Source: Candidatus Scatosoma sp.
GTDB lineage: Bacteria > Bacillota > Clostridia > Christensenellales > Borkfalkiaceae
NCBI GenBank assembly: GCA_045128055.1
Contig: JBGVRC010000120.1
Location: forward strand, 21,133 to 85,132
Direction of reading: 5' to 3'
Length of the DNA: 64,000 nucleotides
Shown here: one piece after another, positions 1-64,000 of the stretch
How the letters are laid out: every line of letters begins with the position of its first letter
Position numbering within the stretch: position 1 is the first letter of the stretch
Notes under the pieces: generated by a model
What the model was told of the DNA's origin: nothing
What the model saw: the letters and a program-made list of their open reading frames with translations, nothing else
Database searches by the model: none
Position numbers and translations under genes: made by a program

Positions 1-122
1 GTATAATCCCATTTGTCCGTTTCGGGAACGTCTTTATCCCATACAAATTCCGTTATATTTGCATTTTGCGCCGTTGTTTCATAGGAAAAATCAAATTCTT
101 CTTCTATTCTTTCGTAGTCCAT
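1..122 (-). CDS. hypothetical protein, 5' fragment (gene continues past left edge)
   Basis: ATG at 122-120 behind an AAGGGGAAG SD-like run; frame open to base 1 (MDYERIEEEFDFSYETTAQ...); absent from ORF track because it has no stop in the window. Confidence 0.35.
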   Translation of the reverse strand, partial: MDYERIEEEFDFSYETTAQNANITEFVWDKDVPETDKWDY

Positions 123-188
123 ATCTTCCCCTTTTTAAAAAAAGAACACACTTTTGATAGGTACGTTCTTTTTAGAGTGCATTATAAA

Positions 189-1031
189 TCACAATTTAAT
201 TGCGCCTTTGTCAAGCAATACGTCCGACAAAATCGCCAAACGCTGCGGTGACAACGTTTCCCCGCGCGCTTTTTCTTCTACGCCTGCCAAAGTCAAAATT
301 TCTTTGGCTTCGTCACGCGTCAATTTAAAGAAATTCACCAAATTGTTTTCCAAGGTTTTGCGACGGTTTAAAAAGGCGCATTTCACCGTTTGGCGATATG
401 CCTTTTCATCTTTCACCGCGACCCTGCCCCGCTCAAATTCGATTTTTACCACTGCGGAGTCCACGTTCGGTCTGGGATAAAAAAGGTTGCGGGAAACCCG
501 TTTTACGACCTTTGCGCTGCCCTTCAAAGCAATCGCCGCCGTGATAGAGCCGTATTCGGGCGTGTTCTCTTTCGCGCAAAATCTATCCGCCACTTCTTCC
601 TGCACCATAATCGATAGACCTTGCACTTTGTCGCTTTCTTCCAAGAGCTTGGTGACGAGCGGCGTTGTGATATAATAGGGCAGGTTGGCAACAACGGTGT
701 ATTCTTCGATTTCGTTTTCAAACTCTTTCAAATTCAGCTTATTGAAATCGCGGAAAATTACTTCGACGTTTTCAAGCCCGGCAAGCGTTTCCGCCAAAAC
801 GGGCTGTAAATCGCGGTCTATATCAAAAGCGTACACTTTTTTCGCCGCTTCGGCGAGCGCACGCGTGAGCGTACCTGCTCCGCAACCGATTTCCACCACC
901 GTGGTGTCCTTGGTAATGCCCGAAGCTTCGACGATGGAACGCAATAAGTTGCCGTCGGATATGAAATTTTGTCCAAATTGTTTCTTGAAATGAAATCCGT
1001 GTTTTTCAAGAACAGAGCGAAGCTCTTGCAT
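189..1031 (-). CDS. rsmA: 16S rRNA dimethyladenosine transferase RsmA/KsgA
   Basis: 280-aa ORF; KKQFGQNFI signature and VVEIGCGAGTLT SAM loop of the KsgA/Erm family. Confidence 0.93.
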   Translation of the reverse strand: MQELRSVLEKHGFHFKKQFGQNFISDGNLLRSIVEASGITKDTTVVEIGCGAGTLTRALAEAAKKVYAFDIDRDLQPVLAETLAGLENVEVIFRDFNKLNLKEFENEIEEYTVVANLPYYITTPLVTKLLEESDKVQGLSIMVQEEVADRFCAKENTPEYGSITAAIALKGSAKVVKRVSRNLFYPRPNVDSAVVKIEFERGRVAVKDEKAYRQTVKCAFLNRRKTLENNLVNFFKLTRDEAKEILTLAGVEEKARGETLSPQRLAILSDVLLDKGAIKL

Positions 1032-1252
1032 AATAATATTATACTCCTAATTTTCACTACGCTGCCGCGTACTTACCGCTTCGCGGTGGGTTTTTATTTG
1101 GATACGGTTTTCGCCCGTTTGAAACGGGAAAAACGGCGAAGATGCGAGCAGTTCAAGGCGTAGCGAGTACCCACGATGGAGCGTACATAGACGTACGTGA
1201 CTGAGTGGGCACGGAGCTACAACGCTGAAATGCGACGCATATGCGTCGTTTT

Positions 1253-2269
1253 TTAGGAATCCGTAATATATTTTCTGACGTATAAAGGAATTTTCACGCT
1301 TTCGGCAAGACGTTTGCACGCTTCCACTTCGTCTTCCCCGATACAATCCACGATAGAGAATCGGCAAGCTACTCCGTTTTTACGGCAAAGCTTTGCAAAC
1401 TCTATCAAGCCCGAAAACCCGCTTTCACCGAACTGCGAACGGCAAATAGGTTGATACTTTTCCACACAGGACGCATTGAGCGAAATATTGACAAAATCAA
1501 TTTTCCCCTTCAAATCGGGTACGATGTCCCGCTTGTTGATAAGGTTGCCCTGCCCGTTGGTATTCAAACGCGTTTTTAAGCCCTTTTCGTGGAAATAATC
1601 GCACAAAGCCACCATTTCCGCCACCTTGTAGGTCGGCTCGCCAAAGCCGCAGAAAACCACTTCCTTAAAACGGGTCAAATCCCCAAAGCCCTTTGTCGCC
1701 GCAATCACCTTTTCCACGGTAGGATCGCCGTTGCGAAGCCATAAATAGTTGCCGTAATAACTACTGCGCTCGTTTCTTACGCAAAAATCACAGCCGTTGG
1801 AGCATTTGTTGGTTAAGTTGATATACAAATTCCCGTCCAAGGTATATACGTAGGTATCCTTGCGGTTTTCTTCCTTTTTATCATTCTTAGCCTGATTGTT
1901 TTGCTGGTTTTGCTTGTTCTGCTGTTTGTTTTTTTGCTTATTTTGTTGGTTTTGCTGATTTTTATTGTTTTGCTGACCTTGCTGGGGCTGCACTTGCTTG
2001 GGCTGTTGCTTGTTCTTTTGCTTGTTTTGTTGATTTTGTTGCCCTTGTTGCCCGTGCTGTTGCGCTTGGTGGTTTTGGGACGAAGCGGCGTTTTGCTGGG
2101 GCTGATTTTGCTGGGCTTGGTTTTGTTGCCCTTGCCCGCCGTTGCCACCGTTTCCGCCTTTTCCGCCGCGATGATGATGGCGTCTTTTCCGCCCGCCGTT
2201 GCCGCCGTTGCCACCGTTTGCGTGTTGCCCATTGTTCATTTGTTGATTGTTGTTTTTCTTTTCTTCCAT
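1253..2269 (-). CDS. TatD-associated radical SAM protein with about 140-aa Q/N/G/K-rich N-terminal extension
   Basis: 338-aa ORF; CX3CX2C cluster motif (CSNGCDFC) in C-terminal 200 aa; directly upstream of tatD; N-terminus is low complexity. Confidence 0.8.
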   Translation of the reverse strand: MEEKKNNNQQMNNGQHANGGNGGNGGRKRRHHHRGGKGGNGGNGGQGQQNQAQQNQPQQNAASSQNHQAQQHGQQGQQNQQNKQKNKQQPKQVQPQQGQQNNKNQQNQQNKQKNKQQNKQNQQNNQAKNDKKEENRKDTYVYTLDGNLYINLTNKCSNGCDFCVRNERSSYYGNYLWLRNGDPTVEKVIAATKGFGDLTRFKEVVFCGFGEPTYKVAEMVALCDYFHEKGLKTRLNTNGQGNLINKRDIVPDLKGKIDFVNISLNASCVEKYQPICRSQFGESGFSGLIEFAKLCRKNGVACRFSIVDCIGEDEVEACKRLAESVKIPLYVRKYITDS

Positions 2270-2273
2270 AGGA

Positions 2274-3059
2274 TTATTTCAACCTGAAAAACAGCTCTTT
2301 TGCGTTTTGCAAAATGCGTTCTTTCAGCTCCTTTTCGTTTTCGTTGCGAAGCGCCGCCATATTTTCCACGACGTACTTCACGTTTTTCGGCTCGTTCGGG
2401 AAAGTACCCCTAAACGGCGCGGGGGTGAGATACGGACAGTCCGTTTCCGATAAAATGCGGCTACCAGGTACGCGTTGAACGCAATCCTGCGTCTTTTTCG
2501 CGTTTTTAAAGGTGGACGTACCGCCAAAGGAAAAGCTCAACCCAAGCTTTTCAAATTCCGCCATCATTTCCACGGAATACGAATAACAATGCATAAGCCC
2601 GCCGCGTTTTAATAAATGCTTGTGTTCTTGAAGCAAACAAAGAGTTTCCTGCGCGGCGTCGCGGCTGTGCAACACCACGGGCAAGCCCACTTCGTCCGCC
2701 AAAATAAGCTGACGGATAAACAAATCCCTTTGCACTTCCTTGGGCGGGTTGTCGTCGAAATGGTAATCCAACCCGATTTCCCCCACCGCCACGCACTTCT
2801 CGCGTGCGCACAAAGCGCGGATTTTGTCTAAATCTCCGTCGTTATACTTGGCAAGCTCGCTCGGATGAAAACCCGCGCAAAAATACAAGTTTTCAAAGCG
2901 GTCGCAAAGCTCGGCGCTTATTTTAGACGAAGCCAAGTCAAACCCCGAACAAATGATAATACCCACGCCGTTTTCTTGGGCGTTTTTTATAATTTGTTCT
3001 ACACCGCCAAGCTCGTTATATTCGTCGCCCGTCAAATGGCAATGTACGTCGATATACAT
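2274..3059 (-). CDS. tatD: TatD family metal-dependent hydrolase/DNase
   Basis: 261-aa ORF starting MYIDVHCHL (HxH metal motif); typical TatD/YabD length and position next to metG. Confidence 0.9.
   Translation of the reverse strand: MYIDVHCHLTGDEYNELGGVEQIIKNAQENGVGIIICSGFDLASSKISAELCDRFENLYFCAGFHPSELAKYNDGDLDKIRALCAREKCVAVGEIGLDYHFDDNPPKEVQRDLFIRQLILADEVGLPVVLHSRDAAQETLCLLQEHKHLLKRGGLMHCYSYSVEMMAEFEKLGLSFSFGGTSTFKNAKKTQDCVQRVPGSRILSETDCPYLTPAPFRGTFPNEPKNVKYVVENMAALRNENEKELKERILQNAKELFFRLK
2457..2479 (+). repeat. dispersed motif M01 (TACCAGGTAC class)
   Basis: GCGGCTACCAGGTACGCGTTGAA; core 15/15; in tatD, antisense. Confidence 0.85.
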
Positions 3060-3062
3060 AGC

Positions 3063-5090
3063 TTAACCAAGACGAGTGCCGCTCAAAACGTCCTTGTTTT
3101 CAGGCACGATCAAGGACAAAACGCCGTTTTCGTCTTCCGCCGCCATAATCATACCTTCGGACACGACGCCGCATACCTTTCTGGGCGCAAGGTTGGTGAC
3201 GAACACCACTTTTTTGCCTACCATTTCTTCGGGTTTGAAATGCTTTGCAATCCCCGAAACGATGGTGCGCGTTTCATCGCCGAATTTCACCGTTTCTTTC
3301 AAAAGCTTGGACGATTTGGGTACGGGCTCGCACGCGATAATTTCCCCTACGCGCAATTCCACTTTTAGAAAATCGTCAAAGGAAATTTCGGGCGTTTTTT
3401 CTTTTTCTTCTTCATTTTCCACACCCGTGTCCGTATTCACCGCATTTTCAGCGGGTTTTTGTTCGGTTGCTTGCGGAGCGGTTTTCGCCATTTCCGCCGC
3501 GTATGCCGCCGCTTGTTCTTCACGGATTTTTTCGATTGCAGGCGCAAGCGTCTTGAAATCCAAGCGCGCAAACAAGGGGGAAATCGCCGTCACCGTTACG
3601 CTGTCGCGAAGCGCAAAGCTTTCGCATTCTTCCAGCGTTCTGCTTACCCCGCCGTATGCCGCGAAGATTTTTTCGCTCGTTTCCGGCATAAAGCTGTCCA
3701 AAAGCGAAGCGCCGATTTGGATTGCTTCGGCAAGGTTATACAACACGTCGTTAAGACGCGCTTTCTTTGCTTCGTCCTTGGCGAGCGCCCAAGGCATCGT
3801 TTCATCGATGTATTTATTCGCACGGCGGAAAAGAGCAAACACTTCGCTGATTGCATCCGCAATACGCAATTCGTCCGCTTTCGCACGTACTTTGGATACA
3901 ACGCCCGTCACCGTTGCTTTAAATTCCGCGTCGGGATCTTCTTCGTTTGCAGGCAATGATTTTACAACCGTACCGCCGAAATATTTATCAATCATCGCAA
4001 TCGTACGGCTGACAAGGTTACCCAAAACGTTGGCAAGCTCGGTGTTGAAACGTTCGGTTACAAGTTCCCAAGTAATGGAACCGTCGTTGTCAAACGGCAT
4101 TTCGTGCAATACGAAATAGCGCACAGCATCCACCCCGAACAAACGCGCCAAATCATCCGCGTAAATCACGTTGCCTTTGGATTTACTCATTTTACCATCG
4201 CCTTGCAAAAGCCAAGGGTGGCCAAACACCTGCTTGGGCAAAGGTTCACCCAAAGCCATCAAGAAAATAGGCCAGTAAATGGTGTGGAAACGCAAAATAT
4301 CCTTACCGATAAGATGCAAATCCGCAGGCCAGTATTTTTTATATTTTTCGTCGTGGTTGCCATCCACGTCAAAGCCGATACCCGTGATGTAGTTGGTTAA
4401 GGCATCCAACCAAACGTATACAACGTGACGGCTGTCAAATTCTACGGGCACGCCCCACGTAAAGGACGTACGGGATACGCACAAATCCTGCAACCCCTTT
4501 AAAAGGAAGTTGTTCATCATCTCGTTTTTACGGGAAACGGGCTGAATAAACTCGGGATGGGTGTTGATATGCTCGATAAGCTTGTCCGCATACTTGCTCA
4601 TTTTAAAGAAGTACGCTTCTTCCTTCGCAGGCTTTACGTCCCTGCCGCAGTCGGGGCATTTCCCGTCTACAAGCTGGCTTTCCGTCCAGAAGGATTCGCA
4701 AGGAGTACAGTACATACCTTCGTAGTAGCCCTTGTAAATATCCCCTTGGTCGTAGAACTTCTTAAAAATTTTCGACACTTGTTTCACGTGATACTCGTCC
4801 GTCGTACGCATAAATTTATCGTACGAAGTGCCCATCAAGTCCCAAATGCCTTGGATATCACCCGCGATTTTATCCACGAAAGCCTGCGGCGTTACGCCTG
4901 CCGCTTCCGCTTTTTCCTGAATTTTTTGACCGTGTTCGTCCGTACCCGTTTGGAAGAAAACGTCATAGCCTTCCTTTCTTTTAAAGCGCGCGATCGCGTC
5001 CGCCAAAATCGCTTCGTAGGTGTTGCCGATGTGGGGCTTGCCCGAAGTATACGCAATCGCCGTCGTAATATAATAAGGTTTCTTTGCCAT
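3063..5090 (-). CDS. metG: methionine--tRNA ligase with C-terminal tRNA-binding domain
   Basis: 675 aa; class I HIGH-type motif (GKPHIGN) and KMSKS present. Confidence 0.95.
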   Translation of the reverse strand: MAKKPYYITTAIAYTSGKPHIGNTYEAILADAIARFKRKEGYDVFFQTGTDEHGQKIQEKAEAAGVTPQAFVDKIAGDIQGIWDLMGTSYDKFMRTTDEYHVKQVSKIFKKFYDQGDIYKGYYEGMYCTPCESFWTESQLVDGKCPDCGRDVKPAKEEAYFFKMSKYADKLIEHINTHPEFIQPVSRKNEMMNNFLLKGLQDLCVSRTSFTWGVPVEFDSRHVVYVWLDALTNYITGIGFDVDGNHDEKYKKYWPADLHLIGKDILRFHTIYWPIFLMALGEPLPKQVFGHPWLLQGDGKMSKSKGNVIYADDLARLFGVDAVRYFVLHEMPFDNDGSITWELVTERFNTELANVLGNLVSRTIAMIDKYFGGTVVKSLPANEEDPDAEFKATVTGVVSKVRAKADELRIADAISEVFALFRRANKYIDETMPWALAKDEAKKARLNDVLYNLAEAIQIGASLLDSFMPETSEKIFAAYGGVSRTLEECESFALRDSVTVTAISPLFARLDFKTLAPAIEKIREEQAAAYAAEMAKTAPQATEQKPAENAVNTDTGVENEEEKEKTPEISFDDFLKVELRVGEIIACEPVPKSSKLLKETVKFGDETRTIVSGIAKHFKPEEMVGKKVVFVTNLAPRKVCGVVSEGMIMAAEDENGVLSLIVPENKDVLSGTRLG

Positions 5091-5238
5091 AAAAACAGCT
5101 CCTTTTTCACATTTTCCACCCCATTATACACCATTTTACTTAAAAAGTAAAATGATTTTCCCCCGTGCAAAGCAAAAGAGCCGCCCCTTTCCCCCTATCT
5201 TTCTTCATTTTTTCGGCTTTTTTCGCATATAGTATGCT

Positions 5239-5865
5239 ATGAATACCATTTTTGTTCTTCTTTTTTTGATTTCCACCTTTTTACTGCTTCTTTTTTCGCC
5301 CACCGCCTTTCTTTCCGCTATGCTGGACGGAGCAAGCAAAGCCGCCCTTTTATGCGTTTCGCTCGTCGCTACCTATTCCGTATGGATGGGGCTTATGAAA
5401 GTATGGGAAGACAGCGGCTTGGCGCGCGGCGTTTCCCGCATTTTAAAACCGATTGCGCGGCGTATTCTAAAAACGGACGACGAAGAAGCCATCGAAACGG
5501 CTTGTATGAGTTTTTCCGTCAATATGCTGGGCATTTCAGGCGCGGCAACCCCGTACGGTATCAAAACCGCGCAGCTTTTAGACAAAACGGAAAACGCGGA
5601 ATACTCTTCCGCTATGTTTTTCGTGCTAAACGCCACTTCCTTGCAAATTTTACCGTCTTCCCTTGTCGCCGTGCGCCTTGCGATGGGCAGCGCCGCCCCC
5701 AACGACATTATCCTGCCCACCCTAATCGTCAGCGTCTTTTCCACCCTTTTGGGTGCTTTGCTCACACGGGTGTTGATAAAACCCCAACCCAAACGAAAAA
5801 CAAGCCAAAAAAAAGACTTCATTTTACATAAAAATATAAAAATGCCGGGGGCAGGTACGCGATGA
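5239..5865 (+). CDS. spmA: spore maturation protein A (nucleoside-recognition domain membrane protein)
   Basis: 208-aa polytopic ORF resembling SpmA; overlaps spmB by ATGA. Confidence 0.8.
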   Translation: MNTIFVLLFLISTFLLLLFSPTAFLSAMLDGASKAALLCVSLVATYSVWMGLMKVWEDSGLARGVSRILKPIARRILKTDDEEAIETACMSFSVNMLGISGAATPYGIKTAQLLDKTENAEYSSAMFFVLNATSLQILPSSLVAVRLAMGSAAPNDIILPTLIVSVFSTLLGALLTRVLIKPQPKRKTSQKKDFILHKNIKMPGAGTR

Positions 5866-5866
5866 A
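5844..5866 (+). repeat. dispersed motif M02 (G-run class)
   Basis: GCCGGGGGCAGGTACGCGATGAA; 15/15; forms the spmA stop / spmB start. Confidence 0.9.
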
Positions 5867-6377
5867 ATTTGTTTTACCTATTATTATCCCCCTTATTTTT
5901 TTACTTTCCTTCGCCTTTGCCGCCATTAGAAAAGTGCGGGTGTACGATTCGTTCGCGGAAGGGGTAAAAGGCGCGATTCCGCTTATTTTATCCATTTTTC
6001 CATACATAGCCGTCATCAGCATTCTTTCTAAATTGTTGGAAGTGAGCGGTTTGGGCGCAAAAATCGCCGATTTTCTATCCCCCGTCTTTCATTTTACGGG
6101 TATCCCCGAAGAAATCGCTCCGCTTCTGCTCGTAAAACCCCTTTCGGGGGGCGGCAGCGTCGCCGTTTTGTCGGAAATTTTAGAAAGGTACGGCGCGGAT
6201 AGCTATATTTCCCGTTGCGCTTGCGTAATCTACGGCGCGTCCGAAACGATTTTTTACGTCGGCGCGGTGTATTTTGCGGGCTTAAAACGCAAAAAGTTAA
6301 ACGTCGCTTTGATAATCGCCGTTCTTTCTTTTCTTGCTTCCGCCATTTTCGCTTGTTTTTTATGTCGTTTTTTATAA
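5862..6377 (+). CDS. spmB: spore maturation protein B
   Basis: 171-aa membrane ORF translationally coupled to spmA. Confidence 0.8.
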   Translation: MKFVLPIIIPLIFLLSFAFAAIRKVRVYDSFAEGVKGAIPLILSIFPYIAVISILSKLLEVSGLGAKIADFLSPVFHFTGIPEEIAPLLLVKPLSGGGSVAVLSEILERYGADSYISRCACVIYGASETIFYVGAVYFAGLKRKKLNVALIIAVLSFLASAIFACFLCRFL

Positions 6378-6474
6378 AACCTTGCTTTTTTATAAAAATT
6401 ATGCTATAATCATAACAAAAAGGGTATTTTATACCCTTTAACCCTAAAAATACCTTTTACAAAGGAGAAATACA

Positions 6475-9400
6475 ATGAAAAAATGGCTTTCTATTTTGGC
6501 GTTATCGGCGATTTTTGCGTTGGTAGGCTGTAACGGTACGGGCGCGAGCAACTCTAACAGCTCCACCCCCGACAATCCTTCTTCCAGCCAACAAAGCTCG
6601 CCTTTGGATAGCTCCGAAATCGACCCCGACCACGTACACGCCAACCAAAACGGCGACGCTTATTGCGACGGCTGCGGCACGCCGATTTTGGCTACCTTGG
6701 ACGTTTTTTCCATCAACGACTTACACGGTAAGTTTTCCGACACCGACGAAAACTGCGGCGTAGACGAAATGACGACCTTCCTTCGCAATAAACAGCAAGC
6801 CAACCCCAACACCGTGATTTTATCGGCTGGGGATATGTGGCAGGGCAGCCCTGAATCCAACCTTACCTACGGCAATATCATTACCGAATGGATGAACGAT
6901 TTGGGCTTTGCCGCGATGACGCTTGGCAATCACGAATACGACTGGGGTGAAGAATACATCTCGCAAAACGCCGAGCTGGCAAACTTCCCCATTTTGGGTA
7001 TCAACGTGTTTGACCCCGACACCAACGAACGGGAAGAATACGCCGCTCCGTCCGTTTTGATTGAAAGAAGCGGCGTTAAAATCGGTATTATCGGCGCAAT
7101 CGGGGATTGTATGTCGTCCATCGCCCCCGATAAAACGACGGACGTATATTTCAAAACGGGCAACGAGCTCACCAACCTTATCAAGGACGAATCCACTTCC
7201 TTGCGCGAACAAGGCGCGGATATCATCATCTACACCGTGCACGATTCGGAAAACTCCAACGAATCGTATTACGACGTAGAGCTTTCCAACGGCTACGTGG
7301 ATTTGGTATTTGAAGGCCATTCCCACTCTACCGTTCGCCAAAAGGATAAATACGGCGTATGGCATTTGCAGGCGGGCGGCGACAATGGCACGGGGCTTTC
7401 CCACGCGGAAATTAAAATCGACATCATTTCGGGTGCAATCACCGTTGCGCAAACCAAAATCGTCGAACACAGCGCCTATCTCCACCTTGACGACGACCCC
7501 ATCGTAAACGAATTGATGGAAAAATACGCCGACCAAATCTCCAAAATGAACGAGTATTTGGGTATGAACGACAGCTATCGAAACTCGGACGCTTTGGCAA
7601 GCTACGCGGCGGAAGCTATGTTCAACGTCGGGTACGCGCATTGGAACAGCGACGCGCGCTATGCAGGCAAAATCGTACTCGGCGGCGGGTTCTTAAACGT
7701 GCGCAGCCCGTACAAGCTGGACGCGGGCAAAGTCACCTACGGCGATATTTACCCCCTGTTCCCGTTCGATAACCTGCTCGTGCTTTGTAAGGTAAACGGA
7801 AATCGACTTTTGGAACAGTTTATTTACAGCTCTAACTACGTTTGCTATTACGGCGAAGACGGCAACCAAATCAAAAACAACGTACAAAACAACGAAACGT
7901 ACTACGTAATCGTAGACACCTATTGCGCAAACTATAACTTTAAGGGCATGGGTTGGCTGGAAATCGTCGAATATTACCAAGACAACTATTATACGCGCGA
8001 CGCGCTCGCGCAGTTTATTAAGGACGGGGGTATGTCCGCGAAATCCGCTGACAAAACGAGTACCATTCCCGAGCTTCTCGACCTTGGTTTTAGCTTGGCA
8101 GACAACGAAGAAACCAAGGAAAAATACCGTACCGTCGGCAAAATCGTCGCTTTGGAAAACACCACCTACGGCAACGCGGTCATTGAAGATGAAGACGGCA
8201 ACCAAATCTACGTCTACGGTATGTACGATACCGACCGCAACCGCTACGACGCGATGGCAACCAAGCCCCAAGAAGGGGACGTCGTCACCGTAGAAGGGGT
8301 GATTAAAAACTTCGTCAACGCCTATTACGGGCAAAAAATCGAATTTGTCAACGCCACCGTTTTGGAAATTCAAGACGACTTCCCGGGCAACGATAAAGAC
8401 GACCCCTTAACCCCGCCTGAAACGGATGCAAACTACACCCCCATTCGCGAAATTTTAGAAATCGGCAACGCGCTTCCCGAAGGCGGCGAAACCACGGAAA
8501 GCTATATCATTAAAGGTACGCTTACAAGCAACCCCACCCACCCCTACGGGAATATGTACGTTCAAGACGAAAACGGCGACGCCCTTTATATCTACGGTCT
8601 GTACGACGTAAACGGCAATCGTTACGACGCGATGGCAACCAAGCCCCAAATGGGCGACGAAGTCGTTTTGCAGGGCGTAATTAAAAACTATTACAACAAA
8701 TCGGGCGAGCAAATCATCGAAATGATAAGCTCCACCCTTTTGGAAATCGTTGACGATACGCCAAACGGCGACACACCCGATACACTTTCCACGCTTACCT
8801 TAAATAAAAACTTCGGCGGCGACCTTTCCGAATACGACACGGGTACGTACGGACAAGGCGCGGTTGGCGGCGTGTATTTCGAATATTATCGCGCCTATAA
8901 AACCTTTGGCGAAAATCTCGTAACCAGCCTGCTCCCTTCCCCCGGCGAGCTGTCGGTAGGTCACGCGGAAGGCGCGCTGTACAACACTACCCCTATCTAC
9001 GGCATACAGTCCATTTCTATCACCTATAAAAGCGACTCGGCGGCTATTTTGTACACAAGCGACGATAGAATTGCGGACGCAACGGCGTACACCCTGCCCA
9101 AAGCTACGTCCTTCCAAACGATAAGCTTTGAAGTGGATACGGACAATTTCTTTAAAATTATCACGGGCAACTCCACCCTTTCCTTGCAGGAAATTTCCAT
9201 TTCCTACACCGACGAAGCAGTAGCCTACAACACCCAAAAACAGCTTTCGGGAATAGAAGCTTTCCGCTTGAACCCCACCACCTTTGAAGGTACGCTCGTT
9301 GCGGGGCAAAGCTCCGTTTCCGTACCCGTAAAAGTAGAATATGACGGGGGCAGGTACGAGATTAAGCAAACAAAGACCTATACCTACTACACCGTAGAAT

Positions 9401-9900
9401 ACGTAGAAGCTCACCCCGAAATCAAGGACAAAGCGGCCATGATCACCCCCGAAGACGTAGCGGCATACTACGCGGCGTTTAAACAAATTCCCGCCAACTA
9501 CGCAGCCAAAACGAAAAACTTAAACTCCGTTTTGCCTACGTATGACACTTTGTATAAAATCTTCGGCGAAGACACCCGCTACGCTTCCAAATACGACCGC
9601 ACCAACGGTTACGCGCAATACGTTCCCCACGAATCGCAAAACGTGTATTACGAATTTGACATCGCGCTGTCCGCTTCCTACTGGGAAAGCGGCGAACGCG
9701 GCGTAGGCAGAGTGGTTACTTGGGAATACGGCTGGGTTGGCGACGAATACGATTCTTCCCCCGTTTCCGTCTACACCGACGACCATTACGCGACCTTCCA
9801 AGAATATTTAAACACGGGCGAATTTGGCACGCGTTTCGATGCGGAAATGAATTTGACCTTTATCCAACATTCCGAACCCGACACCGTGCAAGTTTCTTGA
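6475..9900 (+). CDS. secreted lipoprotein: metallophosphatase/5'-nucleotidase + two OB-like repeats + C-terminal RNase Sa/barnase-like domain
   Basis: 1141 aa; signal peptide with lipobox LVGC; DLHGKF, GDMWQGS and GNHEYDWG phosphoesterase motifs; duplicated YGNxxxxDExGxxxYxYGxYDxxxNRYDAMATKPQxGD segment; tail YYEFDI...RGVGRVV...YTDDHYATF like guanyl-specific RNases; strong RBS. Confidence 0.8.
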   Translation: MKKWLSILALSAIFALVGCNGTGASNSNSSTPDNPSSSQQSSPLDSSEIDPDHVHANQNGDAYCDGCGTPILATLDVFSINDLHGKFSDTDENCGVDEMTTFLRNKQQANPNTVILSAGDMWQGSPESNLTYGNIITEWMNDLGFAAMTLGNHEYDWGEEYISQNAELANFPILGINVFDPDTNEREEYAAPSVLIERSGVKIGIIGAIGDCMSSIAPDKTTDVYFKTGNELTNLIKDESTSLREQGADIIIYTVHDSENSNESYYDVELSNGYVDLVFEGHSHSTVRQKDKYGVWHLQAGGDNGTGLSHAEIKIDIISGAITVAQTKIVEHSAYLHLDDDPIVNELMEKYADQISKMNEYLGMNDSYRNSDALASYAAEAMFNVGYAHWNSDARYAGKIVLGGGFLNVRSPYKLDAGKVTYGDIYPLFPFDNLLVLCKVNGNRLLEQFIYSSNYVCYYGEDGNQIKNNVQNNETYYVIVDTYCANYNFKGMGWLEIVEYYQDNYYTRDALAQFIKDGGMSAKSADKTSTIPELLDLGFSLADNEETKEKYRTVGKIVALENTTYGNAVIEDEDGNQIYVYGMYDTDRNRYDAMATKPQEGDVVTVEGVIKNFVNAYYGQKIEFVNATVLEIQDDFPGNDKDDPLTPPETDANYTPIREILEIGNALPEGGETTESYIIKGTLTSNPTHPYGNMYVQDENGDALYIYGLYDVNGNRYDAMATKPQMGDEVVLQGVIKNYYNKSGEQIIEMISSTLLEIVDDTPNGDTPDTLSTLTLNKNFGGDLSEYDTGTYGQGAVGGVYFEYYRAYKTFGENLVTSLLPSPGELSVGHAEGALYNTTPIYGIQSISITYKSDSAAILYTSDDRIADATAYTLPKATSFQTISFEVDTDNFFKIITGNSTLSLQEISISYTDEAVAYNTQKQLSGIEAFRLNPTTFEGTLVAGQSSVSVPVKVEYDGGRYEIKQTKTYTYYTVEYVEAHPEIKDKAAMITPEDVAAYYAAFKQIPANYAAKTKNLNSVLPTYDTLYKIFGEDTRYASKYDRTNGYAQYVPHESQNVYYEFDIALSASYWESGERGVGRVVTWEYGWVGDEYDSSPVSVYTDDHYATFQEYLNTGEFGTRFDAEMNLTFIQHSEPDTVQVS
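9343..9365 (+). repeat. dispersed motif M03 (G-run class)
   Basis: GACGGGGGCAGGTACGAGATTAA; 13/15; sense in the lipoprotein gene (DGGRYEIK). Confidence 0.8.
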
Positions 9901-9910
9901 CAATACAGTA

Positions 9911-9938
9911 AAAAGCGGCTCGACAAGACCGCTTTTTC
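9911..9938 (+). terminator. intrinsic terminator
   Basis: AGCGG-loop-CCGCT followed by a T-run after the lipoprotein gene. Confidence 0.6.
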
Positions 9939-10119
9939 TTTGCGATATTCGTTGATGTAAATCATTTTGCGTTTTTGATAAATATTTTTCTTATCCTTGC
10001 GCAAAATTATTGACGAATGGAAAAATTTGTGTTACAATATTAAATGGACAAGAACGGACTTATATTTCGTTTTTTAAATACGTCACTAAATATTATTCAT
10101 ATATTGGAGGAACTTTATT

Positions 10120-11139
10120 ATGGCAAACGTTAAAGTTGCAATCAACGGTTTCGGTCGTATCGGTCGTCTTGCGTTCAGACAAATGTTCGGCGCAGAAGGC
10201 TATGAAGTAGTTGCTATCAACGACCTTACCAGCCCCACGATGCTCGCGCACCTTCTTAAGTATGACTCCGCGCAAGGCAGATATGCTCTTGCTGAAACGG
10301 TTTCCGCTGACGAAGAAGCAAGCACCATCACCGTAAACGGCAAAACCATCAAAATTTATGCAGAAAAAGACGCTGCAAACTGCCCTTGGGCTGCTTTGGA
10401 CGTAGACGTAGTTCTCGAATGTACCGGTTTCTACACTTCCAAAGCTAAGAGCGAAGCGCACATCAAAGCAGGCGCAAAGAAAGTTGTTATTTCCGCTCCC
10501 GCTGGTAACGACCTTCCCACCATCGTTTACAGCGTAAACGAAAAGACGTTGTCCAAGAACGACACGATCATCTCCGCTGCTTCTTGTACGACCAACTGCC
10601 TTGCTCCTATGGCTAACACCCTTAACAAGCTTTCCAAGATCAAGAAGGGTTACATGACCACGATCCACGCTTACACGGGTGACCAAATGGTACTCGACGG
10701 CCCCCACAGAAAGGGCGACCTTCGTCGTGCTCGTGCAGCAGCAGAAAACATCGTTCCCAACTCCACGGGCGCAGCAAAGGCTATCGGCCTTGTTATCCCT
10801 GAATTGAACGGCGTTTTGGACGGTTGCGCTCAACGTGTCCCCGTTTGCACCGGTTCGCTTACCCAACTCGTTGCTATCTGCGACGGTGAAGTAGACGCAG
10901 CTACCGTAAACGCAGCAATGAAAGCAGCAGCTTCCGCTTCCTTTGGTTACACCGAAGAAGAACTTGTTTCCTCCGACATCATCGGTATCACGTATGGTTC
11001 GTTGTTCGACGCTACGCAAACGAAGTGCATGCCCATGGGCGACGGCACGACGCTTGTTAAAGTTGTTTCCTGGTATGACAACGAAAACTCCTACACCAGC
11101 CAAATGGTTAGAACGATTAAATACTTCGCAGAACTCTAA
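10120..11139 (+). CDS. gap: glyceraldehyde-3-phosphate dehydrogenase
   Basis: 339 aa; [12 protein letters not shown] motif and SCTTNC active site. Confidence 0.97.
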
Positions 11140-11177
11140 TTCGTTTTACGAAGTTTCTAAATCATAGCGAAAAAAGA

Positions 11178-11207
11178 AATCTCCGACCTGCGGTCGGAGA
11201 TTTTTTA
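11178..11207 (+). terminator. intrinsic terminator of gap
   Basis: CTCCGACC-TGC-GGTCGGAG followed by T6. Confidence 0.85.
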
Positions 11208-11328
11208 TTGTGTTACAATATCCATGCGCTTCACAAAAATTATAATTGCTTTTATGTGTAAGTCTTGACATAGCCAAAAAGACATGGTATAATAAAGAAA
11301 ACTTTATTATATAAGGACGGAATTATCC

Positions 11329-12600
11329 ATGAAAAAATCTTTGCTTTTTGTTTTATGCGCATCACTCCTGCTTGCAAGCTGTGGTGGAAGCGCCACTTCT
11401 TCGTCGAGCAGTAGCACTCCTAATGCTCCTACCTCTTCTTCAAGTATCCCTGATTCCAGCAGCACACAAGAAGAATCTTCCGAACAAGAAGAAAGTAACG
11501 AATCTATCAGCAGTGAACAAACAGGCAACGTAAATAAAATCGACAAATCTAAAATAACCAGTGCACGCCCTTTCTCCGAAGGTAAAACCTTTGTAAAATA
11601 TACGGGCATAGACAATATGGCAACAGAATATTGTATCGACAAAGACGGGAATATTTTGTTTAGCTTACAATTAGGTACTCTCAATGAATCTCCTGGTTTC
11701 TATAATGGTATCGCTACGTTTAGAAGCCCCGACTTTGAAGGCGTTTGTTTCTGTGATGAAAAAGGCAATATCACCACTCCTGCTGATCTTGGCGCAGATG
11801 AGTTTTTATTTGATGTTTTCCCTGAAACCGACCCTGGCTTATTCTTTGTAGATGGCTACTTCTTTGCAAGAAAAACCGAGTCTTCCTTCGAAGGCAATGT
11901 ACATAAAGCTGCCATTTATAATTCCAAGTTTGAAAAAGTCGTAGACTTCTCTACTGAACTTTTTGGCTTATATACTAAATATATTGAAGAACATGAATGC
12001 CTCTATTATGAAGGTTATTTGTATTATCTGGAACAAGGCGAAGATGATGAAATGTTGTTTAACTGTTTAGATATTAGAACGGGTAAAGAATCTCACGATT
12101 ATCAAGAAATTTTAAACAAGGTTTCCATTAAATACCCTTCCATGTTCTGGCAATACGATTGGGACGGCACTACGTATAAATACGTTAATATGCTGACGGG
12201 TGAAACCGTTATTGATTTGAACAAGTATTCAACCATTAGCAGTGTTGGCAACTTTAAAAACGGATTAGCGCCTATTTTCTTTGAAGTACGAGATGATGTT
12301 GGAACAACCAACTATTTCACCCTTTTAAAAGAAGACGGCTCGTTTGCTTTTGATCCCATCAAAATCGATTCTCCTTGGGGTTCCTATGAAAGCAACGGCG
12401 TATATCTTATTACTGCTTTCATCGACAACAACACTTCCATGCTTCTCACCTTTGACGTGAACGGAAAAATTGCAGAAACCATTTGTACACTTGGCAACCC
12501 TGGCAACTGCTCGTTTAAGTTCAGCGACGGAGTAATTAACGTTGATGGCAGATACGACGGTTTCGAATTCTACGATATCAACCTTCAACCCCTTTTCTAA
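11329..12600 (+). CDS. lipoprotein of unknown function (possible WG-repeat type)
   Basis: 423 aa; signal peptide plus lipobox LLASCGG; Ser-rich linker; repeated DKDGNILF / GFYNGIA-like units; visibly more AT-rich codon use than neighbours. Confidence 0.65.
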   Translation: MKKSLLFVLCASLLLASCGGSATSSSSSSTPNAPTSSSSIPDSSSTQEESSEQEESNESISSEQTGNVNKIDKSKITSARPFSEGKTFVKYTGIDNMATEYCIDKDGNILFSLQLGTLNESPGFYNGIATFRSPDFEGVCFCDEKGNITTPADLGADEFLFDVFPETDPGLFFVDGYFFARKTESSFEGNVHKAAIYNSKFEKVVDFSTELFGLYTKYIEEHECLYYEGYLYYLEQGEDDEMLFNCLDIRTGKESHDYQEILNKVSIKYPSMFWQYDWDGTTYKYVNMLTGETVIDLNKYSTISSVGNFKNGLAPIFFEVRDDVGTTNYFTLLKEDGSFAFDPIKIDSPWGSYESNGVYLITAFIDNNTSMLLTFDVNGKIAETICTLGNPGNCSFKFSDGVINVDGRYDGFEFYDINLQPLF

Positions 12601-12614
12601 ATAAAAATACAATA

Positions 12615-12650
12615 ATCCCCTTTGGTTCAATACCAAAGGGGATTTCTTAT
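12615..12650 (+). terminator. intrinsic terminator
   Basis: ATCCCCTTTGG-loop-CCAAAGGGGAT followed by a T-rich run. Confidence 0.75.
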
Positions 12651-12673
12651 TCAACACGTACCTGGTACGCCTG
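12650..12673 (-). repeat. dispersed motif M04 (GTACCTGGTAC class)
   Basis: + strand reads TTCAACACGTACCTGGTACGCCTG; 14/15; intergenic, right after a terminator. Confidence 0.85.
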
Positions 12674-12766
12674 TTTTTATTTTTTACATGATAAAAGACC
12701 GCCCTAAAGGCGGCCTTTATTATATTCTATACAAAACGGTGTAATTAGATATAGATTAAAGTTGCC

Positions 12767-13501
12767 TTAATCCCTTCTTCTTCTGCCAAATAATATCATC
12801 ACCCAAAGCAAAAAACGTAAAAAGTATATCAACGACACAGCCAAAGACGCTACGTACGTTTGCGCCGCCGCGTCCAACATTTTGTCCGCGTACGGAAGCT
12901 CGTCTTGCGTCAAAATCCCTTCGGAAATCAACAGCTTTTTCGCTCTGCGGCTTGCGTTAAATTCCACGGGCAAGGTGACAAGCGCGAATATAAACGACAA
13001 TCCGTACAACGCTACGCCCACAAGTGCCACGTAAAAGCCCGTGTTCGAATTTTCCGTCGCTATCACGAAAAAATCCAAAACCAAGCCCAGCAACACCAGC
13101 GGCATAGCCAAAATACTGCCGATATTCGTCACTTTGACAAGCGCGGTGCGTAATTTATAAGGCAAATATCCGCTCTTTTTTTGCAAAACGTGCCCAACTT
13201 CGTGCGCCGCAACCGCCACAGCCGCAATCGAATCATTGCCGTACACGCTGTCGGAAAGGTTTACCTGCTTTTTCATCGGGTGATAATGGTCGGTCAAGTG
13301 CCCGCGCACCCGTCCAACGGAAATATCCGTCACACCGCCGCGCCGAAGCAATCTTCGCGCCGTATCATACCCCGTCATATGCGATTTCGTCCCCATTGCG
13401 CCGTATTTTTGGTAGGCGGATTTCACTTTCGAGCTGGCAATCCCCGCTATCAACCCGCAGACGAGCATCGCTCCAATGGAAATAATATAATATTCAATCA
13501 T
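12767..13501 (-). CDS. YugP-type membrane zinc metallopeptidase
   Basis: 244 aa; HEVGH zinc motif between N- and C-terminal TM segments. Confidence 0.85.
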   Translation of the reverse strand: MIEYYIISIGAMLVCGLIAGIASSKVKSAYQKYGAMGTKSHMTGYDTARRLLRRGGVTDISVGRVRGHLTDHYHPMKKQVNLSDSVYGNDSIAAVAVAAHEVGHVLQKKSGYLPYKLRTALVKVTNIGSILAMPLVLLGLVLDFFVIATENSNTGFYVALVGVALYGLSFIFALVTLPVEFNASRRAKKLLISEGILTQDELPYADKMLDAAAQTYVASLAVSLIYFLRFLLWVMILFGRRRRD

Positions 13502-13568
13502 TTTTTTGTCCTTATGAAAGTATTTCGTTTATATTATACCCGATTTGCTATACTTTCAATACATAAAA

Positions 13569-14372
13569 TCACAAATCTATCGAGAAGGAATACAAATCGG
13601 ACTTGGAAACGCCGCGGTCTTTCGCCGCGCGCTTCAACGCTTCCTTTTTATCCAACCCAGCCGCCATATAATGCTGGATATGTTCTTTTTCAGACAAAGC
13701 GTTAAGCGGGCTTTCCTTTTCTTCCGCGCCGCCGACGACAAGCACGTACTCCCCGCGTTTTTCGCCCGCCAAGCCTTCCGCCAAGCGGAACGACTGCGCT
13801 TCTTCGTGGATTTTGGTAATTTCGCGCACCGCGCACGCAGGTCTGTCCCCAAACACTTCCGCCATCGCCGCAATATCCTTGTCTACGTCTTGGGGCGCGC
13901 AGTGGAACGCAAGGGTCAAATCGCTGTCCTTATATTTTTCCAAAACCGCGCGTTTTTCACTCTTTTTTTCGGGCAAAAATCCAATGAACGCGAACCTGCG
14001 TGCCGGTAATGCCGACAAAACAAGCGCCGCCACAAAAGCGCAAGCCCCGGGAATAAGGGTGTACGGCTCGTTATTTTCCCGCAAAAACTTACAAACGACG
14101 TTGCCGGGGTCGGACACGACGGGCGTTCCTGCGTCGGACACCACCGCCACCTTTTCCCCGCGACGACTCGCCGCCAAAATCTTCTCCGCGGCTTCCGCTT
14201 CGTTAAATTTATGACAAGCGTACAACGGCTTTTTAATCTCGTACGCGTTCAAAAGCTTAATCGTATGCCGCGTATCTTCGCAAAAAATCACGTCCGCTTC
14301 TTTCAACGTTTCCAAAGCGCGCAAAGTGATGTCTTTCAAATTCCCTATCGGCGTAGCCACAAAACTGACCAT
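13569..14372 (-). CDS. rsmI: 16S rRNA (cytidine1402-2'-O)-methyltransferase RsmI
   Basis: 267 aa; FVATPIGNLKDITLRA...DVIFCEDTR tetrapyrrole-methylase-fold signature; GGAGAG RBS. Confidence 0.9.
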   Translation of the reverse strand: MVSFVATPIGNLKDITLRALETLKEADVIFCEDTRHTIKLLNAYEIKKPLYACHKFNEAEAAEKILAASRRGEKVAVVSDAGTPVVSDPGNVVCKFLRENNEPYTLIPGACAFVAALVLSALPARRFAFIGFLPEKKSEKRAVLEKYKDSDLTLAFHCAPQDVDKDIAAMAEVFGDRPACAVREITKIHEEAQSFRLAEGLAGEKRGEYVLVVGGAEEKESPLNALSEKEHIQHYMAAGLDKKEALKRAAKDRGVSKSDLYSFSIDL

Positions 14373-14382
14373 TTTTCTCTCC

Positions 14383-15090
14383 TTATTCTTCCGTTTTTAC
14401 GTTTTTAATCGTAGGCAAAATTTCCACGCTCGGTTTACCGCCCTTCACCCCTTCAATCATAACCAAATAGGGCTTCAACTCGTCCCTGCCCCCCACAAAT
14501 TGCATTTTCTTCACTTCAATATTGTATTTTTTAAGGGTGTAGCAAACTTCCGCTATCCTGTCCGCCCGATGCAACATACAAAGCCTACCGCCAAACTTCA
14601 AAGCCCTGCCCGCCGCTTGGGCTATATCGGACAAAGTAATGGTGATTTCCTTGCGGCAAATGGCTTTTTTATACTCGCTGCTGTCAAAACCGTCGTTTGC
14701 GCGCTCGTACGGGGGATTGCATAAAATCAAGGAAAAGCTTTCGTTGTATTTTTTAGGCAAATCCTGCAACCGACCCTGCTCAAAGGTAAAATTATCAAAC
14801 CCGTTATATTGCGCCGTCTTTTGCGACAAAGCGGACAACTCTTCTTGCAGTTCGAACAAAGTAAATCGCAAATTTTTCTTATTCTTATTCAAAGCGTAAA
14901 AATGAAAGGCGACGATACCGCTTCCCGCGCAAAAATCCGCTACGTTTTCATTATTTTTCGCCTTTGCAAACCGCGAAAGCAACACGGAATCGGACGTAAA
15001 CCGATACAAGCACGTATCCTGCACGATTTTCAGCCCGTCTAAAAGCATATCTTCCAACACTTCATATTCGCCAAGCGTAAATTCTTCCAT
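14383..15090 (-). CDS. YabB-like N6-adenine methyltransferase (tRNA m6A37-type)
   Basis: NPPY motif (LILCNPPYE); start moved to MEEFTLGEY (ATG 15090) with GGAG RBS; the ORF-track extension to 15180 lacks an RBS. Confidence 0.75.
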   Translation of the reverse strand: MEEFTLGEYEVLEDMLLDGLKIVQDTCLYRFTSDSVLLSRFAKAKNNENVADFCAGSGIVAFHFYALNKNKKNLRFTLFELQEELSALSQKTAQYNGFDNFTFEQGRLQDLPKKYNESFSLILCNPPYERANDGFDSSEYKKAICRKEITITLSDIAQAAGRALKFGGRLCMLHRADRIAEVCYTLKKYNIEVKKMQFVGGRDELKPYLVMIEGVKGGKPSVEILPTIKNVKTEE

Positions 15091-15211
15091 TTCTCGCTCC
15101 TTTTCTTCTCTCCGTTTCAGTATATCACGCTCCGCATCTTTTGTCAAGCCCGTCCGCGCCCGCAGGGCAATTCCACGCATACTTTTCTACAAAATCACCC
15201 ACGCTATTTCC

Positions 15212-16747
15212 GTGAAAAAACTGTATTCTTCTTTACAAGACAACTTAACCGAGTTTAAAACCCTGCTTCCGTCCGAAGATATTTTAACCTATACCTTTGA
15301 AACGCAGGACAAAACGGCTTGCGCGATTATTTACGCGGACGGCATTGTAAACAAGCAGCTTTTAGGCGAGCTTGTCGCAAAGCCCTTATCCCAGCTCACT
15401 TTACCCCAAGAAAAACAAAATGACGGGGGCAGGTACGCGATGAAATCCCAACAAAGCGAAAGTTCCACCCCCCAACAGCTCCCCAAAAAAGCGGAAATTA
15501 TCCAAAAATCTACGCTTTTTCCCGAGCTGAAAACAAAATTCGATTTCGACAGCGCCGTGCAAGAAATTTTGGACGGAAACTCCATTTTACTTGTTGACGG
15601 CATAGCCGTCGGCTTTGTCGTGGGCGCAAAAATGCCCCCGAACCGAGCCGTGGTCGAACCCCCAACCGACGTTTCCATAAAAGGTCCGCGCGAAGGCTTT
15701 ATCGAAGACATCAAAACGAATATGTCGCTTATTCGAAAACGCTTAAAAACTCCCGATTTGCGTTTTGAAACGCTGCGGGTAGGGAAACGTTCGGACACGA
15801 TGGTTTCCCTTTGCTGGCTCAACGGTATCGCCCGCGCGGAATTAAAAGACGAGCTAAAAACAAAAATTCAGCAAATCAGCGTGGATAATATCCCCGATTC
15901 TTCGTATATCGCGGCGTTTATCACGCCCAGAAAGCACTCCGTCTTCCAAACGCTGGGTACGACGGAAAAGCCCGACGTGTTTACCGCCAAGCTCGCGGAA
16001 GGCAGGGTGGGGATTTTGGTGGACGGATCGCCCATTGCGCTCACCGCCCCTTTTTTGCTGACGGAAAATTTACAAAGCTGCGAAGATTACTACGTTTCCC
16101 CCTTCGCCGCCACGTCCTTTCGGTTTTTGCGTTGCCTTGCGCTGTTCGTTGCAATCCTGTTGCCCGCTTTTTATATCTCGGCGCAGCTTTTTAAAATGCA
16201 GCTCTTTCCGCTCGGCTTGATGCTCACCATAGCCAGCAGCGTCCGTTCCCTGCCCCTATCGCCAAGCTTGGAAATGTTCGTCGTATTGCTGCTTTTGGAA
16301 ATTCTAAAAGAATCGAGTATCCGTATGCCAAAATACGTAGGAATGTCCCTATCCGTCGTCGGCGCGCTCGTATTAGGGGAAACGGCGGTGAGCGCGGGCT
16401 TTTTATCCACGCCCGCCATAATCATCGTCGCCTTTTCGGGAATTTGCTTGTATACCATTCCAAATTTCGTGGAAACGGGTAGCATTTTGCGTTGGATTTT
16501 TTTATTCATAGCAGGCTCACTCGGCCCGTTCGGCATCGTACTGTTTATTGCATTTTTGGCGTATTACTTGCTGTCGGCGGACTCCTTCGGTTCGCCTATG
16601 CTCGCGCCGTTTTCACCGCTTGTGAAAGGGGACTTGCGCGATTCCGCCGTCAAGTACGATTTATTATCCCTTACAAAGCGTCCCCGCGTCTTTCGTTTGA
16701 AAAACAAAACGCGTATCCGCCAAAACAAGAACCAAACCAACCGTTAA
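15212..16747 (+). CDS. spore germination protein, GerA family A subunit
   Basis: 511 aa with C-terminal polytopic domain typical of GerAA/GerKA; GTG start uncertain. Confidence 0.85.
   Translation: MKKLYSSLQDNLTEFKTLLPSEDILTYTFETQDKTACAIIYADGIVNKQLLGELVAKPLSQLTLPQEKQNDGGRYAMKSQQSESSTPQQLPKKAEIIQKSTLFPELKTKFDFDSAVQEILDGNSILLVDGIAVGFVVGAKMPPNRAVVEPPTDVSIKGPREGFIEDIKTNMSLIRKRLKTPDLRFETLRVGKRSDTMVSLCWLNGIARAELKDELKTKIQQISVDNIPDSSYIAAFITPRKHSVFQTLGTTEKPDVFTAKLAEGRVGILVDGSPIALTAPFLLTENLQSCEDYYVSPFAATSFRFLRCLALFVAILLPAFYISAQLFKMQLFPLGLMLTIASSVRSLPLSPSLEMFVVLLLLEILKESSIRMPKYVGMSLSVVGALVLGETAVSAGFLSTPAIIIVAFSGICLYTIPNFVETGSILRWIFLFIAGSLGPFGIVLFIAFLAYYLLSADSFGSPMLAPFSPLVKGDLRDSAVKYDLLSLTKRPRVFRLKNKTRIRQNKNQTNR
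15422..15444 (+). repeat. dispersed motif M05 (G-run class)
   Basis: GACGGGGGCAGGTACGCGATGAA; 15/15; sense in gerAA-type gene (DGGRYAMK). Confidence 0.9.
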
Positions 16748-16792
16748 AATACCAACTGCTTCGCATACAAGAAAATAAAAAAGGAGCTTTTT

Positions 16793-17923
16793 ATGAAAAC
16801 GCCCACTCTTCCCAAACAAAACCAATCGGAAAAGGTTTACGCCCGCCAAATCGCTTTCGCGGGCGCATTTTTACTGCCCGCCGCGCAGTTTTTAGAATCC
16901 CCGTCCATTCTCGCAAGACACGCGAAAGGGGATTTGTTGTTGCCCGCGATTATGCATTTTCTATTACAATCTCTCGTGCTCCTTGCTATCGTGTACGCAG
17001 CTTCGCAAAGCGAAACGTCCATTTTAGACCGTCTGAAAGGGGTGTTTGGCAAAGCCATGCCCGTCCTTTACGCTGTTTTTGCCGTTTTTTATTTATTTTT
17101 CGGCGTTTTACCGCTTTTGGATATGGAAAAGTACGCCTATGCGGCGTTTTTCGACACCGCGCCCACCGCTTTTTCCTTTGGCCCGTTTTTTCTTTTCAGC
17201 GCGTATGTCTGCGCCAAAGGTATAAAATCCATCGCGCGAAGCGCCGATTTATGTCTTTTCTTATTCTTATTTCCCTTTCTCGCTTTGCTTGCTATGTCCT
17301 TGACCAAAGCCGATTTTTCTTCCTTGATGCCCTTATTCGGCACGGAATTTTCTCAAATCGGAAGGGCTTTTTCCCGTACGACGCCCCATTTTTCAAGCGC
17401 AATCTTGTTGTTGCCGCTGATTGCCAACCTGCAATACAAAGCAGGGGACGGCGTCAAAATTATGTCAGGCTACTGGATCGGCGCGCTTTTATCCCTGCTG
17501 TTTTTGGCGATTTTTTACGCGGTGTTTTCTTCGCTCGCTCCGCGCGAACATTACGCGTTTTCTAAAATAGCGCAATATTTCCCCGCCTTGTCCGTAATCG
17601 GACGGTTCGACTTGATTTTTATCTACCTTTTATCCGTCGTTTTGCTCTTTTATACCTGCTTACCCTTGCAATACACAACCGAATGTATCGCAAACCTTTT
17701 TAAAATCGAGCGCAAAACGTGGATCAGCGCCGTTTTACACCTGCTCTTGTTTATCGGCGTTTTGTTTTTAAACAAATATTACGACGCTATTTATCAATCC
17801 ATCAGCGGAAATTTGTTTTGGGTTTTTATATTCATCGCGGACATGGTACCACCATTTTTAATTTTTTTACCAAAAAATCGGGGTTTTGACAAACCACGTA
17901 AAAAGGAGCAAAACTATGCATAA
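16793..17923 (+). CDS. spore germination protein, GerA family B subunit (APC-type permease)
   Basis: 376-aa 10-TM-like ORF following the A subunit; AAGGAG RBS. Confidence 0.8.
   Translation: MKTPTLPKQNQSEKVYARQIAFAGAFLLPAAQFLESPSILARHAKGDLLLPAIMHFLLQSLVLLAIVYAASQSETSILDRLKGVFGKAMPVLYAVFAVFYLFFGVLPLLDMEKYAYAAFFDTAPTAFSFGPFFLFSAYVCAKGIKSIARSADLCLFLFLFPFLALLAMSLTKADFSSLMPLFGTEFSQIGRAFSRTTPHFSSAILLLPLIANLQYKAGDGVKIMSGYWIGALLSLLFLAIFYAVFSSLAPREHYAFSKIAQYFPALSVIGRFDLIFIYLLSVVLLFYTCLPLQYTTECIANLFKIERKTWISAVLHLLLFIGVLFLNKYYDAIYQSISGNLFWVFIFIADMVPPFLIFLPKNRGFDKPRKKEQNYA
17831..17854 (-). repeat. dispersed motif M06 (CATG class)
   Basis: + strand reads TTCATCGCGGACATGGTACCACCA; 14/15; in the GerAB-type gene. 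Confidence 0.8.
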
Positions 17924-19169
17924 CACCCACGCGCGCAATACCGTTCGGTATTATATTTTAATCCTTCTCGTACTTTCGTTTTTATTCTTTTCGGGGGATT
18001 TCGGCTTGTTAGACGTACAAAAAACAGCCCTTATCCTTGCCGTCGGCATAGACAAGGAAGAAGACGAGTTTATCATCACTTCGCAAATCGCCCTGCCGCA
18101 GGATTCCAAACAAGGCAAATCCACACAAACCGTCCAGCTCGTCAGCCACGGCAAAACGGTCGCCGACGCCTTTGAAGAAATCAACGCAAAAACAGGCTGG
18201 TATCCTAAGCTCGTCTTTTGCAACCTTATCGTTTTAGGCGAAAGCGCCGTAACGGAAGACGTATTCGGCTCGCTTGACTATTTCATTCGCGACGAGTATT
18301 TTTCCGATAACTGCCAAATCGCAACCTGCGACGGCTACGCAAAAGACCTGCTCAACGTTTCCGCGTTGGTCGACCCGTCCAGCAGCACCGCCATCGGCAA
18401 AGTCCTTTCCGCGCACGCCGAACGGCTTGGTACGGTGTTGCCCACCACCCTGCACGACTTCGCCATCGGCTATTACGGGGACGCGCAATGCGCCTTTGCG
18501 CCCATCGTCACCACTCAGCCCCAGCAAGAACCCACCGCAAACGGTGAAAAGGATTCGGGCAACCAAAGCGGTCAAGGCGGACAGGGCGGCCAAGACGGAG
18601 CAAGCGAGCAGGGCGGTCAAAGCGGTCAAAACGGACAAAGCGGCTTGGCGCAACAGGAAAAACCCGTGTTCAGCGCCCGCGAAACGGCTTTGTTTTTGCG
18701 CGGAAAACGAGTCGCCACGCTCACCGCAGAAGAAACCTTTGCTTTCAACGTCGTCATCGCTTCCTTAAAGCTCGCCCCGCTCACGGTCGAAAAAGACAGC
18801 GCCGCCTGCACCTTGACGATAAAACACAACGACCCCAAGCTTTCCTTGCGCGTTTCCCAGGACGGCAAAGCCACCCTTTTGGTCAAGGTCACGCTGACGG
18901 CGGGGATTTTGGACTATTCGCAATCCCTGCCGCTTGACAAAATCGCCGACGCAGGGGACGTGCCCGACGGCATCTTTTTCGCCGCGGAAAAGAAATTAGC
19001 CGCGGATATACACTCCGTTTTCGACAAAGCGAAAGCCAGCGGCTGCGACTTGTTTGGTATTCAAGACCTACTTTTAAAACACAAACCGCGAAGCTTGCAA
19101 AAATACCAAAACACCATTTTACAAAACACCGCCGCCGACGTCAAAATCCATTTCCGCAACCTGCGCTAA
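17916..19169 (+). CDS. spore germination protein, Ger(x)C family, with G/Q-rich insert
   Basis: Third gene of the gerA-type operon; start set at MHNTHARN (AAGGAG RBS); insert GNQSGQGGQGGQDGASEQGGQSGQNGQSG. Confidence 0.75.
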   Translation: MHNTHARNTVRYYILILLVLSFLFFSGDFGLLDVQKTALILAVGIDKEEDEFIITSQIALPQDSKQGKSTQTVQLVSHGKTVADAFEEINAKTGWYPKLVFCNLIVLGESAVTEDVFGSLDYFIRDEYFSDNCQIATCDGYAKDLLNVSALVDPSSSTAIGKVLSAHAERLGTVLPTTLHDFAIGYYGDAQCAFAPIVTTQPQQEPTANGEKDSGNQSGQGGQGGQDGASEQGGQSGQNGQSGLAQQEKPVFSARETALFLRGKRVATLTAEETFAFNVVIASLKLAPLTVEKDSAACTLTIKHNDPKLSLRVSQDGKATLLVKVTLTAGILDYSQSLPLDKIADAGDVPDGIFFAAEKKLAADIHSVFDKAKASGCDLFGIQDLLLKHKPRSLQKYQNTILQNTAADVKIHFRNLR

Positions 19170-19195
19170 GCTTTCCATTTTGCCTTTCTTTCTCT

Positions 19196-19622
19196 ATGTG
19201 GAAAACGGAAATTTATCCACATAGCTTTTTGTGAAAATGAAAAAATTATGCAATATTTTGTCAAATTATGCATATATCCACTTGGCAAAACCCCGCAAAA
19301 TTTCTATTTTGTGGATAAATAAGGGTTGTCCACCCGTCGATTTCACAAATTGTGGATAACTATCACAAATCCTTTGTGGATAAAAAAGCATTTTCACGGA
19401 TTTCAGGGATTAATCGGGCAAAAAGGGGGCTTTTTCTGTGGATAACTATACCAAAACAAGCTTTTTCAAATCCTTTCAAAACCCTTGTTTTGGTGGAAAA
19501 CTTTTCTTTCGGGTGTATAATTTGCTCTTTATGCACGCTTTTTTGAATAAAATCGGGGCATTTATCCACAAACAAACGTTCTTTTGTTGTTTTATCACAA
19601 AACTTATCCACAGTTATCCACA
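19196..19622. other. DnaA-box cluster 1 (oriC half or DnaA-titrating cluster)
   Basis: Perfect TTATCCACA/TGTGGATAA at 19213, 19310, 19351, 19375, 19437, 19562, 19604 and 19614; one-mismatch boxes at 19196 and 19592; AT-rich stretch 19231-19275; GGGTTGTCCACC at 19323. Confidence 0.8.
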
Positions 19623-19651
19623 CCAAGCCAAATATTTCCGTATGCATAAAA

Positions 19652-19686
19652 AGAAAAACCGCGGCTTTGCACGCCGCGATTTTTTA
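19652..19686. terminator. bidirectional intrinsic terminator (ends cvpA)
   Basis: CGCGGC-loop-GCCGCG stem flanked by an A-run and a T-run. Confidence 0.65.
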
Positions 19687-19713
19687 TGCCGAAAACCTTT
19701 TAAAATTCCGTTT

Positions 19714-20439
19714 TTATAACATCAAACCGAAACATTTGATAATCAAATTTTGTTCGTATAACCAAGATAAGAAAATGGCGTCGGACAAATAACCTTCAAT
19801 CGTAGCCGACGGCATTAAGGTTACGATACCCAAAATCGCGTAGATAATCAGCAAAGCCTGAAACACGCCCACGCACGCGCCCAAAACAGCGTTCAAAGTA
19901 CCCAAAATAGGCAACGATTTGATGACTGCGGACAGAATTTTTTTGATTAGGAACAAAAGAATAAAGCTGATTGCAAACACAATCGCGCCCGCAATCAAAA
20001 GGGATAAAAGCCTTGCGCAAACTTCGCCCAACACCATCGCAAGCGTCGTGTTTTCGGGCAAGCCTTCGCCCGCGCCAAACCATTTTGTCGCCAAGCTTAC
20101 CAACACGCCGGGTAAATCCTGCTCTTTTAACGCATTTTCCAAGCCGTCCGCCGAAATCACGACGGAAAAACCTTCCGATTCGCTAAACGATTGCGTAAAC
20201 GAAGCCGTCAAGGATTCCTGTACGCCGAACAAACCGCCCGTCATATTCAACGTCGCTTTCGCAAGAGAAAACGCCAAAATCAAAGAAATCGTCACCGTAA
20301 CAAAGCCAAAAAAGCACTCGATAAAACCTTTTCGCATACATACGATAACGTAGCCTATAATAAAAAGTATCGCGATGGCGTCCAGGATATAATGCGACCA
20401 TTGCACCGCGCATACGTTTTGTAAAACCCAAGAAAACAT
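19714..20439 (-). CDS. cvpA: CvpA family membrane protein
   Basis: 4-TM ORF resembling colicin V production protein; ATG at 20439 with GAAAGGTG RBS. Confidence 0.78.
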   Translation of the reverse strand: MFSWVLQNVCAVQWSHYILDAIAILFIIGYVIVCMRKGFIECFFGFVTVTISLILAFSLAKATLNMTGGLFGVQESLTASFTQSFSESEGFSVVISADGLENALKEQDLPGVLVSLATKWFGAGEGLPENTTLAMVLGEVCARLLSLLIAGAIVFAISFILLFLIKKILSAVIKSLPILGTLNAVLGACVGVFQALLIIYAILGIVTLMPSATIEGYLSDAIFLSWLYEQNLIIKCFGLML

Positions 20440-20606
20440 ACGACTTTTCACCTTTCTTCACTTTTTATTGTAGTAAAATTATAACACATTTTTTCCCTTT
20501 TTTCAATAGCTAATACCATTCTTTTTCTCTTTTTTCTTTCCAAAAAAAGGTTTATTTTCTCTCTTTTTGTCAATACTTTGAAAACCACCAAACAAAGGAG
20601 CGAACA

Positions 20607-21260
20607 ATGGAATATTCCTTTCATATATATAATAAGCTCGCCGCCGACGGCGTTACTATGTCCGCAGAAAAACTCTTACGCGAAGCTTTTCAACGGAAAA
20701 AAGACAAAATGACGGGGGCAGGTACGCGTTCAAACGAAAAAAATAGTGATTTTACACCCCAAGCAACCGCAAAAAACGAAGCCCCGCCCCCCGTCGTCGT
20801 TTGCGTGGGGAGCGACCTTGCCATCGGGGATAGCTTAGGCCCTATTTGCGGCTCTCTTTTAAAATACAAAACACAGGGGGTCCAATGCTTTTTGTACGGC
20901 ACGCTCGCCGCCCCCGTCACCGCAAAAGAAATTAAATATATGCGCTCCTTTTTAAAAAAGACCCACCCAAATAGCCCGATTTTGGCAATCGACGCGGCGG
21001 TGGGGGAGAAAGGGGACATCGGCGTTATCCGCGTCACCGACTCCCCCTTGTTTCCAGGCGCAGGCGCAAATAAGCAGCTCGGCAGTCTTGGCGACGTGTC
21101 TATTTTGGGTATCGTAGCCGAAAAATCGGTAACAAACTACGGCATTTTAAACACTACCCGATTGAATTTGGTGTATACCATGTCCGAGATTATTTCCGAA
21201 GGGGTGTCCGCTTTGCTTTGGGAGCAGGCAGGAAAATCCACTTACTTGCAAAATGCGTAA
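20607..21260 (+). CDS. yyaC: sporulation protein YyaC (GPR-like protease fold)
   Basis: 217 aa; VCVGSDLAIGDSLGPICG core typical of YyaC; about 60-aa variable N-terminal extension. Confidence 0.8.
   Translation: MEYSFHIYNKLAADGVTMSAEKLLREAFQRKKDKMTGAGTRSNEKNSDFTPQATAKNEAPPPVVVCVGSDLAIGDSLGPICGSLLKYKTQGVQCFLYGTLAAPVTAKEIKYMRSFLKKTHPNSPILAIDAAVGEKGDIGVIRVTDSPLFPGAGANKQLGSLGDVSILGIVAEKSVTNYGILNTTRLNLVYTMSEIISEGVSALLWEQAGKSTYLQNA
20711..20733 (+). repeat. dispersed motif M07 (G-run class)
   Basis: GACGGGGGCAGGTACGCGTTCAA; 15/15; sense in yyaC (TGAGTRS). Confidence 0.9.
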
Positions 21261-21276
21261 ACTTTATAAAAAACGA

Positions 21277-21306
21277 TTGACAAACCCCACGCCTTGGTCT
21301 TATAAT
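21277..21306 (+). promoter_or_regulatory. sigma-A-type promoter of queT
   Basis: TTGACA (21277-21282), 18 nt spacer, TATAAT (21301-21306). Confidence 0.6.
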
Positions 21307-21315
21307 AGAAAAACA

Positions 21316-21364
21316 AAGGAAGGTTTTCGGTAGAACACTTCCTTACAATAAAAAAACCGAGGAC
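21316..21364 (+). promoter_or_regulatory. preQ1-I-like riboswitch
   Basis: GGAAG...CUUCC P1 stem; loop UCGG can pair with CCGA after an A-rich tail (UUACAAUAAAAAAACCGAGGA), which would sequester the SD; lies upstream of queT, a known preQ1-regulated gene. Confidence 0.6.
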
Positions 21365-21370
21365 ACATAA

Positions 21371-21898
21371 ATGAAAACATCCATCACCAAGCGTCTTTGC
21401 CGCGCAGGTATTATCGCCGCGCTGTACACGACGTTGACGTACGTTTTTGCGCCCTTTGCCTTCGGACCTTTTCAAATCCGTCCCGCAGAGGCGCTTTGTC
21501 TTTTAGCTCTTATCTACCCCGAAGCCATACCCGCGCTTGCCGTTGGCTGCGCGCTGTCAAACTTGGCTTCACCCTACGCCTTTTACGATATAACGTTCGG
21601 ATCGCTCACAACCCTGCTTTCCGCGTTCATCACGTACCTGGTAGGGGCAAAATTAAAAAATAAGCCTTTAAAAATCTTCGTCGGCGGACTTTTTCCCGTC
21701 CTTTTAAACGCCTTTTTGATTCCGTTCGTCATCGTATTTTTATGCGACGGCGGTGGGGATTCCGTATGGGTGGCATACTTCACCTTTGTCGGCTCTATCT
21801 TCCTTACGCAAAGCGTTTGGGTGTACGGGCTCGGCGCGCCGTTATACGTTACGATTGCGCGTTTAAAGAAAAAAGGCGTCCGTTTTTTAGCGGATTGA
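21371..21898 (+). CDS. queT: queuosine precursor transporter QueT
   Basis: 175-aa 5-6 TM ORF with a QueT-like N-terminus (IAALYTTLTYVFAPFAFGPFQIRPAEAL). Confidence 0.85.
   Translation: MKTSITKRLCRAGIIAALYTTLTYVFAPFAFGPFQIRPAEALCLLALIYPEAIPALAVGCALSNLASPYAFYDITFGSLTTLLSAFITYLVGAKLKNKPLKIFVGGLFPVLLNAFLIPFVIVFLCDGGGDSVWVAYFTFVGSIFLTQSVWVYGLGAPLYVTIARLKKKGVRFLAD
21626..21649 (-). repeat. dispersed motif M08 (CCWGG class)
   Basis: + strand reads TTCATCACGTACCTGGTAGGGGCA; 14/15; in queT. Confidence 0.8.
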
Positions 21899-21962
21899 CC
21901 GCTTTTTCCCGATATTTTTAGCAAAAAATACCTTTTTCGCCAAAAAAATTTTCAAAAAAGTA

Positions 21963-21991
21963 TTGCATTTTGGCTTTGCGTGTAGTATAAT
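21963..21991 (+). promoter_or_regulatory. sigma-A-type promoter
   Basis: TTGCAT (21963-21968), 17 nt spacer, TATAAT (21986-21991). Confidence 0.55.
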
Positions 21992-22014
21992 ACATCTCCA
22001 AACAAAACTAAACA

Positions 22015-22061
22015 AACAACTTTCCGTAGTTTCTGTATCAAATACGGCAAAGTTGTTTTTT
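22015..22061 (+). terminator. leader terminator/attenuator hairpin upstream of 22078 gene
   Basis: AACAACTTTCCGTA / TACGGCAAAGTTGTT 14-bp stem (one bulge) followed by T6, ending 5 nt before the RBS. Confidence 0.6.
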
Positions 22062-22077
22062 AATATAGGAGTAAATT

Positions 22078-23193
22078 ATGAAGAGAAGATTTAAATTATC
22101 CACAGCGCTCGACATTGACGACGTTTTGATGGAATGTACGGCGTACGCAGTCAAGCTCGCCAACGAAAAATACAAATTTGACCCGCCCCTTTCCATTTAC
22201 GAAATCAAACAATGGGGCAAGCAGGGCACTCGCTCGGACGTGATACACGAATTTTTTTCCGACCCCGATTTCTATCGCACCCAACCCGTGATGGAAGGCG
22301 CAAAAGAATTCGTCCGCGAGCTTTCCAAACGCACGGAAGTATTCGTTTCCACGGCTATCCCGCCCGAGTTTATGGGCATTCGCGCTAAGCGTATCTTGGA
22401 AGAATTCCCCGAAATCCCCGCCGATCACATTTACATGGGCGCGCGCAAGGATAAAATCAAGGTGGACATTCTTTTCGACGACGGTATGCACAACGTAATG
22501 CGTTCCAGCGCGCAGTACCCCATTTTACGTCGTTGGCCTTGGAACCAAGCGGCTACGGGCGTGCTCGCCGTCAACACCTACGACGAATTTTTAAAGATGG
22601 TGGAAGTGATAGCCGACAGCTATTCGATAAAGCAAGACGCGGAGATTTTAAGCGAACCGAGCGCCGTCGTTTTCGTCGGACCTTCGGGCAGCGGGAAATC
22701 CAAGATCGCTACGCAAATTTTATCCAAGACGGATAAGTTTGAAAAACTCGTCAGCTACACCACCAAAGACCCCACCGCCGTCACACCCAACGCTTGGTAC
22801 AACTACGTTTCGGAAGAAACCTTTATCCAAATGAAAGAAAGCGGAGAGCTGTTTCAATCGACCATGTACGCAGGGCAGGGGTACGGCTCGAAAAAATCGG
22901 ACGTAGAAAAAATTCTATCTTCCGGAAAACACGTGTTGGCTACTATGGATATTTGCGGCGCGATGTCGCTCAAAACCAACTTCAAAAACGTTATCACCAT
23001 TTATATCAAGCGTGATAAAAAGGGCTTGCTTGGCAACATTTTGCGCAAAAACTCGTCCATCGAAGACAAAGTAAACCGCATCATCGCCATCGAATCGGAA
23101 GCGCAAACGGCGGCGATTTGCGATTACGTAGTCGAATTTGACAACTACGCAGACGCCATCGCGCAGGTCAACGAAATTTTAAAAATCAAATAA
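22078..23193 (+). CDS. fusion protein: HAD 5'(3')-deoxyribonucleotidase-like domain + guanylate-kinase-like P-loop domain
   Basis: 371 aa; N-terminal LDIDDVL HAD motif; C-terminal VGPSGSGKS Walker A and YTTKDP... GK-like segment. Confidence 0.65.
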   Translation: MKRRFKLSTALDIDDVLMECTAYAVKLANEKYKFDPPLSIYEIKQWGKQGTRSDVIHEFFSDPDFYRTQPVMEGAKEFVRELSKRTEVFVSTAIPPEFMGIRAKRILEEFPEIPADHIYMGARKDKIKVDILFDDGMHNVMRSSAQYPILRRWPWNQAATGVLAVNTYDEFLKMVEVIADSYSIKQDAEILSEPSAVVFVGPSGSGKSKIATQILSKTDKFEKLVSYTTKDPTAVTPNAWYNYVSEETFIQMKESGELFQSTMYAGQGYGSKKSDVEKILSSGKHVLATMDICGAMSLKTNFKNVITIYIKRDKKGLLGNILRKNSSIEDKVNRIIAIESEAQTAAICDYVVEFDNYADAIAQVNEILKIK

Positions 23194-23195
23194 AG

Positions 23196-23235
23196 CAAAA
23201 AACGACCCGTTTTTCGGGTCGTTTCGTTTTTATTT
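23196..23235 (+). terminator. intrinsic terminator
   Basis: AACGACCCG-TTTTT-CGGGTCGTT stem followed by a T-rich run. Confidence 0.75.
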
Positions 23236-23240
23236 CTTGT

Positions 23241-23264
23241 TTCATCGCGTACATGGTACGACTA
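23241..23264 (-). repeat. dispersed motif M09 (CATG class)
   Basis: + strand reads TTCATCGCGTACATGGTACGACTA; 15/15; intergenic after a terminator. Confidence 0.9.
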
Positions 23265-23318
23265 TTTTCCTTTTCTGCAATAAAAAGCTCCGTTTGTACG
23301 GAGCTTTTTTCTCATTGT

Positions 23319-23594
23319 TTACGCGTTGGGATAAACGCTTGCTTTTTTCTTGTCTTTGCCCATTCTTTCATAACGAACAACGCCGTCAACAAGAGCAAAC
23401 AACGTATCGTCTTTGCCGATGCTTACGTTCGTGCCGGGATGAATTTTCGTACCTCTTTGGCGAACGAGAATGTTGCCAGCGAGAACAGCTTGACCATCGC
23501 TACGCTTTACGCCAAGTCTTTTCGCTTCGCTGTCTCTACCGTTGTGGGAAGAGCCGGTACCTTTTTTATGAGCGAATAAACTGATAAAAATCAT
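23319..23594 (-). CDS. rpmA: 50S ribosomal protein L27 with N-terminal propeptide
   Basis: 91 aa; MIFISLF precedes the conserved AHKKGTGSS mature N-terminus. Confidence 0.95.
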
Positions 23595-23659
23595 CTTTAT
23601 TTCTCCTTAAATTCAAATTTTCCTGTCCTTTTTATCAGGACGAAGTGCAGCATAAGTAA

Positions 23660-23965
23660 TTAGAGTTCGATCTTTTCAACTTTTACTGCGGTGAAGGGCT
23701 GTCTGTGACCCTGCTTCTTACGTTCGTTTTTCTTAGCTTTGTACTTGAAGACGATGATTTTCTTCGCCTTGTCTTGCTTAACGACCGTAGCGGTAACTTT
23801 TGCGGATTCAACTTCCGCGCCCGTCTTGATACCGTTTTCGTCAGCAACCATCAATACTTTGAAGGATACGGTTTCGCCTTCCGCTGCTGCGAGCTTTTCA
23901 ACTCTTACAACGTCGCCTTCCGCTACTTTGTATTGCTTGTTGCCGTTATCGATGATAGCGTACAT
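23660..23965 (-). CDS. rplU: 50S ribosomal protein L21
   Basis: 101 aa starting [14 protein letters not shown]. Confidence 0.95.
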
Positions 23966-24085
23966 AAAAAGTTTTTACCTCCTCTTTCCAGTCTCGAAGA
24001 ATATCCAAGGCGCAGCATTTTATAAAAAATTGCTGACTTAAAAAAGCCCGTTTCTATCGGCTCGACTATCACTATACCATATTTT
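23966..24085 (-). promoter_or_regulatory. possible L21-operon leader
   Basis: On the - strand, a TATAGT -10 box followed by AGCC...GGCT + T6 hairpin and a second CAGCA...TGCTG hairpin before the rplU RBS. Confidence 0.35.
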
Positions 24086-24167
24086 TTTCGCTTCCGTCAA
24101 GCATTTTTGCTTTATTTTGCGTATTTTTTTACTTTTTTTCAGCATACTAAACGAAAAGGAGAGATTT

Positions 24168-24614
24168 ATGGAAAACAAAGCAATCAAAAAAACGGAAGAA
24201 GCCCTTGCGGAAATTTATCGCAACGCCCAACTCGCGCTCGTGTCCATTTCTGACATTTTGCCCGCTGTGGAAGACGAAACGATTAAAAACGAGCTGCATT
24301 CTCAACACGAAGAATACGAACGCTTTTCGGCAAAAGCCGCCGTTCTTGCCCGCGATATGGGCTTGGAATTAAAAGAACCCAACCCTATGAAAAAGGCTAT
24401 GATGTGGGGTTCTATCAAAATGAACACGTTGACGGACAACTCCCGCTCGCACATCGCGGAAATGATGGTGCAGGGCACGGTTATGGGCATCACCGCTCTC
24501 CGCGCGACGGCAGGGGACGTACCCGCCGACGGCAATCAGGAAATCATTTCCCTTTTAAACGAGATGATCCACAAGGAAGAACAGTTTGAAAAAACGTGGA
24601 AAAACTACCTTTAA
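24168..24614 (+). CDS. hypothetical helical protein
   Basis: 148 aa from MENKAIKK (AAGGAG RBS); no family recognised. Confidence 0.6.
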   Translation: MENKAIKKTEEALAEIYRNAQLALVSISDILPAVEDETIKNELHSQHEEYERFSAKAAVLARDMGLELKEPNPMKKAMMWGSIKMNTLTDNSRSHIAEMMVQGTVMGITALRATAGDVPADGNQEIISLLNEMIHKEEQFEKTWKNYL

Positions 24615-24636
24615 TATCTTTTCAATGCATCATAAG

Positions 24637-24660
24637 ACCCGCCGCAAGGCGGGTTTTTTG
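24637..24660 (+). terminator. intrinsic terminator
   Basis: ACCCGCC-GCAA-GGCGGGT followed by T6. Confidence 0.8.
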
Positions 24661-24680
24661 TCTTGTACCCATATTATTAT

Positions 24681-24704
24681 TTCAACGCGTACCTGCCCCC
24701 GTCG
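24681..24704 (-). repeat. dispersed motif M10 (G-run class)
   Basis: + strand reads TTCAACGCGTACCTGCCCCCGTCG; 15/15; intergenic. Confidence 0.9.
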
Positions 24705-24711
24705 TTTTTCA

Positions 24712-24735
24712 TTTAACCCGTACCTGGTATGCCCG
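24712..24735 (-). repeat. dispersed motif M11 (CCWGG class)
   Basis: + strand reads TTTAACCCGTACCTGGTATGCCCG; 13/15; in tandem with M10. Confidence 0.7.
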
Positions 24736-25013
24736 TTTTACCAAACAAAGCTTTTCAAGCGGGGAATATTTTTATATATTCCCCAAGAAAATATCCCCCG
24801 TTCCTTTACTTTTTTAAAAATTTGTGTTATAATGGAAAATGCGAGAGAATACGGGGTTTTCTCCACAACAACGAAACGGGGAGAAAACCAACCATTTTTT
24901 GCCCATTCTCCCGTGATAGCAAAAATAAAAATTTAAGAGATTATTCTATAATCTCTTAAAAGTATAAAAAACACTTATATTTTATCGGGATTTTTACCCC
25001 GAAAAAGGATACT

Positions 25014-25988
25014 ATGCAAACGCTTTTTCAGTCTTTAAAGGCATACCGCCTTATCAAAACCGAATATGCGGAAAACAAGCTTTCGCACGCGTATATGCTC
25101 TTGTTCGACGATACGCGCAATCTTCGTTTCGCTTTAAAAACGTTTGCAAAAATTTTCTTTTGCGAAGACGAATTTTCCCCCGATTTCGCCCGTATTTCTT
25201 CCCTTATCGACGACGAAGCTTTTTCCGATTGTTTGCTTTTCCCTGCCGAAAAGGACAAAAAGATTAAGGTGGAAGACGCGGAAAAAATCGTAGAAGAAAG
25301 CCTTTTAACCCCCGTCGAAGGGGATAAAAAGCTGTTTGTCATCGGCGACTTTGCCGAAGCTAACGTACAAACACAAAACAAGCTTTTAAAGCTCTTGGAA
25401 GAACCGCCCAAAGGCGTGTATTTCCTTTTGGGCGCAACTTCTCCCCACTCCGTCCTTACCACCGTCTTATCCCGCGTAAAAACGCTGGAAATAAACGGGT
25501 TTGAAACAAATTTACTCACCCAGGCGTTGGCGCGGATTTACGGCGATAAATACGAAAAAACCGCCCTTTCCTTGTGCGCGGCGGCAGCGGACGGAAGCCT
25601 TGGCAAAGCGCAAAATATGCTGGAAGGCGGGTATTACAAAAACCTTTTGGAAGACGCAAAAGAGCTGTGTCTTTGCGAGAATTACCGCTTGCCGAGCGTA
25701 GTGAAAACGGTTGGCGAAACCAAACGCCAAAAAGAATTTTTATCCGTTTTACGGCTGATTTTCAGGGACGCTTTGGTGTTGAAAGCCCAAGGCAAAGCGG
25801 GCGAGAAAAATCTTCTTTTGCAAGCGGAAAAATCCGCTTTGTACGAAGTGGCGGAAAAATACTCCGCCCACGCGCTCTTGTTTGCGCAAGAAGCCCTTTC
25901 CGCAGCGGAAAAACAAATCTTCACAAACGCGAATTTCGCGCAATGTATAGAAATTTGCGCGGCAAAAATCCGAAAAGAAAACAAATAA
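25014..25988 (+). CDS. holB: DNA polymerase III delta' subunit
   Basis: 324 aa; LSHAYML start region and NKLLKLLEEPP box; followed by yaaT as in Bacillus. Confidence 0.85.
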   Translation: MQTLFQSLKAYRLIKTEYAENKLSHAYMLLFDDTRNLRFALKTFAKIFFCEDEFSPDFARISSLIDDEAFSDCLLFPAEKDKKIKVEDAEKIVEESLLTPVEGDKKLFVIGDFAEANVQTQNKLLKLLEEPPKGVYFLLGATSPHSVLTTVLSRVKTLEINGFETNLLTQALARIYGDKYEKTALSLCAAAADGSLGKAQNMLEGGYYKNLLEDAKELCLCENYRLPSVVKTVGETKRQKEFLSVLRLIFRDALVLKAQGKAGEKNLLLQAEKSALYEVAEKYSAHALLFAQEALSAAEKQIFTNANFAQCIEICAAKIRKENK

Positions 25989-26018
25989 GCAGCGGTTATG
26001 TCTGCATAAGGAATATTT

Positions 26019-26879
26019 ATGATAAAAGTAGTTGGTATTAAATTTAAAAACGGCGGGAAGCTGTATTACTTTTCGCCCAAAGCAGGGGACGTGTACGAAC
26101 GGAATATGCCCGTCGTTGTGGAAACTTCGCGCGGTTTGGAATACGCTTGGGTGGCGTATCCCGAAAAAATCGTTTCCGACGACGAAGTGGTACAACCCTT
26201 AAAGCCCGTCATTCGTATCGCCACGCAAAAGGACAAAGAATATTACGCCGCTTGCGAAGCAAAACGCCCGCAAGCTATGCAAATTTGCAGGGAAAAAATA
26301 GCGGCGCGGGGCTTGGAAATGAAGCTTGTTGACTGCGAATACGCTTTTGACGGCAGTAAGATTTCTTTCTTTTTCACGTCCGACAATCGCGTGGATTTCA
26401 GAGAGCTTGTCAAAGATTTGGCTTCCACTTTCCATTCCCGTATCGAGCTTCGCCAAGTGGGTACGCGCGACGAAACCAAGTATTTGGGCGGGCTTGCGCC
26501 CTGCGGCAGAATTTGTTGCTGCGCGGGGAATATGCCCGAATTTAAAAAGGTGAGCGTGAAGATGGCGAAAACGCAGGGTCTTTCCTTGAACCCCGGTAAA
26601 ATCAGCGGGCTTTGCGGTAGGTTGATGTGCTGTTTGAGCTATGAAAACGATTACTATGCCGAAGCCAGCAAGAAAATGCCGAAAATCGGCTCGGAAGTCA
26701 GCACGCTGGAAGGCAAGGGCATCGTCGTGTCCGTCAATATGCTGAAAATGCAGGTAAAAGTGAAGATTGACGATAGAAACGGCGACTGGATTTATAAGGA
26801 TTTCGACGTGGAAGACGTACGCTTTAAAAAGCCTATCAACAGCGACAAAGCGGACGATGACGACAAAGATGATGAATAA
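26019..26879 (+). CDS. yaaT: PSP1-domain stage 0 sporulation protein YaaT/RicT
   Basis: 286 aa; PSP1 core and Cys-rich CGRICCC / CGRLMCCL motifs. Confidence 0.9.
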   Translation: MIKVVGIKFKNGGKLYYFSPKAGDVYERNMPVVVETSRGLEYAWVAYPEKIVSDDEVVQPLKPVIRIATQKDKEYYAACEAKRPQAMQICREKIAARGLEMKLVDCEYAFDGSKISFFFTSDNRVDFRELVKDLASTFHSRIELRQVGTRDETKYLGGLAPCGRICCCAGNMPEFKKVSVKMAKTQGLSLNPGKISGLCGRLMCCLSYENDYYAEASKKMPKIGSEVSTLEGKGIVVSVNMLKMQVKVKIDDRNGDWIYKDFDVEDVRFKKPINSDKADDDDKDDE

Positions 26880-26888
26880 TAACTAAAT

Positions 26889-27067
26889 TTGCCCTTGCGG
26901 GCAAGTGAAGTTTACTTTGTAAGTGAAGTTATCCTTTGGATAGTGAAGTTTTGCCTTTGGCAAAGTAAAAAATAATTTCCATAACTTGCGCACAGCGCAA
27001 ACTTCACTTGTTTATAAACAAACTTCACTGCGTAGCAACTTCACTTTCGCGACAGCGAAAACTTCAC
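26889..27067. repeat. array of 8 distinct mini-hairpins separated by a constant heptamer (GTGAAGT x3, then ACTTCAC x4)
   Basis: Hairpins: TTGCCC/GGGCAA, TTAC/GTAA, TATCC/GGATA, TTTGCC/GGCAAA, TTGCGC/GCGCAA, TTGTTTA/TAAACAA, TGC/GCA, TTTCGC/GCGAAA. GTGAAGT at 26905, 26923, 26943; ACTTCAC at 27001, 27022, 27038, 27061. Confidence 0.9.
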
Positions 27068-27072
27068 CCTTA

Positions 27073-27129
27073 ACAAGCCACCAGGTATGCGATGAAATAG
27101 AAAAAACAGCCTTTTTAGGGCTGTTTTTT
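27073..27129. repeat. 57-nt repeat copy A (motif M12 + terminator hairpin)
   Basis: 27073-27109 is identical over 37 nt to 34796-34832, and near-identical through the CAGCC...GGCTG hairpin and T-run. Confidence 0.9.
27075..27096 (+). repeat. dispersed motif M12 (CCAGG class)
   Basis: AAGCCACCAGGTATGCGATGAA; 14/15; part of repeat copy A. Confidence 0.85.
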
Positions 27130-27816
27130 GTTTTGATCAATTATTGCCAATAAAACGGAATAAACGTCTCTATTACATTTTTCAATAGGGCTATTGTATT
27201 CATATGTAGGCTCAATAATATCGGATAAATAAATTATAACTCCGTCCACATGATGATTTGTTATTGTTTCACTGTTGGCTGTTTCCGTTGCCGTTGCTGC
27301 GCCGATAATTGCACCCGCTTCCCCAGCTATAAGCCCACCTAAAAAAGCTCTTCCTATTGCTTTATTTTTATTTGTATCGGTTTTTGTATGATGGGAAGTG
27401 GAAATTTTTAATTCCGCTTTTATAATTTTTTCAAAAGTAATAACTTTTTTTCCAAAGATTAAAAACTTATTTTTCTCATCTATAGCAACAATCCAATTTC
27501 TTTTTATATCCACCAATTCTTCGCTCTCATCATAAAAACCTATTATTTTAGATATTTTATAATTTTGATTTAACCAATTAAAATACGCTTCTTTTACTTT
27601 TTCTATCCTTTCCTTTTCTTTCTTCCTTTCTTCTTCTTTTTTCATTTTTGCTTTTTCTTCGCTTTCTTTTTCAAGCTTTAACATTTTAATAATAAAAATA
27701 ATCATAGCTATACCAAAAAGTATAACACCTATAATAGAAAGCTCTGTCATATTTACAAACATACTGGCACAAATAAATACTAATGCCAATATTATAAAAA
27801 AAATAAAAAGTTTCAT
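27115..27816 (-). CDS. hypothetical membrane protein (2 TM + charged coiled coil + Gly-zipper)
   Basis: 233 aa from MKLFIFFIIL (AGGAGC RBS); KMKKEEERKKEKERIEK; GGLIAGEAGAIIGAA; the ORF-track extension to 27918 was rejected. Confidence 0.6.
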   Translation of the reverse strand: MKLFIFFIILALVFICASMFVNMTELSIIGVILFGIAMIIFIIKMLKLEKESEEKAKMKKEEERKKEKERIEKVKEAYFNWLNQNYKISKIIGFYDESEELVDIKRNWIVAIDEKNKFLIFGKKVITFEKIIKAELKISTSHHTKTDTNKNKAIGRAFLGGLIAGEAGAIIGAATATETANSETITNHHVDGVIIYLSDIIEPTYEYNSPIEKCNRDVYSVLLAIIDQNKKQP

Positions 27817-27884
27817 AAAAGCTCCTAAAAATAAAAAAGTACGCCAACCGAAGCTGACGTACAAAAACACAGACTCCGATTGTC

Positions 27885-28025
27885 GCTCAACAAACTTTAC
27901 GTGAAATGGGTAAAACACTTACATAAAAAGAATCTGTATTTTATCAAATTCAATATGTAAGTGCGCAAAAAAGAGCTATTTTTACAAAAAAATAAACCCA
28001 AATTCACCTATTAAGTTTGTTGAGC
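27885..28025. repeat. nested inverted repeats in AT-rich spacer
   Basis: Outer GCTCAACAAACTT (27885-27897) / AAGTTTGTTGAGC (28013-28025); inner CACTTACAT (27916-27924) / ATGTAAGTG (27955-27963). Confidence 0.7.
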
Positions 28026-28071
28026 ATTATTAGTATAACACATATTCATTTTTTTATCAAGTATATTTATA

Positions 28072-28106
28072 AAAAAAGAAAAACTCCGATTTTGTCGGAG
28101 TTTTTT
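28072..28106 (-). terminator. intrinsic terminator of rsmG (bidirectional shape)
   Basis: AAACTCCGA-loop-TCGGAGTTT with A-run and T-run flanks. Confidence 0.75.
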
Positions 28107-28107
28107 G

Positions 28108-28806
28108 TTATAATATAGGATTCTTTCGTTCCTTGCCTTGTCCGCGGGGATATTTCGGGGGAGTGGGGCTCGTCTTTTTCACCACCGCCAACACCCGTTC
28201 GCCGTAGTTTTCCGGCAATTCGTATGCATACGCCTTTTCCAGCTTACCGCCCAAAACCTTATACGCCGTTTTCGCTTCGTCGATTTCCGTTTTGTCGCCG
28301 CTCTTGTACGCGATAAAGCTTCCGCCGACCTTGACAAAGGGCATACAGTATTCGCAAAGGGTGTTCATTCTCGCCACCGCGCGCGCCGTTACGCAATCGT
28401 ATTTTTCCCGAAAATTTTTATCCCGCGCCGCGTCTTCCGCGCGAATGTTATAAATATGCACGTTTTGCATATTCAACTTATCCACAACCACTTTCAAAAA
28501 CTCGCATTTTTTCCCCACGCTTTCAAAAAGATCAAAGGATAAATCGTCGCGTAAAATTTTTAAGACCATCGACGGAAAACCCGCGCCCGAGCCGATTTCC
28601 GCCACTTTCGCGTTGGTTTTAAACAAATCCATACCCGCCGCGCTGTCTAAAAAATGCTTGTACGTGACGTCTTTTTCTTCCAAAATCGCCGTCAGATTGT
28701 ATTTTTGATTGTATTCCAAGAGAAAAGCACGAAAAATTTCCAACTTTTCCCGCTTTTCTCCTAAAATCTCTTGTTCGTAAATCGCGTAAATATCTCTCAT
28801 TTCCAT
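28108..28806 (-). CDS. rsmG: 16S rRNA (guanine527-N7)-methyltransferase RsmG/GidB
   Basis: 232 aa; EIGSGAGFPS SAM loop; typical GidB length. Confidence 0.92.
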   Translation of the reverse strand: MEMRDIYAIYEQEILGEKREKLEIFRAFLLEYNQKYNLTAILEEKDVTYKHFLDSAAGMDLFKTNAKVAEIGSGAGFPSMVLKILRDDLSFDLFESVGKKCEFLKVVVDKLNMQNVHIYNIRAEDAARDKNFREKYDCVTARAVARMNTLCEYCMPFVKVGGSFIAYKSGDKTEIDEAKTAYKVLGGKLEKAYAYELPENYGERVLAVVKKTSPTPPKYPRGQGKERKNPIL

Positions 28807-28868
28807 AGCTCCTTTATTATACCACCTTTTTTATCAAATAGCAATCCTTTTTTTATACTTTTCCCCAG

Positions 28869-29123
28869 CTTTCCACAGCGGTGTAGATAGTTTTATCCAC
28901 AATGTTTATAACTGCTGTGGATTACTCAATTTTTGTATAATTATACATTTTATTTTTGTATTTTTTCCGATGAATTTTATATTTTTTCACTTTTTTATAC
29001 ACTTTTCCACAAAATTTCCACTTTTTTATCCACCTAAAAAATAGGGGTTGTCCACCGCTTGAAAAATCGCGCAAACCCTTTATATTCCAAGGAAAAATTT
29101 GGCTTTTTTAGGGGTTGTCCACA
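28869..29123. other. DnaA-box cluster 2 with AT-rich putative unwinding tract, adjacent to dnaN
   Basis: Perfect TTATCCACA at 28893; one-mismatch boxes at 28916, 29003, 29026 and 29115; AGGGGTTGTCCAC at 29043 and 29110; 75-nt AT-rich run 28925-29000. Confidence 0.7.
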
Positions 29124-29326
29124 TATCCCCACGCCCTACTACTAATACTTCTACTTTTTATTTATATAAAATATAATCAATCGACAAAAACGGACGGCTG
29201 AACAAAGAGCAAAGCTTGGAAAAATTTTTTAAATTTTCGACAAAAAAGATGACAGTAGTCCGTTGACAAAAACAAAAGCTGTGTTATAATATAACACGAA
29301 AGAAAAAACAAGGAGAAAAATGCGCT

Positions 29327-29824
29327 GTGGAACAGCTTTGTTTCGATACGATAAACGATAAAAAGCCCGCAAAAAGCTGCGTCTTTACCGGGCATAGAAT
29401 ATTAGACGACGATTTTTCTCCGCGCGCCTTAAAAAAAGAGATAAAAAACGCCGTTTTGCAAGGGGTGGAAGTCTTTTACAACGGTATGGCGATGGGGTTT
29501 GATTTGGCTGCCGCCGAAGCCGTTTTATCCCTGCGAAAAAAATTTCCGCAAATCAGGCTTGCTGCTTGCGTACCCTGCTACGGTCAGGAAAAAAACTTTT
29601 CCGATAAGGATAAAAAACGGTACGTAAATATTTTAAAAAAAGCGGATGAGAAGGTGGTTTTGTCCGAATATTATTATAAGGGTTGTATGCACGTTCGGGA
29701 TAAATATATGGTGGATTTAGGGGATATGATGATTTGCTATTGCAAAAAAGAAACGGGGGGCGCGGCGTTTACCTTGCGGTATTTCCAAAAGAAAAAGCCC
29801 ACGGCGAAAATAGTTTTTATTTAG
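29327..29824 (+). CDS. SLOG-fold DUF1273 (YpsA-like) protein
   Basis: 165 aa; FTGHR...GMAMGFDLAAAEAVL...ACVPC pattern typical of DUF1273; GTG start after AAGGAG. Confidence 0.65.
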   Translation: MEQLCFDTINDKKPAKSCVFTGHRILDDDFSPRALKKEIKNAVLQGVEVFYNGMAMGFDLAAAEAVLSLRKKFPQIRLAACVPCYGQEKNFSDKDKKRYVNILKKADEKVVLSEYYYKGCMHVRDKYMVDLGDMMICYCKKETGGAAFTLRYFQKKKPTAKIVFI

Positions 29825-29936
29825 GGAAAAATACCCGAAAATCAAGGCTTTTTTACTTGCTAAAAACTATGTTTTTATGGTATAATTTAAAGGATAAAAA
29901 TAAACGAGCTTTTTAAGCTTTTCGGAGAAGAAGAAA

Positions 29937-31043
29937 ATGAAATTTGTATGTGACGGAATGGTTCTTTCGGACGCGGCGTTTACCGTATGCAAGGCTTGCG
30001 CGGTAAAAACCATCACCCCTGTTTTGGAATGTATCAAGCTCAAAGCGGAAAACGACGGGTTGACCTTGACTGCGTACGACGGCGAAATTTCCATTAAAAA
30101 GAAAATCAACGCGGAAATTATGGAAGAAGGCGAAGTTTGCGTAAACGGCAAAACGTTTGCCGATTTCGTGGGGAAAATTTCTTCCTTTGAAGTCGTTATT
30201 CATACCGAAGAAAACGGTATGTTTATTAAATATGGCGACAGCGAATCCCGTATGCAAATTCTTCCCGCGGACGATTTTCCTCGTATCAATAAATCGTTGG
30301 ACGGCAAGGAGTATTTCGAAATCAAGGAAAGAGATTTAAAAAACTTGATTGCAAAAATCGTATTTTGTTGCGCTACGGACGAAAGCAGACCTATTTTGAA
30401 AGGCACTTTGTTGGAAGCGAAAAACGGAGCTTTGGAATGTACCGCTCTCGACGGGTTTAGAATGGCGTACGGCGCTTGCGAAACGCAGGAAACGAGCGCG
30501 GATATGAAAATCGTTTGCCCGGCAAGAACGCTTTTGGAAATTTCCCGTATGCTCGGCGATGAAGAAAATATCAAGGTTTACGCGGACAAAAATTCCCTTT
30601 CCGTTACGGTAAAGGACACCGTTATCACGTCCCGTTTGTACGCAGGCGAATTTGTAAAAAGAGAAAATATCTATCCCATCGATTTCACCACCTACGTATC
30701 GGTGAACAGAGCGGAGCTTATCGACAGCGTAGAACGCGCTTCCGTTTTGATCCGCGGGGATAAAAACAACCTTATTACCTTTGATATCAAAAACGGTAAA
30801 ATCGTATTGACGGCAAATTCGGACATGGGTAAAGTAGAAGAAAGCGTAGCGGCGAATTTGGACGGTAAGGAACTGAAAATCGCTATGAACGGCAAGTATT
30901 TGTTGGACGCGGTGAAGGCTTTGGAAGAAGACGAAGTGTTGCTTTCCTTCAATACGTCCGTATCCCCTTTCACGCTGGAAAACGCTGCGGAAAAGAAATG
31001 CAAATACTTAATTCTCCCCGTACGTACGGGCGCAGGTCAGTAA
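29937..31043 (+). CDS. dnaN: DNA polymerase III beta sliding clamp
   Basis: 368 aa, three-domain clamp length; MKFVCDG... with PILKGTLLEA, typical of DnaN. Confidence 0.95.
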   Translation: MKFVCDGMVLSDAAFTVCKACAVKTITPVLECIKLKAENDGLTLTAYDGEISIKKKINAEIMEEGEVCVNGKTFADFVGKISSFEVVIHTEENGMFIKYGDSESRMQILPADDFPRINKSLDGKEYFEIKERDLKNLIAKIVFCCATDESRPILKGTLLEAKNGALECTALDGFRMAYGACETQETSADMKIVCPARTLLEISRMLGDEENIKVYADKNSLSVTVKDTVITSRLYAGEFVKRENIYPIDFTTYVSVNRAELIDSVERASVLIRGDKNNLITFDIKNGKIVLTANSDMGKVEESVAANLDGKELKIAMNGKYLLDAVKALEEDEVLLSFNTSVSPFTLENAAEKKCKYLILPVRTGAGQ

Positions 31044-31132
31044 AAATTTATAAAAAACAGCGAAAAAGCGGAAAAAACCCGTTGAAAAACCGCAAAGAAA
31101 GGAAAAAAGACTTAAAAATTGCTTGACGGAGT

Positions 31133-31152
31133 TTGTTTGTTTGCGGTATAAT
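31133..31152 (+). promoter_or_regulatory. promoter of rpmH operon
   Basis: TTGACG, then a GTATAAT -10 box ending at 31152. Confidence 0.5.
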
Positions 31153-31229
31153 GGTGAAGTTATCGTGGGGTGAACCGCGATAAAACCAAAAATTAAGAAA
31201 AGATAAAAAACCATATTAGGAGAAAAATT

Positions 31230-31364
31230 ATGAAAAGAACCTATCAACCCAAAAAGAGACAGAGAAGCAAAGTACACGGTTTCCGTAAGAGAATGGCTAC
31301 GACCGCAGGCAGAAAGGTTTTGAAAAGACGTAGAGCAAAGGGCAGAAAGAGATTGACCCACTAA
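31230..31364 (+). CDS. rpmH: 50S ribosomal protein L34
   Basis: 44 aa [44 protein letters not shown]; AGGAG RBS; below the ORF-track size cutoff. Confidence 0.95.
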
Positions 31365-31501
31365 TTCTCAATTTCAAACGTTTTCTTAACTTATAAATGA
31401 TAATATAAAAAATCAATTCCTTTCCTTTTTTTAAAGGGGAGGATTTGCCATTTTTATACACGGAAGTATTTTGGTAGACAAAACGCTCGTTTCAAGGAAG
31501 A

Positions 31502-31819
31502 ATGAAATATTTACGATTAAAAAAACAAGCGGATTTCGAACGGCTTTTTCATAAGGGAAAGCGCGCGTTTTCCCCTTCTTTGACTCTTATTTATCGCCCG
31601 TCGGATAGTATGCGAATGGGGATTTCGATTGGTAAAAGACACGGGAAAAGCGTCAAAAGAAACCGTATCAAAAGGCTGATTAGAGAAGCTTTTGCAAAAA
31701 CGCAAGGAGAAATGAAAGGCACGTATTCTATCGTCATCATTCCCAAAGTGAACGAAACGTACGAGTACGCGACTTTTGTACGCCACTTACAATGCATGAT
31801 CAAGAAAGAAAAGCTTTAA
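31502..31819 (+). CDS. rnpA: ribonuclease P protein component
   Basis: 105 aa basic protein following rpmH; KRNRIKRLIREAF RNR-type motif. Confidence 0.9.
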   Translation: MKYLRLKKQADFERLFHKGKRAFSPSLTLIYRPSDSMRMGISIGKRHGKSVKRNRIKRLIREAFAKTQGEMKGTYSIVIIPKVNETYEYATFVRHLQCMIKKEKL

Positions 31820-31893
31820 ATTTAGACTTTCTTTCGCTGTGCAGAGCGAACAGAAAATATCTACGCAGAACGGTGTTTAAGCCGTACGTAGAG

Positions 31894-32124
31894 ATGTTTT
31901 GTTTGCGCGCGATCCGTTTTTATCAAAAGTATCTTTCCCAAGGCAAGGGCGTTTGCCGATATACCCCTACCTGCTCGCAGTATACTTTGGAGAGTATCCA
32001 TAACAACGGCGTGATTTTGGGTATTTTGTTGGGGTGTTGGCGAATTATGCGCTGTAATCCCTTATCCAAGGGTGGGTTTAATCCCGCGCCCTTTCCTTAT
32101 CACAAGAAAAAATGGCTGCTTTGA
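31894..32124 (+). CDS. yidD: membrane protein insertion efficiency factor YidD
   Basis: CRYTPTCSQYTLESI core; start placed at MFCLRAIRFYQ; upstream ORF extension uncertain. Confidence 0.75.
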   Translation: MFCLRAIRFYQKYLSQGKGVCRYTPTCSQYTLESIHNNGVILGILLGCWRIMRCNPLSKGGFNPAPFPYHKKKWLL

Positions 32125-32203
32125 TACGTTTTGTAAGATAAAAAAACGGGTATAAGCAATGTAAATAAGATTGCGGCTTTTCGCCGTATTAGTAAGGAAA
32201 ATT

Positions 32204-33721
32204 ATGAATTTTTTTAACTTGTTAGCAAACGTGCAGTTCTTTAACGAATTGCATACAATAGAGCTCGACTTCATCGGCAGATTTATCAAATGGCTGGTGG
32301 CGATTACGGGCAGCGTTGGCGTTGCTATTATTTTATTTTCGCTTGCTTTGAAGCTGGTAACTTTGCCCTTTGACGTATATCAAAGGGTTTCCATGCGCAA
32401 GCAAAATTTGAAAATGAAGCAAAACCAAGAAAGAATGGAAAAACTGCAAAAGCAGTATGCCAACGACAAAGCGACCTACAATCAAAAGGTTACGGAAATG
32501 TATAAGGAAAGCGGAATTTCGATGTTCTCTTCCTGTCTTCCCATGATTTTGTCGATGGTAATTTTCTTTATCGCAATCGGCGCGTTTAACTCTTTCGCGG
32601 CGTATTCCAACGTGAAAAATTATAACACGCTCGTCACTTCGTACAACGAAAAAATCGAAGACTTTGCTTTGGATTTAAATGATAAAGACGCAAACGGCGC
32701 GTACGTTTTAAAAGAAAACAACGTATCCTATCGTATCAGCGACGATAAGCTTTCCGTTATTTACACCGTCAAAGGGGACAGAGAAAACGATTATTTGTAT
32801 TTCGACGCGTACTATACCTTGGCGGAAGGCGAAACGGCGGACAGCTTTGTTTATGATTTTGAAAAAGCAAAAGAGCATATCGCCAACACGGGTACGACGA
32901 TTTTCTACGTGAACGAAGAAAAAATAGACGATAGTATGCTTGCGCAAATGCAAACGATTGCCGAAGCTTTGAAGCGTGAAGCGGAAGAAGAAGGCAAGAC
33001 CTTGACGGACGCGGAAGCTTTGGAAAAAGCAAAGGCGAACTATTTTGAAAGCCAAGCGCAGGACGCGGTTCTTGAAACCTATAAAACGGATTTGAAGAGC
33101 GAAACCAAATTCCTTTGGATTAAGAATATTTGGGTTACGGACGCAAGCTATAAGCACCCCGTATTGAAATATTCCGACTTTGCAAATGAAATTGTAGAAA
33201 GAAAATCCTGCTCCTGTTCGCAGGATACGAGCGTACGTAAAATTTCCGCGTACACGGAAGATGGGTATGAGCTTGTAACGGCGAAAATGGGCGCGCAAAA
33301 GAGCGAAGCGAACGGGTACTTTATCCTTATCGCCCTTTCTATCGGTACGATTTTGTTGCAACAGTTCTTGTCTATGCGTTCGCAAAAGGAACAACAAAAA
33401 TATTCGTCGGTAGACGGTCAAGGCGCGGGCAATCAAAAAATGATGCTCGTTATGATGACGGGTATGTTTGCGATTTTCTCGTTTATGTATTCGTCGGCGT
33501 TCTCTACCTATCTTATCGTCAGCAACGTATTCTCGATGGCGTCCATGTTCGTCATCAATAAAATTGTAGACTCGAAGGACAAGAAAAAGCAAGAAGCGAT
33601 CGTCATTGAAAGAAGCCAAAGCTATAACGCGAAGAGAATCGAAGCGGCGAAGGAAGCGGGCAAGAAAGCTGCGCAAGAAAAGCGCGGCATCGTGGACGAT
33701 AAATCCAAGAAGAAAAAATAA
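32204..33721 (+). CDS. yidC: YidC/Oxa1 membrane insertase, unusually long (505 aa)
   Basis: Start MNFFNLL with AAGGAAA RBS; PMILSMVIFF and later TM blocks of YidC; about 215-aa hydrophilic insert; Lys-rich tail. Confidence 0.85.
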   Translation: MNFFNLLANVQFFNELHTIELDFIGRFIKWLVAITGSVGVAIILFSLALKLVTLPFDVYQRVSMRKQNLKMKQNQERMEKLQKQYANDKATYNQKVTEMYKESGISMFSSCLPMILSMVIFFIAIGAFNSFAAYSNVKNYNTLVTSYNEKIEDFALDLNDKDANGAYVLKENNVSYRISDDKLSVIYTVKGDRENDYLYFDAYYTLAEGETADSFVYDFEKAKEHIANTGTTIFYVNEEKIDDSMLAQMQTIAEALKREAEEEGKTLTDAEALEKAKANYFESQAQDAVLETYKTDLKSETKFLWIKNIWVTDASYKHPVLKYSDFANEIVERKSCSCSQDTSVRKISAYTEDGYELVTAKMGAQKSEANGYFILIALSIGTILLQQFLSMRSQKEQQKYSSVDGQGAGNQKMMLVMMTGMFAIFSFMYSSAFSTYLIVSNVFSMASMFVINKIVDSKDKKKQEAIVIERSQSYNAKRIEAAKEAGKKAAQEKRGIVDDKSKKKK

Positions 33722-33768
33722 TAGAGAGATATGATTTTCCCAAAGTTAGGGAGCAAGGAGATTTAAAA

Positions 33769-34701
33769 ATGAACTACACGGAATTTACGGGTAAGACGGT
33801 TGACGACGCCGTCGAAAAAGGGCTGAAAGAGCTTGGTATCAGCAGAGAAAACGCGGATATCAGAGTGTTGGAAGAAGGCAAGAAAAAGTTGTTCGGTTCG
33901 GTGAAGGCTCGCGTGGAAATCGCTGTAAAATGCGAAGAAAAAGCGGAAAAATGCTGCTGTGATAAAGCGGCAAAGACGGAAAACAGCGCAAAGGACGGCG
34001 CTACGGACGGCGAAAGAACGGTGGAATTTTTGGAAGGCTTGTTTGAGCTGTTGAATATCACCGCTTGTACGGAGCTTGTTTCGGAAGGTGAAAAGGTGGA
34101 AATCAACGTTACGGCGGCGAACACCACTTCTATCATCGGTAAGCACGGCGCTATGTTGGACGCGATTCAAACGCTTGCGGGCGCGGTTGCGAACACGGGC
34201 AGGGACGAATATAAGCGCGTGGTTGTGGATTGCGAAAACTATCGCGAAAACCGTGAAGCGACCCTTAACAAATTGTCCGAAAACTTGGCGCAAAAAGCTA
34301 TTCGCTTGGGCAAGAAAATCAAGCTTGAACCCATGAACCCCTACGAAAGAAGAATTATTCACGCGGCTTTGTCGGAAAGAGAAGGCGTTTCGACGGTAAG
34401 CGAAGGCAAAGAACCTAACCGTTATATCGTGATTATTCCCGACAACGTAGGAGATCCTGACGCGCCTGCTATCCCCGCAAGAAACGAACGCGGCGGTAGA
34501 AACGGCGGCAGAAATTTCAATCGTGGCGGTAGAAACAACGGCCGCGGCGGGTATAACAGAAACGGTGGTAAGAGCTTTGATAAAAAGCCTTATAACCGTG
34601 ATAGAAAATCGTCTTCGAGCTCTTCGACGGGCGGTACGACGTTGAAGCCGAATAATGATTTCTTTGGTATTTTCCTTGGAAACAGCAACAAAGACGAATA
34701 A
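33769..34701 (+). CDS. jag: Jag/KhpB RNA-binding protein (Jag_N, KH, R3H) with RGG-rich tail
   Basis: 310 aa; IIGKHGAMLDAIQ KH motif, ERRIIHAAL R3H motif; tail RGGRNGGRNFNRGGRNNGRGGYNRNGG. Confidence 0.85.
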   Translation: MNYTEFTGKTVDDAVEKGLKELGISRENADIRVLEEGKKKLFGSVKARVEIAVKCEEKAEKCCCDKAAKTENSAKDGATDGERTVEFLEGLFELLNITACTELVSEGEKVEINVTAANTTSIIGKHGAMLDAIQTLAGAVANTGRDEYKRVVVDCENYRENREATLNKLSENLAQKAIRLGKKIKLEPMNPYERRIIHAALSEREGVSTVSEGKEPNRYIVIIPDNVGDPDAPAIPARNERGGRNGGRNFNRGGRNNGRGGYNRNGGKSFDKKPYNRDRKSSSSSSTGGTTLKPNNDFFGIFLGNSNKDE

Positions 34702-34702
34702 T

Positions 34703-34731
34703 AAAAAGAGCCCTTTTCGGGGCTCTTTTTT
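34703..34731 (+). terminator. intrinsic terminator of jag
   Basis: GAGCCC-loop-GGGCTC followed by T6. Confidence 0.8.
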
Positions 34732-34795
34732 GCAAGGTAATAAGTAAAAGTGAAAAGTGAAAAAGTGTGGCTGGAATTTAGGAAAAATTGATATT

Positions 34796-34853
34796 ACAAG
34801 CCACCAGGTATGCGATGAAATAGAAAAAACAGTCTTTTTTAAGGCTGTTTTTT
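34796..34853. repeat. 57-nt repeat copy B (motif M13 + terminator hairpin)
   Basis: See copy A; 34796-34832 is identical to 27073-27109. Confidence 0.9.
34798..34819 (+). repeat. dispersed motif M13 (CCAGG class)
   Basis: Identical to M12; part of repeat copy B. Confidence 0.85.
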
Positions 34854-35112
34854 TAGTTTGTTTTTAAGTTTAATATTTCCATCAAAGCCTGCGCGCCCGT
34901 TTGAAAACTCAAAACGTAGAACTCTTTTTCTTCTTCTACATATCTTTTGTTTTTTAAATCGTCAAATCGCAACAAAAGATTTTTTTGCTCGTCCGTCAAG
35001 TTTTTTTTAATTCTTCGTTAATTGTAATTTTTTCCTTGCTTACCTTTGTTTCGTTATTATTTATCGGTTTTTCTATGGCTTCATAAAACAACTTTTCTAT
35101 AATCGACTGCAT
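34853..35112 (-). pseudogene. small helical protein gene interrupted at an A8 tract (frameshift or slippage)
   Basis: MQSIIEKLFYEAIEKPINNNETKVSKEKITINEELKK then TGA; the -1 frame continues NLTDEQKNLLLRFDDLKNKRYVEEEKEFYVLSFQTGAQALMEILNLKTN; T8 on the + strand at 35000-35007. Confidence 0.5.
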
Positions 35113-35134
35113 AAAACACCTTTTTTATTTTATT

Positions 35135-35170
35135 GGCTCTGTCACATCAACCATTTTCCGTGACACAGCC
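35135..35170. promoter_or_regulatory. inverted repeat in divergent control region
   Basis: GGCTCTGTCAC ... GTGACACAGCC (one mismatch). Confidence 0.5.
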
Positions 35171-35182
35171 ATTTTTATTATA

Positions 35183-35200
35183 ATAGCAATATATTGCTAT
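35183..35200. promoter_or_regulatory. 18-bp perfect palindrome, candidate XRE operator 1
   Basis: ATAGCAATATATTGCTAT. Confidence 0.6.
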
Positions 35201-35212
35201 GTCAAGCGTTTA

Positions 35213-35230
35213 ATAGCAAAATTTTGCTAT
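35213..35230. promoter_or_regulatory. 18-bp perfect palindrome, candidate XRE operator 2
   Basis: ATAGCAAAATTTTGCTAT, overlapping a TATAAT-like box. Confidence 0.6.
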
Positions 35231-35261
35231 AATATAATAAAATTAAAAAGGAAGTATAGAA

Positions 35262-35474
35262 ATGTACGGAAATAATATAAAAACGGCAAGATTAAACGCG
35301 GGGTTGACGCAAAAAGAAGTATCTGCAAAAACGGGAATCCCACAAAATACGATTTCTTGGATAGAGTTAGACAAAGGATTAGCCAACATAGAACAATGCA
35401 GATTGTTGGCGGAGTGTTACAATATTACGATAAACGAATTGATAGGAATAGAACCTAAAAAAGAATGGAAATAA
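35262..35474 (+). CDS. XRE-family helix-turn-helix regulator
   Basis: 70 aa; LTQKEVSAKTGIPQNTISWIE HTH. Confidence 0.85.
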   Translation: MYGNNIKTARLNAGLTQKEVSAKTGIPQNTISWIELDKGLANIEQCRLLAECYNITINELIGIEPKKEWK

Positions 35475-35477
35475 AAG

Positions 35478-35508
35478 AAAAACAGCCTTTTTTAAGGCTG
35501 TTTTTGCA
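35478..35508 (+). terminator. intrinsic terminator (third copy of CAGCC...GGCTG hairpin)
   Basis: AAAAACAGCCTTTTTTAAGGCTGTTTTT. Confidence 0.75.
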
Positions 35509-35561
35509 AGATGATCTTGCAGTCAATCTTACGGCAAGATGATCTTGCAGCCAGACTTACG
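35506..35561. repeat. 2 x 28-bp tandem repeat, each starting with a 15-bp palindrome
   Basis: GCAAGATGATCTTGCAG+TCAATCTTACG / GCAAGATGATCTTGCAG+CCAGACTTACG, followed by partial TCTTGCAAACG. Confidence 0.85.
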
Positions 35562-35627
35562 TCTTGCAAACGTTCTTTAAGTTTATAAACGACTGTATAA
35601 ATTTCGTACTTTCTATAAGAATAAAAA

Positions 35628-35656
35628 TTAAAGCACAGGATTTCCTGTGCTTTTTA
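35628..35656. terminator. bidirectional terminator
   Basis: AGCACAGG-loop-CCTGTGCT with A-rich and T-rich flanks. Confidence 0.65.
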
Positions 35657-35678
35657 CGTTATGTATTCGTTAAGCTGT

Positions 35679-36377
35679 TTAGTCAGTAACTTCTTCCGTT
35701 GAAGTAATCGGCGTTTTCTTGAAAAGACAAGGCATTACGATGCACGTGCAAACTAAGTATCCTATAAGACAAATATATGCCAAAATACCGCACGTATCAA
35801 TCAATCCAAACCAGAATTTTAAAGCCTTTCCGTTTTTAGCAATAGCCTTGAAGATGGAAATGAAAATCCAGAAAACGATGGGCGCAAATTCGAAAATAAG
35901 CGTAGGAATAAAGAAATTCTTTGCCGTTTTTTCTTCGGGGGATAATTTCCAAGTCGTTTCTTCTTCAAACGTAGCCGTGTTTATCCAAGGTTGGAATTTG
36001 ATGCCGCCAAACGTGCTGATATAGAACGTGATTTGCAGGTTGAACCATTGGAAATAGAAGAAGAAGCTGAAAAATGCAATCAGTATTCTTAAAAAGAAGA
36101 TAAAGGACGTCGTGCAGAATAAAACAACGGCTTTCGGAGCAGGGTGCATATCCTTGGTACGTTCTTTTTCCCAAGATTCCAAATACGAACAAGGCGAAAG
36201 GAGCGCGTTATAGAAGAACAACGCTACGTAGTAGCCTACAACGCCAAAAAATGCGAACACGTAGAAAGGAATCATGCAAACGATGGCAAAAATCTTTAAA
36301 AGAAGGTTTAAGCGTTTGTACTGAATACCCTTTTTCGCTTCTGCCAACAAAGAGCCGATAAGTTTTTGATAATCCAT
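35679..36377 (-). CDS. hypothetical polytopic membrane protein
   Basis: 232 aa from MDYQKLIGSL (AAGGAG RBS; TTGACA / TGgTATAAT promoter upstream); ORF-track extension rejected. Confidence 0.6.
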   Translation of the reverse strand: MDYQKLIGSLLAEAKKGIQYKRLNLLLKIFAIVCMIPFYVFAFFGVVGYYVALFFYNALLSPCSYLESWEKERTKDMHPAPKAVVLFCTTSFIFFLRILIAFFSFFFYFQWFNLQITFYISTFGGIKFQPWINTATFEEETTWKLSPEEKTAKNFFIPTLIFEFAPIVFWIFISIFKAIAKNGKALKFWFGLIDTCGILAYICLIGYLVCTCIVMPCLFKKTPITSTEEVTD

Positions 36378-36480
36378 AAAAACACTCCTTAAAACATAAG
36401 TGTTTTTATTATATACCACAAAATATATTATGTCAAGGGGTTTACTTTTTTTATTTAAACAAAATTTTTGACTATGAAAT

Positions 36481-36511
36481 ACCCCCAAAAAGATATAACC
36501 TTTTTGGGGGT
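36481..36511 (-). terminator. hairpin downstream of clpX
   Basis: 12-bp stem ACCCCCAAAAAG / CTTTTTGGGGGT; weak T-run. Confidence 0.45.
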
Positions 36512-36537
36512 AGATGATACACCGATTAGATGCAAGC

Positions 36538-37782
36538 TTAGCTTGCTTTTTTGTAGACAAGCTTGGGCGTTGCGCCGTTGGTTAAGCAGTCTTTGGTGAT
36601 GACGACTTCTTCTACGTCCGTTTCCGACGGGATTTTGTACATAACTTCCGTCATTACGTTTTCGATAATCGTTCTAAGCCCGCGCGCGCCCGTTTTTAAG
36701 CGGATTGCCGTCTGCGCGATTTCGCGTACCGCGTCGTCTTCCACCGTCAATTTTACGCCGTCAAAGCCCACTAATTTTTGGTATTGCTTGATGATGGCGT
36801 TCTTGGGTTCGGTTAAGATTTTTACAAGCGCGTTTTCGTCTAACGGGTCGAGATTGACCACGATGGGAATTCTACCCACGAACTCGGGAATCAGCCCGAA
36901 TTTGGTCAAATCCTGCGGTTTTACGTCTTCTAAAACGGAGTAGTCCGCTTCGTTTGCGCCCAAACGTACTTTGCCGCCAAAACCCAGCGTCGTGTCGTCC
37001 TTTCTTGACGAAACGATTTTATCCAAGCCCACGAATGCGCCGCCGCAAATGAATAAAATATTCGTCGTGTCGATACGCAGACATTCCTGACCGGGGTGTT
37101 TTCTGCCGCCCTGCGGGGGTACGCTTGCCGTCGTGCTTTCGATAATCTTTAAAAGCGCCTGCTGTACGCCTTCGCCCGAAACGTCGCGGGTGATGGATAC
37201 GTTTTCGCTCTTTCTGGCAATCTTGTCGATTTCGTCGATATAGATAATGCCGCGTTGTGCGCGTTCGATGTCGTAATCGGCGTTTTGGATAAGCTTCAAT
37301 AAAATATTTTCTACGTCTTCGCCAACGTAGCCCGCTTCCGTGAGCGTGGTTGCGTCCGAAGTTGCGAAAGGCACGTTTAAAATTTTAGCAAGCGTCCGCG
37401 CGAGCAGGGTTTTGCCGCTGCCCGTAGGACCGAGCAAAAGAACGTTGCTCTTTTCGATTTCTATGCCGTCGTCGTCCGATTTTTTCGTCTTGGCAAGGGC
37501 GTTGATACGCTTGTAATGGTTGTAAACCGCTACGGACAAAACGCGTTTCGCTTTGTCCTGGCCGACGATGTAATTATCCAGCTCGGCTTTGATTTCAGCG
37601 GGTTTTTTAAGGGGGATTTCTTCTGCGGGAGAAGAATGTTCCGTCATCCATTCGTCCACCATGGATTTGCAAATTTCAACGCATTCGTCGCAAATGCAAA
37701 CCCCGTCGGGACCGGAAATTAAACGGCGGGTTTCTTCTTTTTCTTTGCCGCAAAAAGAACAATGTTGATGATTATTTGACAT
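36538..37782 (-). CDS. clpX: ATP-dependent Clp protease ATP-binding subunit ClpX
   Basis: CSFCGK zinc-finger start, GPTGSGKT Walker A; ATG at 37782 with GGAG RBS. Confidence 0.97.
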
Positions 37783-37821
37783 AATTAACTCCAAATTTTG
37801 ATAAAAACGAAGCGGGTTTGC

Positions 37822-38415
37822 TTATTGACGGCTGGTGAATACTTTGTCAATCAAGCCGTATTCCTGCGCTTCGTCCGCGGACATATAATTGTCGCGGTCG
37901 GTATCTTTTTCGATGACGGAAAGCTTTTTGCCCGTGTTTTCCGACAAGATTTTGTTCAGCTTTGCCTTGGTACGCAAAATGTGTTCGGCTTGGATTTTGA
38001 TATCGCTTGCCTGACCCTGCGCGCCGCCTAAGGGTTGGTGAATCATAATTTCGGAGTTGGGCAAAGCGTAACGCTTGCCTTTCGCGCCGCTGGAAAGCAA
38101 GAACGCGCCCATGGACGCCGCCATGCCCACGCAAATGGTGGATACGTCGCACTTGATATAGTTCATCGTGTCGTAAATCGCCATACCCGCCGAAACGCTG
38201 CCGCCGGGGGAGTTGATGTACAAGCTGATGTCTTTGGTGGAATCTTTGCCTTCCAAATAAATGAGCTGCGCAACGACGGTGTTTGCAAGCGCGTCGTTGA
38301 TTTCGCCGCTTAAAAAGATGATTCTGTCGTCCAAAAGACGGGAATATAAATCGTACGTGCGTTCGCCCGAAGACGTGCGTTCTACTACGTAGGGAATTAA
38401 AACATTACTGCTCAT
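37822..38415 (-). CDS. clpP: ATP-dependent Clp protease proteolytic subunit
   Basis: 197 aa; GMAASMGA active-site Ser region and RIIFL motif. Confidence 0.97.
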
Positions 38416-38502
38416 AATAGTTTCCTTTTTAGTTTGTCAACGCCGCAAAAACAATCTTTTGCGGCGTTGGAATTTCGTTTTGTTTTCGTATTGTTATGGA
38501 AA

Positions 38503-39804
38503 TTACGCTTCTTCAACGTACATTTCGTTGTTTGCTTTCAAGAACGAGAAGAGCTTGGTGATTACGATATCGCTGCGGATATAGTCGAATTGACGGGGAT
38601 CCATATTCTTCTTGTATTCTTCCGTCGTCTTTTCAACGGACGCAGCTTGTTCTGCAACCTTTGCGTCAACTTCTTCTTCCGTAGCTTCCAAGTTTTCTTC
38701 CTTGATGATTTGGGAGATGATAAGTTGATTGAGAACGTTCTTCTTCGCTAGTTCGTCGTAGTTCTTTCTGAAATCTGCAACGGAAATCTTCAAGAAGTCG
38801 AGATAGTCTTGCAACTTCAAGCCCTGGTACATAAGTTGATATTCGAACTTTTGAACAAGGCCGTCTACTTCTTTTTCAATCATAGCTTGGGGAATTTCCG
38901 CTTCCGCGTTCGCTGCGATTGCTTCCAAAATGCTGTTTTCCGTAGCGTCGTTTGCGCGGCGGTCAGCTTGTTGTTGCAATCTTTCCGTAGCCTTTGCTTT
39001 GTACGCTTCTACCGTTTCGTTGCCCGTAGCTTCCTTGATAAATTCGTCGGTGAGTTCGGGAAGTTCTTTTGCCTTCAAAGCGTTGAGCTTCACTGCGAAT
39101 ACAGCCGCCTTACCCTTCAAGTTTTCCGCTTGGTAATTTTCGGGGAAGGTTACGTTGATATCTTTGGTTTCGCCGATGTTCATACCGATAACTTGGTCTT
39201 CAAAACCGGGGATAAATTGACCGCTGCCAAGCGTCAAATCAAAGCCTTCCGCTTCGCCGCCGTCGAACTTAACGCCGTCAACGCTGCCGCTAAAATCGAT
39301 GTTTGCGATGTCGCCGTTTGCCGCTGCGCGGTCGGTTACGTCTACTTTACGAGCGTTTCTGTCAAGTACGCGGTCGATTTCAGCCTGCACTTCTTCGTCT
39401 TTTACAGTATACGCGAACTGCTTGATTTTCATACCCTTATAGGAAGAAATTTTCACTTCGGGTTTTACGGGAACGATAGCAACGAGGGTTACGCCGTCGT
39501 CTTCAAGCTTTTCAACGGATACTTCGGGGTCGCCGACAACCGTGTATTTAGCCGCGTCTTTTTCCAAAACCTTGCCGTAGTTTTCAGCGAAAAGGTTGTT
39601 GAGCGCTTCTTCGTAGAATACGCCTTTGCCGTACGCGTTTTCGATTACGTTTTTAGGCGCTTTGCCTTTACGGAAGCCGTTGATGGCAAATTTGTTTCTC
39701 AATTTAAGGTATGCGCTTTGTTGCGCTGCCTTCCATTCTTCGCCGTCGAATTTGAGCGTGATTTTTACCGTGCTCTTTTCTGCTGCTTTGCTAGTGTGTT
39801 TCAT
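38503..39804 (-). CDS. tig: trigger factor
   Basis: GFRKGKAP ribosome-binding signature; FKBP-type middle domain; ATG at 39804 after AGGAGA. Confidence 0.93.
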   Translation of the reverse strand: MKHTSKAAEKSTVKITLKFDGEEWKAAQQSAYLKLRNKFAINGFRKGKAPKNVIENAYGKGVFYEEALNNLFAENYGKVLEKDAAKYTVVGDPEVSVEKLEDDGVTLVAIVPVKPEVKISSYKGMKIKQFAYTVKDEEVQAEIDRVLDRNARKVDVTDRAAANGDIANIDFSGSVDGVKFDGGEAEGFDLTLGSGQFIPGFEDQVIGMNIGETKDINVTFPENYQAENLKGKAAVFAVKLNALKAKELPELTDEFIKEATGNETVEAYKAKATERLQQQADRRANDATENSILEAIAANAEAEIPQAMIEKEVDGLVQKFEYQLMYQGLKLQDYLDFLKISVADFRKNYDELAKKNVLNQLIISQIIKEENLEATEEEVDAKVAEQAASVEKTTEEYKKNMDPRQFDYIRSDIVITKLFSFLKANNEMYVEEA

Positions 39805-39983
39805 AATTGTCTCCTGCATATATATGATTGTTTTTTATTTTTTGTTTACACTGCCTTATATTCTACCATATTTAAAAAAGAAAATAAAGCGTTTTTTGCT
39901 CGTTTTTATTTACAATTTGCATTTTTTGCGGTATAATTAAAGGAAAGACGAGTCGTTTTTTATTTTACCCAAAGGAGAGATAT

Positions 39984-41705
39984 ATGCCGCAGGACGCCTT
40001 TCATATCAAAAGACTTACCGCCGAGCTGCGGGATTTTCTCGTCGGTGGGAAGATAAACCGCATTTCCCAAGTCAACAAAGACGAGCTTACCCTTATTATA
40101 TACACCGGAAAAAGCACAATTAAACTCATTTTAAGCGCAAATGCGTCAAATGCTCGCGTTTGTTTGTCTTTAACGGAAAAAGAGCCCGCCCCCGTTGCGC
40201 CGAATTTTTGTATGTTGCTTAGAAAACACCTGCAAGGCGCGGAGATTTTGGACGTTCGGCAACACGAGTTCGAGCGTATCATTGAAATCGATTTCCATTG
40301 CACCACCGATTTTTCGGAGAGCAAGCGCACCTTGCATTGCGAGCTGATGGGGAAATACTCCAACGTGATTTTGACGGAAAACGGGGTGATTTTGGGCGCG
40401 TTGAAAACGACGGCTTTGGAAGACAATTCCCGTCGGATTTTCCTTTCGGGCGCGAAGTATTCCTACCCCCCTGCGCAGGACAAATTAAGCATTTTGGACG
40501 GGGCAGGTATGCGTTCACGCTTGGAAAGTCGTTTTTTGGGTTGTATGGAAAGCTTGGATGAAGAAGCCCTTGCGTTCTTTATTTTCGAAAACGTTTCGGG
40601 GTTGGCTTTGCCTACGGCAAGAGAAATCGTTTTGCGGGCGAAAAAGCAAGCGGGAAGCCTTGCGTTGACCCTTTCTCCGTCGTCGAAAGCGCCGATTTGG
40701 GAGTTTATCAAGGAGTTTTGCTTAAACGAGCCTTGCGTTCCTTGCGTAAAGGTGGAAAAGGGCGAATACGTGGACTTTTTTGCCTTTTGGGTAGACGGCG
40801 GCGTAGAAATGCCGTCGCTTTGTAAGGCGGAAGACGATTTTTTCACCCGTCGGGAAGGGAAAAAGGATTTTGAAAACAAAAAGCGCAAGCTGGAAAACAC
40901 GGCGCGCGCTTTGAAAAAGAAACAAACGAAAAAGTTGCAGGATACCTTGGAACGGTTGAAGGACGCGGAAAAAGCGGAAGAATACCGCATAAAAGGCGAG
41001 CTGTTGACGGCGAATTTATACCGCGTGGAAAAGGGCTCGATCGGCGTAGAGCTGGAAAACTGGTACGAAGACGGCTGTCCGCGCGTCAAAATTGCGTTGG
41101 ACGCGACCCTGTCCCCTGCAAAAAACGCGCAACGGTATTTTAAGACGTACAATAAATACAAGCGCGCGAAAGAAGTTTTGTTGCCGATGTTGGAGAGTGA
41201 AAAAGCGGAAATTGAGTACACGGACAGCGTGCTTTGTTCGATTTTGCTTGCGGAAACCGCGGAAGATTTAAAGGAAATCGAAGCGGAGCTTATCGAGCTT
41301 GGATTGCTTCGCGCGCCTGCTTTGCGGGCGGGGGCAAAGCGCAAGGAAATTGTCACGCCGTTTAGAGAATACGAGTTTGACGGGGTAAAAATTTACGCAG
41401 GACGCAACAATTTACAAAACGATAGGTTGCTTCGTTTGGCTGACCCCGACGATATTTGGCTGCACACGCAAAAATACCATTCTTCGCACGTAATTATTGC
41501 CATTCGTGGGGGGCAGGTACGCGATGAACTGCTTTTATATGCGGCGGAAATATGCGCGTATTATTCGGACGCGCAAGGCGGCGACAAAATCCCCGTCGAT
41601 TACTGTCCAAGAAAATTTGTCAAAAAGCCGAGCAAAAGCAAAGCGGGTTTTGTCACCTATACCAACTATAAAACGGTGCTGGTTACGCCAAACGCGCATA
41701 AATAA
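39984..41705 (+). CDS. rqcH: NFACT-family ribosome quality control protein RqcH (FbpA-like)
   Basis: 573 aa; NFACT-N start (LTAELRDFLVGGKINRISQ) and C-terminal DUF814 region (WLHTQKYHSSHVII). Confidence 0.88.
   Translation: MPQDAFHIKRLTAELRDFLVGGKINRISQVNKDELTLIIYTGKSTIKLILSANASNARVCLSLTEKEPAPVAPNFCMLLRKHLQGAEILDVRQHEFERIIEIDFHCTTDFSESKRTLHCELMGKYSNVILTENGVILGALKTTALEDNSRRIFLSGAKYSYPPAQDKLSILDGAGMRSRLESRFLGCMESLDEEALAFFIFENVSGLALPTAREIVLRAKKQAGSLALTLSPSSKAPIWEFIKEFCLNEPCVPCVKVEKGEYVDFFAFWVDGGVEMPSLCKAEDDFFTRREGKKDFENKKRKLENTARALKKKQTKKLQDTLERLKDAEKAEEYRIKGELLTANLYRVEKGSIGVELENWYEDGCPRVKIALDATLSPAKNAQRYFKTYNKYKRAKEVLLPMLESEKAEIEYTDSVLCSILLAETAEDLKEIEAELIELGLLRAPALRAGAKRKEIVTPFREYEFDGVKIYAGRNNLQNDRLLRLADPDDIWLHTQKYHSSHVIIAIRGGQVRDELLLYAAEICAYYSDAQGGDKIPVDYCPRKFVKKPSKSKAGFVTYTNYKTVLVTPNAHK
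40496..40518 (+). repeat. dispersed motif M14 (G-run class)
   Basis: GGACGGGGCAGGTATGCGTTCAC; 13/15; sense in rqcH (DGAGMRS). Confidence 0.75.
41505..41528 (+). repeat. dispersed motif M15 (G-run class)
   Basis: CGTGGGGGGCAGGTACGCGATGAA; 15/15; sense in rqcH (RGGQVRDE). Confidence 0.9.
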
Positions 41706-41709
41706 TAAG

Positions 41710-41740
41710 AAAAAACCCGTCTTAATAGACGGGTTTTATA
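41710..41740. terminator. bidirectional terminator between rqcH and engB
   Basis: AAAAAACCCGTC-TTAATA-GACGGGTTTT. Confidence 0.8.
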
Positions 41741-41753
41741 TTTTGTGAATTGC

Positions 41754-42422
41754 TTATTCATTATCAGGTTCGTCGTTAACGTAGACGGGGGCGTTGGCGG
41801 TGTCGATAATATCGCGCAATTTTTTCAGGACGCTATCTTTGCCATAGCCCGTTTCGCTACTGGTCGCAAGCATATTATCAGGGGCGAGATACAAATCTGC
41901 CGCAATCGCCTTTAAATGCTCTTTCAGCTTCATTTTCGAAAGCTTGTCCGACTTGGTCAAAACAATGGTAAACGGCAGGGTGTAATAGTGCAAATACTGT
42001 ATCATTTGCACGTCGTCCGCCGTGGGATCGTGACGGGAATCGACAAGCATAAACACGTGCGCGATTTTTTCTCTATCGGTAAAGAAGCTGTCGAGCGTTT
42101 TCGCCCACTTTTCCTTTTCGCCCTTGGATACGCGCGCAAAGCCGTAACCGGGCAGGTCGGCAAGGATAAACTCGCCGAAATCAAAATAGTTGACAAGGCG
42201 GGTTCTACCAGGCTCGCTACTCGTTTTCGCGAGCTTTTTTTGGTTCGCCATCATATTGATAAAGGAGCTTTTTCCGACGTTGGATTTACCGCAAACGGCA
42301 ATCATCGGTTTGTCGGGCTGAATAAACTGCTCCCTTTTCGCCGCCGAAGTGATAAAGGTGGCGTTTTTTATGACGAGCGCGGGCTCGGCTTTTTCTTTCT
42401 TTGGATAATTCGGCGCGTACAT
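41754..42422 (-). CDS. engB: ribosome biogenesis GTPase EngB/YsxC
   Basis: 222 aa; GKSNVGKSS G1 motif and DLPGYG G3 motif. Confidence 0.9.
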   Translation of the reverse strand: MYAPNYPKKEKAEPALVIKNATFITSAAKREQFIQPDKPMIAVCGKSNVGKSSFINMMANQKKLAKTSSEPGRTRLVNYFDFGEFILADLPGYGFARVSKGEKEKWAKTLDSFFTDREKIAHVFMLVDSRHDPTADDVQMIQYLHYYTLPFTIVLTKSDKLSKMKLKEHLKAIAADLYLAPDNMLATSSETGYGKDSVLKKLRDIIDTANAPVYVNDEPDNE

Positions 42423-42432
42423 GGTAGCCCCC
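42409..42432 (-). repeat. dispersed motif M16 (CATG class)
   Basis: - strand reads GGGGGCTACCATGTACGCGCCGAA; 13/15; contains the engB SD and start codon. Confidence 0.75.
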
Positions 42433-42446
42433 TTTTGTAAAATTCG

Positions 42447-44873
42447 TTATAAACAGCGGACGGAATCTCTACCGTTTTCCGTGGGGATAACGGGCAAGGT
42501 TTTCGTCTTTTTTTGGCTGGGTTTTGCGGTTTTATTTTGGTTTTTGCTCTCGCCCAGCATCACGTCGAACACTTCGTCCACCGTCTTTACGGGGATAAAG
42601 GCAACGTCTTTTTGTACGACGGCGGGCAGCTCTTCGATTTCCCGTTTGTTGTCGTAAGGGATAATCACCGTTTTAATGCCCAAACGCCGCGCGGCAAGGG
42701 ATTTTTCCTTTAAGCCGCCGATGGGCAATACTTTGCCGCGGAGCGTGATTTCGCCCGTCATCGCTACGTCGCCGCGAACGGGCGTACCCGTGTATGCGGA
42801 CAGCATAGCCGTCGCCATCGTGATACCTGCGCTGGGTCCGTCCTTGGGCGTTGCGCCTTCGGGAACGTGTACGTGCAGGTCGAAATTGCTAAATTTTTCG
42901 CTTTCAATGCCGTATTTATCGGCGTGGGAGCGGATATAGGAAAGGGCGGCAAGCGCCGATTCTTTCATTACGTCGCCGAGCTTACCCGTGAGCTTCAACT
43001 CCCCTTTGCCTGGCATAATCGTGGCTTCGACGATGAGCAAAGCGCCGCCGACTGCCGTCCAAGCAAGCCCCGTAACCGCGCCGATTTCTTGGCGGAAGCG
43101 GGTTTCGTCCTTTTTATATTTGGGCGCGCCGAGAAGATTTAAAACTTCCTTTTCGTCCACTTTTACAAGGGGCAGGGCTTTGTCCTTGGCGTATTGCACC
43201 GCGATTTTACGGCACAAAGTACCTACCGTTCTTTCCAAATTACGCACCCCTGCTTCGCGGGTATAGCCTTCGATTGCCGCGTGGATACCCTTGGTTGTAA
43301 ACGAAGCGTTGTTGTCCGTTAAGCCGTTTTGGACGAGCTGTTTGGGCACGAGATAGCGACGGGCGATTTCCGTCTTTTCTTCCATCGTATAGCCCGAAAG
43401 CTCGATGATTTCCATTCTGTCGCGCAAAGGCCCGGGAATGGTATCCAAGGTGTTTGCGGTGGTGATGAAAAGCACTTTGCTTAAATCGTAAGGATATTCT
43501 AAATATCTATCGCGGAAAGAGACGTTTTGTTCGGGGTCTAATACTTCCAACAAAGCGCTGGCGGGATCCCCGTGCATATCCGACGTGATTTTGTCGATTT
43601 CGTCGAGTAAGAATACGGGATTGATAGAACCGGCATTTTTCATACCATACAAAATTCTGCCCGGCATAGCGCCGATATAGGTACGGCGGTGGCCGCGGAT
43701 TTCCGCTTCGTCCTTGACACCGCCAAGGCTCATACGGACAAATTTTCTATTCAAAGCGCGCGCAATCGACTGTGCAATGCTTGTTTTGCCCACGCCAGGG
43801 GGGCCGACAAAGCACAAAATCGGTGCTTTCATATTTCCCGTCAATTTCAAAACCGCGAGATATTCGGTGATGCGGTCTTTGATTTTTTCCAAGCCGTAGT
43901 GGTCGGCGTTGAGTACCTTGATACAGTCGGTCAACTTTTCCGTGTCTTGGGTTTCTTCCGTCCAAGGCAAAGAAAGGACTTGGTCTAAATAGCTGGCGAT
44001 CACCGTATATTCAGCGGCGGACGACGGCATTTTCGAGAGCCTGTCCACTTCCTTTAAGCACTTTTCTTCCAAGCCCGCAGGAAGGTGTTTTTCCGCGATT
44101 TTCGCGCGGTATTCGTCTTCTTCCTTATTATCGTCGCCAAGCTCGGTGTGGATAGCCTTTAACTGCTCGCGCAAAAAATATTCCTTTTGGTTTTTGTCGA
44201 TGCTTTGGCGAACGGCTGTGGCGATTTTCTTTTCGATTTTGGAAATTTCCAGCTCGTCGTTTAAGCAGCGTTCAAACTGCTTCAAGCGTTCCACTACCTT
44301 ATTTTCTTCTAAAATCGCCTGCTTGACTTCCAAACGCACACGCATAGCCGAAAGGGCTACGTCGATATATTCGTCTGGGTCGGAGCATTTTTCGAGTTTG
44401 GTCACCGTTTCCTTGGCGATTTTTCCGTCCGAAGAGAGCACGTCTTTCACCAGCTCTTTCGCCGTGCGGAAATACGCTTCTTCCAGCACTTCGTCGCCGT
44501 GAACGGACGAAATGGGGTCGGCAACGGCGTAAAAATAGCCGCTTTCCATAGAAATTACGCGGGCGCGAGCGCGGTATAAGCATTCGCAAAGCACGCGGAT
44601 AGCGCCGCCCGTAAGCTGGGCGATTTGTTTGATTTTGGCTACGCAGCCAACCGCGTATAAATCGCTTGCTTCCACGTCCGTTTTTTCCGTTTGGCGCTGG
44701 GTGAGAATAAACACCGTTCTATCCGTTGCGGAAGCGCGGTCGATGGCTTTGAGAGTGACTTGCCTACCCACTTCGAAAGAAATGTTGGTATGCGGAAACG
44801 CCACCTTGCCGCGAAGGGGCACGATGGGCAAAATATTCGTTGTGTTTTCAGTTTGTTTCGTTACATTTTCCAT
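42447..44873 (-). CDS. lon: ATP-dependent Lon protease
   Basis: Start at MENVTKQ (44873); GPPGVGKTS Walker A; PKDGPSAG catalytic Ser motif; extra basic C-terminal tail. Confidence 0.95.
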   Translation of the reverse strand: MENVTKQTENTTNILPIVPLRGKVAFPHTNISFEVGRQVTLKAIDRASATDRTVFILTQRQTEKTDVEASDLYAVGCVAKIKQIAQLTGGAIRVLCECLYRARARVISMESGYFYAVADPISSVHGDEVLEEAYFRTAKELVKDVLSSDGKIAKETVTKLEKCSDPDEYIDVALSAMRVRLEVKQAILEENKVVERLKQFERCLNDELEISKIEKKIATAVRQSIDKNQKEYFLREQLKAIHTELGDDNKEEDEYRAKIAEKHLPAGLEEKCLKEVDRLSKMPSSAAEYTVIASYLDQVLSLPWTEETQDTEKLTDCIKVLNADHYGLEKIKDRITEYLAVLKLTGNMKAPILCFVGPPGVGKTSIAQSIARALNRKFVRMSLGGVKDEAEIRGHRRTYIGAMPGRILYGMKNAGSINPVFLLDEIDKITSDMHGDPASALLEVLDPEQNVSFRDRYLEYPYDLSKVLFITTANTLDTIPGPLRDRMEIIELSGYTMEEKTEIARRYLVPKQLVQNGLTDNNASFTTKGIHAAIEGYTREAGVRNLERTVGTLCRKIAVQYAKDKALPLVKVDEKEVLNLLGAPKYKKDETRFRQEIGAVTGLAWTAVGGALLIVEATIMPGKGELKLTGKLGDVMKESALAALSYIRSHADKYGIESEKFSNFDLHVHVPEGATPKDGPSAGITMATAMLSAYTGTPVRGDVAMTGEITLRGKVLPIGGLKEKSLAARRLGIKTVIIPYDNKREIEELPAVVQKDVAFIPVKTVDEVFDVMLGESKNQNKTAKPSQKKTKTLPVIPTENGRDSVRCL

Positions 44874-44919
44874 ACGTATATTGTTTACCCGTTTTTTTAT
44901 ATTTTCAAACAGAAACGGG

Positions 44920-44950
44920 GGAAAGAAAGGGTGGGAAAACTTCCCACCCC
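44920..44950 (-). terminator. intrinsic terminator of the BY-kinase operon
   Basis: GGGTGGGAA-loop-TTCCCACCC, followed by TTTCTTT on the - strand. Confidence 0.65.
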
Positions 44951-44999
44951 CTTGTTTGTTTTGTCGTTTACACGGCGAGATTGCCAAGCGGCTGTGTTT

Positions 45000-45848
45000 T
45001 TACGCTTCGCTTCTTTCCGACTCGTCTTCGGTTTCGTCGCTGGACACGTAGCCCTTGGAATCGTAGGCATAGGAATTATAATAATAATATTTTTTATAAC
45101 CGTAGCCGTAATAGCCGCCGTAGTAACCCTTGGATTTGGGGGTTTTGTAGTCGTTGACAACTACCCCAAGCACGTTCACTTTCGAGAATTTAAGGGTGTC
45201 GAGCGCGCGTTCGATGTCGCTGATGTAGGATACTTGGTGGCGGCAAACAAGCACCGCGCCGTCTACTGCGGGGGAGAGCGCCAAGGCGTCCGAAAGGAGC
45301 AATACGGGGGGCGTATCAATGATGATATAGTCGTATTCTTCGCGGAGCTGGTTTAAAAGCGCAACCATTTCTTCGCTTTCCAACAATTCGTAGGGGCGGG
45401 GAGAATGCGTACCGCAGGTGATATACGAAAGGTTTTTATTCACGTGGGAAACGTGCGTAACTTCCTGCAAGGACTTTTGACCGGAAAGACAGTCGGAAAG
45501 CCCGGGTACGGTTTTTTGCTTGAAATATTTAGCCACTCTGCCCTTTCTAATGTCGGCGTCTACGAGAATAACCTTTGCGTCCGATTGCGCAAACATCAAG
45601 GCAAGGTTGACGGTGACCGTCGTTTTTCCGTCTTCGGGGAAGGCGGACGTCGCCATGATTGCCAAGCCGCCGCTCTTTTTGGGGACGGATACGGAGATGG
45701 AAGCCTTTAAATTACGGAACGCTTCCGTAACGTCGAAGGGCGTGTCGTCGCTTAATAAATATTCTGCTCTGGAAGAAAGATGTTTCGTTTTTTCAGAAGC
45801 TTTGATTGCGCGTTTTTCGCGCGTTTTATTTTTCGAAAAAATACCCAT
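45000..45848 (-). CDS. CpsD/CapB-type bacterial tyrosine kinase
   Basis: 282 aa; P-loop SAFPEDGKTT; C-terminal Tyr cluster GYYGGYYGYGYKKYYYYNSYAY. Confidence 0.88.
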   Translation of the reverse strand: MGIFSKNKTREKRAIKASEKTKHLSSRAEYLLSDDTPFDVTEAFRNLKASISVSVPKKSGGLAIMATSAFPEDGKTTVTVNLALMFAQSDAKVILVDADIRKGRVAKYFKQKTVPGLSDCLSGQKSLQEVTHVSHVNKNLSYITCGTHSPRPYELLESEEMVALLNQLREEYDYIIIDTPPVLLLSDALALSPAVDGAVLVCRHQVSYISDIERALDTLKFSKVNVLGVVVNDYKTPKSKGYYGGYYGYGYKKYYYYNSYAYDSKGYVSSDETEDESERSEA

Positions 45849-45851
45849 AGC

Positions 45852-47345
45852 TTATCTCCTAGAACCGTTCTTTTTCTTATTGTTTGCGGTTTGTTGCTTT
45901 GCGGGGGCAGGAGCGCTCTTGGTTTGTTTTTCCTGCTTCGCCTGTAACTCCGCTTGTTTCTTTGCTTGTTCAGCGTCCTTTTTGGTTTGTTTTTCTTTTT
46001 CCTTTAATTGTTTTGCTTTTTCTTTCTTTTCCAAAACGCTGCGTTTTGCGCGTTCCTTTTTCTTGGTGGCGGAAAGCGTGGTAAGGTCTTCAATCGTAGG
46101 CACGATACCGAGTACGGGAACGTTGAAAAGACGGGTGATGGTTTCTTGGTCGCGGAGACGTTTGTCCGATCTGTCTACAATAATAATCAGAACCGCTGCG
46201 ATAACAGCTGCCGCCGCCGCAAAAAGAACAGCGTATTTTATTGCTTGGTTGGTGGTGTAAAGGGGGTTGGTTAAATGAATTTCGTCCGTACGGGTGATTC
46301 TTTGACAGTTGGTGCCTTCGTAATCGGAGGGAACCGCCATATTTGCTTCAACGTACGAGGGAACGACTTTAATAACTTTTTCGTACAAGTCATTGGCGAA
46401 TTCTCTTTGTTTTTCCTTTACTTCTTTGTCTGGAGAGTCCACCAAAACGGAAATTTTCACGTAGATGAAGCTTCGCGCAAGATTGTTTGCGTCGTCCGTA
46501 TCGGCATTTGCTTCGAGGTAGGAGTAGGAAATTTTACCGCTATGGAGATTGAGGTCGGCTTTATAATTATTTGTTGTTCTCCAAAGCGCAAGCGTTTCTT
46601 CCGTTTTGTTTTCTGCAATTTCTACAGCAAGATCGGCTTCGGCTTGTAATTCTTTCGCTTGCAACTTCTTGGACTGATAATCTTCACACAAAGTTTTCAA
46701 CTCGGCCGGCAATTTGGTCTGCAAGTGTGTGTAAGCGATGTCGCTATAAGACCAATAAGCGTTGGAGATATCGGGAAGAGAAGGGACAATGGCAAGCCAA
46801 GCCTCCTGCACCTGTTCTAAGGCTTCATCAGCAATCTTTTTTGCTGCTGTAACCGCATTTCTTGCCGCCGTTGCATCGTTAAGAAGAAGCTCGGTTTCCT
46901 CAATGGAAGCATTGAGTTTTTTATTAAACTCTTTATTTTTCTGCTCTATTTCTGCTTCAGATTCCGGGTTTTTTATGGTAATTTTCCAAGGTTTTTCGTC
47001 CGTAGATTGTTTAGGAATAGTTCTACCGTCCAAAATTAATTGTTCCGTAAAACTTTCCGAGCCGAGCAGCTTGACCATGTTATCCATGACGTGTCTGCCG
47101 TACGCGCCGTAAACGCCGTATTGGCTGCCTTCCGAGCTTGCCGTTTGTTTGGGCCGTTCGGGGTTGACGTAAAATTGCACTTCCGTACCATAGTAGTCAA
47201 TGTTAACTGTGCGCCAAACAGCAAACGATCCGCCTAAAATTCCGCCGATGATCACGACGAGAATAAGTAGCTTGATTTTGCTTAAAAGAAGTTGGAGTAT
47301 ATCCATTAAGCTAATGCCTTCTTCTTTCTGGATTTTTTCTTCCAT
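45852..47345 (-). CDS. Wzz/CpsC-type chain-length determinant (kinase modulator) with long coiled-coil insert and K/Q-rich tail
   Basis: 497 aa; Wzz-like N-terminus (ISLMDILQLLLSKIKLLILV), second TM near the C-terminus, tail KKEKAKQLKEKEKQTKK... Confidence 0.75.
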   Translation of the reverse strand: MEEKIQKEEGISLMDILQLLLSKIKLLILVVIIGGILGGSFAVWRTVNIDYYGTEVQFYVNPERPKQTASSEGSQYGVYGAYGRHVMDNMVKLLGSESFTEQLILDGRTIPKQSTDEKPWKITIKNPESEAEIEQKNKEFNKKLNASIEETELLLNDATAARNAVTAAKKIADEALEQVQEAWLAIVPSLPDISNAYWSYSDIAYTHLQTKLPAELKTLCEDYQSKKLQAKELQAEADLAVEIAENKTEETLALWRTTNNYKADLNLHSGKISYSYLEANADTDDANNLARSFIYVKISVLVDSPDKEVKEKQREFANDLYEKVIKVVPSYVEANMAVPSDYEGTNCQRITRTDEIHLTNPLYTTNQAIKYAVLFAAAAAVIAAVLIIIVDRSDKRLRDQETITRLFNVPVLGIVPTIEDLTTLSATKKKERAKRSVLEKKEKAKQLKEKEKQTKKDAEQAKKQAELQAKQEKQTKSAPAPAKQQTANNKKKNGSRR

Positions 47346-47514
47346 TATACGCTCCTTATATTGTTCTTTTGCTTTCGTTTTTCTTGGGTTTTATAAAGAA
47401 TTTATAAAAACACTCTAAGTCCAACCCATTATACCATTATTTTTTTCGCTTGTAAAGTGTTTTTTCACAAAAAAGCGGTTACCGCGGCGAAAAAAGGCAG
47501 GAAAATAAAGACAA

Positions 47515-47546
47515 AGCAAAAAAACCGTCCTTTTAGGACGGTTTCG
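47515..47546 (-). terminator. intrinsic terminator of rng
   Basis: AAACCGTCC-TAAAA-GGACGGTTT followed by T7 on the - strand. Confidence 0.8.
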
Positions 47547-47565
47547 TTTGATAAAAGCAGCGGAA

Positions 47566-49086
47566 TTATCCGCGTAAAAGCTGCGCGTTGGCGGGCAGAG
47601 CAGACGGCTCTTTTTCTTCGCCGCGGACGGTGAAATAATTTTCTTTATACGTTTTGTGGGGGATAAAATACACTCGTTTGTCCGCCCAGCGCGTTCGGGC
47701 TTCGATTGTCAGCAAGCCTTCGTTTAAAATCTTTTGCATAATGTTTTGGTTAAGCTCTACCACGACGGTATCGAAACCGTCGGCAAAGCAATCGAGAATA
47801 CTCGCGCGCATTCGCGTAATCACGAAAATGTCTTCGTGTACGTACGCCATACCTTGACAATGCGGGCAGGGTTTTACCAAATACGAATGGGCGTCGTGTC
47901 CTACTCTTTTGCGGGTAAACTGCGTAATACACAGCTCGCTCATGGGCAAAACGTTGCATTTCGCTTTGTCCGCGGAGAGCTTTTCACGGAGCTTTTCGGT
48001 GACGGCTTCGCGGTGCGCTTCGTCCGCCATATCGATAAAATCCACCACGACGATGCCGCCGATATTACGCAGGCGAACCTGTCTTGCGATTTCTTCCGCG
48101 GCGGCGAGATTGACGGCGAACACGGTGTCTTCCAAATTGTCGCTGCCGACGTAGCCGCCCGTATTTACGTCCACGACGGTCATAGCTTCGGTGGGCTCGA
48201 TGACGATATGCGCGCCGTTTTCCAAGGGCACGATGGGGTCTGCCGCGCCGTAAACCAGCGGGGAAATCCCATATTCTTTCATCATAGCTCTGTCGCCGTT
48301 GTGGAAAACGAGCTTGCTTTCGGGAATATCTTTTCTAAGGTTGATAAGACGGAGCAAACGCTCGTACAATTCCTTATCCCCTACGTGAATGGCGTCAAAA
48401 TCTTCGCCGTACGAATCGCGCATTACGCGGGCGGGCAAATCGTCGTCTTCATACAAAAGCGTGCCGATTTCCGCTGTTTTGGACAAAGCGTTCATATCCG
48501 CGTAAAGCTGTTTTAAATAAGCGGCTTCCGCTTGGATTTGTTCGTCGGAAGCGAAGGGGGCTTGGGTGCGCACGATAAAGCCTTCGTCCTGTCTTTCGCG
48601 CAGGTTATCCACCTTTTGCAAAAGCGTTTGACGGGTAGCTTCGTCGGTGATTTTTCTGGAAATGCCCAAAAAGTTTGTCGTGGGCATATAAATGACGAGC
48701 TTACCAACGAAAGAAAGGTGGGTAGTGACCTTTGCGCCCTTGTTGCCGCGGGGCGGTTTTACCACCTGTACGATAATCTCGTCCCCTTCTTTAAGTTGCA
48801 TCGAATTTACGTTTAACGCGGACATGGTACCGTCATATTTGGTATGGTCGGCGTACGTTTCGTCCATAGACAGGTAACAATTTTTATCCAAACCGCAGTG
48901 GATAAAGGCGGCGTTCATACCCGAAAGCACGTTGACGACCTTGCCTTTATAAATACTGCCGACGCTGGTTGCTCTCGGTTCGAACTCGCAGGAAAATTCC
49001 ATCAATTTTCCGTCTTCTACCAAAGCGGCGAACTGCTGGCCGCAATATCTATCTAAAAACCATTCTGTCTTTATCTTCGTTGACAT
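47566..49086 (-). CDS. rng: Rne/Rng family ribonuclease (RNase G-like)
   Basis: 506 aa; S1 domain (GSIYKGKVVNVLSGMNAAFI) and the VVVDFIDM catalytic region. Confidence 0.88.
   Translation of the reverse strand: MSTKIKTEWFLDRYCGQQFAALVEDGKLMEFSCEFEPRATSVGSIYKGKVVNVLSGMNAAFIHCGLDKNCYLSMDETYADHTKYDGTMSALNVNSMQLKEGDEIIVQVVKPPRGNKGAKVTTHLSFVGKLVIYMPTTNFLGISRKITDEATRQTLLQKVDNLRERQDEGFIVRTQAPFASDEQIQAEAAYLKQLYADMNALSKTAEIGTLLYEDDDLPARVMRDSYGEDFDAIHVGDKELYERLLRLINLRKDIPESKLVFHNGDRAMMKEYGISPLVYGAADPIVPLENGAHIVIEPTEAMTVVDVNTGGYVGSDNLEDTVFAVNLAAAEEIARQVRLRNIGGIVVVDFIDMADEAHREAVTEKLREKLSADKAKCNVLPMSELCITQFTRKRVGHDAHSYLVKPCPHCQGMAYVHEDIFVITRMRASILDCFADGFDTVVVELNQNIMQKILNEGLLTIEARTRWADKRVYFIPHKTYKENYFTVRGEEKEPSALPANAQLLRG
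48812..48835 (-). repeat. dispersed motif M17 (CATG class)
   Basis: - strand reads TGACGGTACCATGTCCGCGTTAAA; 13/15; sense in rng. Confidence 0.7.
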
Positions 49087-49255
49087 CTACCTTTGTTTCC
49101 TTTACGAAATATTTGGGGGTATTACCCAGCCGATTTTTGTCGGTGACAAATCGTAAAAGCTACGTAGGACCGTTTATCACACGGGTAATAGTATAACACA
49201 CAGTCGTTTTTTTGCAAAGCGTTTTTTGCTTCTTTTGGCGGGAAATTATACGATT

Positions 49256-50227
49256 TTAAGGCAAATATACGTCTTTTTCAACCATTTCTCGTATTGGGGT
49301 GTACGGAGAAGGGGCTTTTTCGAACAAAGCGGCGAGTTTGTTTTGGGGTAAATTGCAAAGGTGGCGCTCTTTTTCGTCGTAAATTTCAAGCACCAAATAG
49401 CTGCCGCGGGATAAAAACCGAAAAACGTCTTTTACGGGGCAGCTTGCCAAAACGGCGACGCGGCGTATCTCTATCCCCCGTTTTAGCGGTTGATTTTGCG
49501 CGAAATCGATGCGGGAGTAGACGGCGGCTTTGTCCTTGTTGCCCAAAAACCCCGCAAAGAGAAACACGGAGAACACGAGCAGGCTGAAATTTGGATTTTT
49601 TTGAACGCACGAAACAAGAAAAAAGCCCGATAGGCAAAGGGAAAAAGCCAAGGTTAGAAAACGGCAAAATTTTTCCGCTTTTTCTTCTGCCAAGGTGACG
49701 TCCGCGTGTTTTTTCGATAGCATTTTCGCGAGCGAGCATTTTAAAATTCTGCCCCCGTCCAAGGGGTAGGCGGGCAGTAAATTTACAATCGCGATAGCGA
49801 GCGAAGAATGGAAAGCTACGTCCGTGAACGCGTACATGGTAGGGACAAACCACCACAAAGCGACGAAAAATACGGCGGTTATAAAATTGCAAAGCGGGCC
49901 GCAAAGCGCGACGATAATTTCGTCTTTGAGAGAAATCCCCCTTAAATCCCCGTCGATAACCGCACCAAAGGGCATAAGTACGACGCGGTTGAGTTTATAG
50001 CCTAATTTGGCGGCGGCGTAGGCGTGCGCGAGCTCGTGCTGAATGGCGACGAGAGCGGAGAGAAAGAATAAAAACAACTCCCCCGTGAAGGCGTACCAAA
50101 CTCCGACCAGCCAAAAGAGCGGATGGACGCGAAAAAGGCGGGTTTTTCTTTTTTTGGGATAAGAAAAAGAGCGGTTTTGCCGCCCGTTTTCTCGTCTTGA
50201 TGGTTTGTTGTTTTGAAATGCGCGCAT
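49256..50227 (-). CDS. spoIVFB: M50 site-2 protease, SpoIVFB-like
   Basis: HELAHA zinc motif and NLLPAYPLDGGR motif; ATG overlaps the upstream stop as TAATG; the 92 N-terminal codons in the ORF track were rejected. Confidence 0.75.
   Translation of the reverse strand: MRAFQNNKPSRRENGRQNRSFSYPKKRKTRLFRVHPLFWLVGVWYAFTGELFLFFLSALVAIQHELAHAYAAAKLGYKLNRVVLMPFGAVIDGDLRGISLKDEIIVALCGPLCNFITAVFFVALWWFVPTMYAFTDVAFHSSLAIAIVNLLPAYPLDGGRILKCSLAKMLSKKHADVTLAEEKAEKFCRFLTLAFSLCLSGFFLVSCVQKNPNFSLLVFSVFLFAGFLGNKDKAAVYSRIDFAQNQPLKRGIEIRRVAVLASCPVKDVFRFLSRGSYLVLEIYDEKERHLCNLPQNKLAALFEKAPSPYTPIREMVEKDVYLP
49824..49847 (-). repeat. dispersed motif M18 (CATG class)
   Basis: - strand reads TGTCCCTACCATGTACGCGTTCAC; 14/15; sense in the spoIVFB-like gene. 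Confidence 0.8.
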
Positions 50228-51129
50228 TATTCCACCCACGCAAGGGAATTTTCCGCTGTAATTTGATAGCAGTTGAGCAAAACGCCGCCCGAATACATCG
50301 TCATTTGCACTTCCGTTTCCCCCGTTGTATACCCGACGGGCACGTTGCTTTTTACTTCGTCGCCCACTTGATAATATATATGGCTGAGCCCGCTGATAAT
50401 CCCCGTAAAAGAGTCGGAGTGGTTGATTTTTAAGGTGTATGTGCCGTCCGCGTTTTGGTACGCTTCGCTCACCGTGCCTTCGACCGCAGGATAGACGCAG
50501 CAATCGTCTTTAAAGGAAAGAATACCTGCGGCGGAAAGGGAAAGCTCTGCGTCGGAAAGCTCGGATACCACGGGCGAGAGCTTGAAATCGGAGTACGAGC
50601 GGTTGTCGACGGTGGCAACCGTTGCGTTGGGGTTGTTCATCGCGCGGAAAAAGGTGTTTACCGCGCTGTTGGGTAAAAATACGTTGGTCAAAAAGATAGC
50701 GCCGCAAAGCGCGCAGGCGATCGCGAACTCTGTGCCAAGCGTGACGCGGACGGCTTTTTGCGCCCGCGTTTCTTCGTTCATCGCGTACCTGCCCCCTTCA
50801 TTTTCTTTATAATCGAACGCATATTCTTCTTCAAAGGCGGCTTTGCGTTCTTGCTCGTCGGCAAAAAGTCGAACGGTGTCGATGCGGTCGGGAACGGCGT
50901 CGAAGGAAATAGAGCCTTCGCTGTTCGCGCCTTCCGCAAATGCGTCCGCGTCCACGGAAAGGGCGGTTTGCGTTTCTTCCACGCGGTTGTTCACCTGCCG
51001 TATCACGCTGTCTTTTAAGGGTGCGGTTTGTTCTAAGCGCGCTTTTTTACGGCGGCTTTTCTTGCGGATAATATTGACGGTGGATACAGGGATTTCTAAC
51101 ATTTCGGCGTATTCTATTTCTTCGTGCAT
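50227..51129 (-). CDS. spoIVFA: SpoIVFA-like membrane protein with degenerate M23/LytM domain
   Basis: 300 aa; one TM; C-terminal LytM-like beta domain; translationally coupled to the M50 protease. Confidence 0.6.
   Translation of the reverse strand: MHEEIEYAEMLEIPVSTVNIIRKKSRRKKARLEQTAPLKDSVIRQVNNRVEETQTALSVDADAFAEGANSEGSISFDAVPDRIDTVRLFADEQERKAAFEEEYAFDYKENEGGRYAMNEETRAQKAVRVTLGTEFAIACALCGAIFLTNVFLPNSAVNTFFRAMNNPNATVATVDNRSYSDFKLSPVVSELSDAELSLSAAGILSFKDDCCVYPAVEGTVSEAYQNADGTYTLKINHSDSFTGIISGLSHIYYQVGDEVKSNVPVGYTTGETEVQMTMYSGGVLLNCYQITAENSLAWVE
50777..50800 (-). repeat. dispersed motif M19 (G-run class)
   Basis: - strand reads TGAAGGGGGCAGGTACGCGATGAA; 15/15; sense in the spoIVFA-like gene (EGGRYAMN). 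Confidence 0.9.
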
Positions 51130-51257
51130 ACTAACTTCTCCTTTCGCTCGTTGTTTTAGCGTCTGTTTTATCGTATGCGAAAAAGTAAGCGTTTAGAACG
51201 AAAAAAGAAAAAATAAAAGGCAAAATGATACTTTTACCCATTTATAATATGATAAAG

Positions 51258-51971
51258 TTAATGATTTTTGTGACAATGTTCGAAATACCAGCACCTATAC
51301 GGGGCTTCGCAATGCACGCCAACGGAAACGTTTGGCATTATTGCGTCCTTTTTCTTGATTTTACCAAGCTCGAAAATACGCTCGCTCGCCATTTTTTGAT
51401 AGGGCTTTATCGCGTTGGTTACGTCGATAATACGATAGCGGAAGCCGTTGCTTTCCATATACGTCGCGGTGTGTTCAAAATCGTCTTTTACCGCGTCTTG
51501 GGGCGGTTCGTCCCCGCGCAAAACAAGGTGTACTCCCTTTAAAGAAACGCCGCATTTTTGCAGGATGAAGGCTTGAAAACCAAGGTCGGTCAAAAAGGCT
51601 TCGCGTGCGTAAAAAGTGTTCTTCACTTCGTACATGGTATAGCCGTTTCCCGTTTTTCGTAAAATATCGGCAGCGCAAAAATTGCCGTACCACGTAAACG
51701 AGCCTTCGCAAATAACGGGGGTTTGTTTTTCGATAAGCTCTTGGGTTTTGGCGATCATAGCGGCGTAGTTCAGCCTGCCGTCGTCGCGAAGCGTAGTGGT
51801 TTCGGTGTACTCGCCGAAAATACCCATAGCGGCGTCGCCAAACGCGTTGCCCGCGTCTAATTTTTCTTGGATTTCAGGCGGAATAATTTTCAGCTCGGGC
51901 GCGTGCGCGTCCAACCAAAGCATTTTTTCGCATTGTAAGCCGCGGACAAAGTCCGTTTTGGAAATAGGCAT
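51258..51971 (-). CDS. DUF2779-like PD-(D/E)xK nuclease-fold protein with C-terminal Cys cluster
   Basis: Start MPISKTDFVRGLQCEKMLWLD (AAGGAAG RBS); C-terminal CEAPYRCWYFEHC. Confidence 0.7.
   Translation of the reverse strand: MPISKTDFVRGLQCEKMLWLDAHAPELKIIPPEIQEKLDAGNAFGDAAMGIFGEYTETTTLRDDGRLNYAAMIAKTQELIEKQTPVICEGSFTWYGNFCAADILRKTGNGYTMYEVKNTFYAREAFLTDLGFQAFILQKCGVSLKGVHLVLRGDEPPQDAVKDDFEHTATYMESNGFRYRIIDVTNAIKPYQKMASERIFELGKIKKKDAIMPNVSVGVHCEAPYRCWYFEHCHKNH
51621..51644 (-). repeat. dispersed motif M20 (CATG class, degenerate)
   Basis: - strand reads GGCTATACCATGTACGAAGTGAAG; 12/15; sense in the DUF2779-like gene. Confidence 0.5.
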
Positions 51972-52109
51972 AAGCGTTTCTTCCTTTTGCGGGGGCGTTC
52001 CCCTTTTCGTGTAATTAGTATAGCTCTTTTTCTGGTTTTTGTCAAGAAAAAGGGCGGCAAGAAAACCCAGCCGTCCTTTTTCAAGGTAAATAAGTTGAAA
52101 ACGCAAAGA

Positions 52110-52823
52110 TTAGTTACAGCCGACGCTTTCGCTTGCGTCCAAAGCGTCCGTTTTGCTTTGGAAGGAATACAAGTCGAACTCGCTGTCGATGTCAAATTCG
52201 TCCGCGGAGTCAAACGCGGCGAGCTTGGAAACGGACACTTCGTACGCCGTCATCGTCCGCATTTCCGTTTCCGACAGCTTTTTTTGGTATTCGCGGCTTT
52301 GGATACGGCCGGAAATGGCAATCTTGTCGCCGACGGCGAGATTTTTGACAAAGCGCGCGTTTCTCCCCCACGCGATACAGGGAATATAGTCGGATTTATT
52401 GTACGCGCGGTTGACCGCCACCAGCACGTCGGCAATTTCGCGGTTGAAAGGCGTGGTGCGGTAGACGGGCGGTTTGCAAATATACCCGCTGAGCAAAATG
52501 CTGTTGGGATTTTTATCGGGGAGCTCGGGTAAGAGCTCGCGTACGAAAACGGTGAGCATTAGCCGAGAACGCCCGTTTTCGATTTTGTTATAGCTGCGGA
52601 ATTGACCGAGCGCGCAAATGCTTTTGCCTTTTTCCAACATTCCGTCCTGGATAAGCCGTTCGGAAAGGGTGACGGGTAAGACGTCCGCTTGACCGGAAAG
52701 GCGCATTACGCGTACGAAAAATTCGTAAAACCCTTCCCCGTAAATTTCGTGGGAAAAGCTTGCGTCGCTGATAATTTCACCTGCGATAAAGACTTTGTTG
52801 TTTTTTTCTGTGACGTAGTTCAT
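52110..52823 (-). CDS. SSB-like protein with two OB-fold-like repeats and acidic tail
   Basis: 237 aa; two similar halves (VFIAGEI... / ILLSGYI...); acidic DSADEFDIDSEFDLYSF tail; GGAGG RBS. Confidence 0.5.
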   Translation of the reverse strand: MNYVTEKNNKVFIAGEIISDASFSHEIYGEGFYEFFVRVMRLSGQADVLPVTLSERLIQDGMLEKGKSICALGQFRSYNKIENGRSRLMLTVFVRELLPELPDKNPNSILLSGYICKPPVYRTTPFNREIADVLVAVNRAYNKSDYIPCIAWGRNARFVKNLAVGDKIAISGRIQSREYQKKLSETEMRTMTAYEVSVSKLAAFDSADEFDIDSEFDLYSFQSKTDALDASESVGCN

Positions 52824-52847
52824 ATATTTTTACCTCCGAGTAATTTT

Positions 52848-53642
52848 TTATCCGTTTTTGTGCTGTCTGCCGTTATGGTCGATATAGTAATCGTCCGTAT
52901 AAATCAATTCGCTGATGGGAACAAAGGTAAAACCGCGGTTTTTCAAGGTGGAAAATATCAAGGGCAGAGCCTTGGCGGTGTGTAGGCCGTTGTTATGGCA
53001 AAGAATAATCGAACCGTTTTTCGCGCTGTTGATAATCCGCATAGCGATCTCCGTTGCGGATAAATTTTTCCAGTCCAGCGAGTCCACGTCCCATTGAATC
53101 GGATACAAGCCCATTTCGCGGCAGGTGTCGATAAGTAGATTGTTATAATCCCCGTACGGGGGACGAAAAAGCGTAACCTTTTGCTTAGTGATTTCTTCAA
53201 TCGCTTTTTTGGAAGTAGTTAGCTCGTCTACGATTTGTTCTTTGGTTAGGGTACTCATATACGGATGGGTGCGGCTGTGCGTACCCATTTCGTGGCCGTT
53301 CGCTACGATTTTTTCTACGTATTCCGGGTATTTTTTCACCCAAAATTCCACGGCGAAAAAGGTGCAGCGCACGTCGTTTTGTTGCATAACGTTAAGTAGT
53401 TCGTCCGTGTGGTCCACTCCCCACGCGCAATCGAAGCTGATGGCGATTTTCTTTTCTTCTATTTCCACCGAATAAATGGGCAGAGAACGGCTTGAACTCG
53501 TACCTGCCCCCGTCGTTTGTGAATTCGGCGCAACCAAATTGACGCAATAGGCGATGACGTAAATCACGCTTAAAAGAGCGGCGAAAACGAGCGTGGACAT
53601 AACAAAAGCCGCTGAAAAACGGCGTCGGATTTGTTTGGGCAT
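52848..53642 (-). CDS. polysaccharide deacetylase (PdaB-like, sporulation type)
   Basis: 264 aa; NodB motifs FDCAWG, HSRTHP and RPPYG; N-terminal TM anchor. Confidence 0.85.
   Translation of the reverse strand: MPKQIRRRFSAAFVMSTLVFAALLSVIYVIAYCVNLVAPNSQTTGAGTSSSRSLPIYSVEIEEKKIAISFDCAWGVDHTDELLNVMQQNDVRCTFFAVEFWVKKYPEYVEKIVANGHEMGTHSRTHPYMSTLTKEQIVDELTTSKKAIEEITKQKVTLFRPPYGDYNNLLIDTCREMGLYPIQWDVDSLDWKNLSATEIAMRIINSAKNGSIILCHNNGLHTAKALPLIFSTLKNRGFTFVPISELIYTDDYYIDHNGRQHKNG
53492..53515 (-). repeat. dispersed motif M21 (G-run class)
   Basis: - strand reads CGACGGGGGCAGGTACGAGTTCAA; 14/15; sense in the deacetylase gene (TGAGTSS). Confidence 0.85.
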
Positions 53643-53883
53643 AGGACTTCTCCATTGTAAGGGAAATTGTTTGTCGAAATTTTACATTTTGCGGCGAAAA
53701 AGGGGTGGCTTTGTCAAAAACGTAGCCCCGCTTTTTCAAGGGGGACAAAATACTGTATTCCTGCTTTGCGCGGAATATGCCCGTCAAAAGCCGAAAAAGA
53801 AAAAATGTCTATAAACGGTTTACTTTTTGCGGGAAATCGTGTATAATATTAGGCACACTATACAAGGGAGCAGGCGAAACGAG

Positions 53884-54138
53884 ATGAGAATTTGGGCAAA
53901 GCTTATGACGGACGGGCATATTAAAAAGCAATACGTTTATGAAAACCCCGAACAGTTGACGTATTCTCATTTTTTCGAGTATTTGACGGAAATTTGTTAC
54001 GCGTTGGATATTCCCACCCCCGTGTTGACCAAGACGCATATCTTCAATTTTGCCAAATTTAATCACGTTAAGTTTGTAAAAAGCGATTTTGTGGAGAGCT
54101 TGGGTTACGGATTTTTGATGCTGGAAAACTTGTTTTAA
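53884..54138 (+). CDS. hypothetical small protein
   Basis: 84 aa from MRIWAKLM; a TGTATAAT -10 box at 53840-53847 places the TSS upstream of this ATG. Confidence 0.5.
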   Translation: MRIWAKLMTDGHIKKQYVYENPEQLTYSHFFEYLTEICYALDIPTPVLTKTHIFNFAKFNHVKFVKSDFVESLGYGFLMLENLF

Positions 54139-54173
54139 TACACGAAACGAAAACCCCTTACAAGGAGAAAATT

Positions 54174-54665
54174 ATGACGGCTTTGGAAAGAGATATTGTC
54201 AATATTTTGCAGGAAGACGCGCGTATATCACCTAAAAAAATCGCGGCGATTTTGTCCGTGGACGAAGCGGTGGTAAAAGCTTGCATTTCGGAGATGGAGC
54301 AAAACGGCGTATTGGTGAAATACACGGCGATCGTCAACAGCGAAAAGGCGGAAGACGCCATTGTGGAAGCGTTGATCGAAGTGAAGGTTACGCCCAAGAA
54401 AAAGGAAGGCTTTGACGGAATCGCCAAGCAAATCGCCGCGTTCCCCGAAGTAAAAGCGGTGTATTTGATGAGCGGCGCGTACGATTTGGCGGTGTTTATC
54501 GAAGACAAGACCTTGCAACAGGTCGCCCGCTTTGTTTCCGAACGAATTTCCACCTTTGACGGGGTGATTTCGACGGCGACGCACTTTATCTTGAAAAAGT
54601 ATAAAATCGAAGGTACGCGCACCTATCGCGACGACGAAGATTTCCGTTTGTCTGTGCAGGCGTAA
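54174..54665 (+). CDS. Lrp/AsnC family transcriptional regulator
   Basis: 163 aa; HTH (ARISPKKIAAILSVDEAVV) plus an AsnC-type ligand domain. Confidence 0.88.
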   Translation: MTALERDIVNILQEDARISPKKIAAILSVDEAVVKACISEMEQNGVLVKYTAIVNSEKAEDAIVEALIEVKVTPKKKEGFDGIAKQIAAFPEVKAVYLMSGAYDLAVFIEDKTLQQVARFVSERISTFDGVISTATHFILKKYKIEGTRTYRDDEDFRLSVQA

Positions 54666-54669
54666 CGCG

Positions 54670-54693
54670 TTCAACGCGTACCTGGTACGGTCA
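54670..54693 (-). repeat. dispersed motif M22 (GTACCTGGTAC class)
   Basis: + strand reads TTCAACGCGTACCTGGTACGGTCA; 15/15; 5 nt after the lrp/asnC stop. Confidence 0.9.
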
Positions 54694-54714
54694 TTTTGAC
54701 GAAAGGACACGATT

Positions 54715-55884
54715 ATGCGTGATTTTGTAAACAAAAAAACCAAGCTTATCCAGCCGAGCGGTATCCGAAAATTTTTCGATATCGTATCGAGCACGAAGGA
54801 CGCCATTTCTCTTGGTGTGGGCGAGCCTGATTTCGTCACGCCTTGGAAGGTGCGTTCGGCTGCGATAACGTCTTTGCAAAGGGGGTATACGCAATATACG
54901 GGCAACCGCGGTATCCCCGCTTTGTTGGAATTGATTTCTCGGTATCTTTCCGAGCGGTTTGGCTTGGAATACGACCCCAAACATATCCTTGTTACCGTGG
55001 GCGGCAGCGAAGCGATTGACTTGGCGCTCCGTGCGTGTGTGGAAAGCGGCGACGAAGTGCTTATCCCCGACCCTGCCTACGTGTCTTACTCCCCTTTGGT
55101 TGCTCTGGCGGACGGCTTGCCCGTGCATGTGGAATGTAAAGAAGAAGACAATTTTGTATTAAAGCCCGAATATTTGGAAAAGGTGATTACGCCAAAAACC
55201 AAGGCGATTATTCTCACCTATCCCAACAACCCCACGGGCGCGATTATGACAAAGGAAGAATTGCAAGCGATTGCGGAAGTGTTTATCCGTCACGATTTGC
55301 TTGTGATTACGGACGAAATCTACGCGGAGCTTACGTACGGGAAAAAGCACGCTTCGATTGCGGCTTTGCCCGGTATGAAAGAGCGTACGGTGTATATCAG
55401 CGGTTTTTCCAAGGCGTTTGCGATGACGGGTTGGCGGTTGGGCTACGTATGCGCGCCCAAGGAAATTGACGAAGCGATGTTTAAAATTCATCAATACGGG
55501 ATTATGTGCGCGCCGATTATGTCTCAGCACGCAGCGATGGAAGCGCTCCGCGACGGATTTTCCGACGGGTTTGCGACGGTGGAAGAAATGCGGGATTCGT
55601 ATAATAAACGCCGTAAATTCGTACTCCACTCTCTTTCGGAAATCGGAATGGACTGTTTTGAACCGCAGGGCGCGTTTTACGCCTTTCCGTCCGTGAAAAA
55701 GACGGGGATGAACGGCGAAGAGTTTGCCAACGGGTTGCTGGCGGCGCAAAAGGTGGCGGTTGTCCCCGGCAGCGCGTTTGGGGATTTTGGCAGCGACAAC
55801 GTCCGTCTTTCCTACGCGACGAGTATGACGGCTTTGTCCGAAGCGTTTGATAGAACGTCGGCTTTTTTACAGCAAAGCAAATAA
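54715..55884 (+). CDS. class I/II pyridoxal-phosphate aminotransferase
   Basis: 389 aa; SGFSKAFAMTGWRLGY PLP-lysine motif. Confidence 0.9.
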   Translation: MRDFVNKKTKLIQPSGIRKFFDIVSSTKDAISLGVGEPDFVTPWKVRSAAITSLQRGYTQYTGNRGIPALLELISRYLSERFGLEYDPKHILVTVGGSEAIDLALRACVESGDEVLIPDPAYVSYSPLVALADGLPVHVECKEEDNFVLKPEYLEKVITPKTKAIILTYPNNPTGAIMTKEELQAIAEVFIRHDLLVITDEIYAELTYGKKHASIAALPGMKERTVYISGFSKAFAMTGWRLGYVCAPKEIDEAMFKIHQYGIMCAPIMSQHAAMEALRDGFSDGFATVEEMRDSYNKRRKFVLHSLSEIGMDCFEPQGAFYAFPSVKKTGMNGEEFANGLLAAQKVAVVPGSAFGDFGSDNVRLSYATSMTALSEAFDRTSAFLQQSK

Positions 55885-55981
55885 GCGGGCGTGTAAGGCT
55901 TTTTAAAGAGAAAAATCGACAAAAAAAACACCCGTAAATGGGGAAAACGGGTGAAAATCTTTTGAAAACTTATAAAAAACA

Positions 55982-56010
55982 TTGACAAAATGTAAAAAAT
56001 GATATATAAT
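55982..56010 (+). promoter_or_regulatory. sigma-A-type promoter of greA
   Basis: TTGACA (55982-55987), 17 nt spacer, TATAAT (56005-56010). Confidence 0.6.
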
Positions 56011-56026
56011 AAGGAACGTAAATCAA

Positions 56027-56088
56027 ACCGTGGCTCTTGGGAAAAAGAGTCACGGTAATTTTAACGTCCCGCGAAAAGGCGGTTTTTT
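56027..56088 (+). promoter_or_regulatory. greA leader: 12-bp hairpin plus short GC hairpin with T6
   Basis: ACCGTGGCTCTT / AAGAGTCACGGT; then CCGC-GAAAAG-GCGG followed by TTTTTT. Confidence 0.45.
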
Positions 56089-56165
56089 CACGCACTTTTT
56101 TACCCCAAACGGGTGAAAAGTGAAGAAATTTCCTTAAAAACAGCTTGCGGGATAGGAGGAATCAA

Positions 56166-56636
56166 ATGGCAGAACAGCAATTTATTATGACACAAAAAGG
56201 CTACGACGAAGCGTTGGAACGTTTGAGATATTTGCAAACGGAAAAGCGTCAAGAAATCGTAGAACGTATTTCTGAAGCAAGAAGCCACGGCGACTTATCG
56301 GAAAATGCGGAGTATGACGCGGCGCGTAATGAACAAGCGGCAAACGAAGGCGAAATCGCTGAATTGGATTACAAAATCAAAAATGCCGTTATTACCGACG
56401 TGAGCACGGATACTTCGTTTGTGCATATTGGTTCGAAAGTAAAAGTATACGACGAAGAAATGGATGAAGAAGAAGTATACGAAATTACGGGTACGATGGA
56501 AGCAAAACCTATGGAAAACAAAATTTCCAACGAATCCCCCGTTGGCGCGGCTTTGTTGAAGCACAAAGTAGGCGAATCGGTGAAGGTAGTTGCTCCCGAC
56601 GGTGAATACAGACTCGTTATCAAAGAAATTTTCTAA
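56166..56636 (+). CDS. greA: transcription elongation factor GreA
   Basis: Start MAEQQFIMTQKGY after AGGAGG; SENAEYDAA signature. Confidence 0.93.
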   Translation: MAEQQFIMTQKGYDEALERLRYLQTEKRQEIVERISEARSHGDLSENAEYDAARNEQAANEGEIAELDYKIKNAVITDVSTDTSFVHIGSKVKVYDEEMDEEEVYEITGTMEAKPMENKISNESPVGAALLKHKVGESVKVVAPDGEYRLVIKEIF

Positions 56637-56731
56637 AAAATTTACGAAACGGAGCGGATTAAAGGCTTAAAAAAGCTTGGATTGTAAGAAAAAACGCTTC
56701 GTAAAGAGAAAGATAAAAACGGAGATTGATT

Positions 56732-58243
56732 ATGCAAGAAAATAAAGGGATGAACAACGCGGTTGTTTCGGAAGAAGAACAGCTTATTGAACAGGCAAGA
56801 ATCCGTCGCGAAAAGCTCGCGAAGCTTGTTTCGGAAGGCAAAAACCCCTATGAACAAGTCAAATACGAAGTAAACGCGGATTCGGCGTCCATTAAAGAAA
56901 ACTTCGAAGCGTACGAAGGTAAAACGGTATCCATGGCAGGGCGTATGATGTCCCGCCGTATTATGGGTAAGGCTTCGTTTTCGCATATCGCGGACAGAAC
57001 GGGATCTATCCAAATTTACGTAACCCGTCAAGACATCGGGGAAGAAAACTACGCTTCCTATAAAAAGGATTACGACATCGGCGATATTTTCGGTTTTAAG
57101 GGCTTTGTGTTTAAAACGCAAACGGGCGAAGTTTCCGTACACGTAACGGAAATTATTTTGCTTTCCAAATCCTTGTTGCCCTTGCCTGAAAAATACAACG
57201 GCTTGCAAGATAAGGATATGAAATACCGTCTTCGTCACTTGGATTTGATTATGAACAAGGACGTACAGGATACCTTCCGCAAGCGTTCGCAAATTTTGAA
57301 AGAGATCCGCGCGTACCTTGACGGCAGGGGGTATTTGGAAGTGGACACCCCCACCCTTCTCACCATGGAAATAGGCGCGGACGCAAGACCTTTCAAAACC
57401 CACCACAACGCTTTGGATTTGGATATGTATATGCGTGTGGAAACGGAGCTTTGCTTGAAGAGATTGATTGTCGGCGGTTTGGATAAGGTATACGAAGTAG
57501 GCCGTATTTTCCGTAACGAAGGTATGGACGCGTACCACAACCCCGAATTTACCACCATCGAAATGTACGAAGCGTACACCGATTATATCGGTATGATGGA
57601 TATGATTGAAGATATGTACAAAACCGTTACCTTAAAGGTTTGCGGTACGTTGGACATTTCCTATCAAGGCACGGAAATCCACATGGGCGACTGGACGAGA
57701 TTGACTATGGCGGAAGCGGTGAAAAAATACGCTGGCGTAGATTATAACGATTGGGCAACCGACGAAGACGCGCGCGCTGCGGCGAAAGCGCTCGGTGTGG
57801 AATTAGAACACGAAAACGCAACCAAGGGCTGGGTGCTTATCGAGCTTTTCGACGCGTTTGTAGAAGACAAGCTCATTCAACCCACCGTCATCTACGATTA
57901 TCCCGTAGAAAACTCGCCTTTGGCAAAGCGTAAGCCTTCCAACCCCGCGTTTACCGAACGTTTCGAATACTTCATTTGCGGACACGAATACGGCAACGCT
58001 TTCTCGGAATTGAACGACCCCATCGACCAAAAACAACGTATGGTAAAACAAATCGAAGCAAAGCGCGCAAAGGGCAACAACGAAGCGCAGCTTGACGAAG
58101 ATTTCCTTAACGCTTTGGAATACGGTTTGCCCCCCACAGGCGGTTTGGGCATGGGTTTAGATCGTTTCGTAATGTTGCTTACGGACAGCTCTACTATCCG
58201 CGACGTCATCTTGTTCCCGACGATGAAGCCCAAAAAGGCATAA
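56732..58243 (+). CDS. lysS: lysine--tRNA ligase (class II)
   Basis: About 503 aa; class II motifs (FRNEGMD..HNPEFT, GGLGMGLDR); greA-lysS linkage as in Bacillota. Confidence 0.96.
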   Translation: MQENKGMNNAVVSEEEQLIEQARIRREKLAKLVSEGKNPYEQVKYEVNADSASIKENFEAYEGKTVSMAGRMMSRRIMGKASFSHIADRTGSIQIYVTRQDIGEENYASYKKDYDIGDIFGFKGFVFKTQTGEVSVHVTEIILLSKSLLPLPEKYNGLQDKDMKYRLRHLDLIMNKDVQDTFRKRSQILKEIRAYLDGRGYLEVDTPTLLTMEIGADARPFKTHHNALDLDMYMRVETELCLKRLIVGGLDKVYEVGRIFRNEGMDAYHNPEFTTIEMYEAYTDYIGMMDMIEDMYKTVTLKVCGTLDISYQGTEIHMGDWTRLTMAEAVKKYAGVDYNDWATDEDARAAAKALGVELEHENATKGWVLIELFDAFVEDKLIQPTVIYDYPVENSPLAKRKPSNPAFTERFEYFICGHEYGNAFSELNDPIDQKQRMVKQIEAKRAKGNNEAQLDEDFLNALEYGLPPTGGLGMGLDRFVMLLTDSSTIRDVILFPTMKPKKA

Positions 58244-58307
58244 AAACGATTTTTTCGTATAAGCCAAGCATTTATACGGAGCTTTTTCGTATAAATCGGA
58301 GAAAATT

Positions 58308-59339
58308 ATGGATGCAAAAATTACCAAAATCAGAATATCGAGAATGCTCTCGTACGATTGGCTGAAAATCGTGCTTGCGTCGTTGGCAGCGATTCTCGTT
58401 TGGGCGCTTGTCTTTTCAATGACGGCTACGCGCATTACGCCCGCGCAACAATTTAGCGTATTTAACTACACGGGGAATACTTCGTTTGCGTTGACGGATT
58501 TTAACAATTTGTACAACAAAGCGTTTGAAGACAAGATATTTTCGTATGAAGTAATCGAATTGACGCAAAACGATTTGGCGGCGAACAAAGAATACGCGGG
58601 AACGCTGATGGAAGCGAGAACGGCGGTGGAAGAAGGCGACGTTATTTTCGTTGCGGATATCGATAACCCCGACACGGCGCAAAAGGATGAAAACGGCGAA
58701 ATTATCGGCTATGAAAGAACGTACGTCGAATCCTTGCTTTGGGGGTATTACGCATATTTATACGACTTAAATCCCGAAAAGGAAGGCAGCTTCTTTTATA
58801 AAATGGAAGCGTATTTAGACGGGTTTTACACGGAAGGCTGGGAAAAGGCAGACAGTCTTGACGAAGAAAAGGTAAAGACGGAGTTTCGCGCTCGTGTCAA
58901 AAATGATAAACGCTTCAAGACGGAAGCGCAGTTGCTTCAAGGCGAAAAGGACGATATTGCGCGTATTGAAAAATACCGCGACGCGTTGGAACAATTTTAC
59001 GCTTGGTTAGACGAAGGGATTATCAGCTTCGCTACCACCACGCTGACGGACGGGGAATACACCATAGAAGGTACGTACACAATCAATCTTTGCCCTGACG
59101 AAAGCAAGATGGGCGGTTTGAAAAAATACGTTGCGTATTATGAAGAAGTAATCGAAAATGCGGACGCCGCAACGGGCGAAGAAGGGAAAACGCATTACGT
59201 TCAGACGGCGAAAGATATGAGCGTAGCCTTTTTCATGTTTGATGGCGTGGAAGACGGCTTCCAGTACGAAAGCTTGCTTTTTGTCAATTATTTGATTGAA
59301 AATGCGTTGATTGAAACGGAAAATATAGCGAAGAACTAA
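58308..59339 (+). CDS. hypothetical membrane-anchored protein
   Basis: 343 aa; one N-terminal TM and an acidic extracytoplasmic domain; good RBS. Confidence 0.6.
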   Translation: MDAKITKIRISRMLSYDWLKIVLASLAAILVWALVFSMTATRITPAQQFSVFNYTGNTSFALTDFNNLYNKAFEDKIFSYEVIELTQNDLAANKEYAGTLMEARTAVEEGDVIFVADIDNPDTAQKDENGEIIGYERTYVESLLWGYYAYLYDLNPEKEGSFFYKMEAYLDGFYTEGWEKADSLDEEKVKTEFRARVKNDKRFKTEAQLLQGEKDDIARIEKYRDALEQFYAWLDEGIISFATTTLTDGEYTIEGTYTINLCPDESKMGGLKKYVAYYEEVIENADAATGEEGKTHYVQTAKDMSVAFFMFDGVEDGFQYESLLFVNYLIENALIETENIAKN

Positions 59340-59390
59340 CGAAAAGAAACGGTTTAACCGTTTCTTTCCTTATTAAACGGGAAAAAGAGT

Positions 59391-60716
59391 ATGTTGCGTG
59401 AGATTTTAACGAAAAAAGAAATTTTAAAAAATTGCAAAATTTTTCGGATGCTTGCTACGCAAGCGGAAAAGGAACACGCGTCTTTTCACACGCCCGGGCA
59501 TAAGGTACACGGCTTTGACATCACCGAGCTGTCCTATTCGGACAATCTTTCCAGTCCCAAGGGCTGCATTTTGGAAGCGGAAAGGGACGTAGCGGAAATT
59601 CTTGGCGCGCGCAGAAGTTTTCTTTTGACGGACGGCAGCACTTGCGGTATTTTGTCTATGCTGTACGCGGCAAAGCAGCTCGGTGCGAAAAATATCGCCT
59701 TTTGCGAAAGCACCCATAAAAGTGTTTTCAACGGTTGCGCGGCGCTGGGCTTGACCCCGCTTGTCTATACGTCGTCAAAACGGGAAGAAATCCCGTTTGC
59801 CCCTACCATGTCCGTGTTGAGCGAGAAAAATGGTGACATTTTTGCCGCAGCGGACGCGATTTTATTTACGTCGCCCGACTATTACGGAAACGTAGCCGAT
59901 TTGCGCGGCGCAAGGGAATTTTGCGACAAGAACGGTAAAATTTTGCTTGTGGACGGCGCGCACGGCGGGCATTTACATTTTGAAAAGGAACTGCACGCGG
60001 GTAGCTATGCGGATATGTGGGTGGACGGCGTGCATAAGAGCCTGCCTGCTTTGACGCAGGGCGCGATCGTATCGGCAAAAAGCGAAAAATTTGCCCAAGC
60101 CTTGCAAAAGGGCGTGGATATTTTTCGCACCACCAGCCCGTCTTATCCGATTATGGCGTCTGTGGAATACGCGGTGAAATATCCCCGTAAAGTTACCTTG
60201 GAAAAACGAGTAAACTTGTTTAAAAAGAGATACGCGCGTATTTATCAAAACGACGATTGGACAAAGCTTTGCGCGCGGTTTGGTAAGCACGCCTTTCAAG
60301 TGGAAAAAATCTTGGAAGAAGAAGGGATTTTTGCGGAGTTTTGCGACGGGAACGTATTGATGTTTTATTTATCCCCTGCGACGAGAATGCAGGATTTTGA
60401 TAGATTAAAAACCCGTTTGACCGAGCTGTTTGTTCAATTCCCCGATTATGAGCCCAAAAAGAGCAAAAAAGAGAATGAACTCGACCCTGCCCCCCTTGTT
60501 TTTGATAAAAATGCGGAAACGGAGTGGGTGGATATGGACGGAGCGGAAGGCAGAATTTGCGCGAATAACTGCGGGTTGTTTCCCCCGTGTACGCCGCTCA
60601 TTTTGCAGGGCGAAAGGATAGAAAAAGAAAAGCTGCGGCTAATGCGGCAGGCGAACAACCTATTCGGTGTTCAAGACGGCAAAATTTTGGTGTTAAAAAA
60701 CAAGGATAAGGAATAA
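59391..60716 (+). CDS. Orn/Lys/Arg decarboxylase-family PLP enzyme (YaaO-like)
   Basis: 441 aa; HTPGHK start region and VDGVHKSLPALTQGA PLP-lysine motif; upstream of tmk as yaaO is in B. subtilis. Confidence 0.8.
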   Translation: MLREILTKKEILKNCKIFRMLATQAEKEHASFHTPGHKVHGFDITELSYSDNLSSPKGCILEAERDVAEILGARRSFLLTDGSTCGILSMLYAAKQLGAKNIAFCESTHKSVFNGCAALGLTPLVYTSSKREEIPFAPTMSVLSEKNGDIFAAADAILFTSPDYYGNVADLRGAREFCDKNGKILLVDGAHGGHLHFEKELHAGSYADMWVDGVHKSLPALTQGAIVSAKSEKFAQALQKGVDIFRTTSPSYPIMASVEYAVKYPRKVTLEKRVNLFKKRYARIYQNDDWTKLCARFGKHAFQVEKILEEEGIFAEFCDGNVLMFYLSPATRMQDFDRLKTRLTELFVQFPDYEPKKSKKENELDPAPLVFDKNAETEWVDMDGAEGRICANNCGLFPPCTPLILQGERIEKEKLRLMRQANNLFGVQDGKILVLKNKDKE

Positions 60717-60719
60717 ATT

Positions 60720-61349
60720 ATGGAAAAACGCGGAAAATTTATTACTTTTGAAGGTTGCGAAGGTTGTGGAAAGAGCACGCAGGTGCGCCTTTTTAATGAA
60801 TATTTGGCAAAGAAAGGCATACCGCACATTTTCACGCGTGAGCCCGGCGGGGAAAAGATTTCGGAAGAAATCCGCCGCATTTTACTCGACGCGAATAACG
60901 CGGAAATGACAAGCGAATGCGAAGCCTTGCTTTACGCCGCTTCGCGCGTACAGCATTTAAACGATAGAGTAGAGCCTGCATTGGCGGCTGGGAAGATAGT
61001 CGTTTGCGACAGATACGTCGATTCTTCGCTCGCCTACCAAGGCTATGGCCGTGGGCTTGGCGTGGAGTTTGTCAGCGGCGTAAACGCGTACGCTTTGCAA
61101 AACTATATGCCCGACGTGACGATTTTTATCGATCTTTCCCCCGAAGCGGCGTTTAAAAGAAAGCACGGCGCGGACGAAAACGATAGACTGGAACAGGCGG
61201 GAATGCCCTTCCATCAAAGGGTTTACGACGGGTTTAAGAAGCTTGCGGCGGCGTACCCGAATCGTTACGTCTGCGTAGACGGCAATCAAACGCCTGATGA
61301 AATTTTTGCGGAAGTTTTGGCGGTTTTACAGGAAAGAAACTGCTTATAA
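60720..61349 (+). CDS. tmk: thymidylate kinase
   Basis: 209 aa; FEGCEGCGKST P-loop and DRY motif. Confidence 0.95.
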   Translation: MEKRGKFITFEGCEGCGKSTQVRLFNEYLAKKGIPHIFTREPGGEKISEEIRRILLDANNAEMTSECEALLYAASRVQHLNDRVEPALAAGKIVVCDRYVDSSLAYQGYGRGLGVEFVSGVNAYALQNYMPDVTIFIDLSPEAAFKRKHGADENDRLEQAGMPFHQRVYDGFKKLAAAYPNRYVCVDGNQTPDEIFAEVLAVLQERNCL

Positions 61350-61358
61350 AGGATAGAT

Positions 61359-61994
61359 ATGACGGTTTTAGAAATTGTTTTAATCGGCGTGGCGCTTGCG
61401 ATGGACGCGTGCGCCGTAGCGATGACGGACGGAATGACCGATTCGAAAATGCCCTTTTGGAAGGTGCTGCGTATCGGTGTGTTCTTTGGGTTTTTCCAGT
61501 TCGCTATGCCCGTAATCGGGTATTTTATCACGGCGTTGATCGCGGACGTATTTTTGGATACTTTCCAACATATTTCCGCGTGGATTTCCTTTGCCTTGCT
61601 TGCCTTTTTGGGTGGGAAAATGCTGTTTGAATGTATCAGAGAAAAAATCAAGGAAAAACGCGAGAAGGGTGAAACGGACGGGGCAGGTACGTGTTCATGC
61701 TCCGCTTGTCAGCCGCAAACGGGGGTGTGGAAGCTCACGGTACAAGCGATTGCTACGTCTATTGACGCGTTGGCTGTGGGCGTAACCTTGCAGATGGCGG
61801 CAATCAATAAGGATTTGGCGCTTGGCGTATGGGGCGCGACGGGCGTAATCGGCGTGGTGACGCTTGGCTTGGCAATCGGCGCGGTGTATATAGGAAAGCT
61901 TGTCGGGAACAAGCTCGCGGACAAGGCGGGTATCGTCGGCGGGGTTGTCTTGCTGGGTATCGGCTTGAAGATTTTAATAGAGAGCTTTTTATAG
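61359..61994 (+). CDS. mntP: manganese efflux pump MntP
   Basis: 211 aa; duplicated DAxAV motifs (LAMDACAVAM, SIDALAVGV). Confidence 0.85.
   Translation: MTVLEIVLIGVALAMDACAVAMTDGMTDSKMPFWKVLRIGVFFGFFQFAMPVIGYFITALIADVFLDTFQHISAWISFALLAFLGGKMLFECIREKIKEKREKGETDGAGTCSCSACQPQTGVWKLTVQAIATSIDALAVGVTLQMAAINKDLALGVWGATGVIGVVTLGLAIGAVYIGKLVGNKLADKAGIVGGVVLLGIGLKILIESFL
61676..61698 (+). repeat. dispersed motif M23 (G-run class)
   Basis: GGACGGGGCAGGTACGTGTTCAT; 13/15; sense in the mntP central loop (DGAGTCS). Confidence 0.75.
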
Positions 61995-62005
61995 AGAAAA
62001 TCGAC

Positions 62006-62031
62006 AAAAAGAGCGCAAAAAGCGCTTTTTT
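62006..62031 (+). terminator. intrinsic terminator of mntP
   Basis: AGCGC-AAAAA-GCGCT followed by T6. Confidence 0.6.
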
Positions 62032-62242
62032 GTGTGTTGAGAATGTGAACGTTTGCTAAATGTTTGCGTTTTACTTTTGGAAACGCTTGAAAAAGGGTTT
62101 TCGTTATGGTAAAATAAACGAGAAAAGTAAATAAAAGCGTAGTTTTTTGTTTAGGAAACGCGCGTTTTGTTTATAAATAGAACAAAGCGTCTTCGCGCGT
62201 ACGCGGTTGCGTGCGTGAGCAAGACGGCTAAGGAGTAATATT

Positions 62243-64000
62243 TTGAAGAAAAAAACAAAGGTTTGGATTTGGATAGCCGTCGGCGTAGGGATTGCTATGT
62301 TGCTTTGGGTTTTGTTCTCCGATATTATCGGCGGAGCAACGGAGCTGAACTTCACCCAACTTATGTCCGCTGTTTATAACGGAAAATATTTCGACGGGGA
62401 TAAATGGGTTGAATCGGGCGCAATTACGCACATTTATTTGGACGGATATCAATGGACGGCTGTGACGGACGCGGGAAAACAATTTACCGCTATTGGTCCG
62501 AGCATGTACGATTCGCAGGCAATCGAAGTGGTGGAATCCCTTGCGGCAAAAGGCGTTTATTTGCAATATACCGACCCCAACGCGGGTAGTATTTGGTCGA
62601 GCCTTTTACCGTTCGCGGGTATGCTTTTAATTGGGCTTTTGTTCTTCTTTATGCTTCGCGGCGCGGCAAGCGGCGGTCCGAATATGAATATGAACAAGTC
62701 CAAAACGCAAGTGCAAAGCAATTTGAAGGTGCGTTTTAGTGACGTAGCGGGCGCGGAAGAAGAAAAGGAAGAATTGCAAGAAGTCGTTGAATTTTTGAAA
62801 TCTCCTAAAAAGTTTTCCAACCTTGGCGCGCGTATTCCGTCGGGCGTATTGCTCGTCGGCCCCCCGGGTACGGGTAAAACCTTGTTTGCGAAGGCGGTTG
62901 CGGGCGAAGCGGGTGTGCCCTTCTTCTCCGTTTCTGGTTCGGACTTCGTAGAAATGTACGTAGGTGTGGGTGCAAAGCGTGTACGCGACTTGTTTGATAT
63001 GGCGAAAAAGAGCCAGCCTTGTATCATTTTCATCGACGAAATCGACGCTGTGGGCAGACGCCGCGGCGCGGGGCTTGGCGGCGGCCACGACGAACGTGAA
63101 CAAACGCTTAACCAAATCCTTGTGCAAATGGACGGTTTTGAAAGCAACGAAGGGATTATCATCATGGCGGCGACCAACCGCGCGGATATTCTCGACCCTG
63201 CATTGCTTCGTCCCGGTCGTTTCGATAGACAAATCAACGTGAACCTTCCCGACGTGAAGGGGCGCGAACAAATTTTGAAAGTGCATGCGCGCAACAAGCC
63301 TATGGAAGCGGACGTCAACTTCAAGACGGTGGCGCGCATCACCGCAGGTTTTTCAGGCGCGGAGCTTGCCAACCTTCTCAACGAAGCGGCTATTTTGGCT
63401 GCGCGTAAGGGTAAAAAGCTTATCGGGAATTTGGAATTGTACGACGGTATCAATAAGGTGTTGATGGGTCCCCAAAAGAAATCCCGCGTCATCACCGAAT
63501 CGGATAAACGCTGTACGGCATACCACGAAGCGGGGCACGCAGTTTTGGCTTGTCTTTGCAAGCATTGCGATCCTGTGCACGAAGTATCCATTATTCCCCG
63601 CGGTCGCGCGGCTGGGTACACCATGACCAGACCAGAAACGGACGACAACGACGTTTCGTACAACAAGCTTATTGACAACATTTGTATGTCGCTTGGCGGC
63701 AGAGTTGCGGAAGAGCTCGTTATTCAAGACATCACGACGGGCGCAAGCGCGGACTTGCAACACGTAACGAATATTGCGCGCCGTATGATTACGCAATGGG
63801 GTATGAGCGAAAAGCTTGGCCTTGTGGCGTACGACGACGACGCTCCCGTGTTTATGGGTATGGAATACGGTCATCAAAACAGCGGGTATTCGCAGGAAAC
63901 GGCGGCGGCGATTGACGATGAAATCCGTCGTTTGATTGGCGAAGCGCATGCAAGAGCGACCAAGCTTTTGAAAGAAAACCGTTCGATTATGGATAACATG
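62243..64000 (+). CDS. ftsH: ATP-dependent zinc metalloprotease FtsH (3' end beyond window)
   Basis: TTG start 7 nt after AAGGAG; frame open to 64000; GPPGTGKT Walker A, second-region-of-homology residues and the HEAGHA zinc motif; not in the ORF track because there is no stop in the window. Confidence 0.93.

Follow-up and report, generated by a model that had tools for sequence, protein, structure and literature searches.

We analyzed a window of 64,000 nucleotides (the whole stretch of DNA considered here, 64 kb) from Candidatus Scatosoma sp. and found two clusters of DnaA boxes in it. The one located between rsmG and the ypsA-dnaN operon (cluster 2) is probably the replication origin, oriC, while the other (cluster 1) would be an oriC-proximal DBC, most likely serving as a brake or buffer on initiation, with dnaA lying elsewhere. 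A sequence-only reading of this DNA had left several options open, and we favour that of one true oriC plus a DBC-like cluster because the basal unwinding system (BUS) and the skew switch are found at cluster 2 only and the boxes of cluster 1 are conserved. Both elements are of known kinds, set in an unusual gene context. The coordinates of all features are collected in Table 1.

Table 1. Features of the two DnaA-box clusters and of the neighbouring genes (positions in the 64-kb window).
Feature	Position	Strand	Basis or remark
Cluster 1, satellite DnaA-box cluster	19197..19622	.	8 perfect + 1 one-mismatch box in 426 bp
Best-conserved core of cluster 1, TGTGGATAA-ATAA-GGGTTGTCCACC ... TGTGGATAA	19310..19359	.	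conservation 0.9-1.0 per column, 41 sequences
Tandem perfect boxes TTATCCACAGTTATCCACA, 10-bp pitch, one cassette end	19604..19622	+	box scan
Intrinsic terminator of cvpA, bidirectional form	19654..19684	-	right edge of the intergenic cassette
rpmA + rplU, between the clusters	23319..23965	-	translations clearly L27 and L21
rsmG (gidB), left neighbour of oriC	28108..28806	-	Pfam GidB, E 3e-46
Perfect DnaA box within the rsmG coding sequence, codons 107-110	28478..28486	+	synonymous-site conservation
DnaA-assembly part of oriC	28869..29057	+	box scan; boxes conserved across 58 loci
14-bp perfect palindrome TGTATAATTATACA	28935..28948	.	conservation footprint
BUS box pair TTGTCCACA + overlapping ATATCCCCA	29115..29131	+	GGGG precedes
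Seven DnaA-trios CTA CTA CTA ATA CTT CTA CTT	29136..29156	+	read from the sequence
AT-rich DNA unwinding element, predicted first strand-opening site	29157..29181	.	stability and skew minimum
Consensus promoter TTGACA-16(TG)-TATAAT of the ypsA-dnaN operon	29263..29290	+	12/12 match
YpsA/SLOG (DUF1273) gene, between oriC and dnaN	29327..29824	+	Pfam YpsA, E 2.4e-18
dnaN	29937..31043	+	followed on the same strand by rpmH (31230-31364), rnpA, yidD, yidC, jag

Across the 64 kb, the perfect box TTATCCACA occurs 11 times where 0.24 would be expected, a count that none of 100 shuffles reached, and boxes with at most one mismatch occur 43 times against 9.9 expected, so the two clusters noticed earlier are real and far above chance. 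There are exactly three copies of the extended box GGGTTGTCCAC (at 19323, 29045 and 29112; 0.03 expected), confined to the two clusters. It had been described as a variant shared by both, which holds, but the copy in cluster 1 reads GGG and not GGGG. One perfect box lies within the rsmG coding sequence. It is perfect in 53 of 60 Scatosoma-like loci, where its codons are kept (GTT in 48, GTG in 56 and GAT in 55 of the 60) and the adjacent ones are free to vary, and it is maintained by selection on synonymous sites.

Regarding cluster 2 (about 28869-29181), both its location, between rsmG on the - strand and the YpsA/SLOG gene with dnaN behind it, and its box count were as first described, with one perfect box (28893) and four with a single mismatch (28916 on the - strand, 29003, 29026 and 29115). 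As in an oriC, the intergenic stretch 28869-29131 thus holds five boxes with at most one mismatch, together with weaker ones. Boxes of the assembly part start at 28869 (two mismatches), 28893, 28916, 29003, 29014, 29026 and 29047, and all except one are oriented towards the unwinding module. The palindrome is conserved and found inside oriC within the AT-rich tract 28925-29000, and is -10-like on both strands.

The published rules for a BUS are a DnaA box with at most two mismatches, an optional second box with at most four, and at least three NAN trios within 16 bp of the box, with GAT being the commonest trio nearest to it (PMC8287927). Cluster 2 carries such a module, composed of a box pair with one and two mismatches (TTGTCCACA and ATATCCCCA, respectively), the GC spacer CGCC and seven trios. 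The trios start 12 bp beyond the better box, inside the published 10-13 bp peak (PMC8287927), and read 3'-GAT GAT GAT TAT GAA GAT GAA-5' on the opposite strand, the first three being GAT. Where they end, the 30-mer at 29152-29181 is 93% A+T and the second least stable of the 64 kb, with a dG of -26.7 against a mean of -40.3. The AT-rich tract formerly compared to an unwinding element (28925-29000) does exist, but the likely unwinding element is instead the trio-linked AT stretch at 29136-29181. This stretch lies just beyond the end that the earlier reading had given to cluster 2.

Over the 64-kb window, cumulative G-C reaches its lowest value at 29191, on cluster 2, and the GC3 skew switches sign there. 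The earlier reading was to be refuted by a skew minimum and a dnaA far from the window, and the minimum is found inside it. On the + strand, GC3 skew is negative for every gene between 5.2 and 28.8 kb, including the + strand genes located between the clusters, and mostly positive for the genes to the right of 29.3 kb. Besides, rpmA and rplU run in the direction of a fork that starts at 29 kb, and a fork from 19.4 kb would meet them head-on. In 110 relatives' loci (58 Scatosoma-like and 52 from the sister clade), the BUS profile gave exactly one match per locus, always adjoining rsmG or dnaN. The linkage of rsmG to the origin module is retained in relatives, as judged by synteny. The ypsA-dnaN promoter is moderately conserved and directed away from the unwinding element.

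In order and polarity, cluster 2 matches the incC/BUS of B. subtilis oriC, in which boxes 6/7, trios and an AT-rich element lie upstream of dnaN (PMC6669920, PMC8287927). Common to both are the like-oriented box pair, the GC spacer, the 3'-GAT-5' trios, the AT-rich element and the dnaN operon, as well as the location at the GC-skew switch. Unlike in B. subtilis, there is no dnaA upstream of cluster 2, the left neighbour is rsmG, and the YpsA/SLOG gene stands between the unwinding element and dnaN. The genes rpmH-rnpA-yidD-yidC-jag follow dnaN on the same strand, whereas there they are divergent and upstream of dnaA. A further difference is seen in some relatives, where rsmG, boxes and BUS are turned round as one module with respect to dnaN.

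The Firmicutes origin context is rnpA-rpmH-dnaA-dnaN (PMC7561715); here dnaA is absent, and rpmH-rnpA follow dnaN on its own strand. A tblastn search of the 64-kb window with B. subtilis DnaA, a query that scores 991 bits against PDB 8btg and picks up Thermotoga and Aquifex DnaA as well, returned nothing at E<=10, and regular expressions for DnaA hallmark motifs found no match in it, which bears out the earlier claim that no DnaA-like ORF is present. Nothing was found either when the search covered the window plus 6.3 kb past its left end (-35/+35 kb), or in the ±10 kb on either side of dnaN at 153 loci from about 150 related species. Since no dnaA is found near dnaN across these species, we conclude that it has moved away family-wide: dnaA is unlinked from oriC and dnaN throughout this family and sits elsewhere in the genome. 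The relocation of dnaA had been listed as an option separate from that of an oriC plus a DBC-like cluster, but the two are not mutually exclusive and hold together. In the E. coli-type origin, too, an ancient rearrangement has separated oriC from dnaA (PMC8287927), and a gid gene adjoins oriC there as well. As the E. coli origin departs from the Firmicutes context as well, this context is typical of a family and does not define oriC. Unlike E. coli, whose BUS score is weak (PMC8287927), this Bacillota lineage has a strong canonical BUS still beside dnaN.

Cluster 1 is located where it had been reported, between the convergent 3' ends of gerAC (ends at 19169) and cvpA (ends at 19714), about 9.6-9.7 kb from the BUS. 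Eleven genes and one sRNA lie between the clusters, and none of them is dnaA. Cluster 1 has eight perfect boxes (19213+, 19310-, 19351-, 19375-, 19437-, 19562+, 19604+ and 19614+) and not nine. With the one-mismatch box TTTTCCACA at 19197-, the box order is < > < < < < (weak <) > > >. In an alignment of 41 sequences, the boxes are conserved islands among variable spacers, and the outer boxes of the core keep a start-to-start spacing of 41 bp in nearly all relatives. The tandem boxes at one end and the inverted box 19197-19205 at the other form the terminal inverted boxes of this cassette. Inverted extended boxes also delimit the inverted cassette of relatives (L057, 14/14; L032, 16 nt at 94%).

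No trio run follows any box of cluster 1, and the BUS profile has no match in it or in any homologous satellite cluster of the relatives. Its least stable 30-mer is unremarkable (dG of -30.8) and it lies away from the skew switch. It contains no conserved promoter or ORF and has no Rfam RNA. Cluster 1 therefore has the marks of a DBC: several predicted high-affinity boxes outside the unwinding origin, no unwinding module of its own, and boxes kept by selection in related genomes. One could argue that these boxes are a functionless relic, the former dnaA-upstream region left behind when dnaA moved, given that dnaA has clearly departed from the origin region in this family and that dnaA promoters typically carry dense perfect boxes. 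A relic would decay, yet the boxes stay perfect across species whose DnaN proteins are 50-80% identical while the spacers have diverged. The internal box spacing is also retained, and the cluster has survived in two sister clades, surrounded by different genes. Hence, we regard this explanation as very improbable.

A satellite cluster is common among the relatives. From the 39 Scatosoma-like loci with enough flank, 31 have one and only one secondary cluster, with a median of 10 boxes, 5 of them perfect, at 4.3-13.2 kb from the BUS. The right side is the commoner one (31 loci, against 5 with the cluster on the left). No satellite was seen within 10 kb in eight of the 39 well-covered loci, among them that of the closest relative (L003). 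In the sister clade, the satellite is present in 11 of 31 loci, 2.3-5.0 kb to the left of the BUS, between ftsH and DUF1256. The neighbours of the satellite differ by species (gerAC/cvpA, gerAC/rpmA, cvpA/ftsH or DUF1256/ftsH), and the tree implies at least 5 changes of its orientation.

These changes bear on the idea that cluster 1 is a site of transcription control or a roadblock, acting on gerA read-through, cvpA, ftsH/DUF1256 or an unannotated small RNA or peptide, comparable to the sda DBC of B. subtilis. Some B. subtilis DBCs regulate their neighbours (PMC3245932), the sister-clade cluster occupies the divergent ftsH/DUF1256 promoter region, and the cluster is upstream of ftsH in two relatives (L056 and L063). 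In the window, a promoter-like site (19494-19521) and a terminator (19660-19678, + strand) would bracket a transcript of ~150 nt crossing three boxes. However, the -10 of this site lacks conservation (identity of 0.0-0.7 per column relative to the window sequence), cluster 1 has no Rfam match, and the sole ORFs run through boxes without a ribosome-binding site. Moreover, since convergent 3' ends flank the cluster in the window and in most Scatosoma-like genomes, there is no neighbouring promoter for it to regulate in the genus. The cassette also flips relative to both neighbours without being lost, and the neighbours themselves change between species. Taken together, we consider a role in transcription control quite improbable.

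The other option raised earlier was a bipartite origin, with cluster 1 as the equivalent of incA/B or oriC1 and DnaA looping over 9.6 kb to strongly aid, or be needed for, opening of the unwinding element. As in B. subtilis incAB/incC, C. difficile and H. pylori oriC1/oriC2, there are two clusters with the unwinding element and trios on one of them (PMC7561715, PMC3479198), the other being rich in boxes and devoid of an unwinding element. The rare extended box common to both clusters and nowhere else in the 64 kb, and the conserved 41- and 10-bp internal spacings of cluster 1, speak for this option. So do the boxes of cluster 1, more numerous and better than those of oriC, as in incA/B, and a satellite that remains 2-13 kb from oriC despite many rearrangements. 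A helper cluster would also have a precedent in Clostridia, since melting of the C. difficile origin in vitro requires both sub-origins (PMC7561715, PMC3479198). Against it, the known cases are split by a single gene (dnaA, about 1.4 kb) with a fixed geometry (PMC7561715, PMC3479198), whereas these clusters are 9.6 kb and 11 genes apart, with no dnaA between them. Among relatives, the satellite is found at 2.3-13.2 kb, on either side, in both orientations and beside various genes, and some of them lack it within 10 kb. Cluster 2 has by itself 7-9 boxes and a complete BUS. We thus disfavour a long-range bipartite origin as unlikely. In a related and rather improbable version, the satellite would be a mobile, orientation-independent cis enhancer: a distal half of oriC acting through DnaA looping over 2-13 kb from either replichore, and able to flip when its terminal inverted DnaA boxes recombine. 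If so, the origin would be bipartite over a long range, and the lineage one in which dnaA has been unlinked from oriC as well.

The DBC reading accommodates the variable position of the satellite, because the predicted effect of a DBC hinges on gene dosage near the origin and not on the exact position. As in the B. subtilis DBCs, e.g. DBC[yydA-yycS] (Okumura et al. 2012, PMC3245932), cluster 1 consists of dense consensus boxes without an unwinding element, near oriC and conserved in related species. Unlike B. subtilis, with six dispersed DBCs, there is one satellite per origin region here, much nearer to oriC (2-13 kb), bounded by inverted boxes and repeatedly inverted. Cluster 1 may also be likened to datA of E. 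coli, as a non-origin cluster of predicted high-affinity boxes, with differences in box number and arrangement. datA lowers the initiation potential once the origin has fired, and acts via IHF-dependent hydrolysis of DnaA-ATP about 470 kb from oriC. IHF is not expected in Bacillota.

According to the model that we favour, an oriC at cluster 2 with cluster 1 as its DBC, DnaA would bind the like-oriented box array at 28869-29131 and polymerise from the terminal box pair onto the seven trios. The AT-rich element would be opened next, with unwinding predicted at 29.16 kb and the helicase loaded there, and replication would proceed bidirectionally from about 29.15 kb. Cluster 1 would be separate from this unwinding machinery, as an origin-proximal array of high-affinity boxes able to bind a sizeable number of DnaA molecules. 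Being copied within seconds of initiation, it would double its binding capacity and, because of this, most likely buffer or lower the DnaA available to oriC and restrain early re-initiation. Such an effect on initiation timing, and the most likely negative, titrating role of cluster 1, are borrowed from B. subtilis, where oriC-proximal DBCs, common near oriC in Firmicutes, restrain initiation (PMC3245932). There, deleting one DBC at a time changes little, and the way in which they act is itself unsettled (PMC3245932).

For an uncultured lineage of gut Clostridia (Scatosoma-like, related to Borkfalkiaceae/Coproplasma), these results locate the replication origin with a precision of a few tens of bases. 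They also describe a family-wide exception to the Bacillota rnpA-rpmH-dnaA-dnaN context in which the sequence of a B. subtilis-type unwinding module has been preserved nearly unchanged. Origin finders anchored on dnaA, or on the densest box cluster, would pick the wrong site here, the latter because cluster 1 holds more perfect boxes than the origin. Finally, for all its many moves, changes of replichore and flips, the satellite always remains only a few kb from oriC. This natural experiment supports the idea from B. subtilis that it is proximity to the origin that matters, and not the exact position.

The window contains 11 perfect TTATCCACA boxes where 0.24 would be expected, and 43 boxes with at most one mismatch against 9.9 expected. 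The sequence-only reading had described two DnaA-box clusters, and this overall observation was confirmed with small corrections. In cluster 1, the satellite cluster, we counted eight perfect boxes and one with a single mismatch instead of the nine perfect boxes reported, and the one perfect and four one-mismatch boxes described for cluster 2 were recovered between 28893 and 29123. The extended box said to be common to both, GGGTTGTCCAC, occurs three times in the 64 kb, only within the two clusters. A perfect box was also found at 22096-22104, 18 nt into the ORF of the NT5C (5'-deoxynucleotidase)-guanylate kinase fusion, and the closest relative (L003) likewise carries one at the 5' end of its NT5C-guanylate kinase gene (16042); this box may place a nucleotide-pool enzyme under DnaA control.

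Gene map of the window around the two box clusters, based on Pfam and translations
Location	Feature	Strand	Position	Remark
Left of cluster 1	gerAA, gerAB, gerAC	+		
	Cluster 1		19197-19622	
Between clusters	cvpA	-		
Between clusters	DUF1256/YyaC	+		
Between clusters	queT	+		
Between clusters	NT5C-guanylate kinase fusion	+	22078-23193	
Between clusters	rpmA and rplU	-		
Between clusters	165-aa ORF	+		
Between clusters	holB	+		
Between clusters	PSP1/RicT	+		
Between clusters	Gut-1 RNA	+	26880-26954	directly 3' of PSP1/RicT; Rfam RF01706, 59.9 bits, full length
Between clusters	PH_gly_zipper protein	-		
Between clusters	rsmG	-		
	Cluster 2		about 28869-29181	
Right of cluster 2	ypsA/SLOG, dnaN, rpmH, rnpA, yidD, yidC, jag	+ (all)		
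Right end	ftsH	+	62290-64000	runs off the end

The sequence-only reading had suggested locating the skew switch by cumulative skew. When run on the window, the cumulative G-C curve reached its minimum at 29,191, at cluster 2 rather than cluster 1. On the plus strand, GC3 skew is negative in all genes from 5.2 to 28.8 kb, including the plus-strand genes between the clusters, and mostly positive rightward from 29.3 kb. Since its sign is also negative between the clusters, the switch lies at cluster 2 and not at cluster 1. Between the clusters, the highly expressed pair rplU-rpmA is oriented away from 29 kb. Regarding the left end, the four leftmost genes (189-5090, minus strand, including metG) show a GC3 skew of around zero or slightly positive, unlike the remaining left arm, and recent rearrangement or codon-usage effects may account for this. 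The sole candidate for a parS site (4780-4795) lies in metG and matches at 14 of 16 positions, and Spo0A boxes (TTCGACA) showed no enrichment (6 observed versus 10.6 expected).

Within cluster 2, positions 29115-29181 consist of TTGTCCACA / ATATCCCCA, CGCC, CTA CTA CTA ATA CTT CTA CTT and a 25-nt AT-rich stretch. With its box pair, spacer, DnaA-trios and AT-rich stretch, this is the B. subtilis basal unwinding system. The published search rules for this system allow up to two mismatches in the better box and four in the second, with a spacer of up to 16 bp followed by at least three NAN trios, GAT being nearest the box (PMC8287927); this module agrees with them, with a 12-bp spacer. Only one other 30-mer in the window is less stable than that at 29152-29181.

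To compare relatives, we used two scans that yielded 153 loci, each extending up to ±10 kb from dnaN. MAGs labelled Candidatus Scatosoma or unclassified Clostridia, recovered from the guts of ruminants, chickens and humans, gave the best DnaN matches (80% identity or less). Scanning with a DnaN profile extended the set to a sister clade with about 50% DnaN identity, which includes MAGs labelled Coproplasma, Borkfalkiaceae or 'uncultured Christensenella'. Coproplasma is assigned to the Christensenellales, family Borkfalkiaceae (PMC8035907). An nhmmer profile of the unwinding module matched exactly once in each of 58 Scatosoma-like and 52 sister-clade loci, the window not counted, and the match always adjoins rsmG or dnaN; the Scatosoma-like loci giving no match are mostly truncated upstream of dnaN. 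The footprint of the 58 loci showed conservation of the module, of the cluster 2 boxes at 28893, 28916, 29003, 29014, 29026 and 29047, and, to a moderate degree, of a consensus ypsA-dnaN promoter at 29263-29290. Of the AT tract at 28925-29000, previously proposed as the unwinding element, the left end alone is conserved. That end carries TGTATAATTATACA (28935-28948), a 14-bp perfect palindrome conserved among relatives and -10-like on either strand, which could be a promoter or the binding site of a dimeric factor. Another perfect box (28478-28486) falls within rsmG codons 107-110 and is kept in 53 of the 60 Scatosoma-like species, with its synonymous sites fixed and the adjacent codons freely variable, and in only 16 of the 72 sister-clade species. 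The box field of the origin seems to reach 415 bp into the rsmG coding sequence.

In eleven relatives (L005, L007, L008, L010, L017, L018, L033, L053, L055, L056 and L069), rsmG, the box array and the unwinding element are inverted with respect to ypsA/dnaN, with the trios pointing away from dnaN; the module of L007 lies 5.5 kb from dnaN. The Scatosoma MAG locus L068 (1-10000) has no rsmG, ypsA, DnaA boxes or unwinding module within 10 kb upstream of dnaN, which may come from an insertion, a rearrangement or a misassembly.

Cluster 1 contains neither a trio run nor a profile match, which ruled out a second unwinding module there, and its least stable 30-mer is unremarkable. When aligned with 40 homologous clusters, its conserved islands are the DnaA boxes, with the core TGTGGATAA-ATAA-GGGTTGTCCACC...TGTGGATAA; spacers are variable, but box pitches of 41 and 10 bp recur. 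An exact 43-mer of cluster 1 was absent from the species-representative genome collection. Among Scatosoma-like loci with enough flank, 31 of 39 contain one satellite, 4.3 to 13.2 kb from the module (median 8.7) and with a median of 10 boxes, 5 of them perfect; considering all 36 loci with a satellite, it lies to the right in 31 and to the left in 5. With the same strict threshold, one satellite was found in 11 of 31 sister-clade loci, 2.3 to 5.0 kb from the module (median 6 boxes, 3 perfect) and always on the left, between divergent ftsH and DUF1256. Its neighbours are gerAC/cvpA in most species, gerAC/rpmA in L023 and L035, and cvpA or DUF1256 adjoining ftsH in L054, L056 and L063. In the window, the whole gerA-cluster-cvpA-DUF1256-queT block is found across the origin from where it usually lies and is also inverted, so that it still faces the replication fork the same way round. 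The region upstream of ftsH in the window is devoid of boxes, in contrast to the sister clade and some Scatosoma-like genomes, where a satellite lies directly upstream of this gene. One could argue that cluster 1 regulates its neighbours or a hidden small transcript. This is plausible in the sister clade, where the satellite occupies the ftsH/DUF1256 promoter region, but unlikely in the Scatosoma-like genus, given that the flanking genes are convergent and that conservation and the lack of any Rfam match ruled out a conserved promoter, sRNA or small ORF in the cluster.

Species differ in how the box cluster is oriented with respect to its conserved flanks, some having it inverted. Both states are interleaved on a YidC+Jag neighbour-joining tree, and at least five inversions must therefore have occurred. 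In sister-species comparisons, the inversion comprises the entire intergenic cassette, as in L057 (19177-19625) versus L032 (17483-17015), whose flanks are colinear. The cassette borders are inverted extended DnaA boxes, matching at 14/14 positions in L057 and over 16 nt at 94% in L032. Within the species, Logan contigs from eight gut metagenomes containing it gave the window orientation only, with no strand-change joints, although rare variants may escape contigs. In X1, the metagenome run best matching the window, contigs break exactly at both cluster 1 borders (19168-19191 and 19614-19635), with a 468-nt contig of lower depth between the breaks; strain mixture or orientation polymorphism may explain this. 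Any function of cluster 1 is independent of orientation, replichore and neighbour genes, and the cluster is always close to oriC.

The main rival, a minority reading, is a long-range bipartite origin comprising both clusters, as suggested by their common extended box, the internal spacing kept in the satellite, its persistence near oriC, and the precedent of C. difficile, where both sub-origins are required for melting in vitro; however, the distance, side and orientation of the satellite all vary, and cluster 2 alone has a complete origin anatomy. The best-supported interpretation of these sequence comparisons is that cluster 1 is a conserved satellite and not a second origin, and the option of one true oriC plus a cluster like the DnaA-box clusters outside oriC in B. 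subtilis holds.

By tblastn, we found no DnaA encoded in the window, in agreement with the sequence-only reading; the query, nearly identical to PDB 8btg, also finds the Thermotoga and Aquifex proteins. Likewise, there was no dnaA within 35 kb to the left of the origin (window plus L156, a 6.3-kb extension past its left end), within 35 kb to the right, or within ±10 kb of dnaN in the 153 related loci. Clear selection on the boxes means that the organism must have a DnaA, and its gene has therefore moved, as the earlier suggestion of a relocated dnaA had it. The rnpA-rpmH-dnaA-dnaN context is described as conserved throughout Firmicutes (PMC7561715), whereas in the window rpmH-rnpA-yidD-yidC-jag come after dnaN, all in its orientation.

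Taken together, the best-supported model has cluster 2 as the origin and cluster 1 as a restraining, oriC-proximal cluster. DnaA would fill the like-oriented boxes of cluster 2 and spread from the terminal box pair onto the trios, opening 29157-29181. In B. subtilis, DnaA-box clusters restrain initiation in a dosage-dependent manner, and they are described as a common feature near oriC among Firmicutes (PMC3245932). Cluster 1 would act likewise and, because it is close to the origin, would be duplicated almost at once after firing. We infer that DnaA binds and opens the DNA, and in which direction regulation acts. The elements are of known kinds in an uncharacterised lineage, and what stands out is that dnaA is unlinked family-wide from a canonical unwinding module, and that the satellite is mobile and repeatedly inverted.

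Follow-up and report, generated by a model that had tools for sequence, protein, structure and literature searches.

A Gut-1 hairpin array downstream of yaaT may fold as single-stranded DNA rather than as the catalogued RNA

The segment at 26889-27067 of the window, the whole 64-kb stretch of DNA under analysis, consists on direct reading of eight small hairpins in two mirror-image arrays, and its match to a curated covariance model identifies it as a genuine member of Gut-1, an Rfam family that is known but uncharacterised. The sequence rules followed by these arrays suggest that single-stranded DNA, and not the catalogued RNA, may be the molecule that folds. As one copy of an extragenic repeat that is dispersed and varies between strains (the Rfam Gut-1 RNA motif), the segment would then act as a REP/BIME-like DNA element, in the form of a folded single strand and not as RNA, a proposal made tentatively and with slightly less than even confidence.

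Layout and setting of the array

An earlier note on this DNA described eight hairpins separated by a heptamer that flips orientation midway, lying between yaaT and a convergent low-GC membrane-protein gene. The layout is exact on sequence reading, the flanking genes are as described, and all eight hairpins begin with T and end with A. The centre between the halves is A-rich, as the note had it, but measures 21 nt rather than 20 nt. The features are as follows.

Ends at 26879: PSP1/YaaT gene, the left neighbour
26882-26888, plus strand: outer linker L0, ACTAAAT, degenerate (family consensus ACTAAGT)
26889-26964, plus strand: left half-array, H1-GTGAAGT-H2-GTGAAGT-H3-GTGAAGT-H4 (Rfam match and sequence reading)
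26889-26904: H1, TTGCCC/TTGC/GGGCAA (sequence reading)
26905-26911, 26923-26929 and 26943-26949: GTGAAGT linkers of the left half (sequence reading)
26912-26922: H2, TTAC/TTT/GTAA (sequence reading)
26930-26942: H3, TATCC/TTT/GGATA (sequence reading)
26950-26964: H4, TTTGCC/TTT/GGCAAA (sequence reading)
26965-26985, no strand: A/T-rich centre of 21 nt, GTAAAAAATAATTTCCATAAC, a 'Type II' centre
26965-26971 and 26979-26985: terminal degenerate linkers bounding the centre, GTAAAAA and CCATAAC (reverse complement GTTATGG)
26986-27067, minus strand: right half-array, Gut-1-like, in plus-strand reading H5-ACTTCAC-H6-ACTTCAC-H7-ACTTCAC-H8-ACTTCAC
26986-27000: H5, TTGCGC/ACA/GCGCAA (sequence reading)
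27001-27007, 27022-27028, 27038-27044 and 27061-27067: ACTTCAC linkers of the right half (sequence reading)
27008-27021: H6, TTGTTTATAAACAA (sequence reading)
27029-27037: H7, TGC/GTA/GCA (TGCGTAGCA; sequence reading)
27045-27060: H8, TTTCGC/GACA/GCGAAA (sequence reading)
27068-27074, plus strand: outer variant linker CCTTAAC, the right boundary (reverse complement GTTAAGG, the usual array-terminal linker)
27075-27083, no strand: conserved right flank AAGCCACCA (strain comparison)
27101-27129, no strand: bidirectional intrinsic terminator containing an inverted repeat, common to the yaaT transcript and the membrane-protein gene
27918-27115: low-GC membrane-protein gene, convergent, the right neighbour

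The heptamer GTGAAGT/ACTTCAC is concentrated in the array, which holds 7 of its 12 matches in the window (mean 4.2 and maximum 10 when the whole window is shuffled), as well as 7 of the 9 window copies of the exact 8-mer GTGAAGTT. Exact DNA mini-hairpin motifs occur on the plus strand of H7 (GCGTAGC) and H8 (GCGACAGC). Computational folding, a check proposed in the earlier note, returned z-scores of -5.2 to -6.3 relative to shuffled sequence for RNA and DNA and for both strands, indicating that the region folds far better than its shuffles.

Because the terminator lies at 27101-27129, outside the repeat and as context to it, the array falls between the yaaT stop codon and the yaaT terminator, a position that makes its transcription almost certain. 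No array unit scored as terminator-like on the plus strand, and the reverse complement of H1 did so on the minus strand (26904-26889). The GC-skew minimum and a cluster of DnaA boxes are 2-3 kb away. Searches for tRNA, tmRNA and other Rfam families returned none in the window, the MIR6135 and snoRNA matches being at chance level.

Family membership, hosts and strain variation

The Rfam search suggested by the earlier note gave a Gut-1 (RF01706) match on each half, on opposite strands. The left half scored 59.9 bits (26880-26954, plus strand, E 1e-10 to 9e-12) and exceeds the gathering cut-off of the curated covariance model, which is 50 bits; the right half reached 37 bits (27069-26996, minus strand, E 5e-6) and lies under it. 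The statement that the array matches no known architecture is contradicted by the left-half score. L0 aligns with the model's first unpaired segment. The region shares with Gut-1 successive short hairpins, here at least three in a row with covarying stems, GUGAAAU-like linkers between them, carriage by gut-associated uncultivated bacteria, and occurrence in Clostridia of the human or animal gut. A spurious match is very unlikely because the architecture is family-wide.

Gut-1 was introduced as a candidate sRNA from the human gut only, and its authors and Rfam grade it as certainly RNA ('RNA? Y') by covariation (Weinberg et al. 2010, PMC2864571). The Rfam entry, of type 'Gene; sRNA', has carried a one-sentence description without a proposed function since 2010, and a literature search returned that paper alone, with nothing past 'human gut only'. 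The model covers a single half, read on the GUGAA strand, and includes three hairpins, whereas the window array comprises two inverted halves of four hairpins each, variant linkers at the ends and linkers of the GTGAAGT type. Sequence flanking two of the 2010 seeds (BAAZ01000095.1 and BAAZ01025322.1) already contains the inverted second half, outside the model. The model finds 3 matches in 18 array-carrying loci, most family members falling under its cut-off. The present analysis supplies Gut-1 with an anatomy, including the inverted double layout, the linker types and the host range.

The search for GTGAAGT-hairpin arrays elsewhere, also proposed earlier, was productive: collection scans located arrays at at least 120 genome loci in metagenome-assembled genomes (MAGs) of gut and rumen Clostridia, plus phage contigs. 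Hosts include Christensenellaceae, Oscillospiraceae, Acutalibacteraceae and related gut Clostridia. With few exceptions the listed genome matches come from gut or rumen Clostridia MAGs; two carry other titles, Prevotellaceae (L241) and Bacillota (L291), and the contigs of the window lineage derive from metagenome assemblies. At least 13 genomes hold copies on two or more contigs. A blastn search with the array found nothing among isolate phage genomes or PLSDB plasmids.

An array comprises four units and ends in a variant linker; inverted doubles are the most frequent form. Among the matches listed, the convergent 3+4 layout, which the window array displays, is the most frequent (42 of 135 clusters), divergent layouts are nearly absent, and 53 of 136 are single-orientation arrays without a partner. 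Single arrays close in GTTAAGG or GTTATGG, and GTTATGG...CCATAAC centres recur in a phage (L155) and at two loci (L254, L283). Linker types are discrete (GTGAAGT, GTGAAAT, GTGATAT, TCGATAT, GCGATAT and ATGAATT), and several occur within one genome, even within one locus. Centre and left end are complementary in the majority subtype, a feature that the window copy lacks; covariation of this pairing is weak inside the GTGAAGT type, because the sequence is nearly invariant, and is convincing only against the GTGAAAT type.

Copies adjoin unrelated housekeeping genes, and one subfamily forms a conserved unit of about 480 bp beside unrelated genes in 11 loci. Two copies occupy intergenic gaps of a phage late operon. 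One array immediately precedes a rolling-circle Rep gene. The 775 ORFs within about 4 kb of the 120 listed loci include no recurrent transposase, HUH enzyme, recombinase, toxin or RNA-binding protein; the sole unusual recurrent neighbour is a four-helix-bundle protein at 7 of these loci, its gene abutting the right half in 6 and lying between right and left halves in L271. Array orientation shows no bias relative to GC skew (21 versus 13 single arrays, 31 versus 26 doubles) or to the majority gene strand.

Presence at the yaaT locus is sporadic. In relatives whose YaaT is 98, 95, 94, 89, 86, 85 and 83% identical, the syntenic gap between yaaT and rsmG has no array, and by this comparison the element is dispensable at the locus in near relatives. 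An origin-related function is rejected because the array is missing from this origin-proximal gap in seven sets of relatives; the window element is neither a conserved yaaT regulator nor part of oriC. Among the roles suggested earlier, a single-stranded DNA structure and a structured non-coding RNA remain live, whereas an origin or oriT relic and an insulator gained no specific support.

Strains with identical YaaT have lost or swapped units and diverge after ...CCTTAACAAGCCACCA, strain-variable cargo starting past AAGCCACCA. This cargo is the membrane protein, DUF6809 with or without an HTH protein, an HTH protein alone, or nothing. In two strains (L002, L005) the HTH cassette lies between the array and a further, incomplete copy; the empty site of a third (L004) resembles a recombinant of the two.

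Constraints on stems and loops

The hairpins vary widely in sequence while retaining their ability to pair. The 486 units comprise 328 distinct hairpin sequences, 85% of which form at least three Watson-Crick pairs, as against 2.5% after shuffling, and 317-319 of the 328 have T...A closure. The independent GTGAAAT linker type repeats the pattern, with 65 of 70 units paired. In the window lineage 99% of cells are paired, compared with 27-51% when partners are slid; its strains provide one two-sided change only, strain-level covariation being too sparse as stand-alone evidence. These figures bear out the earlier proposal and indicate that the structure of the hairpins, rather than their sequence, is conserved. 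Inter-heptamer spacers range from 8 to 23 nt in a broad distribution without helical phasing. Two extra pairs in the Rfam model, joining the last two positions of one heptamer (6-7) to the first two (1-2) of the following one, show no covariation across linker types and are rejected.

The stems are almost purely Watson-Crick, with 7 internal G.T and 19 A.C in about 1,600 positions; as RNA, G.U pairs would amount to 0.4-1.2%, compared with 3.2% in terminator-like hairpins of the same loci, where about 11% of positions are non-Watson-Crick. Short stems may reject wobble pairs in any molecule. For about 40% of units, among them every unit of 8-11 nt, the energy predicted for folding as isolated RNA is zero.

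Loop composition differs sharply between strands. On the ACTTCAC strand, 57 of 136 triloops are GNA and 36 are ANA, with GNA found 5 times on the other strand, and 32 of 73 tetraloops are GNNA against 0. The closing pair of these ACTTCAC-strand loops is C-G in 79-85%, and exact motifs follow the same strand (GCGNAGC 14 versus 5, GCGNNAGC 27 versus 0). The GTGAAAT type replicates the bias, with GNA in 21 of 30 versus 0, GNNA in 17 of 22 versus 0, GCGNAGC 13 versus 0, GCGNNAGC 13 versus 0, and C-G closing in 51 of 52. GNRA accounts for 12 of 17 GNNA loops in the GTGAAAT type and for 10 of 32 in the GTGAAGT type, where most are GNYA.

The ACTTCAC-strand loops obey the DNA mini-hairpin rule (C-GNA-G, C-GNNA-G, GCGNAGC). 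Melting temperatures of 70-76.5 C are reported for d(GCGNAGC) and d(GCGNNAGC), as against 39 C for r(GCGAAAGC) (PMC13037366). Such DNA hairpins are reported to bind SSB poorly and to be found at single-stranded DNA priming and hairpin-promoter sites (review PMC13037366). The loop statistics favour the strand opposite to the Rfam Gut-1 model, perhaps as DNA, and together with the wobble statistics they argue against selection at the RNA level.

Folded DNA and the competing readings

The repeat would most likely take the form of a folded single strand, rather than duplex DNA or a long heptamer-paired rod. It is built of two inverted four-unit arrays, each unit combining a short hairpin, free in sequence and constrained in structure, with an invariant 7-nt linker after it. 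The palindromes are predicted to form C:G-closed GNA or GNNA 'mini-hairpins' on the ACTTCAC strand of each half, leaving the heptamers single-stranded between them as the putative sequence-specific part; since the halves are inverted, each DNA strand has exactly one array in the ACTTCAC orientation. We infer DNA over RNA, and with it a trans-acting factor and some physiological role: the hairpins would have been selected in single-stranded DNA and would probably be recognised there by this putative factor, the location in the yaaT 3' UTR being a consequence of where such repeats are tolerated. Three features suit a hairpin repeat at the DNA level better than they suit a classical sRNA, namely the nearly pure Watson-Crick stems, the strand-asymmetric loops that follow the mini-hairpin rule, and the lack of the array at the corresponding locus in relatives with YaaT 83-98% identical. 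Testable predictions are that the ACTTCAC-type strand folds, that DNA units are far stabler than RNA units, and that the heptamers are single-stranded. If the DNA reading is true, a REP-like or ssi-like element class would be added to Firmicutes and the database annotation corrected.

The REP/BIME/REPIN elements of proteobacteria are extragenic hairpin repeats occurring in inverted pairs, with a conserved single-stranded motif beside the hairpin. They are over-represented past the 3' ends of genes and where genes converge, are variably present between close strains, and are passively transcribed into 3' UTRs while being recognised as single-stranded DNA hairpins. Gut-1 arrays are likewise extragenic, dispersed, multi-copy and enriched after 3' ends and between convergent genes. 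They also share the inverted pairing, the short conserved motif beside the hairpin and the variable presence among close strains. Unlike REP, where the palindromes are conserved in sequence, they conserve the linker alone; they have no recurrent counterpart of RAYT or another HUH gene nearby (about 4 kb, 120 listed loci), and their copy number per genome is apparently low. Hairpin sequences vary from unit to unit, which sets the arrays apart from copy-and-paste REPs or MITEs and counts against the DNA reading.

DNA mini-hairpins are also known at G4 ori-c, at ssiA/RepB' and at N4 vRNAP promoters (review PMC13037366). Gut-1 arrays share with the ssi mini-hairpins C:G-closed GNA/GNNA loops, stems of 2-6 bp and enrichment on one strand, and some are carried, like mini-hairpin sites, by phages or, in the one case noted above, upstream of a Rep gene. 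The ssi and promoter mini-hairpins differ in being single sites or groups of at most three hairpins without conserved heptamer linkers, and ssi sites have a fixed orientation to fork movement, whereas Gut-1 arrays show no GC-skew bias.

A broader claim, that Gut-1-type arrays form a new class of strand-specific DNA structural element and are not sRNA genes, is advanced with more reserve, as a possibility we would not bet on. Tandem ultra-stable mini-hairpins would resist SSB and display families of 7-nt single-stranded linkers, inverted pairing would give each strand one active array, and the putative machinery acting on single-stranded DNA in gut Clostridia and phages could serve priming or restart, nicking, recombination or mobilisation. 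In that event the Rfam model would lie on the wrong strand and be assigned to the wrong molecule.

A structured RNA is a serious if doubtful contender to the folded DNA repeat. The array would be transcribed as the yaaT 3' UTR, or elsewhere as a small RNA, forming hairpins like beads on a string, possibly as a 3'-exonuclease barrier or processing module beside the terminator, or possibly as a scaffold or sponge offering single-stranded heptamers to an RNA-binding protein or endoribonuclease. The Gut-1 match above cut-off and the covariation-based grading by the authors and Rfam support it, as does the position of the window array between stop codon and terminator. Family-wide, among the matches listed, the gene upstream of a double array lies on the same strand in 57 cases versus 15, and a terminator follows rather than precedes such an array in 18 versus 7, a polarity that fits a 3'-UTR RNA element and counts against the DNA reading; the two copies in the phage late operon fit as well. 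Single arrays show no bias relative to the neighbouring gene and no sense-strand excess of terminators (6 versus 8), a count by which an independent sRNA gene with its own terminator is rejected.

Dominant GNRA loops in the GTGAAAT type favour RNA too, being also suited to RNA from the ATTTCAC strand, whereas the designed-looking C-G-closed GNA/GNNA loops lie opposite the Rfam model and are mostly GNYA in the GTGAAGT type. The scarcity of G.U pairs, the roughly 40% of units too short to fold by nearest-neighbour energies, and the failure of Rfam's extra heptamer-heptamer pairs to covary also tell against RNA, as do the dispensability of the element at the yaaT locus in near relatives and an obligate inverted partner without an obvious role in a single transcript. 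Counting against the DNA reading are also the lack of a recurrent transposase, HUH enzyme or recombinase among the 775 ORFs and of a GC-skew orientation bias. Even if the RNA reading is true, the strand and boundaries of the Rfam model would need revising, because the current model misses most members.

attC sites are single long imperfect hairpins with extrahelical bases and RYYYAAC...GTTRRRY ends, situated beside intI and recognised as folded single-stranded DNA. A comparable structure-specific recombination site or cassette boundary, at which folded arrays are recombined and small gene cassettes moved, is improbable here. Like attC, the arrays conserve structure rather than sequence, have conserved 7-nt end elements and adjoin strain-variable small gene cargo, and the bracketed HTH cassette, the recombinant-looking empty site and the recurrent four-helix-bundle gene would fit. 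The end linkers GTTAAGG/CCTTAAC loosely resemble the attC core sites GTTRRRY/RYYYAAC, a likeness we take as presumptive. The window array nevertheless differs from attC in its eight independent mini-hairpins and in its GTTAAGG-type 5' and CCTTAAC-type 3' ends, a reversed order. No integrase was found and no recombinase recurs near the arrays, most of which lie between housekeeping genes without variable cargo, and homologous recombination between copies sharing at least 110 bp explains cargo loss equally well.

CRISPR arrays have direct repeats of 23-47 nt, unique non-palindromic spacers and usually cas genes. Gut-1 arrays resemble them and phage mini-arrays in alternating constant and variable elements and in occurring in both hosts and phages, and differ in a 7-nt constant element, variable perfect palindromes of 8-23 nt, a midway flip and no cas genes. 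The CRISPR assignment is rejected on the length and flip of the constant element, CRISPR direct-repeat Rfam matches being at chance level (13-14 bits).

A protein-binding array in duplex DNA, with heptamers as sites of a heptad- or half-site-binding protein (analogous to ParB/parS half-sites, P1 ParB box A, omega-repressor heptads, iterons or transposase terminal inverted repeats), is most improbable. The direct, then inverted heptamers suit it, and GTGAAAT/ATTTCAC and ATATCAC presumably resemble such motifs (P1 ParB box A ATTTCAC, omega-repressor WATCACW). The window copy is close to the GC-skew minimum and DnaA-box cluster, a position that would matter under such binding. Other copies lie beside unrelated housekeeping genes, and close relatives lack the array at the same origin-proximal locus. 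The 8-23 nt spacing lacks the regularity of iterons, heptads or parS, several linker types coexist per genome and even per locus, and duplex binding leaves the structural selection on palindromes and the strand-asymmetric loops unexplained.

The earlier note's idea that GTGAAGT and ACTTCAC pair in RNA or single-stranded DNA, producing a rod-like stack of four-way junctions from which the mini-hairpins branch off, is the least credible and lacks support as a conserved feature. Predicted minimum-energy folds of both strands, far better than those of shuffles, use heptamer pairings, and most double arrays have complementary linkers between halves, including TCGATAT/ATATCGA (L207, L239, L262), GTGATAT/ATATCAC (L132) and the seed flanks of the 2010 alignment; this complementarity follows automatically from inverted duplication. 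Against it stand the 53 partnerless single arrays among the matches listed, unequal linker counts (3 versus 4) as the norm, non-complementary doubles (GTGAAGT/ATATCAC in L246, GTGAAGT with AATTCAC/AATTAAC in L274 and L312), and an uncompensated heptamer mutation to GTAAAGT in strain L005. In the majority subtype, nested left-right pairing is topologically impossible because the centre pairs with the left end.

Sequence and identity of the window copy

The layout at 26889-27067 is exactly as claimed in the earlier note: four palindromes (H1-H4) with three GTGAAGT heptamers, an A/T-rich centre measuring 21 nt rather than 20, and four further palindromes (H5-H8), each with ACTTCAC. Seven of the 12 copies of this heptamer (GTGAAGT/ACTTCAC) in the 64-kb window fall inside the element, whereas whole shuffled windows average 4.2 copies and never exceed 10. 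The reported clustering of the 8-mer also stands, with seven of nine exact GTGAAGTT copies located in the element. Its immediate surroundings are as follows.

26019-26879: PSP1/YaaT (RicT) gene, stop codon 9 nt before the element start
27101-27129: bidirectional intrinsic terminator, starting 34 nt past the element end, common to yaaT and the convergent membrane-protein gene
27918-27115: low-GC membrane-protein gene, convergent

Computational folding, a check put forward in the earlier note, places both strands well beyond shuffled sequences as RNA and as DNA (z = -5.2 to -6.3), a result expected for any cluster of palindromes. The element had been thought to match no known architecture; an Rfam search instead identifies its left half (26880-26954, plus strand) as Gut-1 (RF01706) with 59.9 bits, above the curated threshold of 50, the sole Rfam family detected across the whole window. 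The right half (27069-26996, minus strand), searched alone, scores 37 bits with the same model (E 5e-6), so the orientation flip represents two convergent Gut-1-type arrays. The window element is a member of Gut-1 by both curated score and architecture.

Family architecture and conserved pairing

The Gut-1 motif originates in Weinberg et al. 2010 (PMC2864571), where the supplementary text on the motif names only human gut sequences and no sequenced organism. In the accompanying Stockholm alignment, three to four GUGAUAU and then three to four AUAUCAC appear in the flanks of BAAZ01000095.1 and BAAZ01025322.1 (PMC2864571), indicating that an inverted second half is recurrent in Gut-1 though never modelled. 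A scan of one genome per species with the query AGTGAAGTT x3 returned at least 120 loci. Among the matches listed, nearly all hosts are Clostridia MAGs of gut or rumen origin (Oscillospiraceae, Acutalibacteraceae, Christensenellaceae, Ca. Scatosoma, Ruminococcus, Feifaniaceae), with Prevotellaceae (L241) and Bacillota (L291) as exceptions by title, and at least 13 assemblies have matches on two or more contigs. The Rfam model at gathering score finds just three arrays in 18 loci, all of them array-bearing; together with the missed right half of the window copy, this implies a family far larger than Rfam annotation shows.

Among the matches listed, 42 of 135 heptamer clusters have the layout '+++----' or its mirror '++++---', 17 have '+++---', and divergent layouts are nearly nil, making the three-plus-four convergent arrangement of the window the commonest in the family. 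Single arrays usually comprise four heptamers and four hairpins and terminate with a variant linker (GTTAAGG, GTTATGG or GTTGTGG), beyond which the sequence is A/T-rich. A minority of doubles, Type II, to which the window copy belongs, consist of two such arrays joined via their terminal linkers (GTAAAAA...CCATAAC in the window; GTTATGG...CCATAAC in L254, L283 and the phage contig L155). In the majority, Type I, the left end reads ACTAAGT-TTGCCC and its complement GGGCAAACTTA lies in the centre. The complementary stretch covers, in most Type I loci, the outer linker's final five bases and the 5' arm of the first hairpin (e.g. TAAGTTTGCCC/GGGCAAACTTA), giving that arm two alternative partners. 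Arrays of the GTGAAAT type repeat this complementarity with unrelated sequence (GAAATAAATCC/GGATTTATTTC, GAAATTCGCC/GGCGAATTTC; L363, L403, L415, L448), and the window copy lacks it. Further linker types are GTGAAAT, GTGATAT, TCGATAT, GCGATAT, ATGAATT and GTGAATT/GTTAATT, each uniform inside one array, and arrays of unlike type may sit adjacent.

In L246 (~2520-2910), an ATATCAC array of more than 20 units, amplified from a three-hairpin block (GTTGCGCAGCAAC, GAAGCCCCTCGTGGCTTCC, GCTTGCATAGCAAGC), shows that arrays grow through block duplication. It converges on a four-unit GTGAAGT array, forming a double with mismatched linker types.

The claim that structure rather than sequence is conserved is well supported. 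Segments between exact GTGAAGT heptamers number 486, of which 328 are distinct; in 85% of the distinct segments the two ends pair with each other over three or more contiguous Watson-Crick positions, compared with 2.5% when shuffled, and the mean is 4.36 pairs per segment versus 0.40. The first base is T in 317/328 and the last is A in 319/328, while the independent GTGAAAT set is paired in 65 of 70 segments. Within the window lineage (nine contigs with 100% identical YaaT), 99% of cells are paired, against 27-51% with partners slid. A single two-sided change occurs across these nine contigs, in H8 of L007, which has also lost one unit by deletion; L002 and L005 carry alternative H6 versions apparently swapped between two copies.

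Candidate folded strand and functions

Internal positions of GTGAAGT-strand stems include seven G.T and 19 A.C in about 1,600, and those of the GTGAAAT set two and four in 380; terminator-like hairpins at the same loci show 3.2% G.T and about 11% non-Watson-Crick positions. Pooled over both sets, wobble-compatible positions favour the ACTTCAC strand by 23 to 9. The predicted isolated-RNA folding energy is zero for about 40% of units, among them every unit of 8-11 nt. Loops display a strong strand asymmetry favouring the ACTTCAC or ATTTCAC strand, and UNCG tetraloops are practically absent from the Rfam strand (two cases). In the window, the plus strand contains GCGTAGC within H7 and GCGACAGC within H8, and the minus-strand loops are C-GCAA-G in H1 and C-AAA-G in H2-H4.

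Loop features on the linker-complement strand versus the other strand (feature; GTGAAGT set; GTGAAAT set)
GNA triloops; 57/136 (+36 ANA) vs 5; 21/30 vs 0
GNNA tetraloops; 32/73 vs 0; 17/22 vs 0
GNRA share of GNNA loops; 10/32; 12/17
Closing pair 5'-C...G-3'; 79-85%; 51/52
Exact GCGNAGC; 14 vs 5; 13 vs 0
Exact GCGNNAGC; 27 vs 0; 13 vs 0

DNA mini-hairpins of the GNA/GNNA type bind SSB poorly and are found at the G4 primase site, ssiA/RepB' and the N4 virion RNA polymerase hairpin promoters (PMC13037366). We tentatively favour, at somewhat short of even confidence, an extragenic hairpin-array repeat working as a folded single strand, with mini-hairpins on the ACTTCAC-type strand and single-stranded linkers. 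The ACTTCAC-type strand of each half would fold into stable C:G-closed mini-hairpins, leaving the 7-nt linkers as the sequence-specific determinant, and the discrete linker types imply cognate readers. The inverted pair would present one array in active orientation per DNA strand. Stems of pure Watson-Crick pairing, loops that follow the DNA mini-hairpin rule, very short units, dyad symmetry and sporadic presence argue for single-stranded DNA as the selected form, REP/BIME-like or ssi-like, in which case transcription within the yaaT 3' UTR would be incidental. REP/BIME repeats and ssDNA mini-hairpin signals are what the element may resemble most in its working, but it lacks defining features of each: its palindromes are not sequence-conserved, no RAYT gene recurs within about 4 kb of the arrays, and it has no orientation relative to the replication fork.

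The main rival, plausible though given less weight, is a structured RNA as catalogued, perhaps serving as a 3'-end stabiliser or processing module or as a protein sponge. In its favour, the window array, being upstream of the terminator, must be transcribed with yaaT; across double arrays the upstream gene is on the same strand in 57 cases versus 15, terminators follow the array more often than they precede it (18 versus 7), and GNRA loops predominate in the GTGAAAT set. A classical sRNA fits poorly, however, with nearly pure Watson-Crick stems, the many units of zero predicted energy and the concentration of DNA-type loops on the ACTTCAC/ATTTCAC strand; moreover, the two extra pairs that Rfam places between successive heptamers show no covariation when linker types are compared. 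If the RNA reading is right, the loop data point to the strand opposite the Rfam model as the probable functional one.

An attC-like recombination site is improbable, and a duplex protein-binding array slightly more so. The attC site, CRISPR array, iteron set and terminator were each rejected as the identity of the element. The stack of four-way junctions through paired heptamers, proposed in the earlier note, is very doubtful as a conserved feature: single arrays have no partner, the halves differ in heptamer count, some doubles have mismatched linkers, one heptamer mutation is uncompensated, and the Type I pairing is incompatible with it.

The Gut-1 family itself is already known, and the window copy belongs to it. 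What appears new at the family level is the organisation in four-unit arrays with inverted doubles commonest, the discrete linker types and terminal variant linkers, the host range, the presence in phages, and a loop rule of DNA type followed by the strand opposite the Rfam model. Gut-1 has been an orphan family for 16 years, and whether DNA or RNA is the selected form can now be put to a direct test.

Genomic context, gain and loss

Arrays are intergenic, the top site being between convergent genes (32 of 79 double arrays). They have no conserved partner gene, their neighbours being diverse housekeeping genes; neither GC skew nor the majority gene strand biases their orientation, and single arrays show no sense-strand terminator bias. 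At the window locus the synteny holB-yaaT-gap-rsmG-ypsA-dnaN is conserved, and the array is missing from the syntenic gap in relatives with YaaT 98, 95, 94, 89, 86, 85 and 83% identical. The 98% relative has the same membrane-protein cargo without the array, and in two of the array-less sets the yaaT-rsmG gap is just 96-107 nt and holds only a terminator. Strains with identical YaaT differ in cargo right of the array, beyond ...CCTTAACAAGCCACCA. One Type I subfamily has a conserved ~480-bp unit, found beside unrelated genes in 11 loci, which may represent either a larger mobile unit or a longer ncRNA. These absences, variable cargo and unrelated neighbours are typical of a dispersed repeat subject to gain and loss; a locus-specific regulator or replication-origin component was rejected on these grounds, despite the window copy lying 2-3 kb from the GC-skew minimum.

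The ~480-bp unit (L237, L276, L284, L285, L293, L306, L307, L317, L322, L323, L335) comprises, in order, an A-run plus one additional hairpin AGCGTG...TTAACGGAG...CACGCT, the arrays, a long hairpin CAACAGAAAGAGAGAAC...GTTCTCTCTTTCTGTTG, and then GGGCTTAGCCC and TTGCGTTTGACCGGTCAAATGCGA. The array-rsmG gap (window 27084-28060; L001-L007, L344) is a strain-variable hot spot. Strains with identical YaaT have there a membrane protein; DUF6809, alone or together with an HTH_XRE gene; only HTH_XRE; or nothing. The window cargo is a 267-aa membrane protein, whose homologue in L344 is annotated PH_gly_zipper. The HTH cassette of L002 and L005 has the array on one side and a second partial copy on the other, with a duplicated rsmG terminator; L004, an empty site, resembles a recombinant of the two copies.

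Cumulative GC skew over 1-64000 reaches its minimum at ~28-30 kb, which places a replication origin within the window. Nine perfect TTATCCACA DnaA boxes lie at 19197-19622, between GerAC-like and CvpA-like genes, and a weaker second cluster at 28478-29123, upstream of ypsA-dnaN; dnaA is absent before dnaN (29937-31043) in the window.

Genuine arrays are present in predicted phage contigs as well. In L155, two full double arrays (3845-4055 and 7847-8058), inverted diverged copies of each other with units shuffled and duplicated between them, bracket a 3.8-kb capsid module, with one copy following the portal gene and the other preceding head-tail genes. In L041 (6045-6160; same region in L207), a phage-like contig with terminase genes, a four-unit single array, with tandem AGATACG heptamers after it, sits directly upstream of a rolling-circle Rep (HUH) gene (PF23343, phrog_3584), and L207 also carries a convergent TCGATAT/ATATCGA double (754-922) on the contig shared with the Rep-adjacent array.

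The sole unusual recurrent neighbour is a gene of ~118 aa (MKDSELR...), beginning 17-40 nt past the ACTTCAC end in L230, L233, L259, L266, L271 and L278 and also cited for L239 and L327; in L271 it lies between a right and a left half-array. From its sequence, we take the protein to resemble the four-helix-bundle '23S rRNA intervening-sequence protein' family. A distinct dispersed repeat with motifs including GTCATCCTGAGCGAAGCGAAGGATC and TGTCATACCGAGCGGAGCAAC (L338 3355-4027, L041 ~6230-6260, L228, L248, L261, L280) recurs in these Clostridia and in phage contigs, and occupies the yaaT-rsmG gap of one relative.

Follow-up and report, generated by a model that had tools for sequence, protein, structure and literature searches.

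Why should an exact 37-nt direct repeat mark the left edge of two AT-rich insertions that lie on either side of the block with oriC, dnaN and yidC? In the 64,000-nt stretch analysed here (the window), ACAAGCCACCAGGTATGCGATGAAATAGAAAAAACAG was found in two exact copies, both on the plus strand and free of mismatches, and a third copy was not detected in the window with up to three mismatches allowed; the count expected from 100 dinucleotide-preserving shuffles was 0. Alignment of the two copies revealed a likeness that begins sharply at ACAAG, runs for ~57 nt through a hairpin and a T-run, and then ends (two substitutions and one indel, 55/58 aligned positions, ~95%), with differing sequences outside it (CCCTTA on the left and GTTTTG on the right in one case, GATATT and AGTTTG in the other). 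The DNA to the right has a GC content of 28% at copy A and 31–36% at copy B, compared with 45–49% in the flanking genes. The identity, its ~57-nt extension and the low-GC context all agree with the sequence-only reading that had singled out this locus. The repeat elements in and around the two copies are as follows:

26880–27067, unstranded: Gut-1 type array of mini-hairpins spaced by GTGAAGT / ACTTCAC, directly left of copy A
27073–27109, plus strand: copy A of the 37-nt repeat, a dispersed-motif copy (AAGCCAC-CAGGTATGCGATGAA) and an A-run
27101–27129, unstranded: hairpin A, bidirectional terminator by terminator scan (−12.7 and −15.1 kcal/mol), CAGCC-TTTTTAG-GGCTG
34737–34782, plus strand: (GTAA/GTGAA)n-TGGCTGGAATTTAGG repeat element, 3′ of the jag terminator
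34796–34832, plus strand: copy B of the 37-nt repeat, a dispersed-motif copy and an A-run
34823–34854, unstranded: hairpin B, bidirectional terminator, CAGTCTT-TTTT-AAGGCTG, left boundary of the DUF6809-XRE cassette
35478–35505, unstranded: hp3, third hairpin copy, right boundary of the DUF6809-XRE cassette
35506–35653, unstranded: two GCAAGATGATCTTGC hairpins, dispersed element R2 (CCAGACTTACG...CGACTGTATAA) and the B3 terminator

Genome-wide, the search for further units that had been proposed returned these two places only, for the 37-mer and the ~57-nt unit alike; the unit was absent from 123 other species of the genus and from two public contig collections, and a 28-mer search of public contigs gave no match outside this genome. 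Two such copies in a fragmented metagenome-assembled genome (183 contigs) could be the product of a contig mis-joined at the repeat, where short-k contigs of the same sample do break. Independent same-sample contigs nevertheless cover the four arms and permit one linear order, the alternative closing the stretch from gene A to jag into a circle; moreover, the single contig L029 carries units at both sites independently, and on the single contig L077, again independently, PSP1 and rsmG enclose a homologue of gene A. The four-arm coverage and the sole linear order thus rule out an assembly artefact, whose probability we regard as negligible. For practice, where a repeat exceeds the assembler k-mer, as at such sites, metagenome contigs break or may be joined wrongly.

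The ~57-nt unit is a composite, in which a dispersed-motif copy is directly followed by an A-run, a hairpin and a T-run. The motif (core CAGGTAYGCGWTGAA), of which each repeat copy contains one member, is genus-wide and partly palindromic (CGTACC-W-GGTACG subclass), with 322 core matches and 160 strict matches in this genome; within the genus it was found in 22 of 24 species, and beyond it in none of 16 genomes representing other families of the order. Such an abundant motif could, by chance or convergence, have come to lie twice beside similar terminators, and 14 of the 160 strict copies (~9%) do directly adjoin a terminator, against 2.75% of random windows. These terminators are unrelated, however, and among ~51,000 in-register pairs of motif copies from the whole genome, none outside paralogous genes has as long an exact match as A/B (37 nt, versus at most 31 nt for other pairs). 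The zero expectation in shuffles also speaks against coincidence, as does a similarity between the two sites that in other strains reaches ~340 nt into the DUF6809 gene. The paralogous cassettes of L029 refute chance or convergence, which we consider highly improbable.

The sequence-only reading had offered the motif-terminator unit as a preferred integration point, to be abandoned if the repeat proved widespread with no associated low-GC DNA. For the motif as a class this is indeed the case: 3/139 copies lie near low-GC DNA, which equals the 2.2% background, and a nearby motif copy is missing from the majority of the 147 low-GC islands. The unit is no general integration site. The ~57-nt unit itself is confined to two sites, and exchange just to its right has been recurrent (site A has four alleles and site B three, described below); that part of the proposal stands. 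GTGAA-rich repeats do lie left of both copies, as had been noted, but they belong to different repeat families, a Gut-1 array at A (Rfam RF01706 match at 26880–26954, 59.9 bits) and a (GTAA/GTGAA)n element at B whose dispersed family also occurs in other species at 88–94% identity. Such neighbours were seen at just 4–5 of 159 motif copies. An R2-like element, comparable to that right of hp3, was also seen left of gene A in L077. The repeated unit displayed no transposon or MITE hallmarks: a target-site duplication is lacking and the terminator stem is the sole inverted repeat. An exact repeat beside low-GC DNA is not necessarily a transposon end.

The terminator scan called 27101–27129 on both strands, and 34823–34854 (plus) and 35505–35478 (minus) on one strand each, while RNA folding of the hairpins gave −8.5 to −16 kcal/mol with z-scores of −3.7 to −6.3. 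They show what characterises a predicted intrinsic terminator, namely a G+C-containing stem-loop 3′ of a gene with a U-run behind it, and the hairpin of the unit probably serves the minus-strand gene to its right as a bidirectional one. The earlier description of each copy as a motif member plus the terminator of a minus-strand, low-GC gene was therefore borne out at both sites by a scan-positive hairpin, and the third hairpin that it placed near 35478 was recovered as hp3, which matches hairpin B at 27/28 positions. A common A-run-CAKCC-loop-GGMTG design unites the terminators of gene A, DUF6809 and XRE. Hairpin loops are inverted between alleles (TTTT versus AAAA), a flipping that hints at hairpin-specific processes.

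Comparison with conspecific contigs (identical PSP1 protein; 96–99% nucleotide identity over 20 kb) directly revealed polymorphisms and breakpoints at both sites, and showed that the DNA bordered on its left by each copy is found in some strains and missing from others, as the sequence-only reading had supposed. Site A lies between PSP1 and rsmG, which also flank it in L019–L025 and L077, and has the following features in the present genome:

27115–27816, minus strand: gene A, 233-aa membrane, coiled-coil and Gly-zipper protein, 28% GC
27817–28060, minus strand: gene A promoter TTGATA-17-TATACT (28060–28032) and ~200-nt structured leader
28079–28105, minus strand: T′, terminator hairpin 3′ of rsmG, CTCCG-ACAAAAT-CGGAG on the minus strand, right junction of the gene A module

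Site A is hypervariable, with four alleles plus a variant in L077. The empty allele (L020) reads ...ACAAGCCACCA joined to TATTGTAT-terminator-rsmG and breaks mid-motif, between CCACCA and GGTA; no microhomology that would account for this break was found. The second allele consists of unit, DUF6809 and XRE (L019/L029); L022, L024 and L025 show unit and DUF6809 up to the contig end. In the third (L021, L023), the unit is followed by XRE only and then by a second, partial Gut-1 copy (the right half of the array) and ACAAGCCACCA, so that the cassette lies between direct repeats of ~140 nt. The fourth allele, unit plus gene A, is that of the present genome, and in L077 gene A stands with an IS3 element and without the motif. 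Gene A was seen in the present strain's sample only; its variants in L077 and L105 have no motif on their left.

The breakpoints place the change of sequence at site A within the unit. Homology to the L077 gene A module begins at window position 27096 (AATAGAAAAAACA), and the loop and right flank of hairpin A follow gene A's own terminator in L077, whereas the sequence to the left, including the motif part of copy A, which is identical, follows the site-A units of L021–L024, strains with DUF6809 and/or its XRE gene. The junction between resident unit and gene A module would thus lie at about 27096–27125. Copy A is probably a remnant of a resident DUF6809-type unit, and site A here appears to join the motif part of the unit to a different low-GC module that brought its own terminator. 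The promoter and structured leader belong to the gene A module; at its right junction, T′ points the other way from its counterpart in every other strain (inverted HSP 28116–28074) and has the orientation found next to gene A in L105.

The genes bounding site B are jag and clpX, in L029 as well as here; L040 and L043 contain flank sequences of both sides. Right of copy B the present genome carries:

34853–35112, minus strand: DUF6809 gene, frameshifted, 38 + 48 aa (86 aa in the intact gene elsewhere)
35133–35171, unstranded: small palindromic insert GGCTCTGTCAC...GTGACACAGCC, contained in an insertion of 44 alignment columns within the divergent promoter region
35183–35230, unstranded: two putative operator-like palindromes, ATAGCAAwATwTTGCTAT, inside the divergent promoters
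35262–35474, plus strand: 70-aa XRE-family helix-turn-helix regulator, sharing 100% identity with the site-B gene of L029
35679–36377, minus strand: B3, 232-aa multi-pass membrane protein, no family match

This site, too, is hypervariable, and its three alleles are the cassette without B3 (L029), the cassette with B3 (present genome) and B3 without the cassette, with exactly one (hybrid) hairpin kept (L040, L043). Copy B is unchanged in all five conspecific contigs that cover it, and the unit remains at site B in strains without the cassette. B3 varies between strains as a module of its own: L029 lacks it, and 12 contigs from other samples contain it. What had been taken for one insertion is two modules. 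The DUF6809 frameshift is due to one C missing at 34994–35008 relative to the intact gene of other strains, and the 44-column insertion is lacking in the other three aligned cassette sequences. Taken together, the ~57-nt unit appears to be the 3′ end of a cassette of DUF6809 and its XRE regulator, present at both sites in some strains.

That one donor or mobile element ending in the unit delivered both low-GC blocks, as the sequence-only reading had also entertained, would agree with the low GC of both blocks, with their common start at the unit and with the single terminator design of gene A, DUF6809 and XRE. Gene A, DUF6809-XRE and B3 nevertheless segregate independently across strains, gene A occurs without the motif on its left in L077 and L105, the unit stays at site B where the cassette is absent, and the 28-mer is found in no public contig beyond this genome. 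The independent occurrence of the modules and the motif-free gene A of L077/L105 largely refute a common source, which is very unlikely.

The site-B cassette of the present genome proved to be a mosaic. Scored in alignment A2 against the two cassette types of L029, a single reference strain, the unit was B-type at 15/15 informative sites, DUF6809 was A-type at 19/19, and the promoter and XRE start were B-type at 29/32. In other samples, the exact site-A-type DUF6809 protein adjoins PSP1 only, and in some strains the first 40 nt of the site-A unit match the site-B unit. A site-A-type DUF6809 tract within a site-B cassette points to gene conversion between the sites. Conversion is the sole survivable outcome, since oriC and essential genes would be lost with any deletion between the two.

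We therefore favour, with a probability of roughly 75%, the reading that the unit is a shared cassette end and that the repeat resulted from conversion and site-A replacement, via ordinary recombination at two origin-flanking sites. Gene conversion would have transferred a DUF6809 tract of site-A type to site B. The body of the site-A cassette would have been swapped for the low-GC module (terminator, gene A, structured leader, promoter and upstream terminator), with the left crossover within the common ATAGAAAAAACA/hairpin region and the right one within the palindromic terminator; the resident motif left behind would account for the 37-nt identity. At site B, the B3 module would have come to sit right of the cassette, and in some strains recombination or replication slippage between the two bounding hairpins would have removed the cassette and left a single unit. 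The order and direction of these events, and general recombination or slippage instead of a dedicated enzyme, are what we infer from a small number of metagenome contigs. Homology at the crossovers spans only ~12–37 nt, a low value for RecA-dependent exchange unless the real homology came from the conserved flanking genes; exchange by transformation and homologous recombination in those flanks may underlie the mosaic alleles. The ~57-nt unit is in any case a recurrent swap junction.

Alternatively, the motif and/or the hairpin may be the attachment site of a recombinase encoded elsewhere, a tyrosine recombinase or a hairpin-acting HUH enzyme, on the pattern of integrons or REP/RAYT systems, with cassettes excised as circles and re-inserted. 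The cassette-free site-B allele keeps exactly one hairpin, the break in the empty site-A allele falls on the midpoint of the CC-A-GG motif core, every module junction seen coincides with a hairpin, and the genome contains 11 tyrosine recombinases and two Y1 transposase matches. The ~140-nt direct repeats around the L021/L023 cassette would also fit integration of a circular intermediate. As noted earlier, however, neither insertion holds an integrase or transposase (0/4 genes of the low-GC blocks match a recombinase family), nor does a recombinase gene lie beside either site here. The full-length Y1 transposase gene, located in low-GC islands (contig C93), has no motif within 400 nt, the cassette is confined to two fixed sites, and the six further motif copies in the 20 kb common to L029 have kept their positions with no indels. 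Homologous exchange and deletion between repeats suffice for all alleles observed, and we consider a trans-acting recombinase unlikely. The same holds for its extension to a genus-specific cassette-shuffling system, integron-like without a linked integrase, an improbable arrangement in which hairpins and the motif dyad centre would be the points where promoter-bearing modules are cut and rejoined, possibly as circles using Gut-1 homology.

Integron attC cassettes resemble the modules described here in being small, hairpin-bounded and free of an internal recombinase. They differ in that no integron integrase (intI) was found in or beside either site, no canonical R″/L″/L′/R′ layout was identified in the cassettes, and the cassettes lie in mixed orientation at only two sites. 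Instead of promoterless cassettes in one orientation, we observed modules with consensus promoters and their own regulators, one with operator-like sites, on both strands.

Under the favoured reading of ordinary recombination, sites A and B behave like the minimal mobile elements (MMEs) of Neisseria in the definition given by PMC3787668 (Saunders & Snyder 2002; Snyder et al. 2007). On that definition, the two have in common conserved flanking genes (here at both sites) with content that differs between the closest relatives and in composition (modules of 28–36% GC versus 45–49%), a lack of mobility genes inside (gene A, DUF6809, XRE and B3, the exception being IS3 beside gene A in L077), an exchange best explained by homologous recombination, and repeat-rich intergenic DNA at the borders. 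They differ from those elements in the host, an uncultured gut Firmicute-like genome rather than Neisseria; in the paralogous cassette that sites A and B share and the sequence they exchange mutually; and in junctions that fall in terminator hairpins, not in flanking genes. The locus provides a base-level worked case of accessory-gene turnover in an uncultured gut bacterium, with two origin-flanking hypervariable sites whose modules are swapped at terminator hairpins and which homogenise each other by conversion.

The cassette between two 28-nt hairpin copies, missing in some strains with one hybrid copy left, also recalls slippage deletions and solo-LTR-like remnants; the single hairpin would have arisen through cassette loss by deletion, the alternative being insertion with hairpin duplication. 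The dispersed motif, in turn, resembles REP/BIME and the neisserial NIME/dRS3 elements in being short, dispersed, partly palindromic, present in hundreds of copies and spread through the genus, mixed in spacers with Gut-1 arrays, GTGAA repeats, GCAAG hairpins and R2, and tied to rearrangement breakpoints, while its sequence is unrelated to theirs. No RAYT-like gene flanked by the motif was detected among the two Y1_Tnp matches.

The leader of gene A ends in a terminator-like hairpin (27862–27839), directly followed by the Shine-Dalgarno sequence and start codon of gene A. Across the genus, a conserved structured RNA leader accompanies different accessory genes, and it may be the more novel object of the region.

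The 37-nt identity ACAAGCCACCAGGTATGCGATGAAATAGAAAAAACAG claimed at 27073-27109 and 34796-34832 is real: the window holds exactly two copies, both on the + strand, no third copy occurs in it at ≤3 mismatches, and the count expected from shuffled sequence is 0. Alignment of these copies (A and B) revealed a sharp left edge of similarity at ACAAG; two substitutions and a single indel interrupt it across the stem-loop and T-run, after which it stops. The resulting unit of about 57 nt comprises a copy of a dispersed motif, an A-run, a hairpin and a T-run. The hairpin-only third copy proposed from the sequence was also found (hp3, 35478-35505), and 27 of its 28 positions match the site-B hairpin. 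All three hairpins score as predicted intrinsic terminators (the one in copy A does so on each strand), and as RNA they fold at -8.5 to -16 kcal/mol, far lower than shuffled controls. Genome-wide, the unit is confined to these two copies; it is absent at ≤3 mismatches from 123 other species of the genus (0 hits), and an exact search of metagenome and genome contig collections with its 28-mer gave no match. Around the unit there are neither terminal inverted repeats nor a duplicated target site.

The window belongs to a 2.07-Mb metagenome-assembled genome in 183 contigs, and the minimum of its cumulative GC skew lies near 29 kb of the window. The surrounding features, from left to right, are as follows.

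Genes and repeats around the two copies of the unit
holB, then PSP1/ricT (26019-26879), left of the Gut-1 array
Gut-1 mini-hairpin array (Rfam RF01706), between PSP1/ricT and copy A
27115-27816, - strand: gene A, 233 aa, low GC, right of copy A
rsmG, ypsA, dnaN, rnpA, yidD, yidC and jag (jag at 33769-34701), from gene A to copy B
Two short ORFs (- strand), an XRE regulator and the membrane-protein gene B3 (35679-36377, - strand), right of copy B
clpX and clpP, after B3

This gene order places the two copies in direct orientation on either side of the origin block, copy A in the PSP1-rsmG interval (site A) and copy B in the jag-clpX interval (site B).

The first 28 nt of the unit are one copy of the dispersed motif, whose core CAGGTAYGCGWTGAA is preceded on its 5' side by a variable G-run or an xxACC pentamer. 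This genome contains 322 instances of the core; of 24 species sampled from the genus, 22 have it, as do 0 of 16 genomes from the order's other families. When motif copies were compared pairwise in register (about 51,000 pairs), the 37-nt A/B run was the longest exact match not lying in paralogous genes, and the runners-up measured ≤31 nt; the likeness of the two copies therefore exceeds what the motif alone provides. An unrelated terminator lies ≤60 nt downstream of about 9% of strict motif copies, as against 2.75% of random windows, so that "motif plus terminator" is a recurring layout. The sequence-only reading had offered this layout as a preferred integration point, which is borne out locally and fails for the motif as a class: low-GC DNA flanks 3 of 139 motif copies, equal to the 2.2% background, and the majority of the 147 low-GC islands lack any of the repeats close by, which excludes the motif as a general low-GC marker. 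Likewise, the GTGAA-rich neighbors turned out to be separate repeat families sharing the same spacers and were rejected as constant partners of the motif, being present at just 4-5 of 159 copies. The ATG/TTG of the motif is not a gene start as a general rule (an ORF of ≥60 aa begins at only 41 of 159 start-like copies). Six other motif copies common to this genome and a conspecific contig (L029) have conserved positions. A single other strict copy, on contig C20 of this genome (about position 5185, - strand), is followed by a terminator and then by DNA of <36% GC. Genome-wide, A/T enrichment in the motif flanks recurs about every 10-11 nt and reaches 30-45 nt on each side (peaks near -30, -20, -12, +20, +32 and +44); these may be phased A-tracts, reflecting DNA curvature or a wrapped protein.

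Comparison with empty sites in other species was uninformative: their PSP1-rsmG interval is occupied by unrelated genes, a two-gene pair in four of the species and different genes in two more, and jag and clpX are never neighbors where one contig carries both. The allele history comes instead from conspecific contigs in other samples, located through an identical PSP1 protein and then through neighboring proteins; all alleles were read from short metagenome contigs. Across 20 kb, L029 shares 96-99% identity with the window, and the L077 flank is 95.6% identical.

Alleles of the two sites (L numbers, contigs of other strains or samples)
Site A, empty (L020): Gut-1 array up to ACAAGCCACCA, joined to TATTGTAT, terminator, rsmG
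Site A, cassette (L019, L029): unit, DUF6809 gene (86 aa, - strand), divergent XRE gene (71 aa)
Site A, XRE only (L021, L023): unit and XRE gene, DUF6809 deleted
Site A, gene A (this genome): unit, then gene A
Site A, gene A with IS3 (L077): PSP1, dispersed repeat R2, terminator, gene A homologue, IS3; no motif
Site B, cassette without B3: L029
Site B, cassette with B3: this genome
Site B, B3 without cassette: L040, L043

In L022, L024 and L025, the unit and DUF6809 are visible at site A up to the contig end. The alleles do not support the earlier suggestion that both insertions came from the same source, since the three modules (gene A, DUF6809-XRE and B3) segregate independently and gene A occurs elsewhere without the motif. 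The simplest reading would be that both sites are of the "minimal mobile element" type (as defined in PMC3787668) and undergo ordinary recombination: DNA would be exchanged via the conserved flanks and via short homologies in hairpins or A-runs, the paralogous cassettes would convert one another, and segments between hairpin repeats would be deleted; we infer the order of these events from the sequences of the alleles.

Exchange of this kind would account for the gene A module. Homology to the module of L077 starts at window position 27096 (AATAGAAAAAACA) and takes in the hairpin loop together with all the sequence on its right, whereas the sequence left of 27096 is that of the unit in L021-L024, strains that carry DUF6809 and/or its XRE gene. 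Copy A is thus chimeric, joining the resident motif to gene A's own terminator. The left crossover would have fallen in the common A-run/hairpin region, which would be the reason that identity ends after 37 nt. On the other side, the terminator 3' of rsmG is inverted here relative to all other strains, in the orientation seen beside a gene A variant that lies in a different context elsewhere (L105); its stem is palindromic, so that the same short homology is available in both orientations. Small inversions at palindromic terminators fall at module junctions: among L019-L025 and the window (28079-28105, 27101-27129 and 34823-34854), terminator hairpins vary by flipped loops or whole inversion, the loop of the unit hairpin being TTTT or AAAA and that of the rsmG terminator ACAAAAT or ATTTTGT, depending on the allele or strain.

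At site B, deletion between hairpins is probable. In L040 and L043, the unit hairpin joins directly to the sequence that follows hp3 on its 3' side here, leaving a single hairpin copy; the DUF6809-XRE cassette is therefore bounded by two copies of one 28-nt hairpin, and the cassette-free site is what recombination or slippage between them would leave. In the XRE-only alleles of site A, the XRE gene is followed by a second, partial copy of Gut-1, by ACAAGCCACCA-TATTGTAT and by another terminator, which places the insert between direct repeats of about 140 nt (site A of these strains, L021:3287-3870 and L023:3122-3710). The central Gut-1 spacer of the empty allele resembles this second copy, which suggests deletion or integration via Gut-1 homology.

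The XRE-only alleles resemble the product of a circle integrated via Gut-1 homology, the break in the empty allele falls in the middle of the CC-A-GG core of the motif, and hairpin loops are flipped between alleles, as might be expected if a site-specific recombination system moved the cassettes. We consider such a system improbable, given that no recombinase gene lies near either site, that the cassette is restricted to two sites, and that the full-length Y1 transposase gene, in low-GC islands, has no motif within 400 nt; no RAYT gene linked to the motif was found.

Gene conversion, the remaining component of ordinary recombination, is indicated by exchange between the two sites. In L029, the site-A unit reads ACAACTCACCAAGTACGCGTTGAA... 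and differs from the site-B unit of the same contig, while the site-A unit of L021-L024 equals the site-B unit over its first 40 nt. We aligned the site-B cassette of this genome to both L029 cassettes and scored the sites differing between those two. The unit was B-type at 15/15 informative sites and the promoter and XRE start at 29/32, with DUF6809 between them A-type at 19/19; this pattern marks a conversion tract some 190-330 nt long. The converted gene (34853-35112, - strand) lacks one C before a T8 run and is thereby frameshifted into 38 + 48 aa; in such a homopolymer context, the missing base may be an assembly error. The divergent promoter region here also contains a 44-column stretch absent from the other three aligned sequences, with a 39-nt palindrome (35133-35171) inside it; L029 and L022 have neither the frameshift nor the palindrome. 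Loss of the DNA between the two units would take oriC, dnaN, rnpA and yidC with it, which may explain why the repeats persist and why conversion alone is observed.

The exact site-A DUF6809 protein was found only beside PSP1. The motif follows the stop codon in only 1 of 22 distant homologues from as many other species and is absent from the remaining 21, and it was thus rejected as a built-in part of DUF6809 cassettes. A defence or phage family could be assigned neither to gene A, whose only matches are phage families of unknown function, nor to DUF6809, with just one marginal match of that kind. The XRE proteins matched generic regulators only, and a family search with B3 gave no match.

The region upstream of gene A (27817-28060, - strand) contains a consensus promoter and, after it, a leader of about 200 nt. 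The helices of the leader are nested, and the conserved terminator-like hairpin at its end is followed immediately by the Shine-Dalgarno sequence. In the modeled structure, an outer helix GCUCAACAAACUU/AAGUUUGUUGAGC encloses a variable inner helix whose conserved loop UGAAUUUGAUAAAAUGCAGAUUC is predicted to pair with GGAGUCUGYGUUUU. RNAalifold returned 32 pairs, 8 with compensatory changes, and additional covarying helices were seen by eye; Rfam 15 contains no matching family. Of 124 species of the genus, 73 carry the leader, at 1-6 copies each (two in this genome), and the genes downstream of its copies are unrelated to one another.

Further copies of the leader
L077:2765-2988
L078:1212-1446
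L079:1240-1486
L080:1172-1399
L081-L085
Contig C86 of this genome (G000), 3261-3500

We regard the leader as a candidate new cis-regulatory RNA accompanying accessory genes. In L077, an IS3-family element (1438-2660; orfA and orfB, rve domain) lies between the gene A promoter and a partial Gut-1 array. A composite dispersed repeat, ordered as (GTAA/GTGAA)n-TGGCTGG, GCAAGnnnnnCTTGCAG hairpins and R2 (CAGnCTTACG...TTTAAG...CGACTGT), occurs in the window at 35506-35627, on contigs C82, C75, C51, C101, C153, C7, C42 and others of this genome, and in L077, where it adjoins PSP1. In other species, this repeat runs on into unrelated mini-hairpin arrays. R2 is found on the 3' side of B3 in this genome and of gene A in L077.
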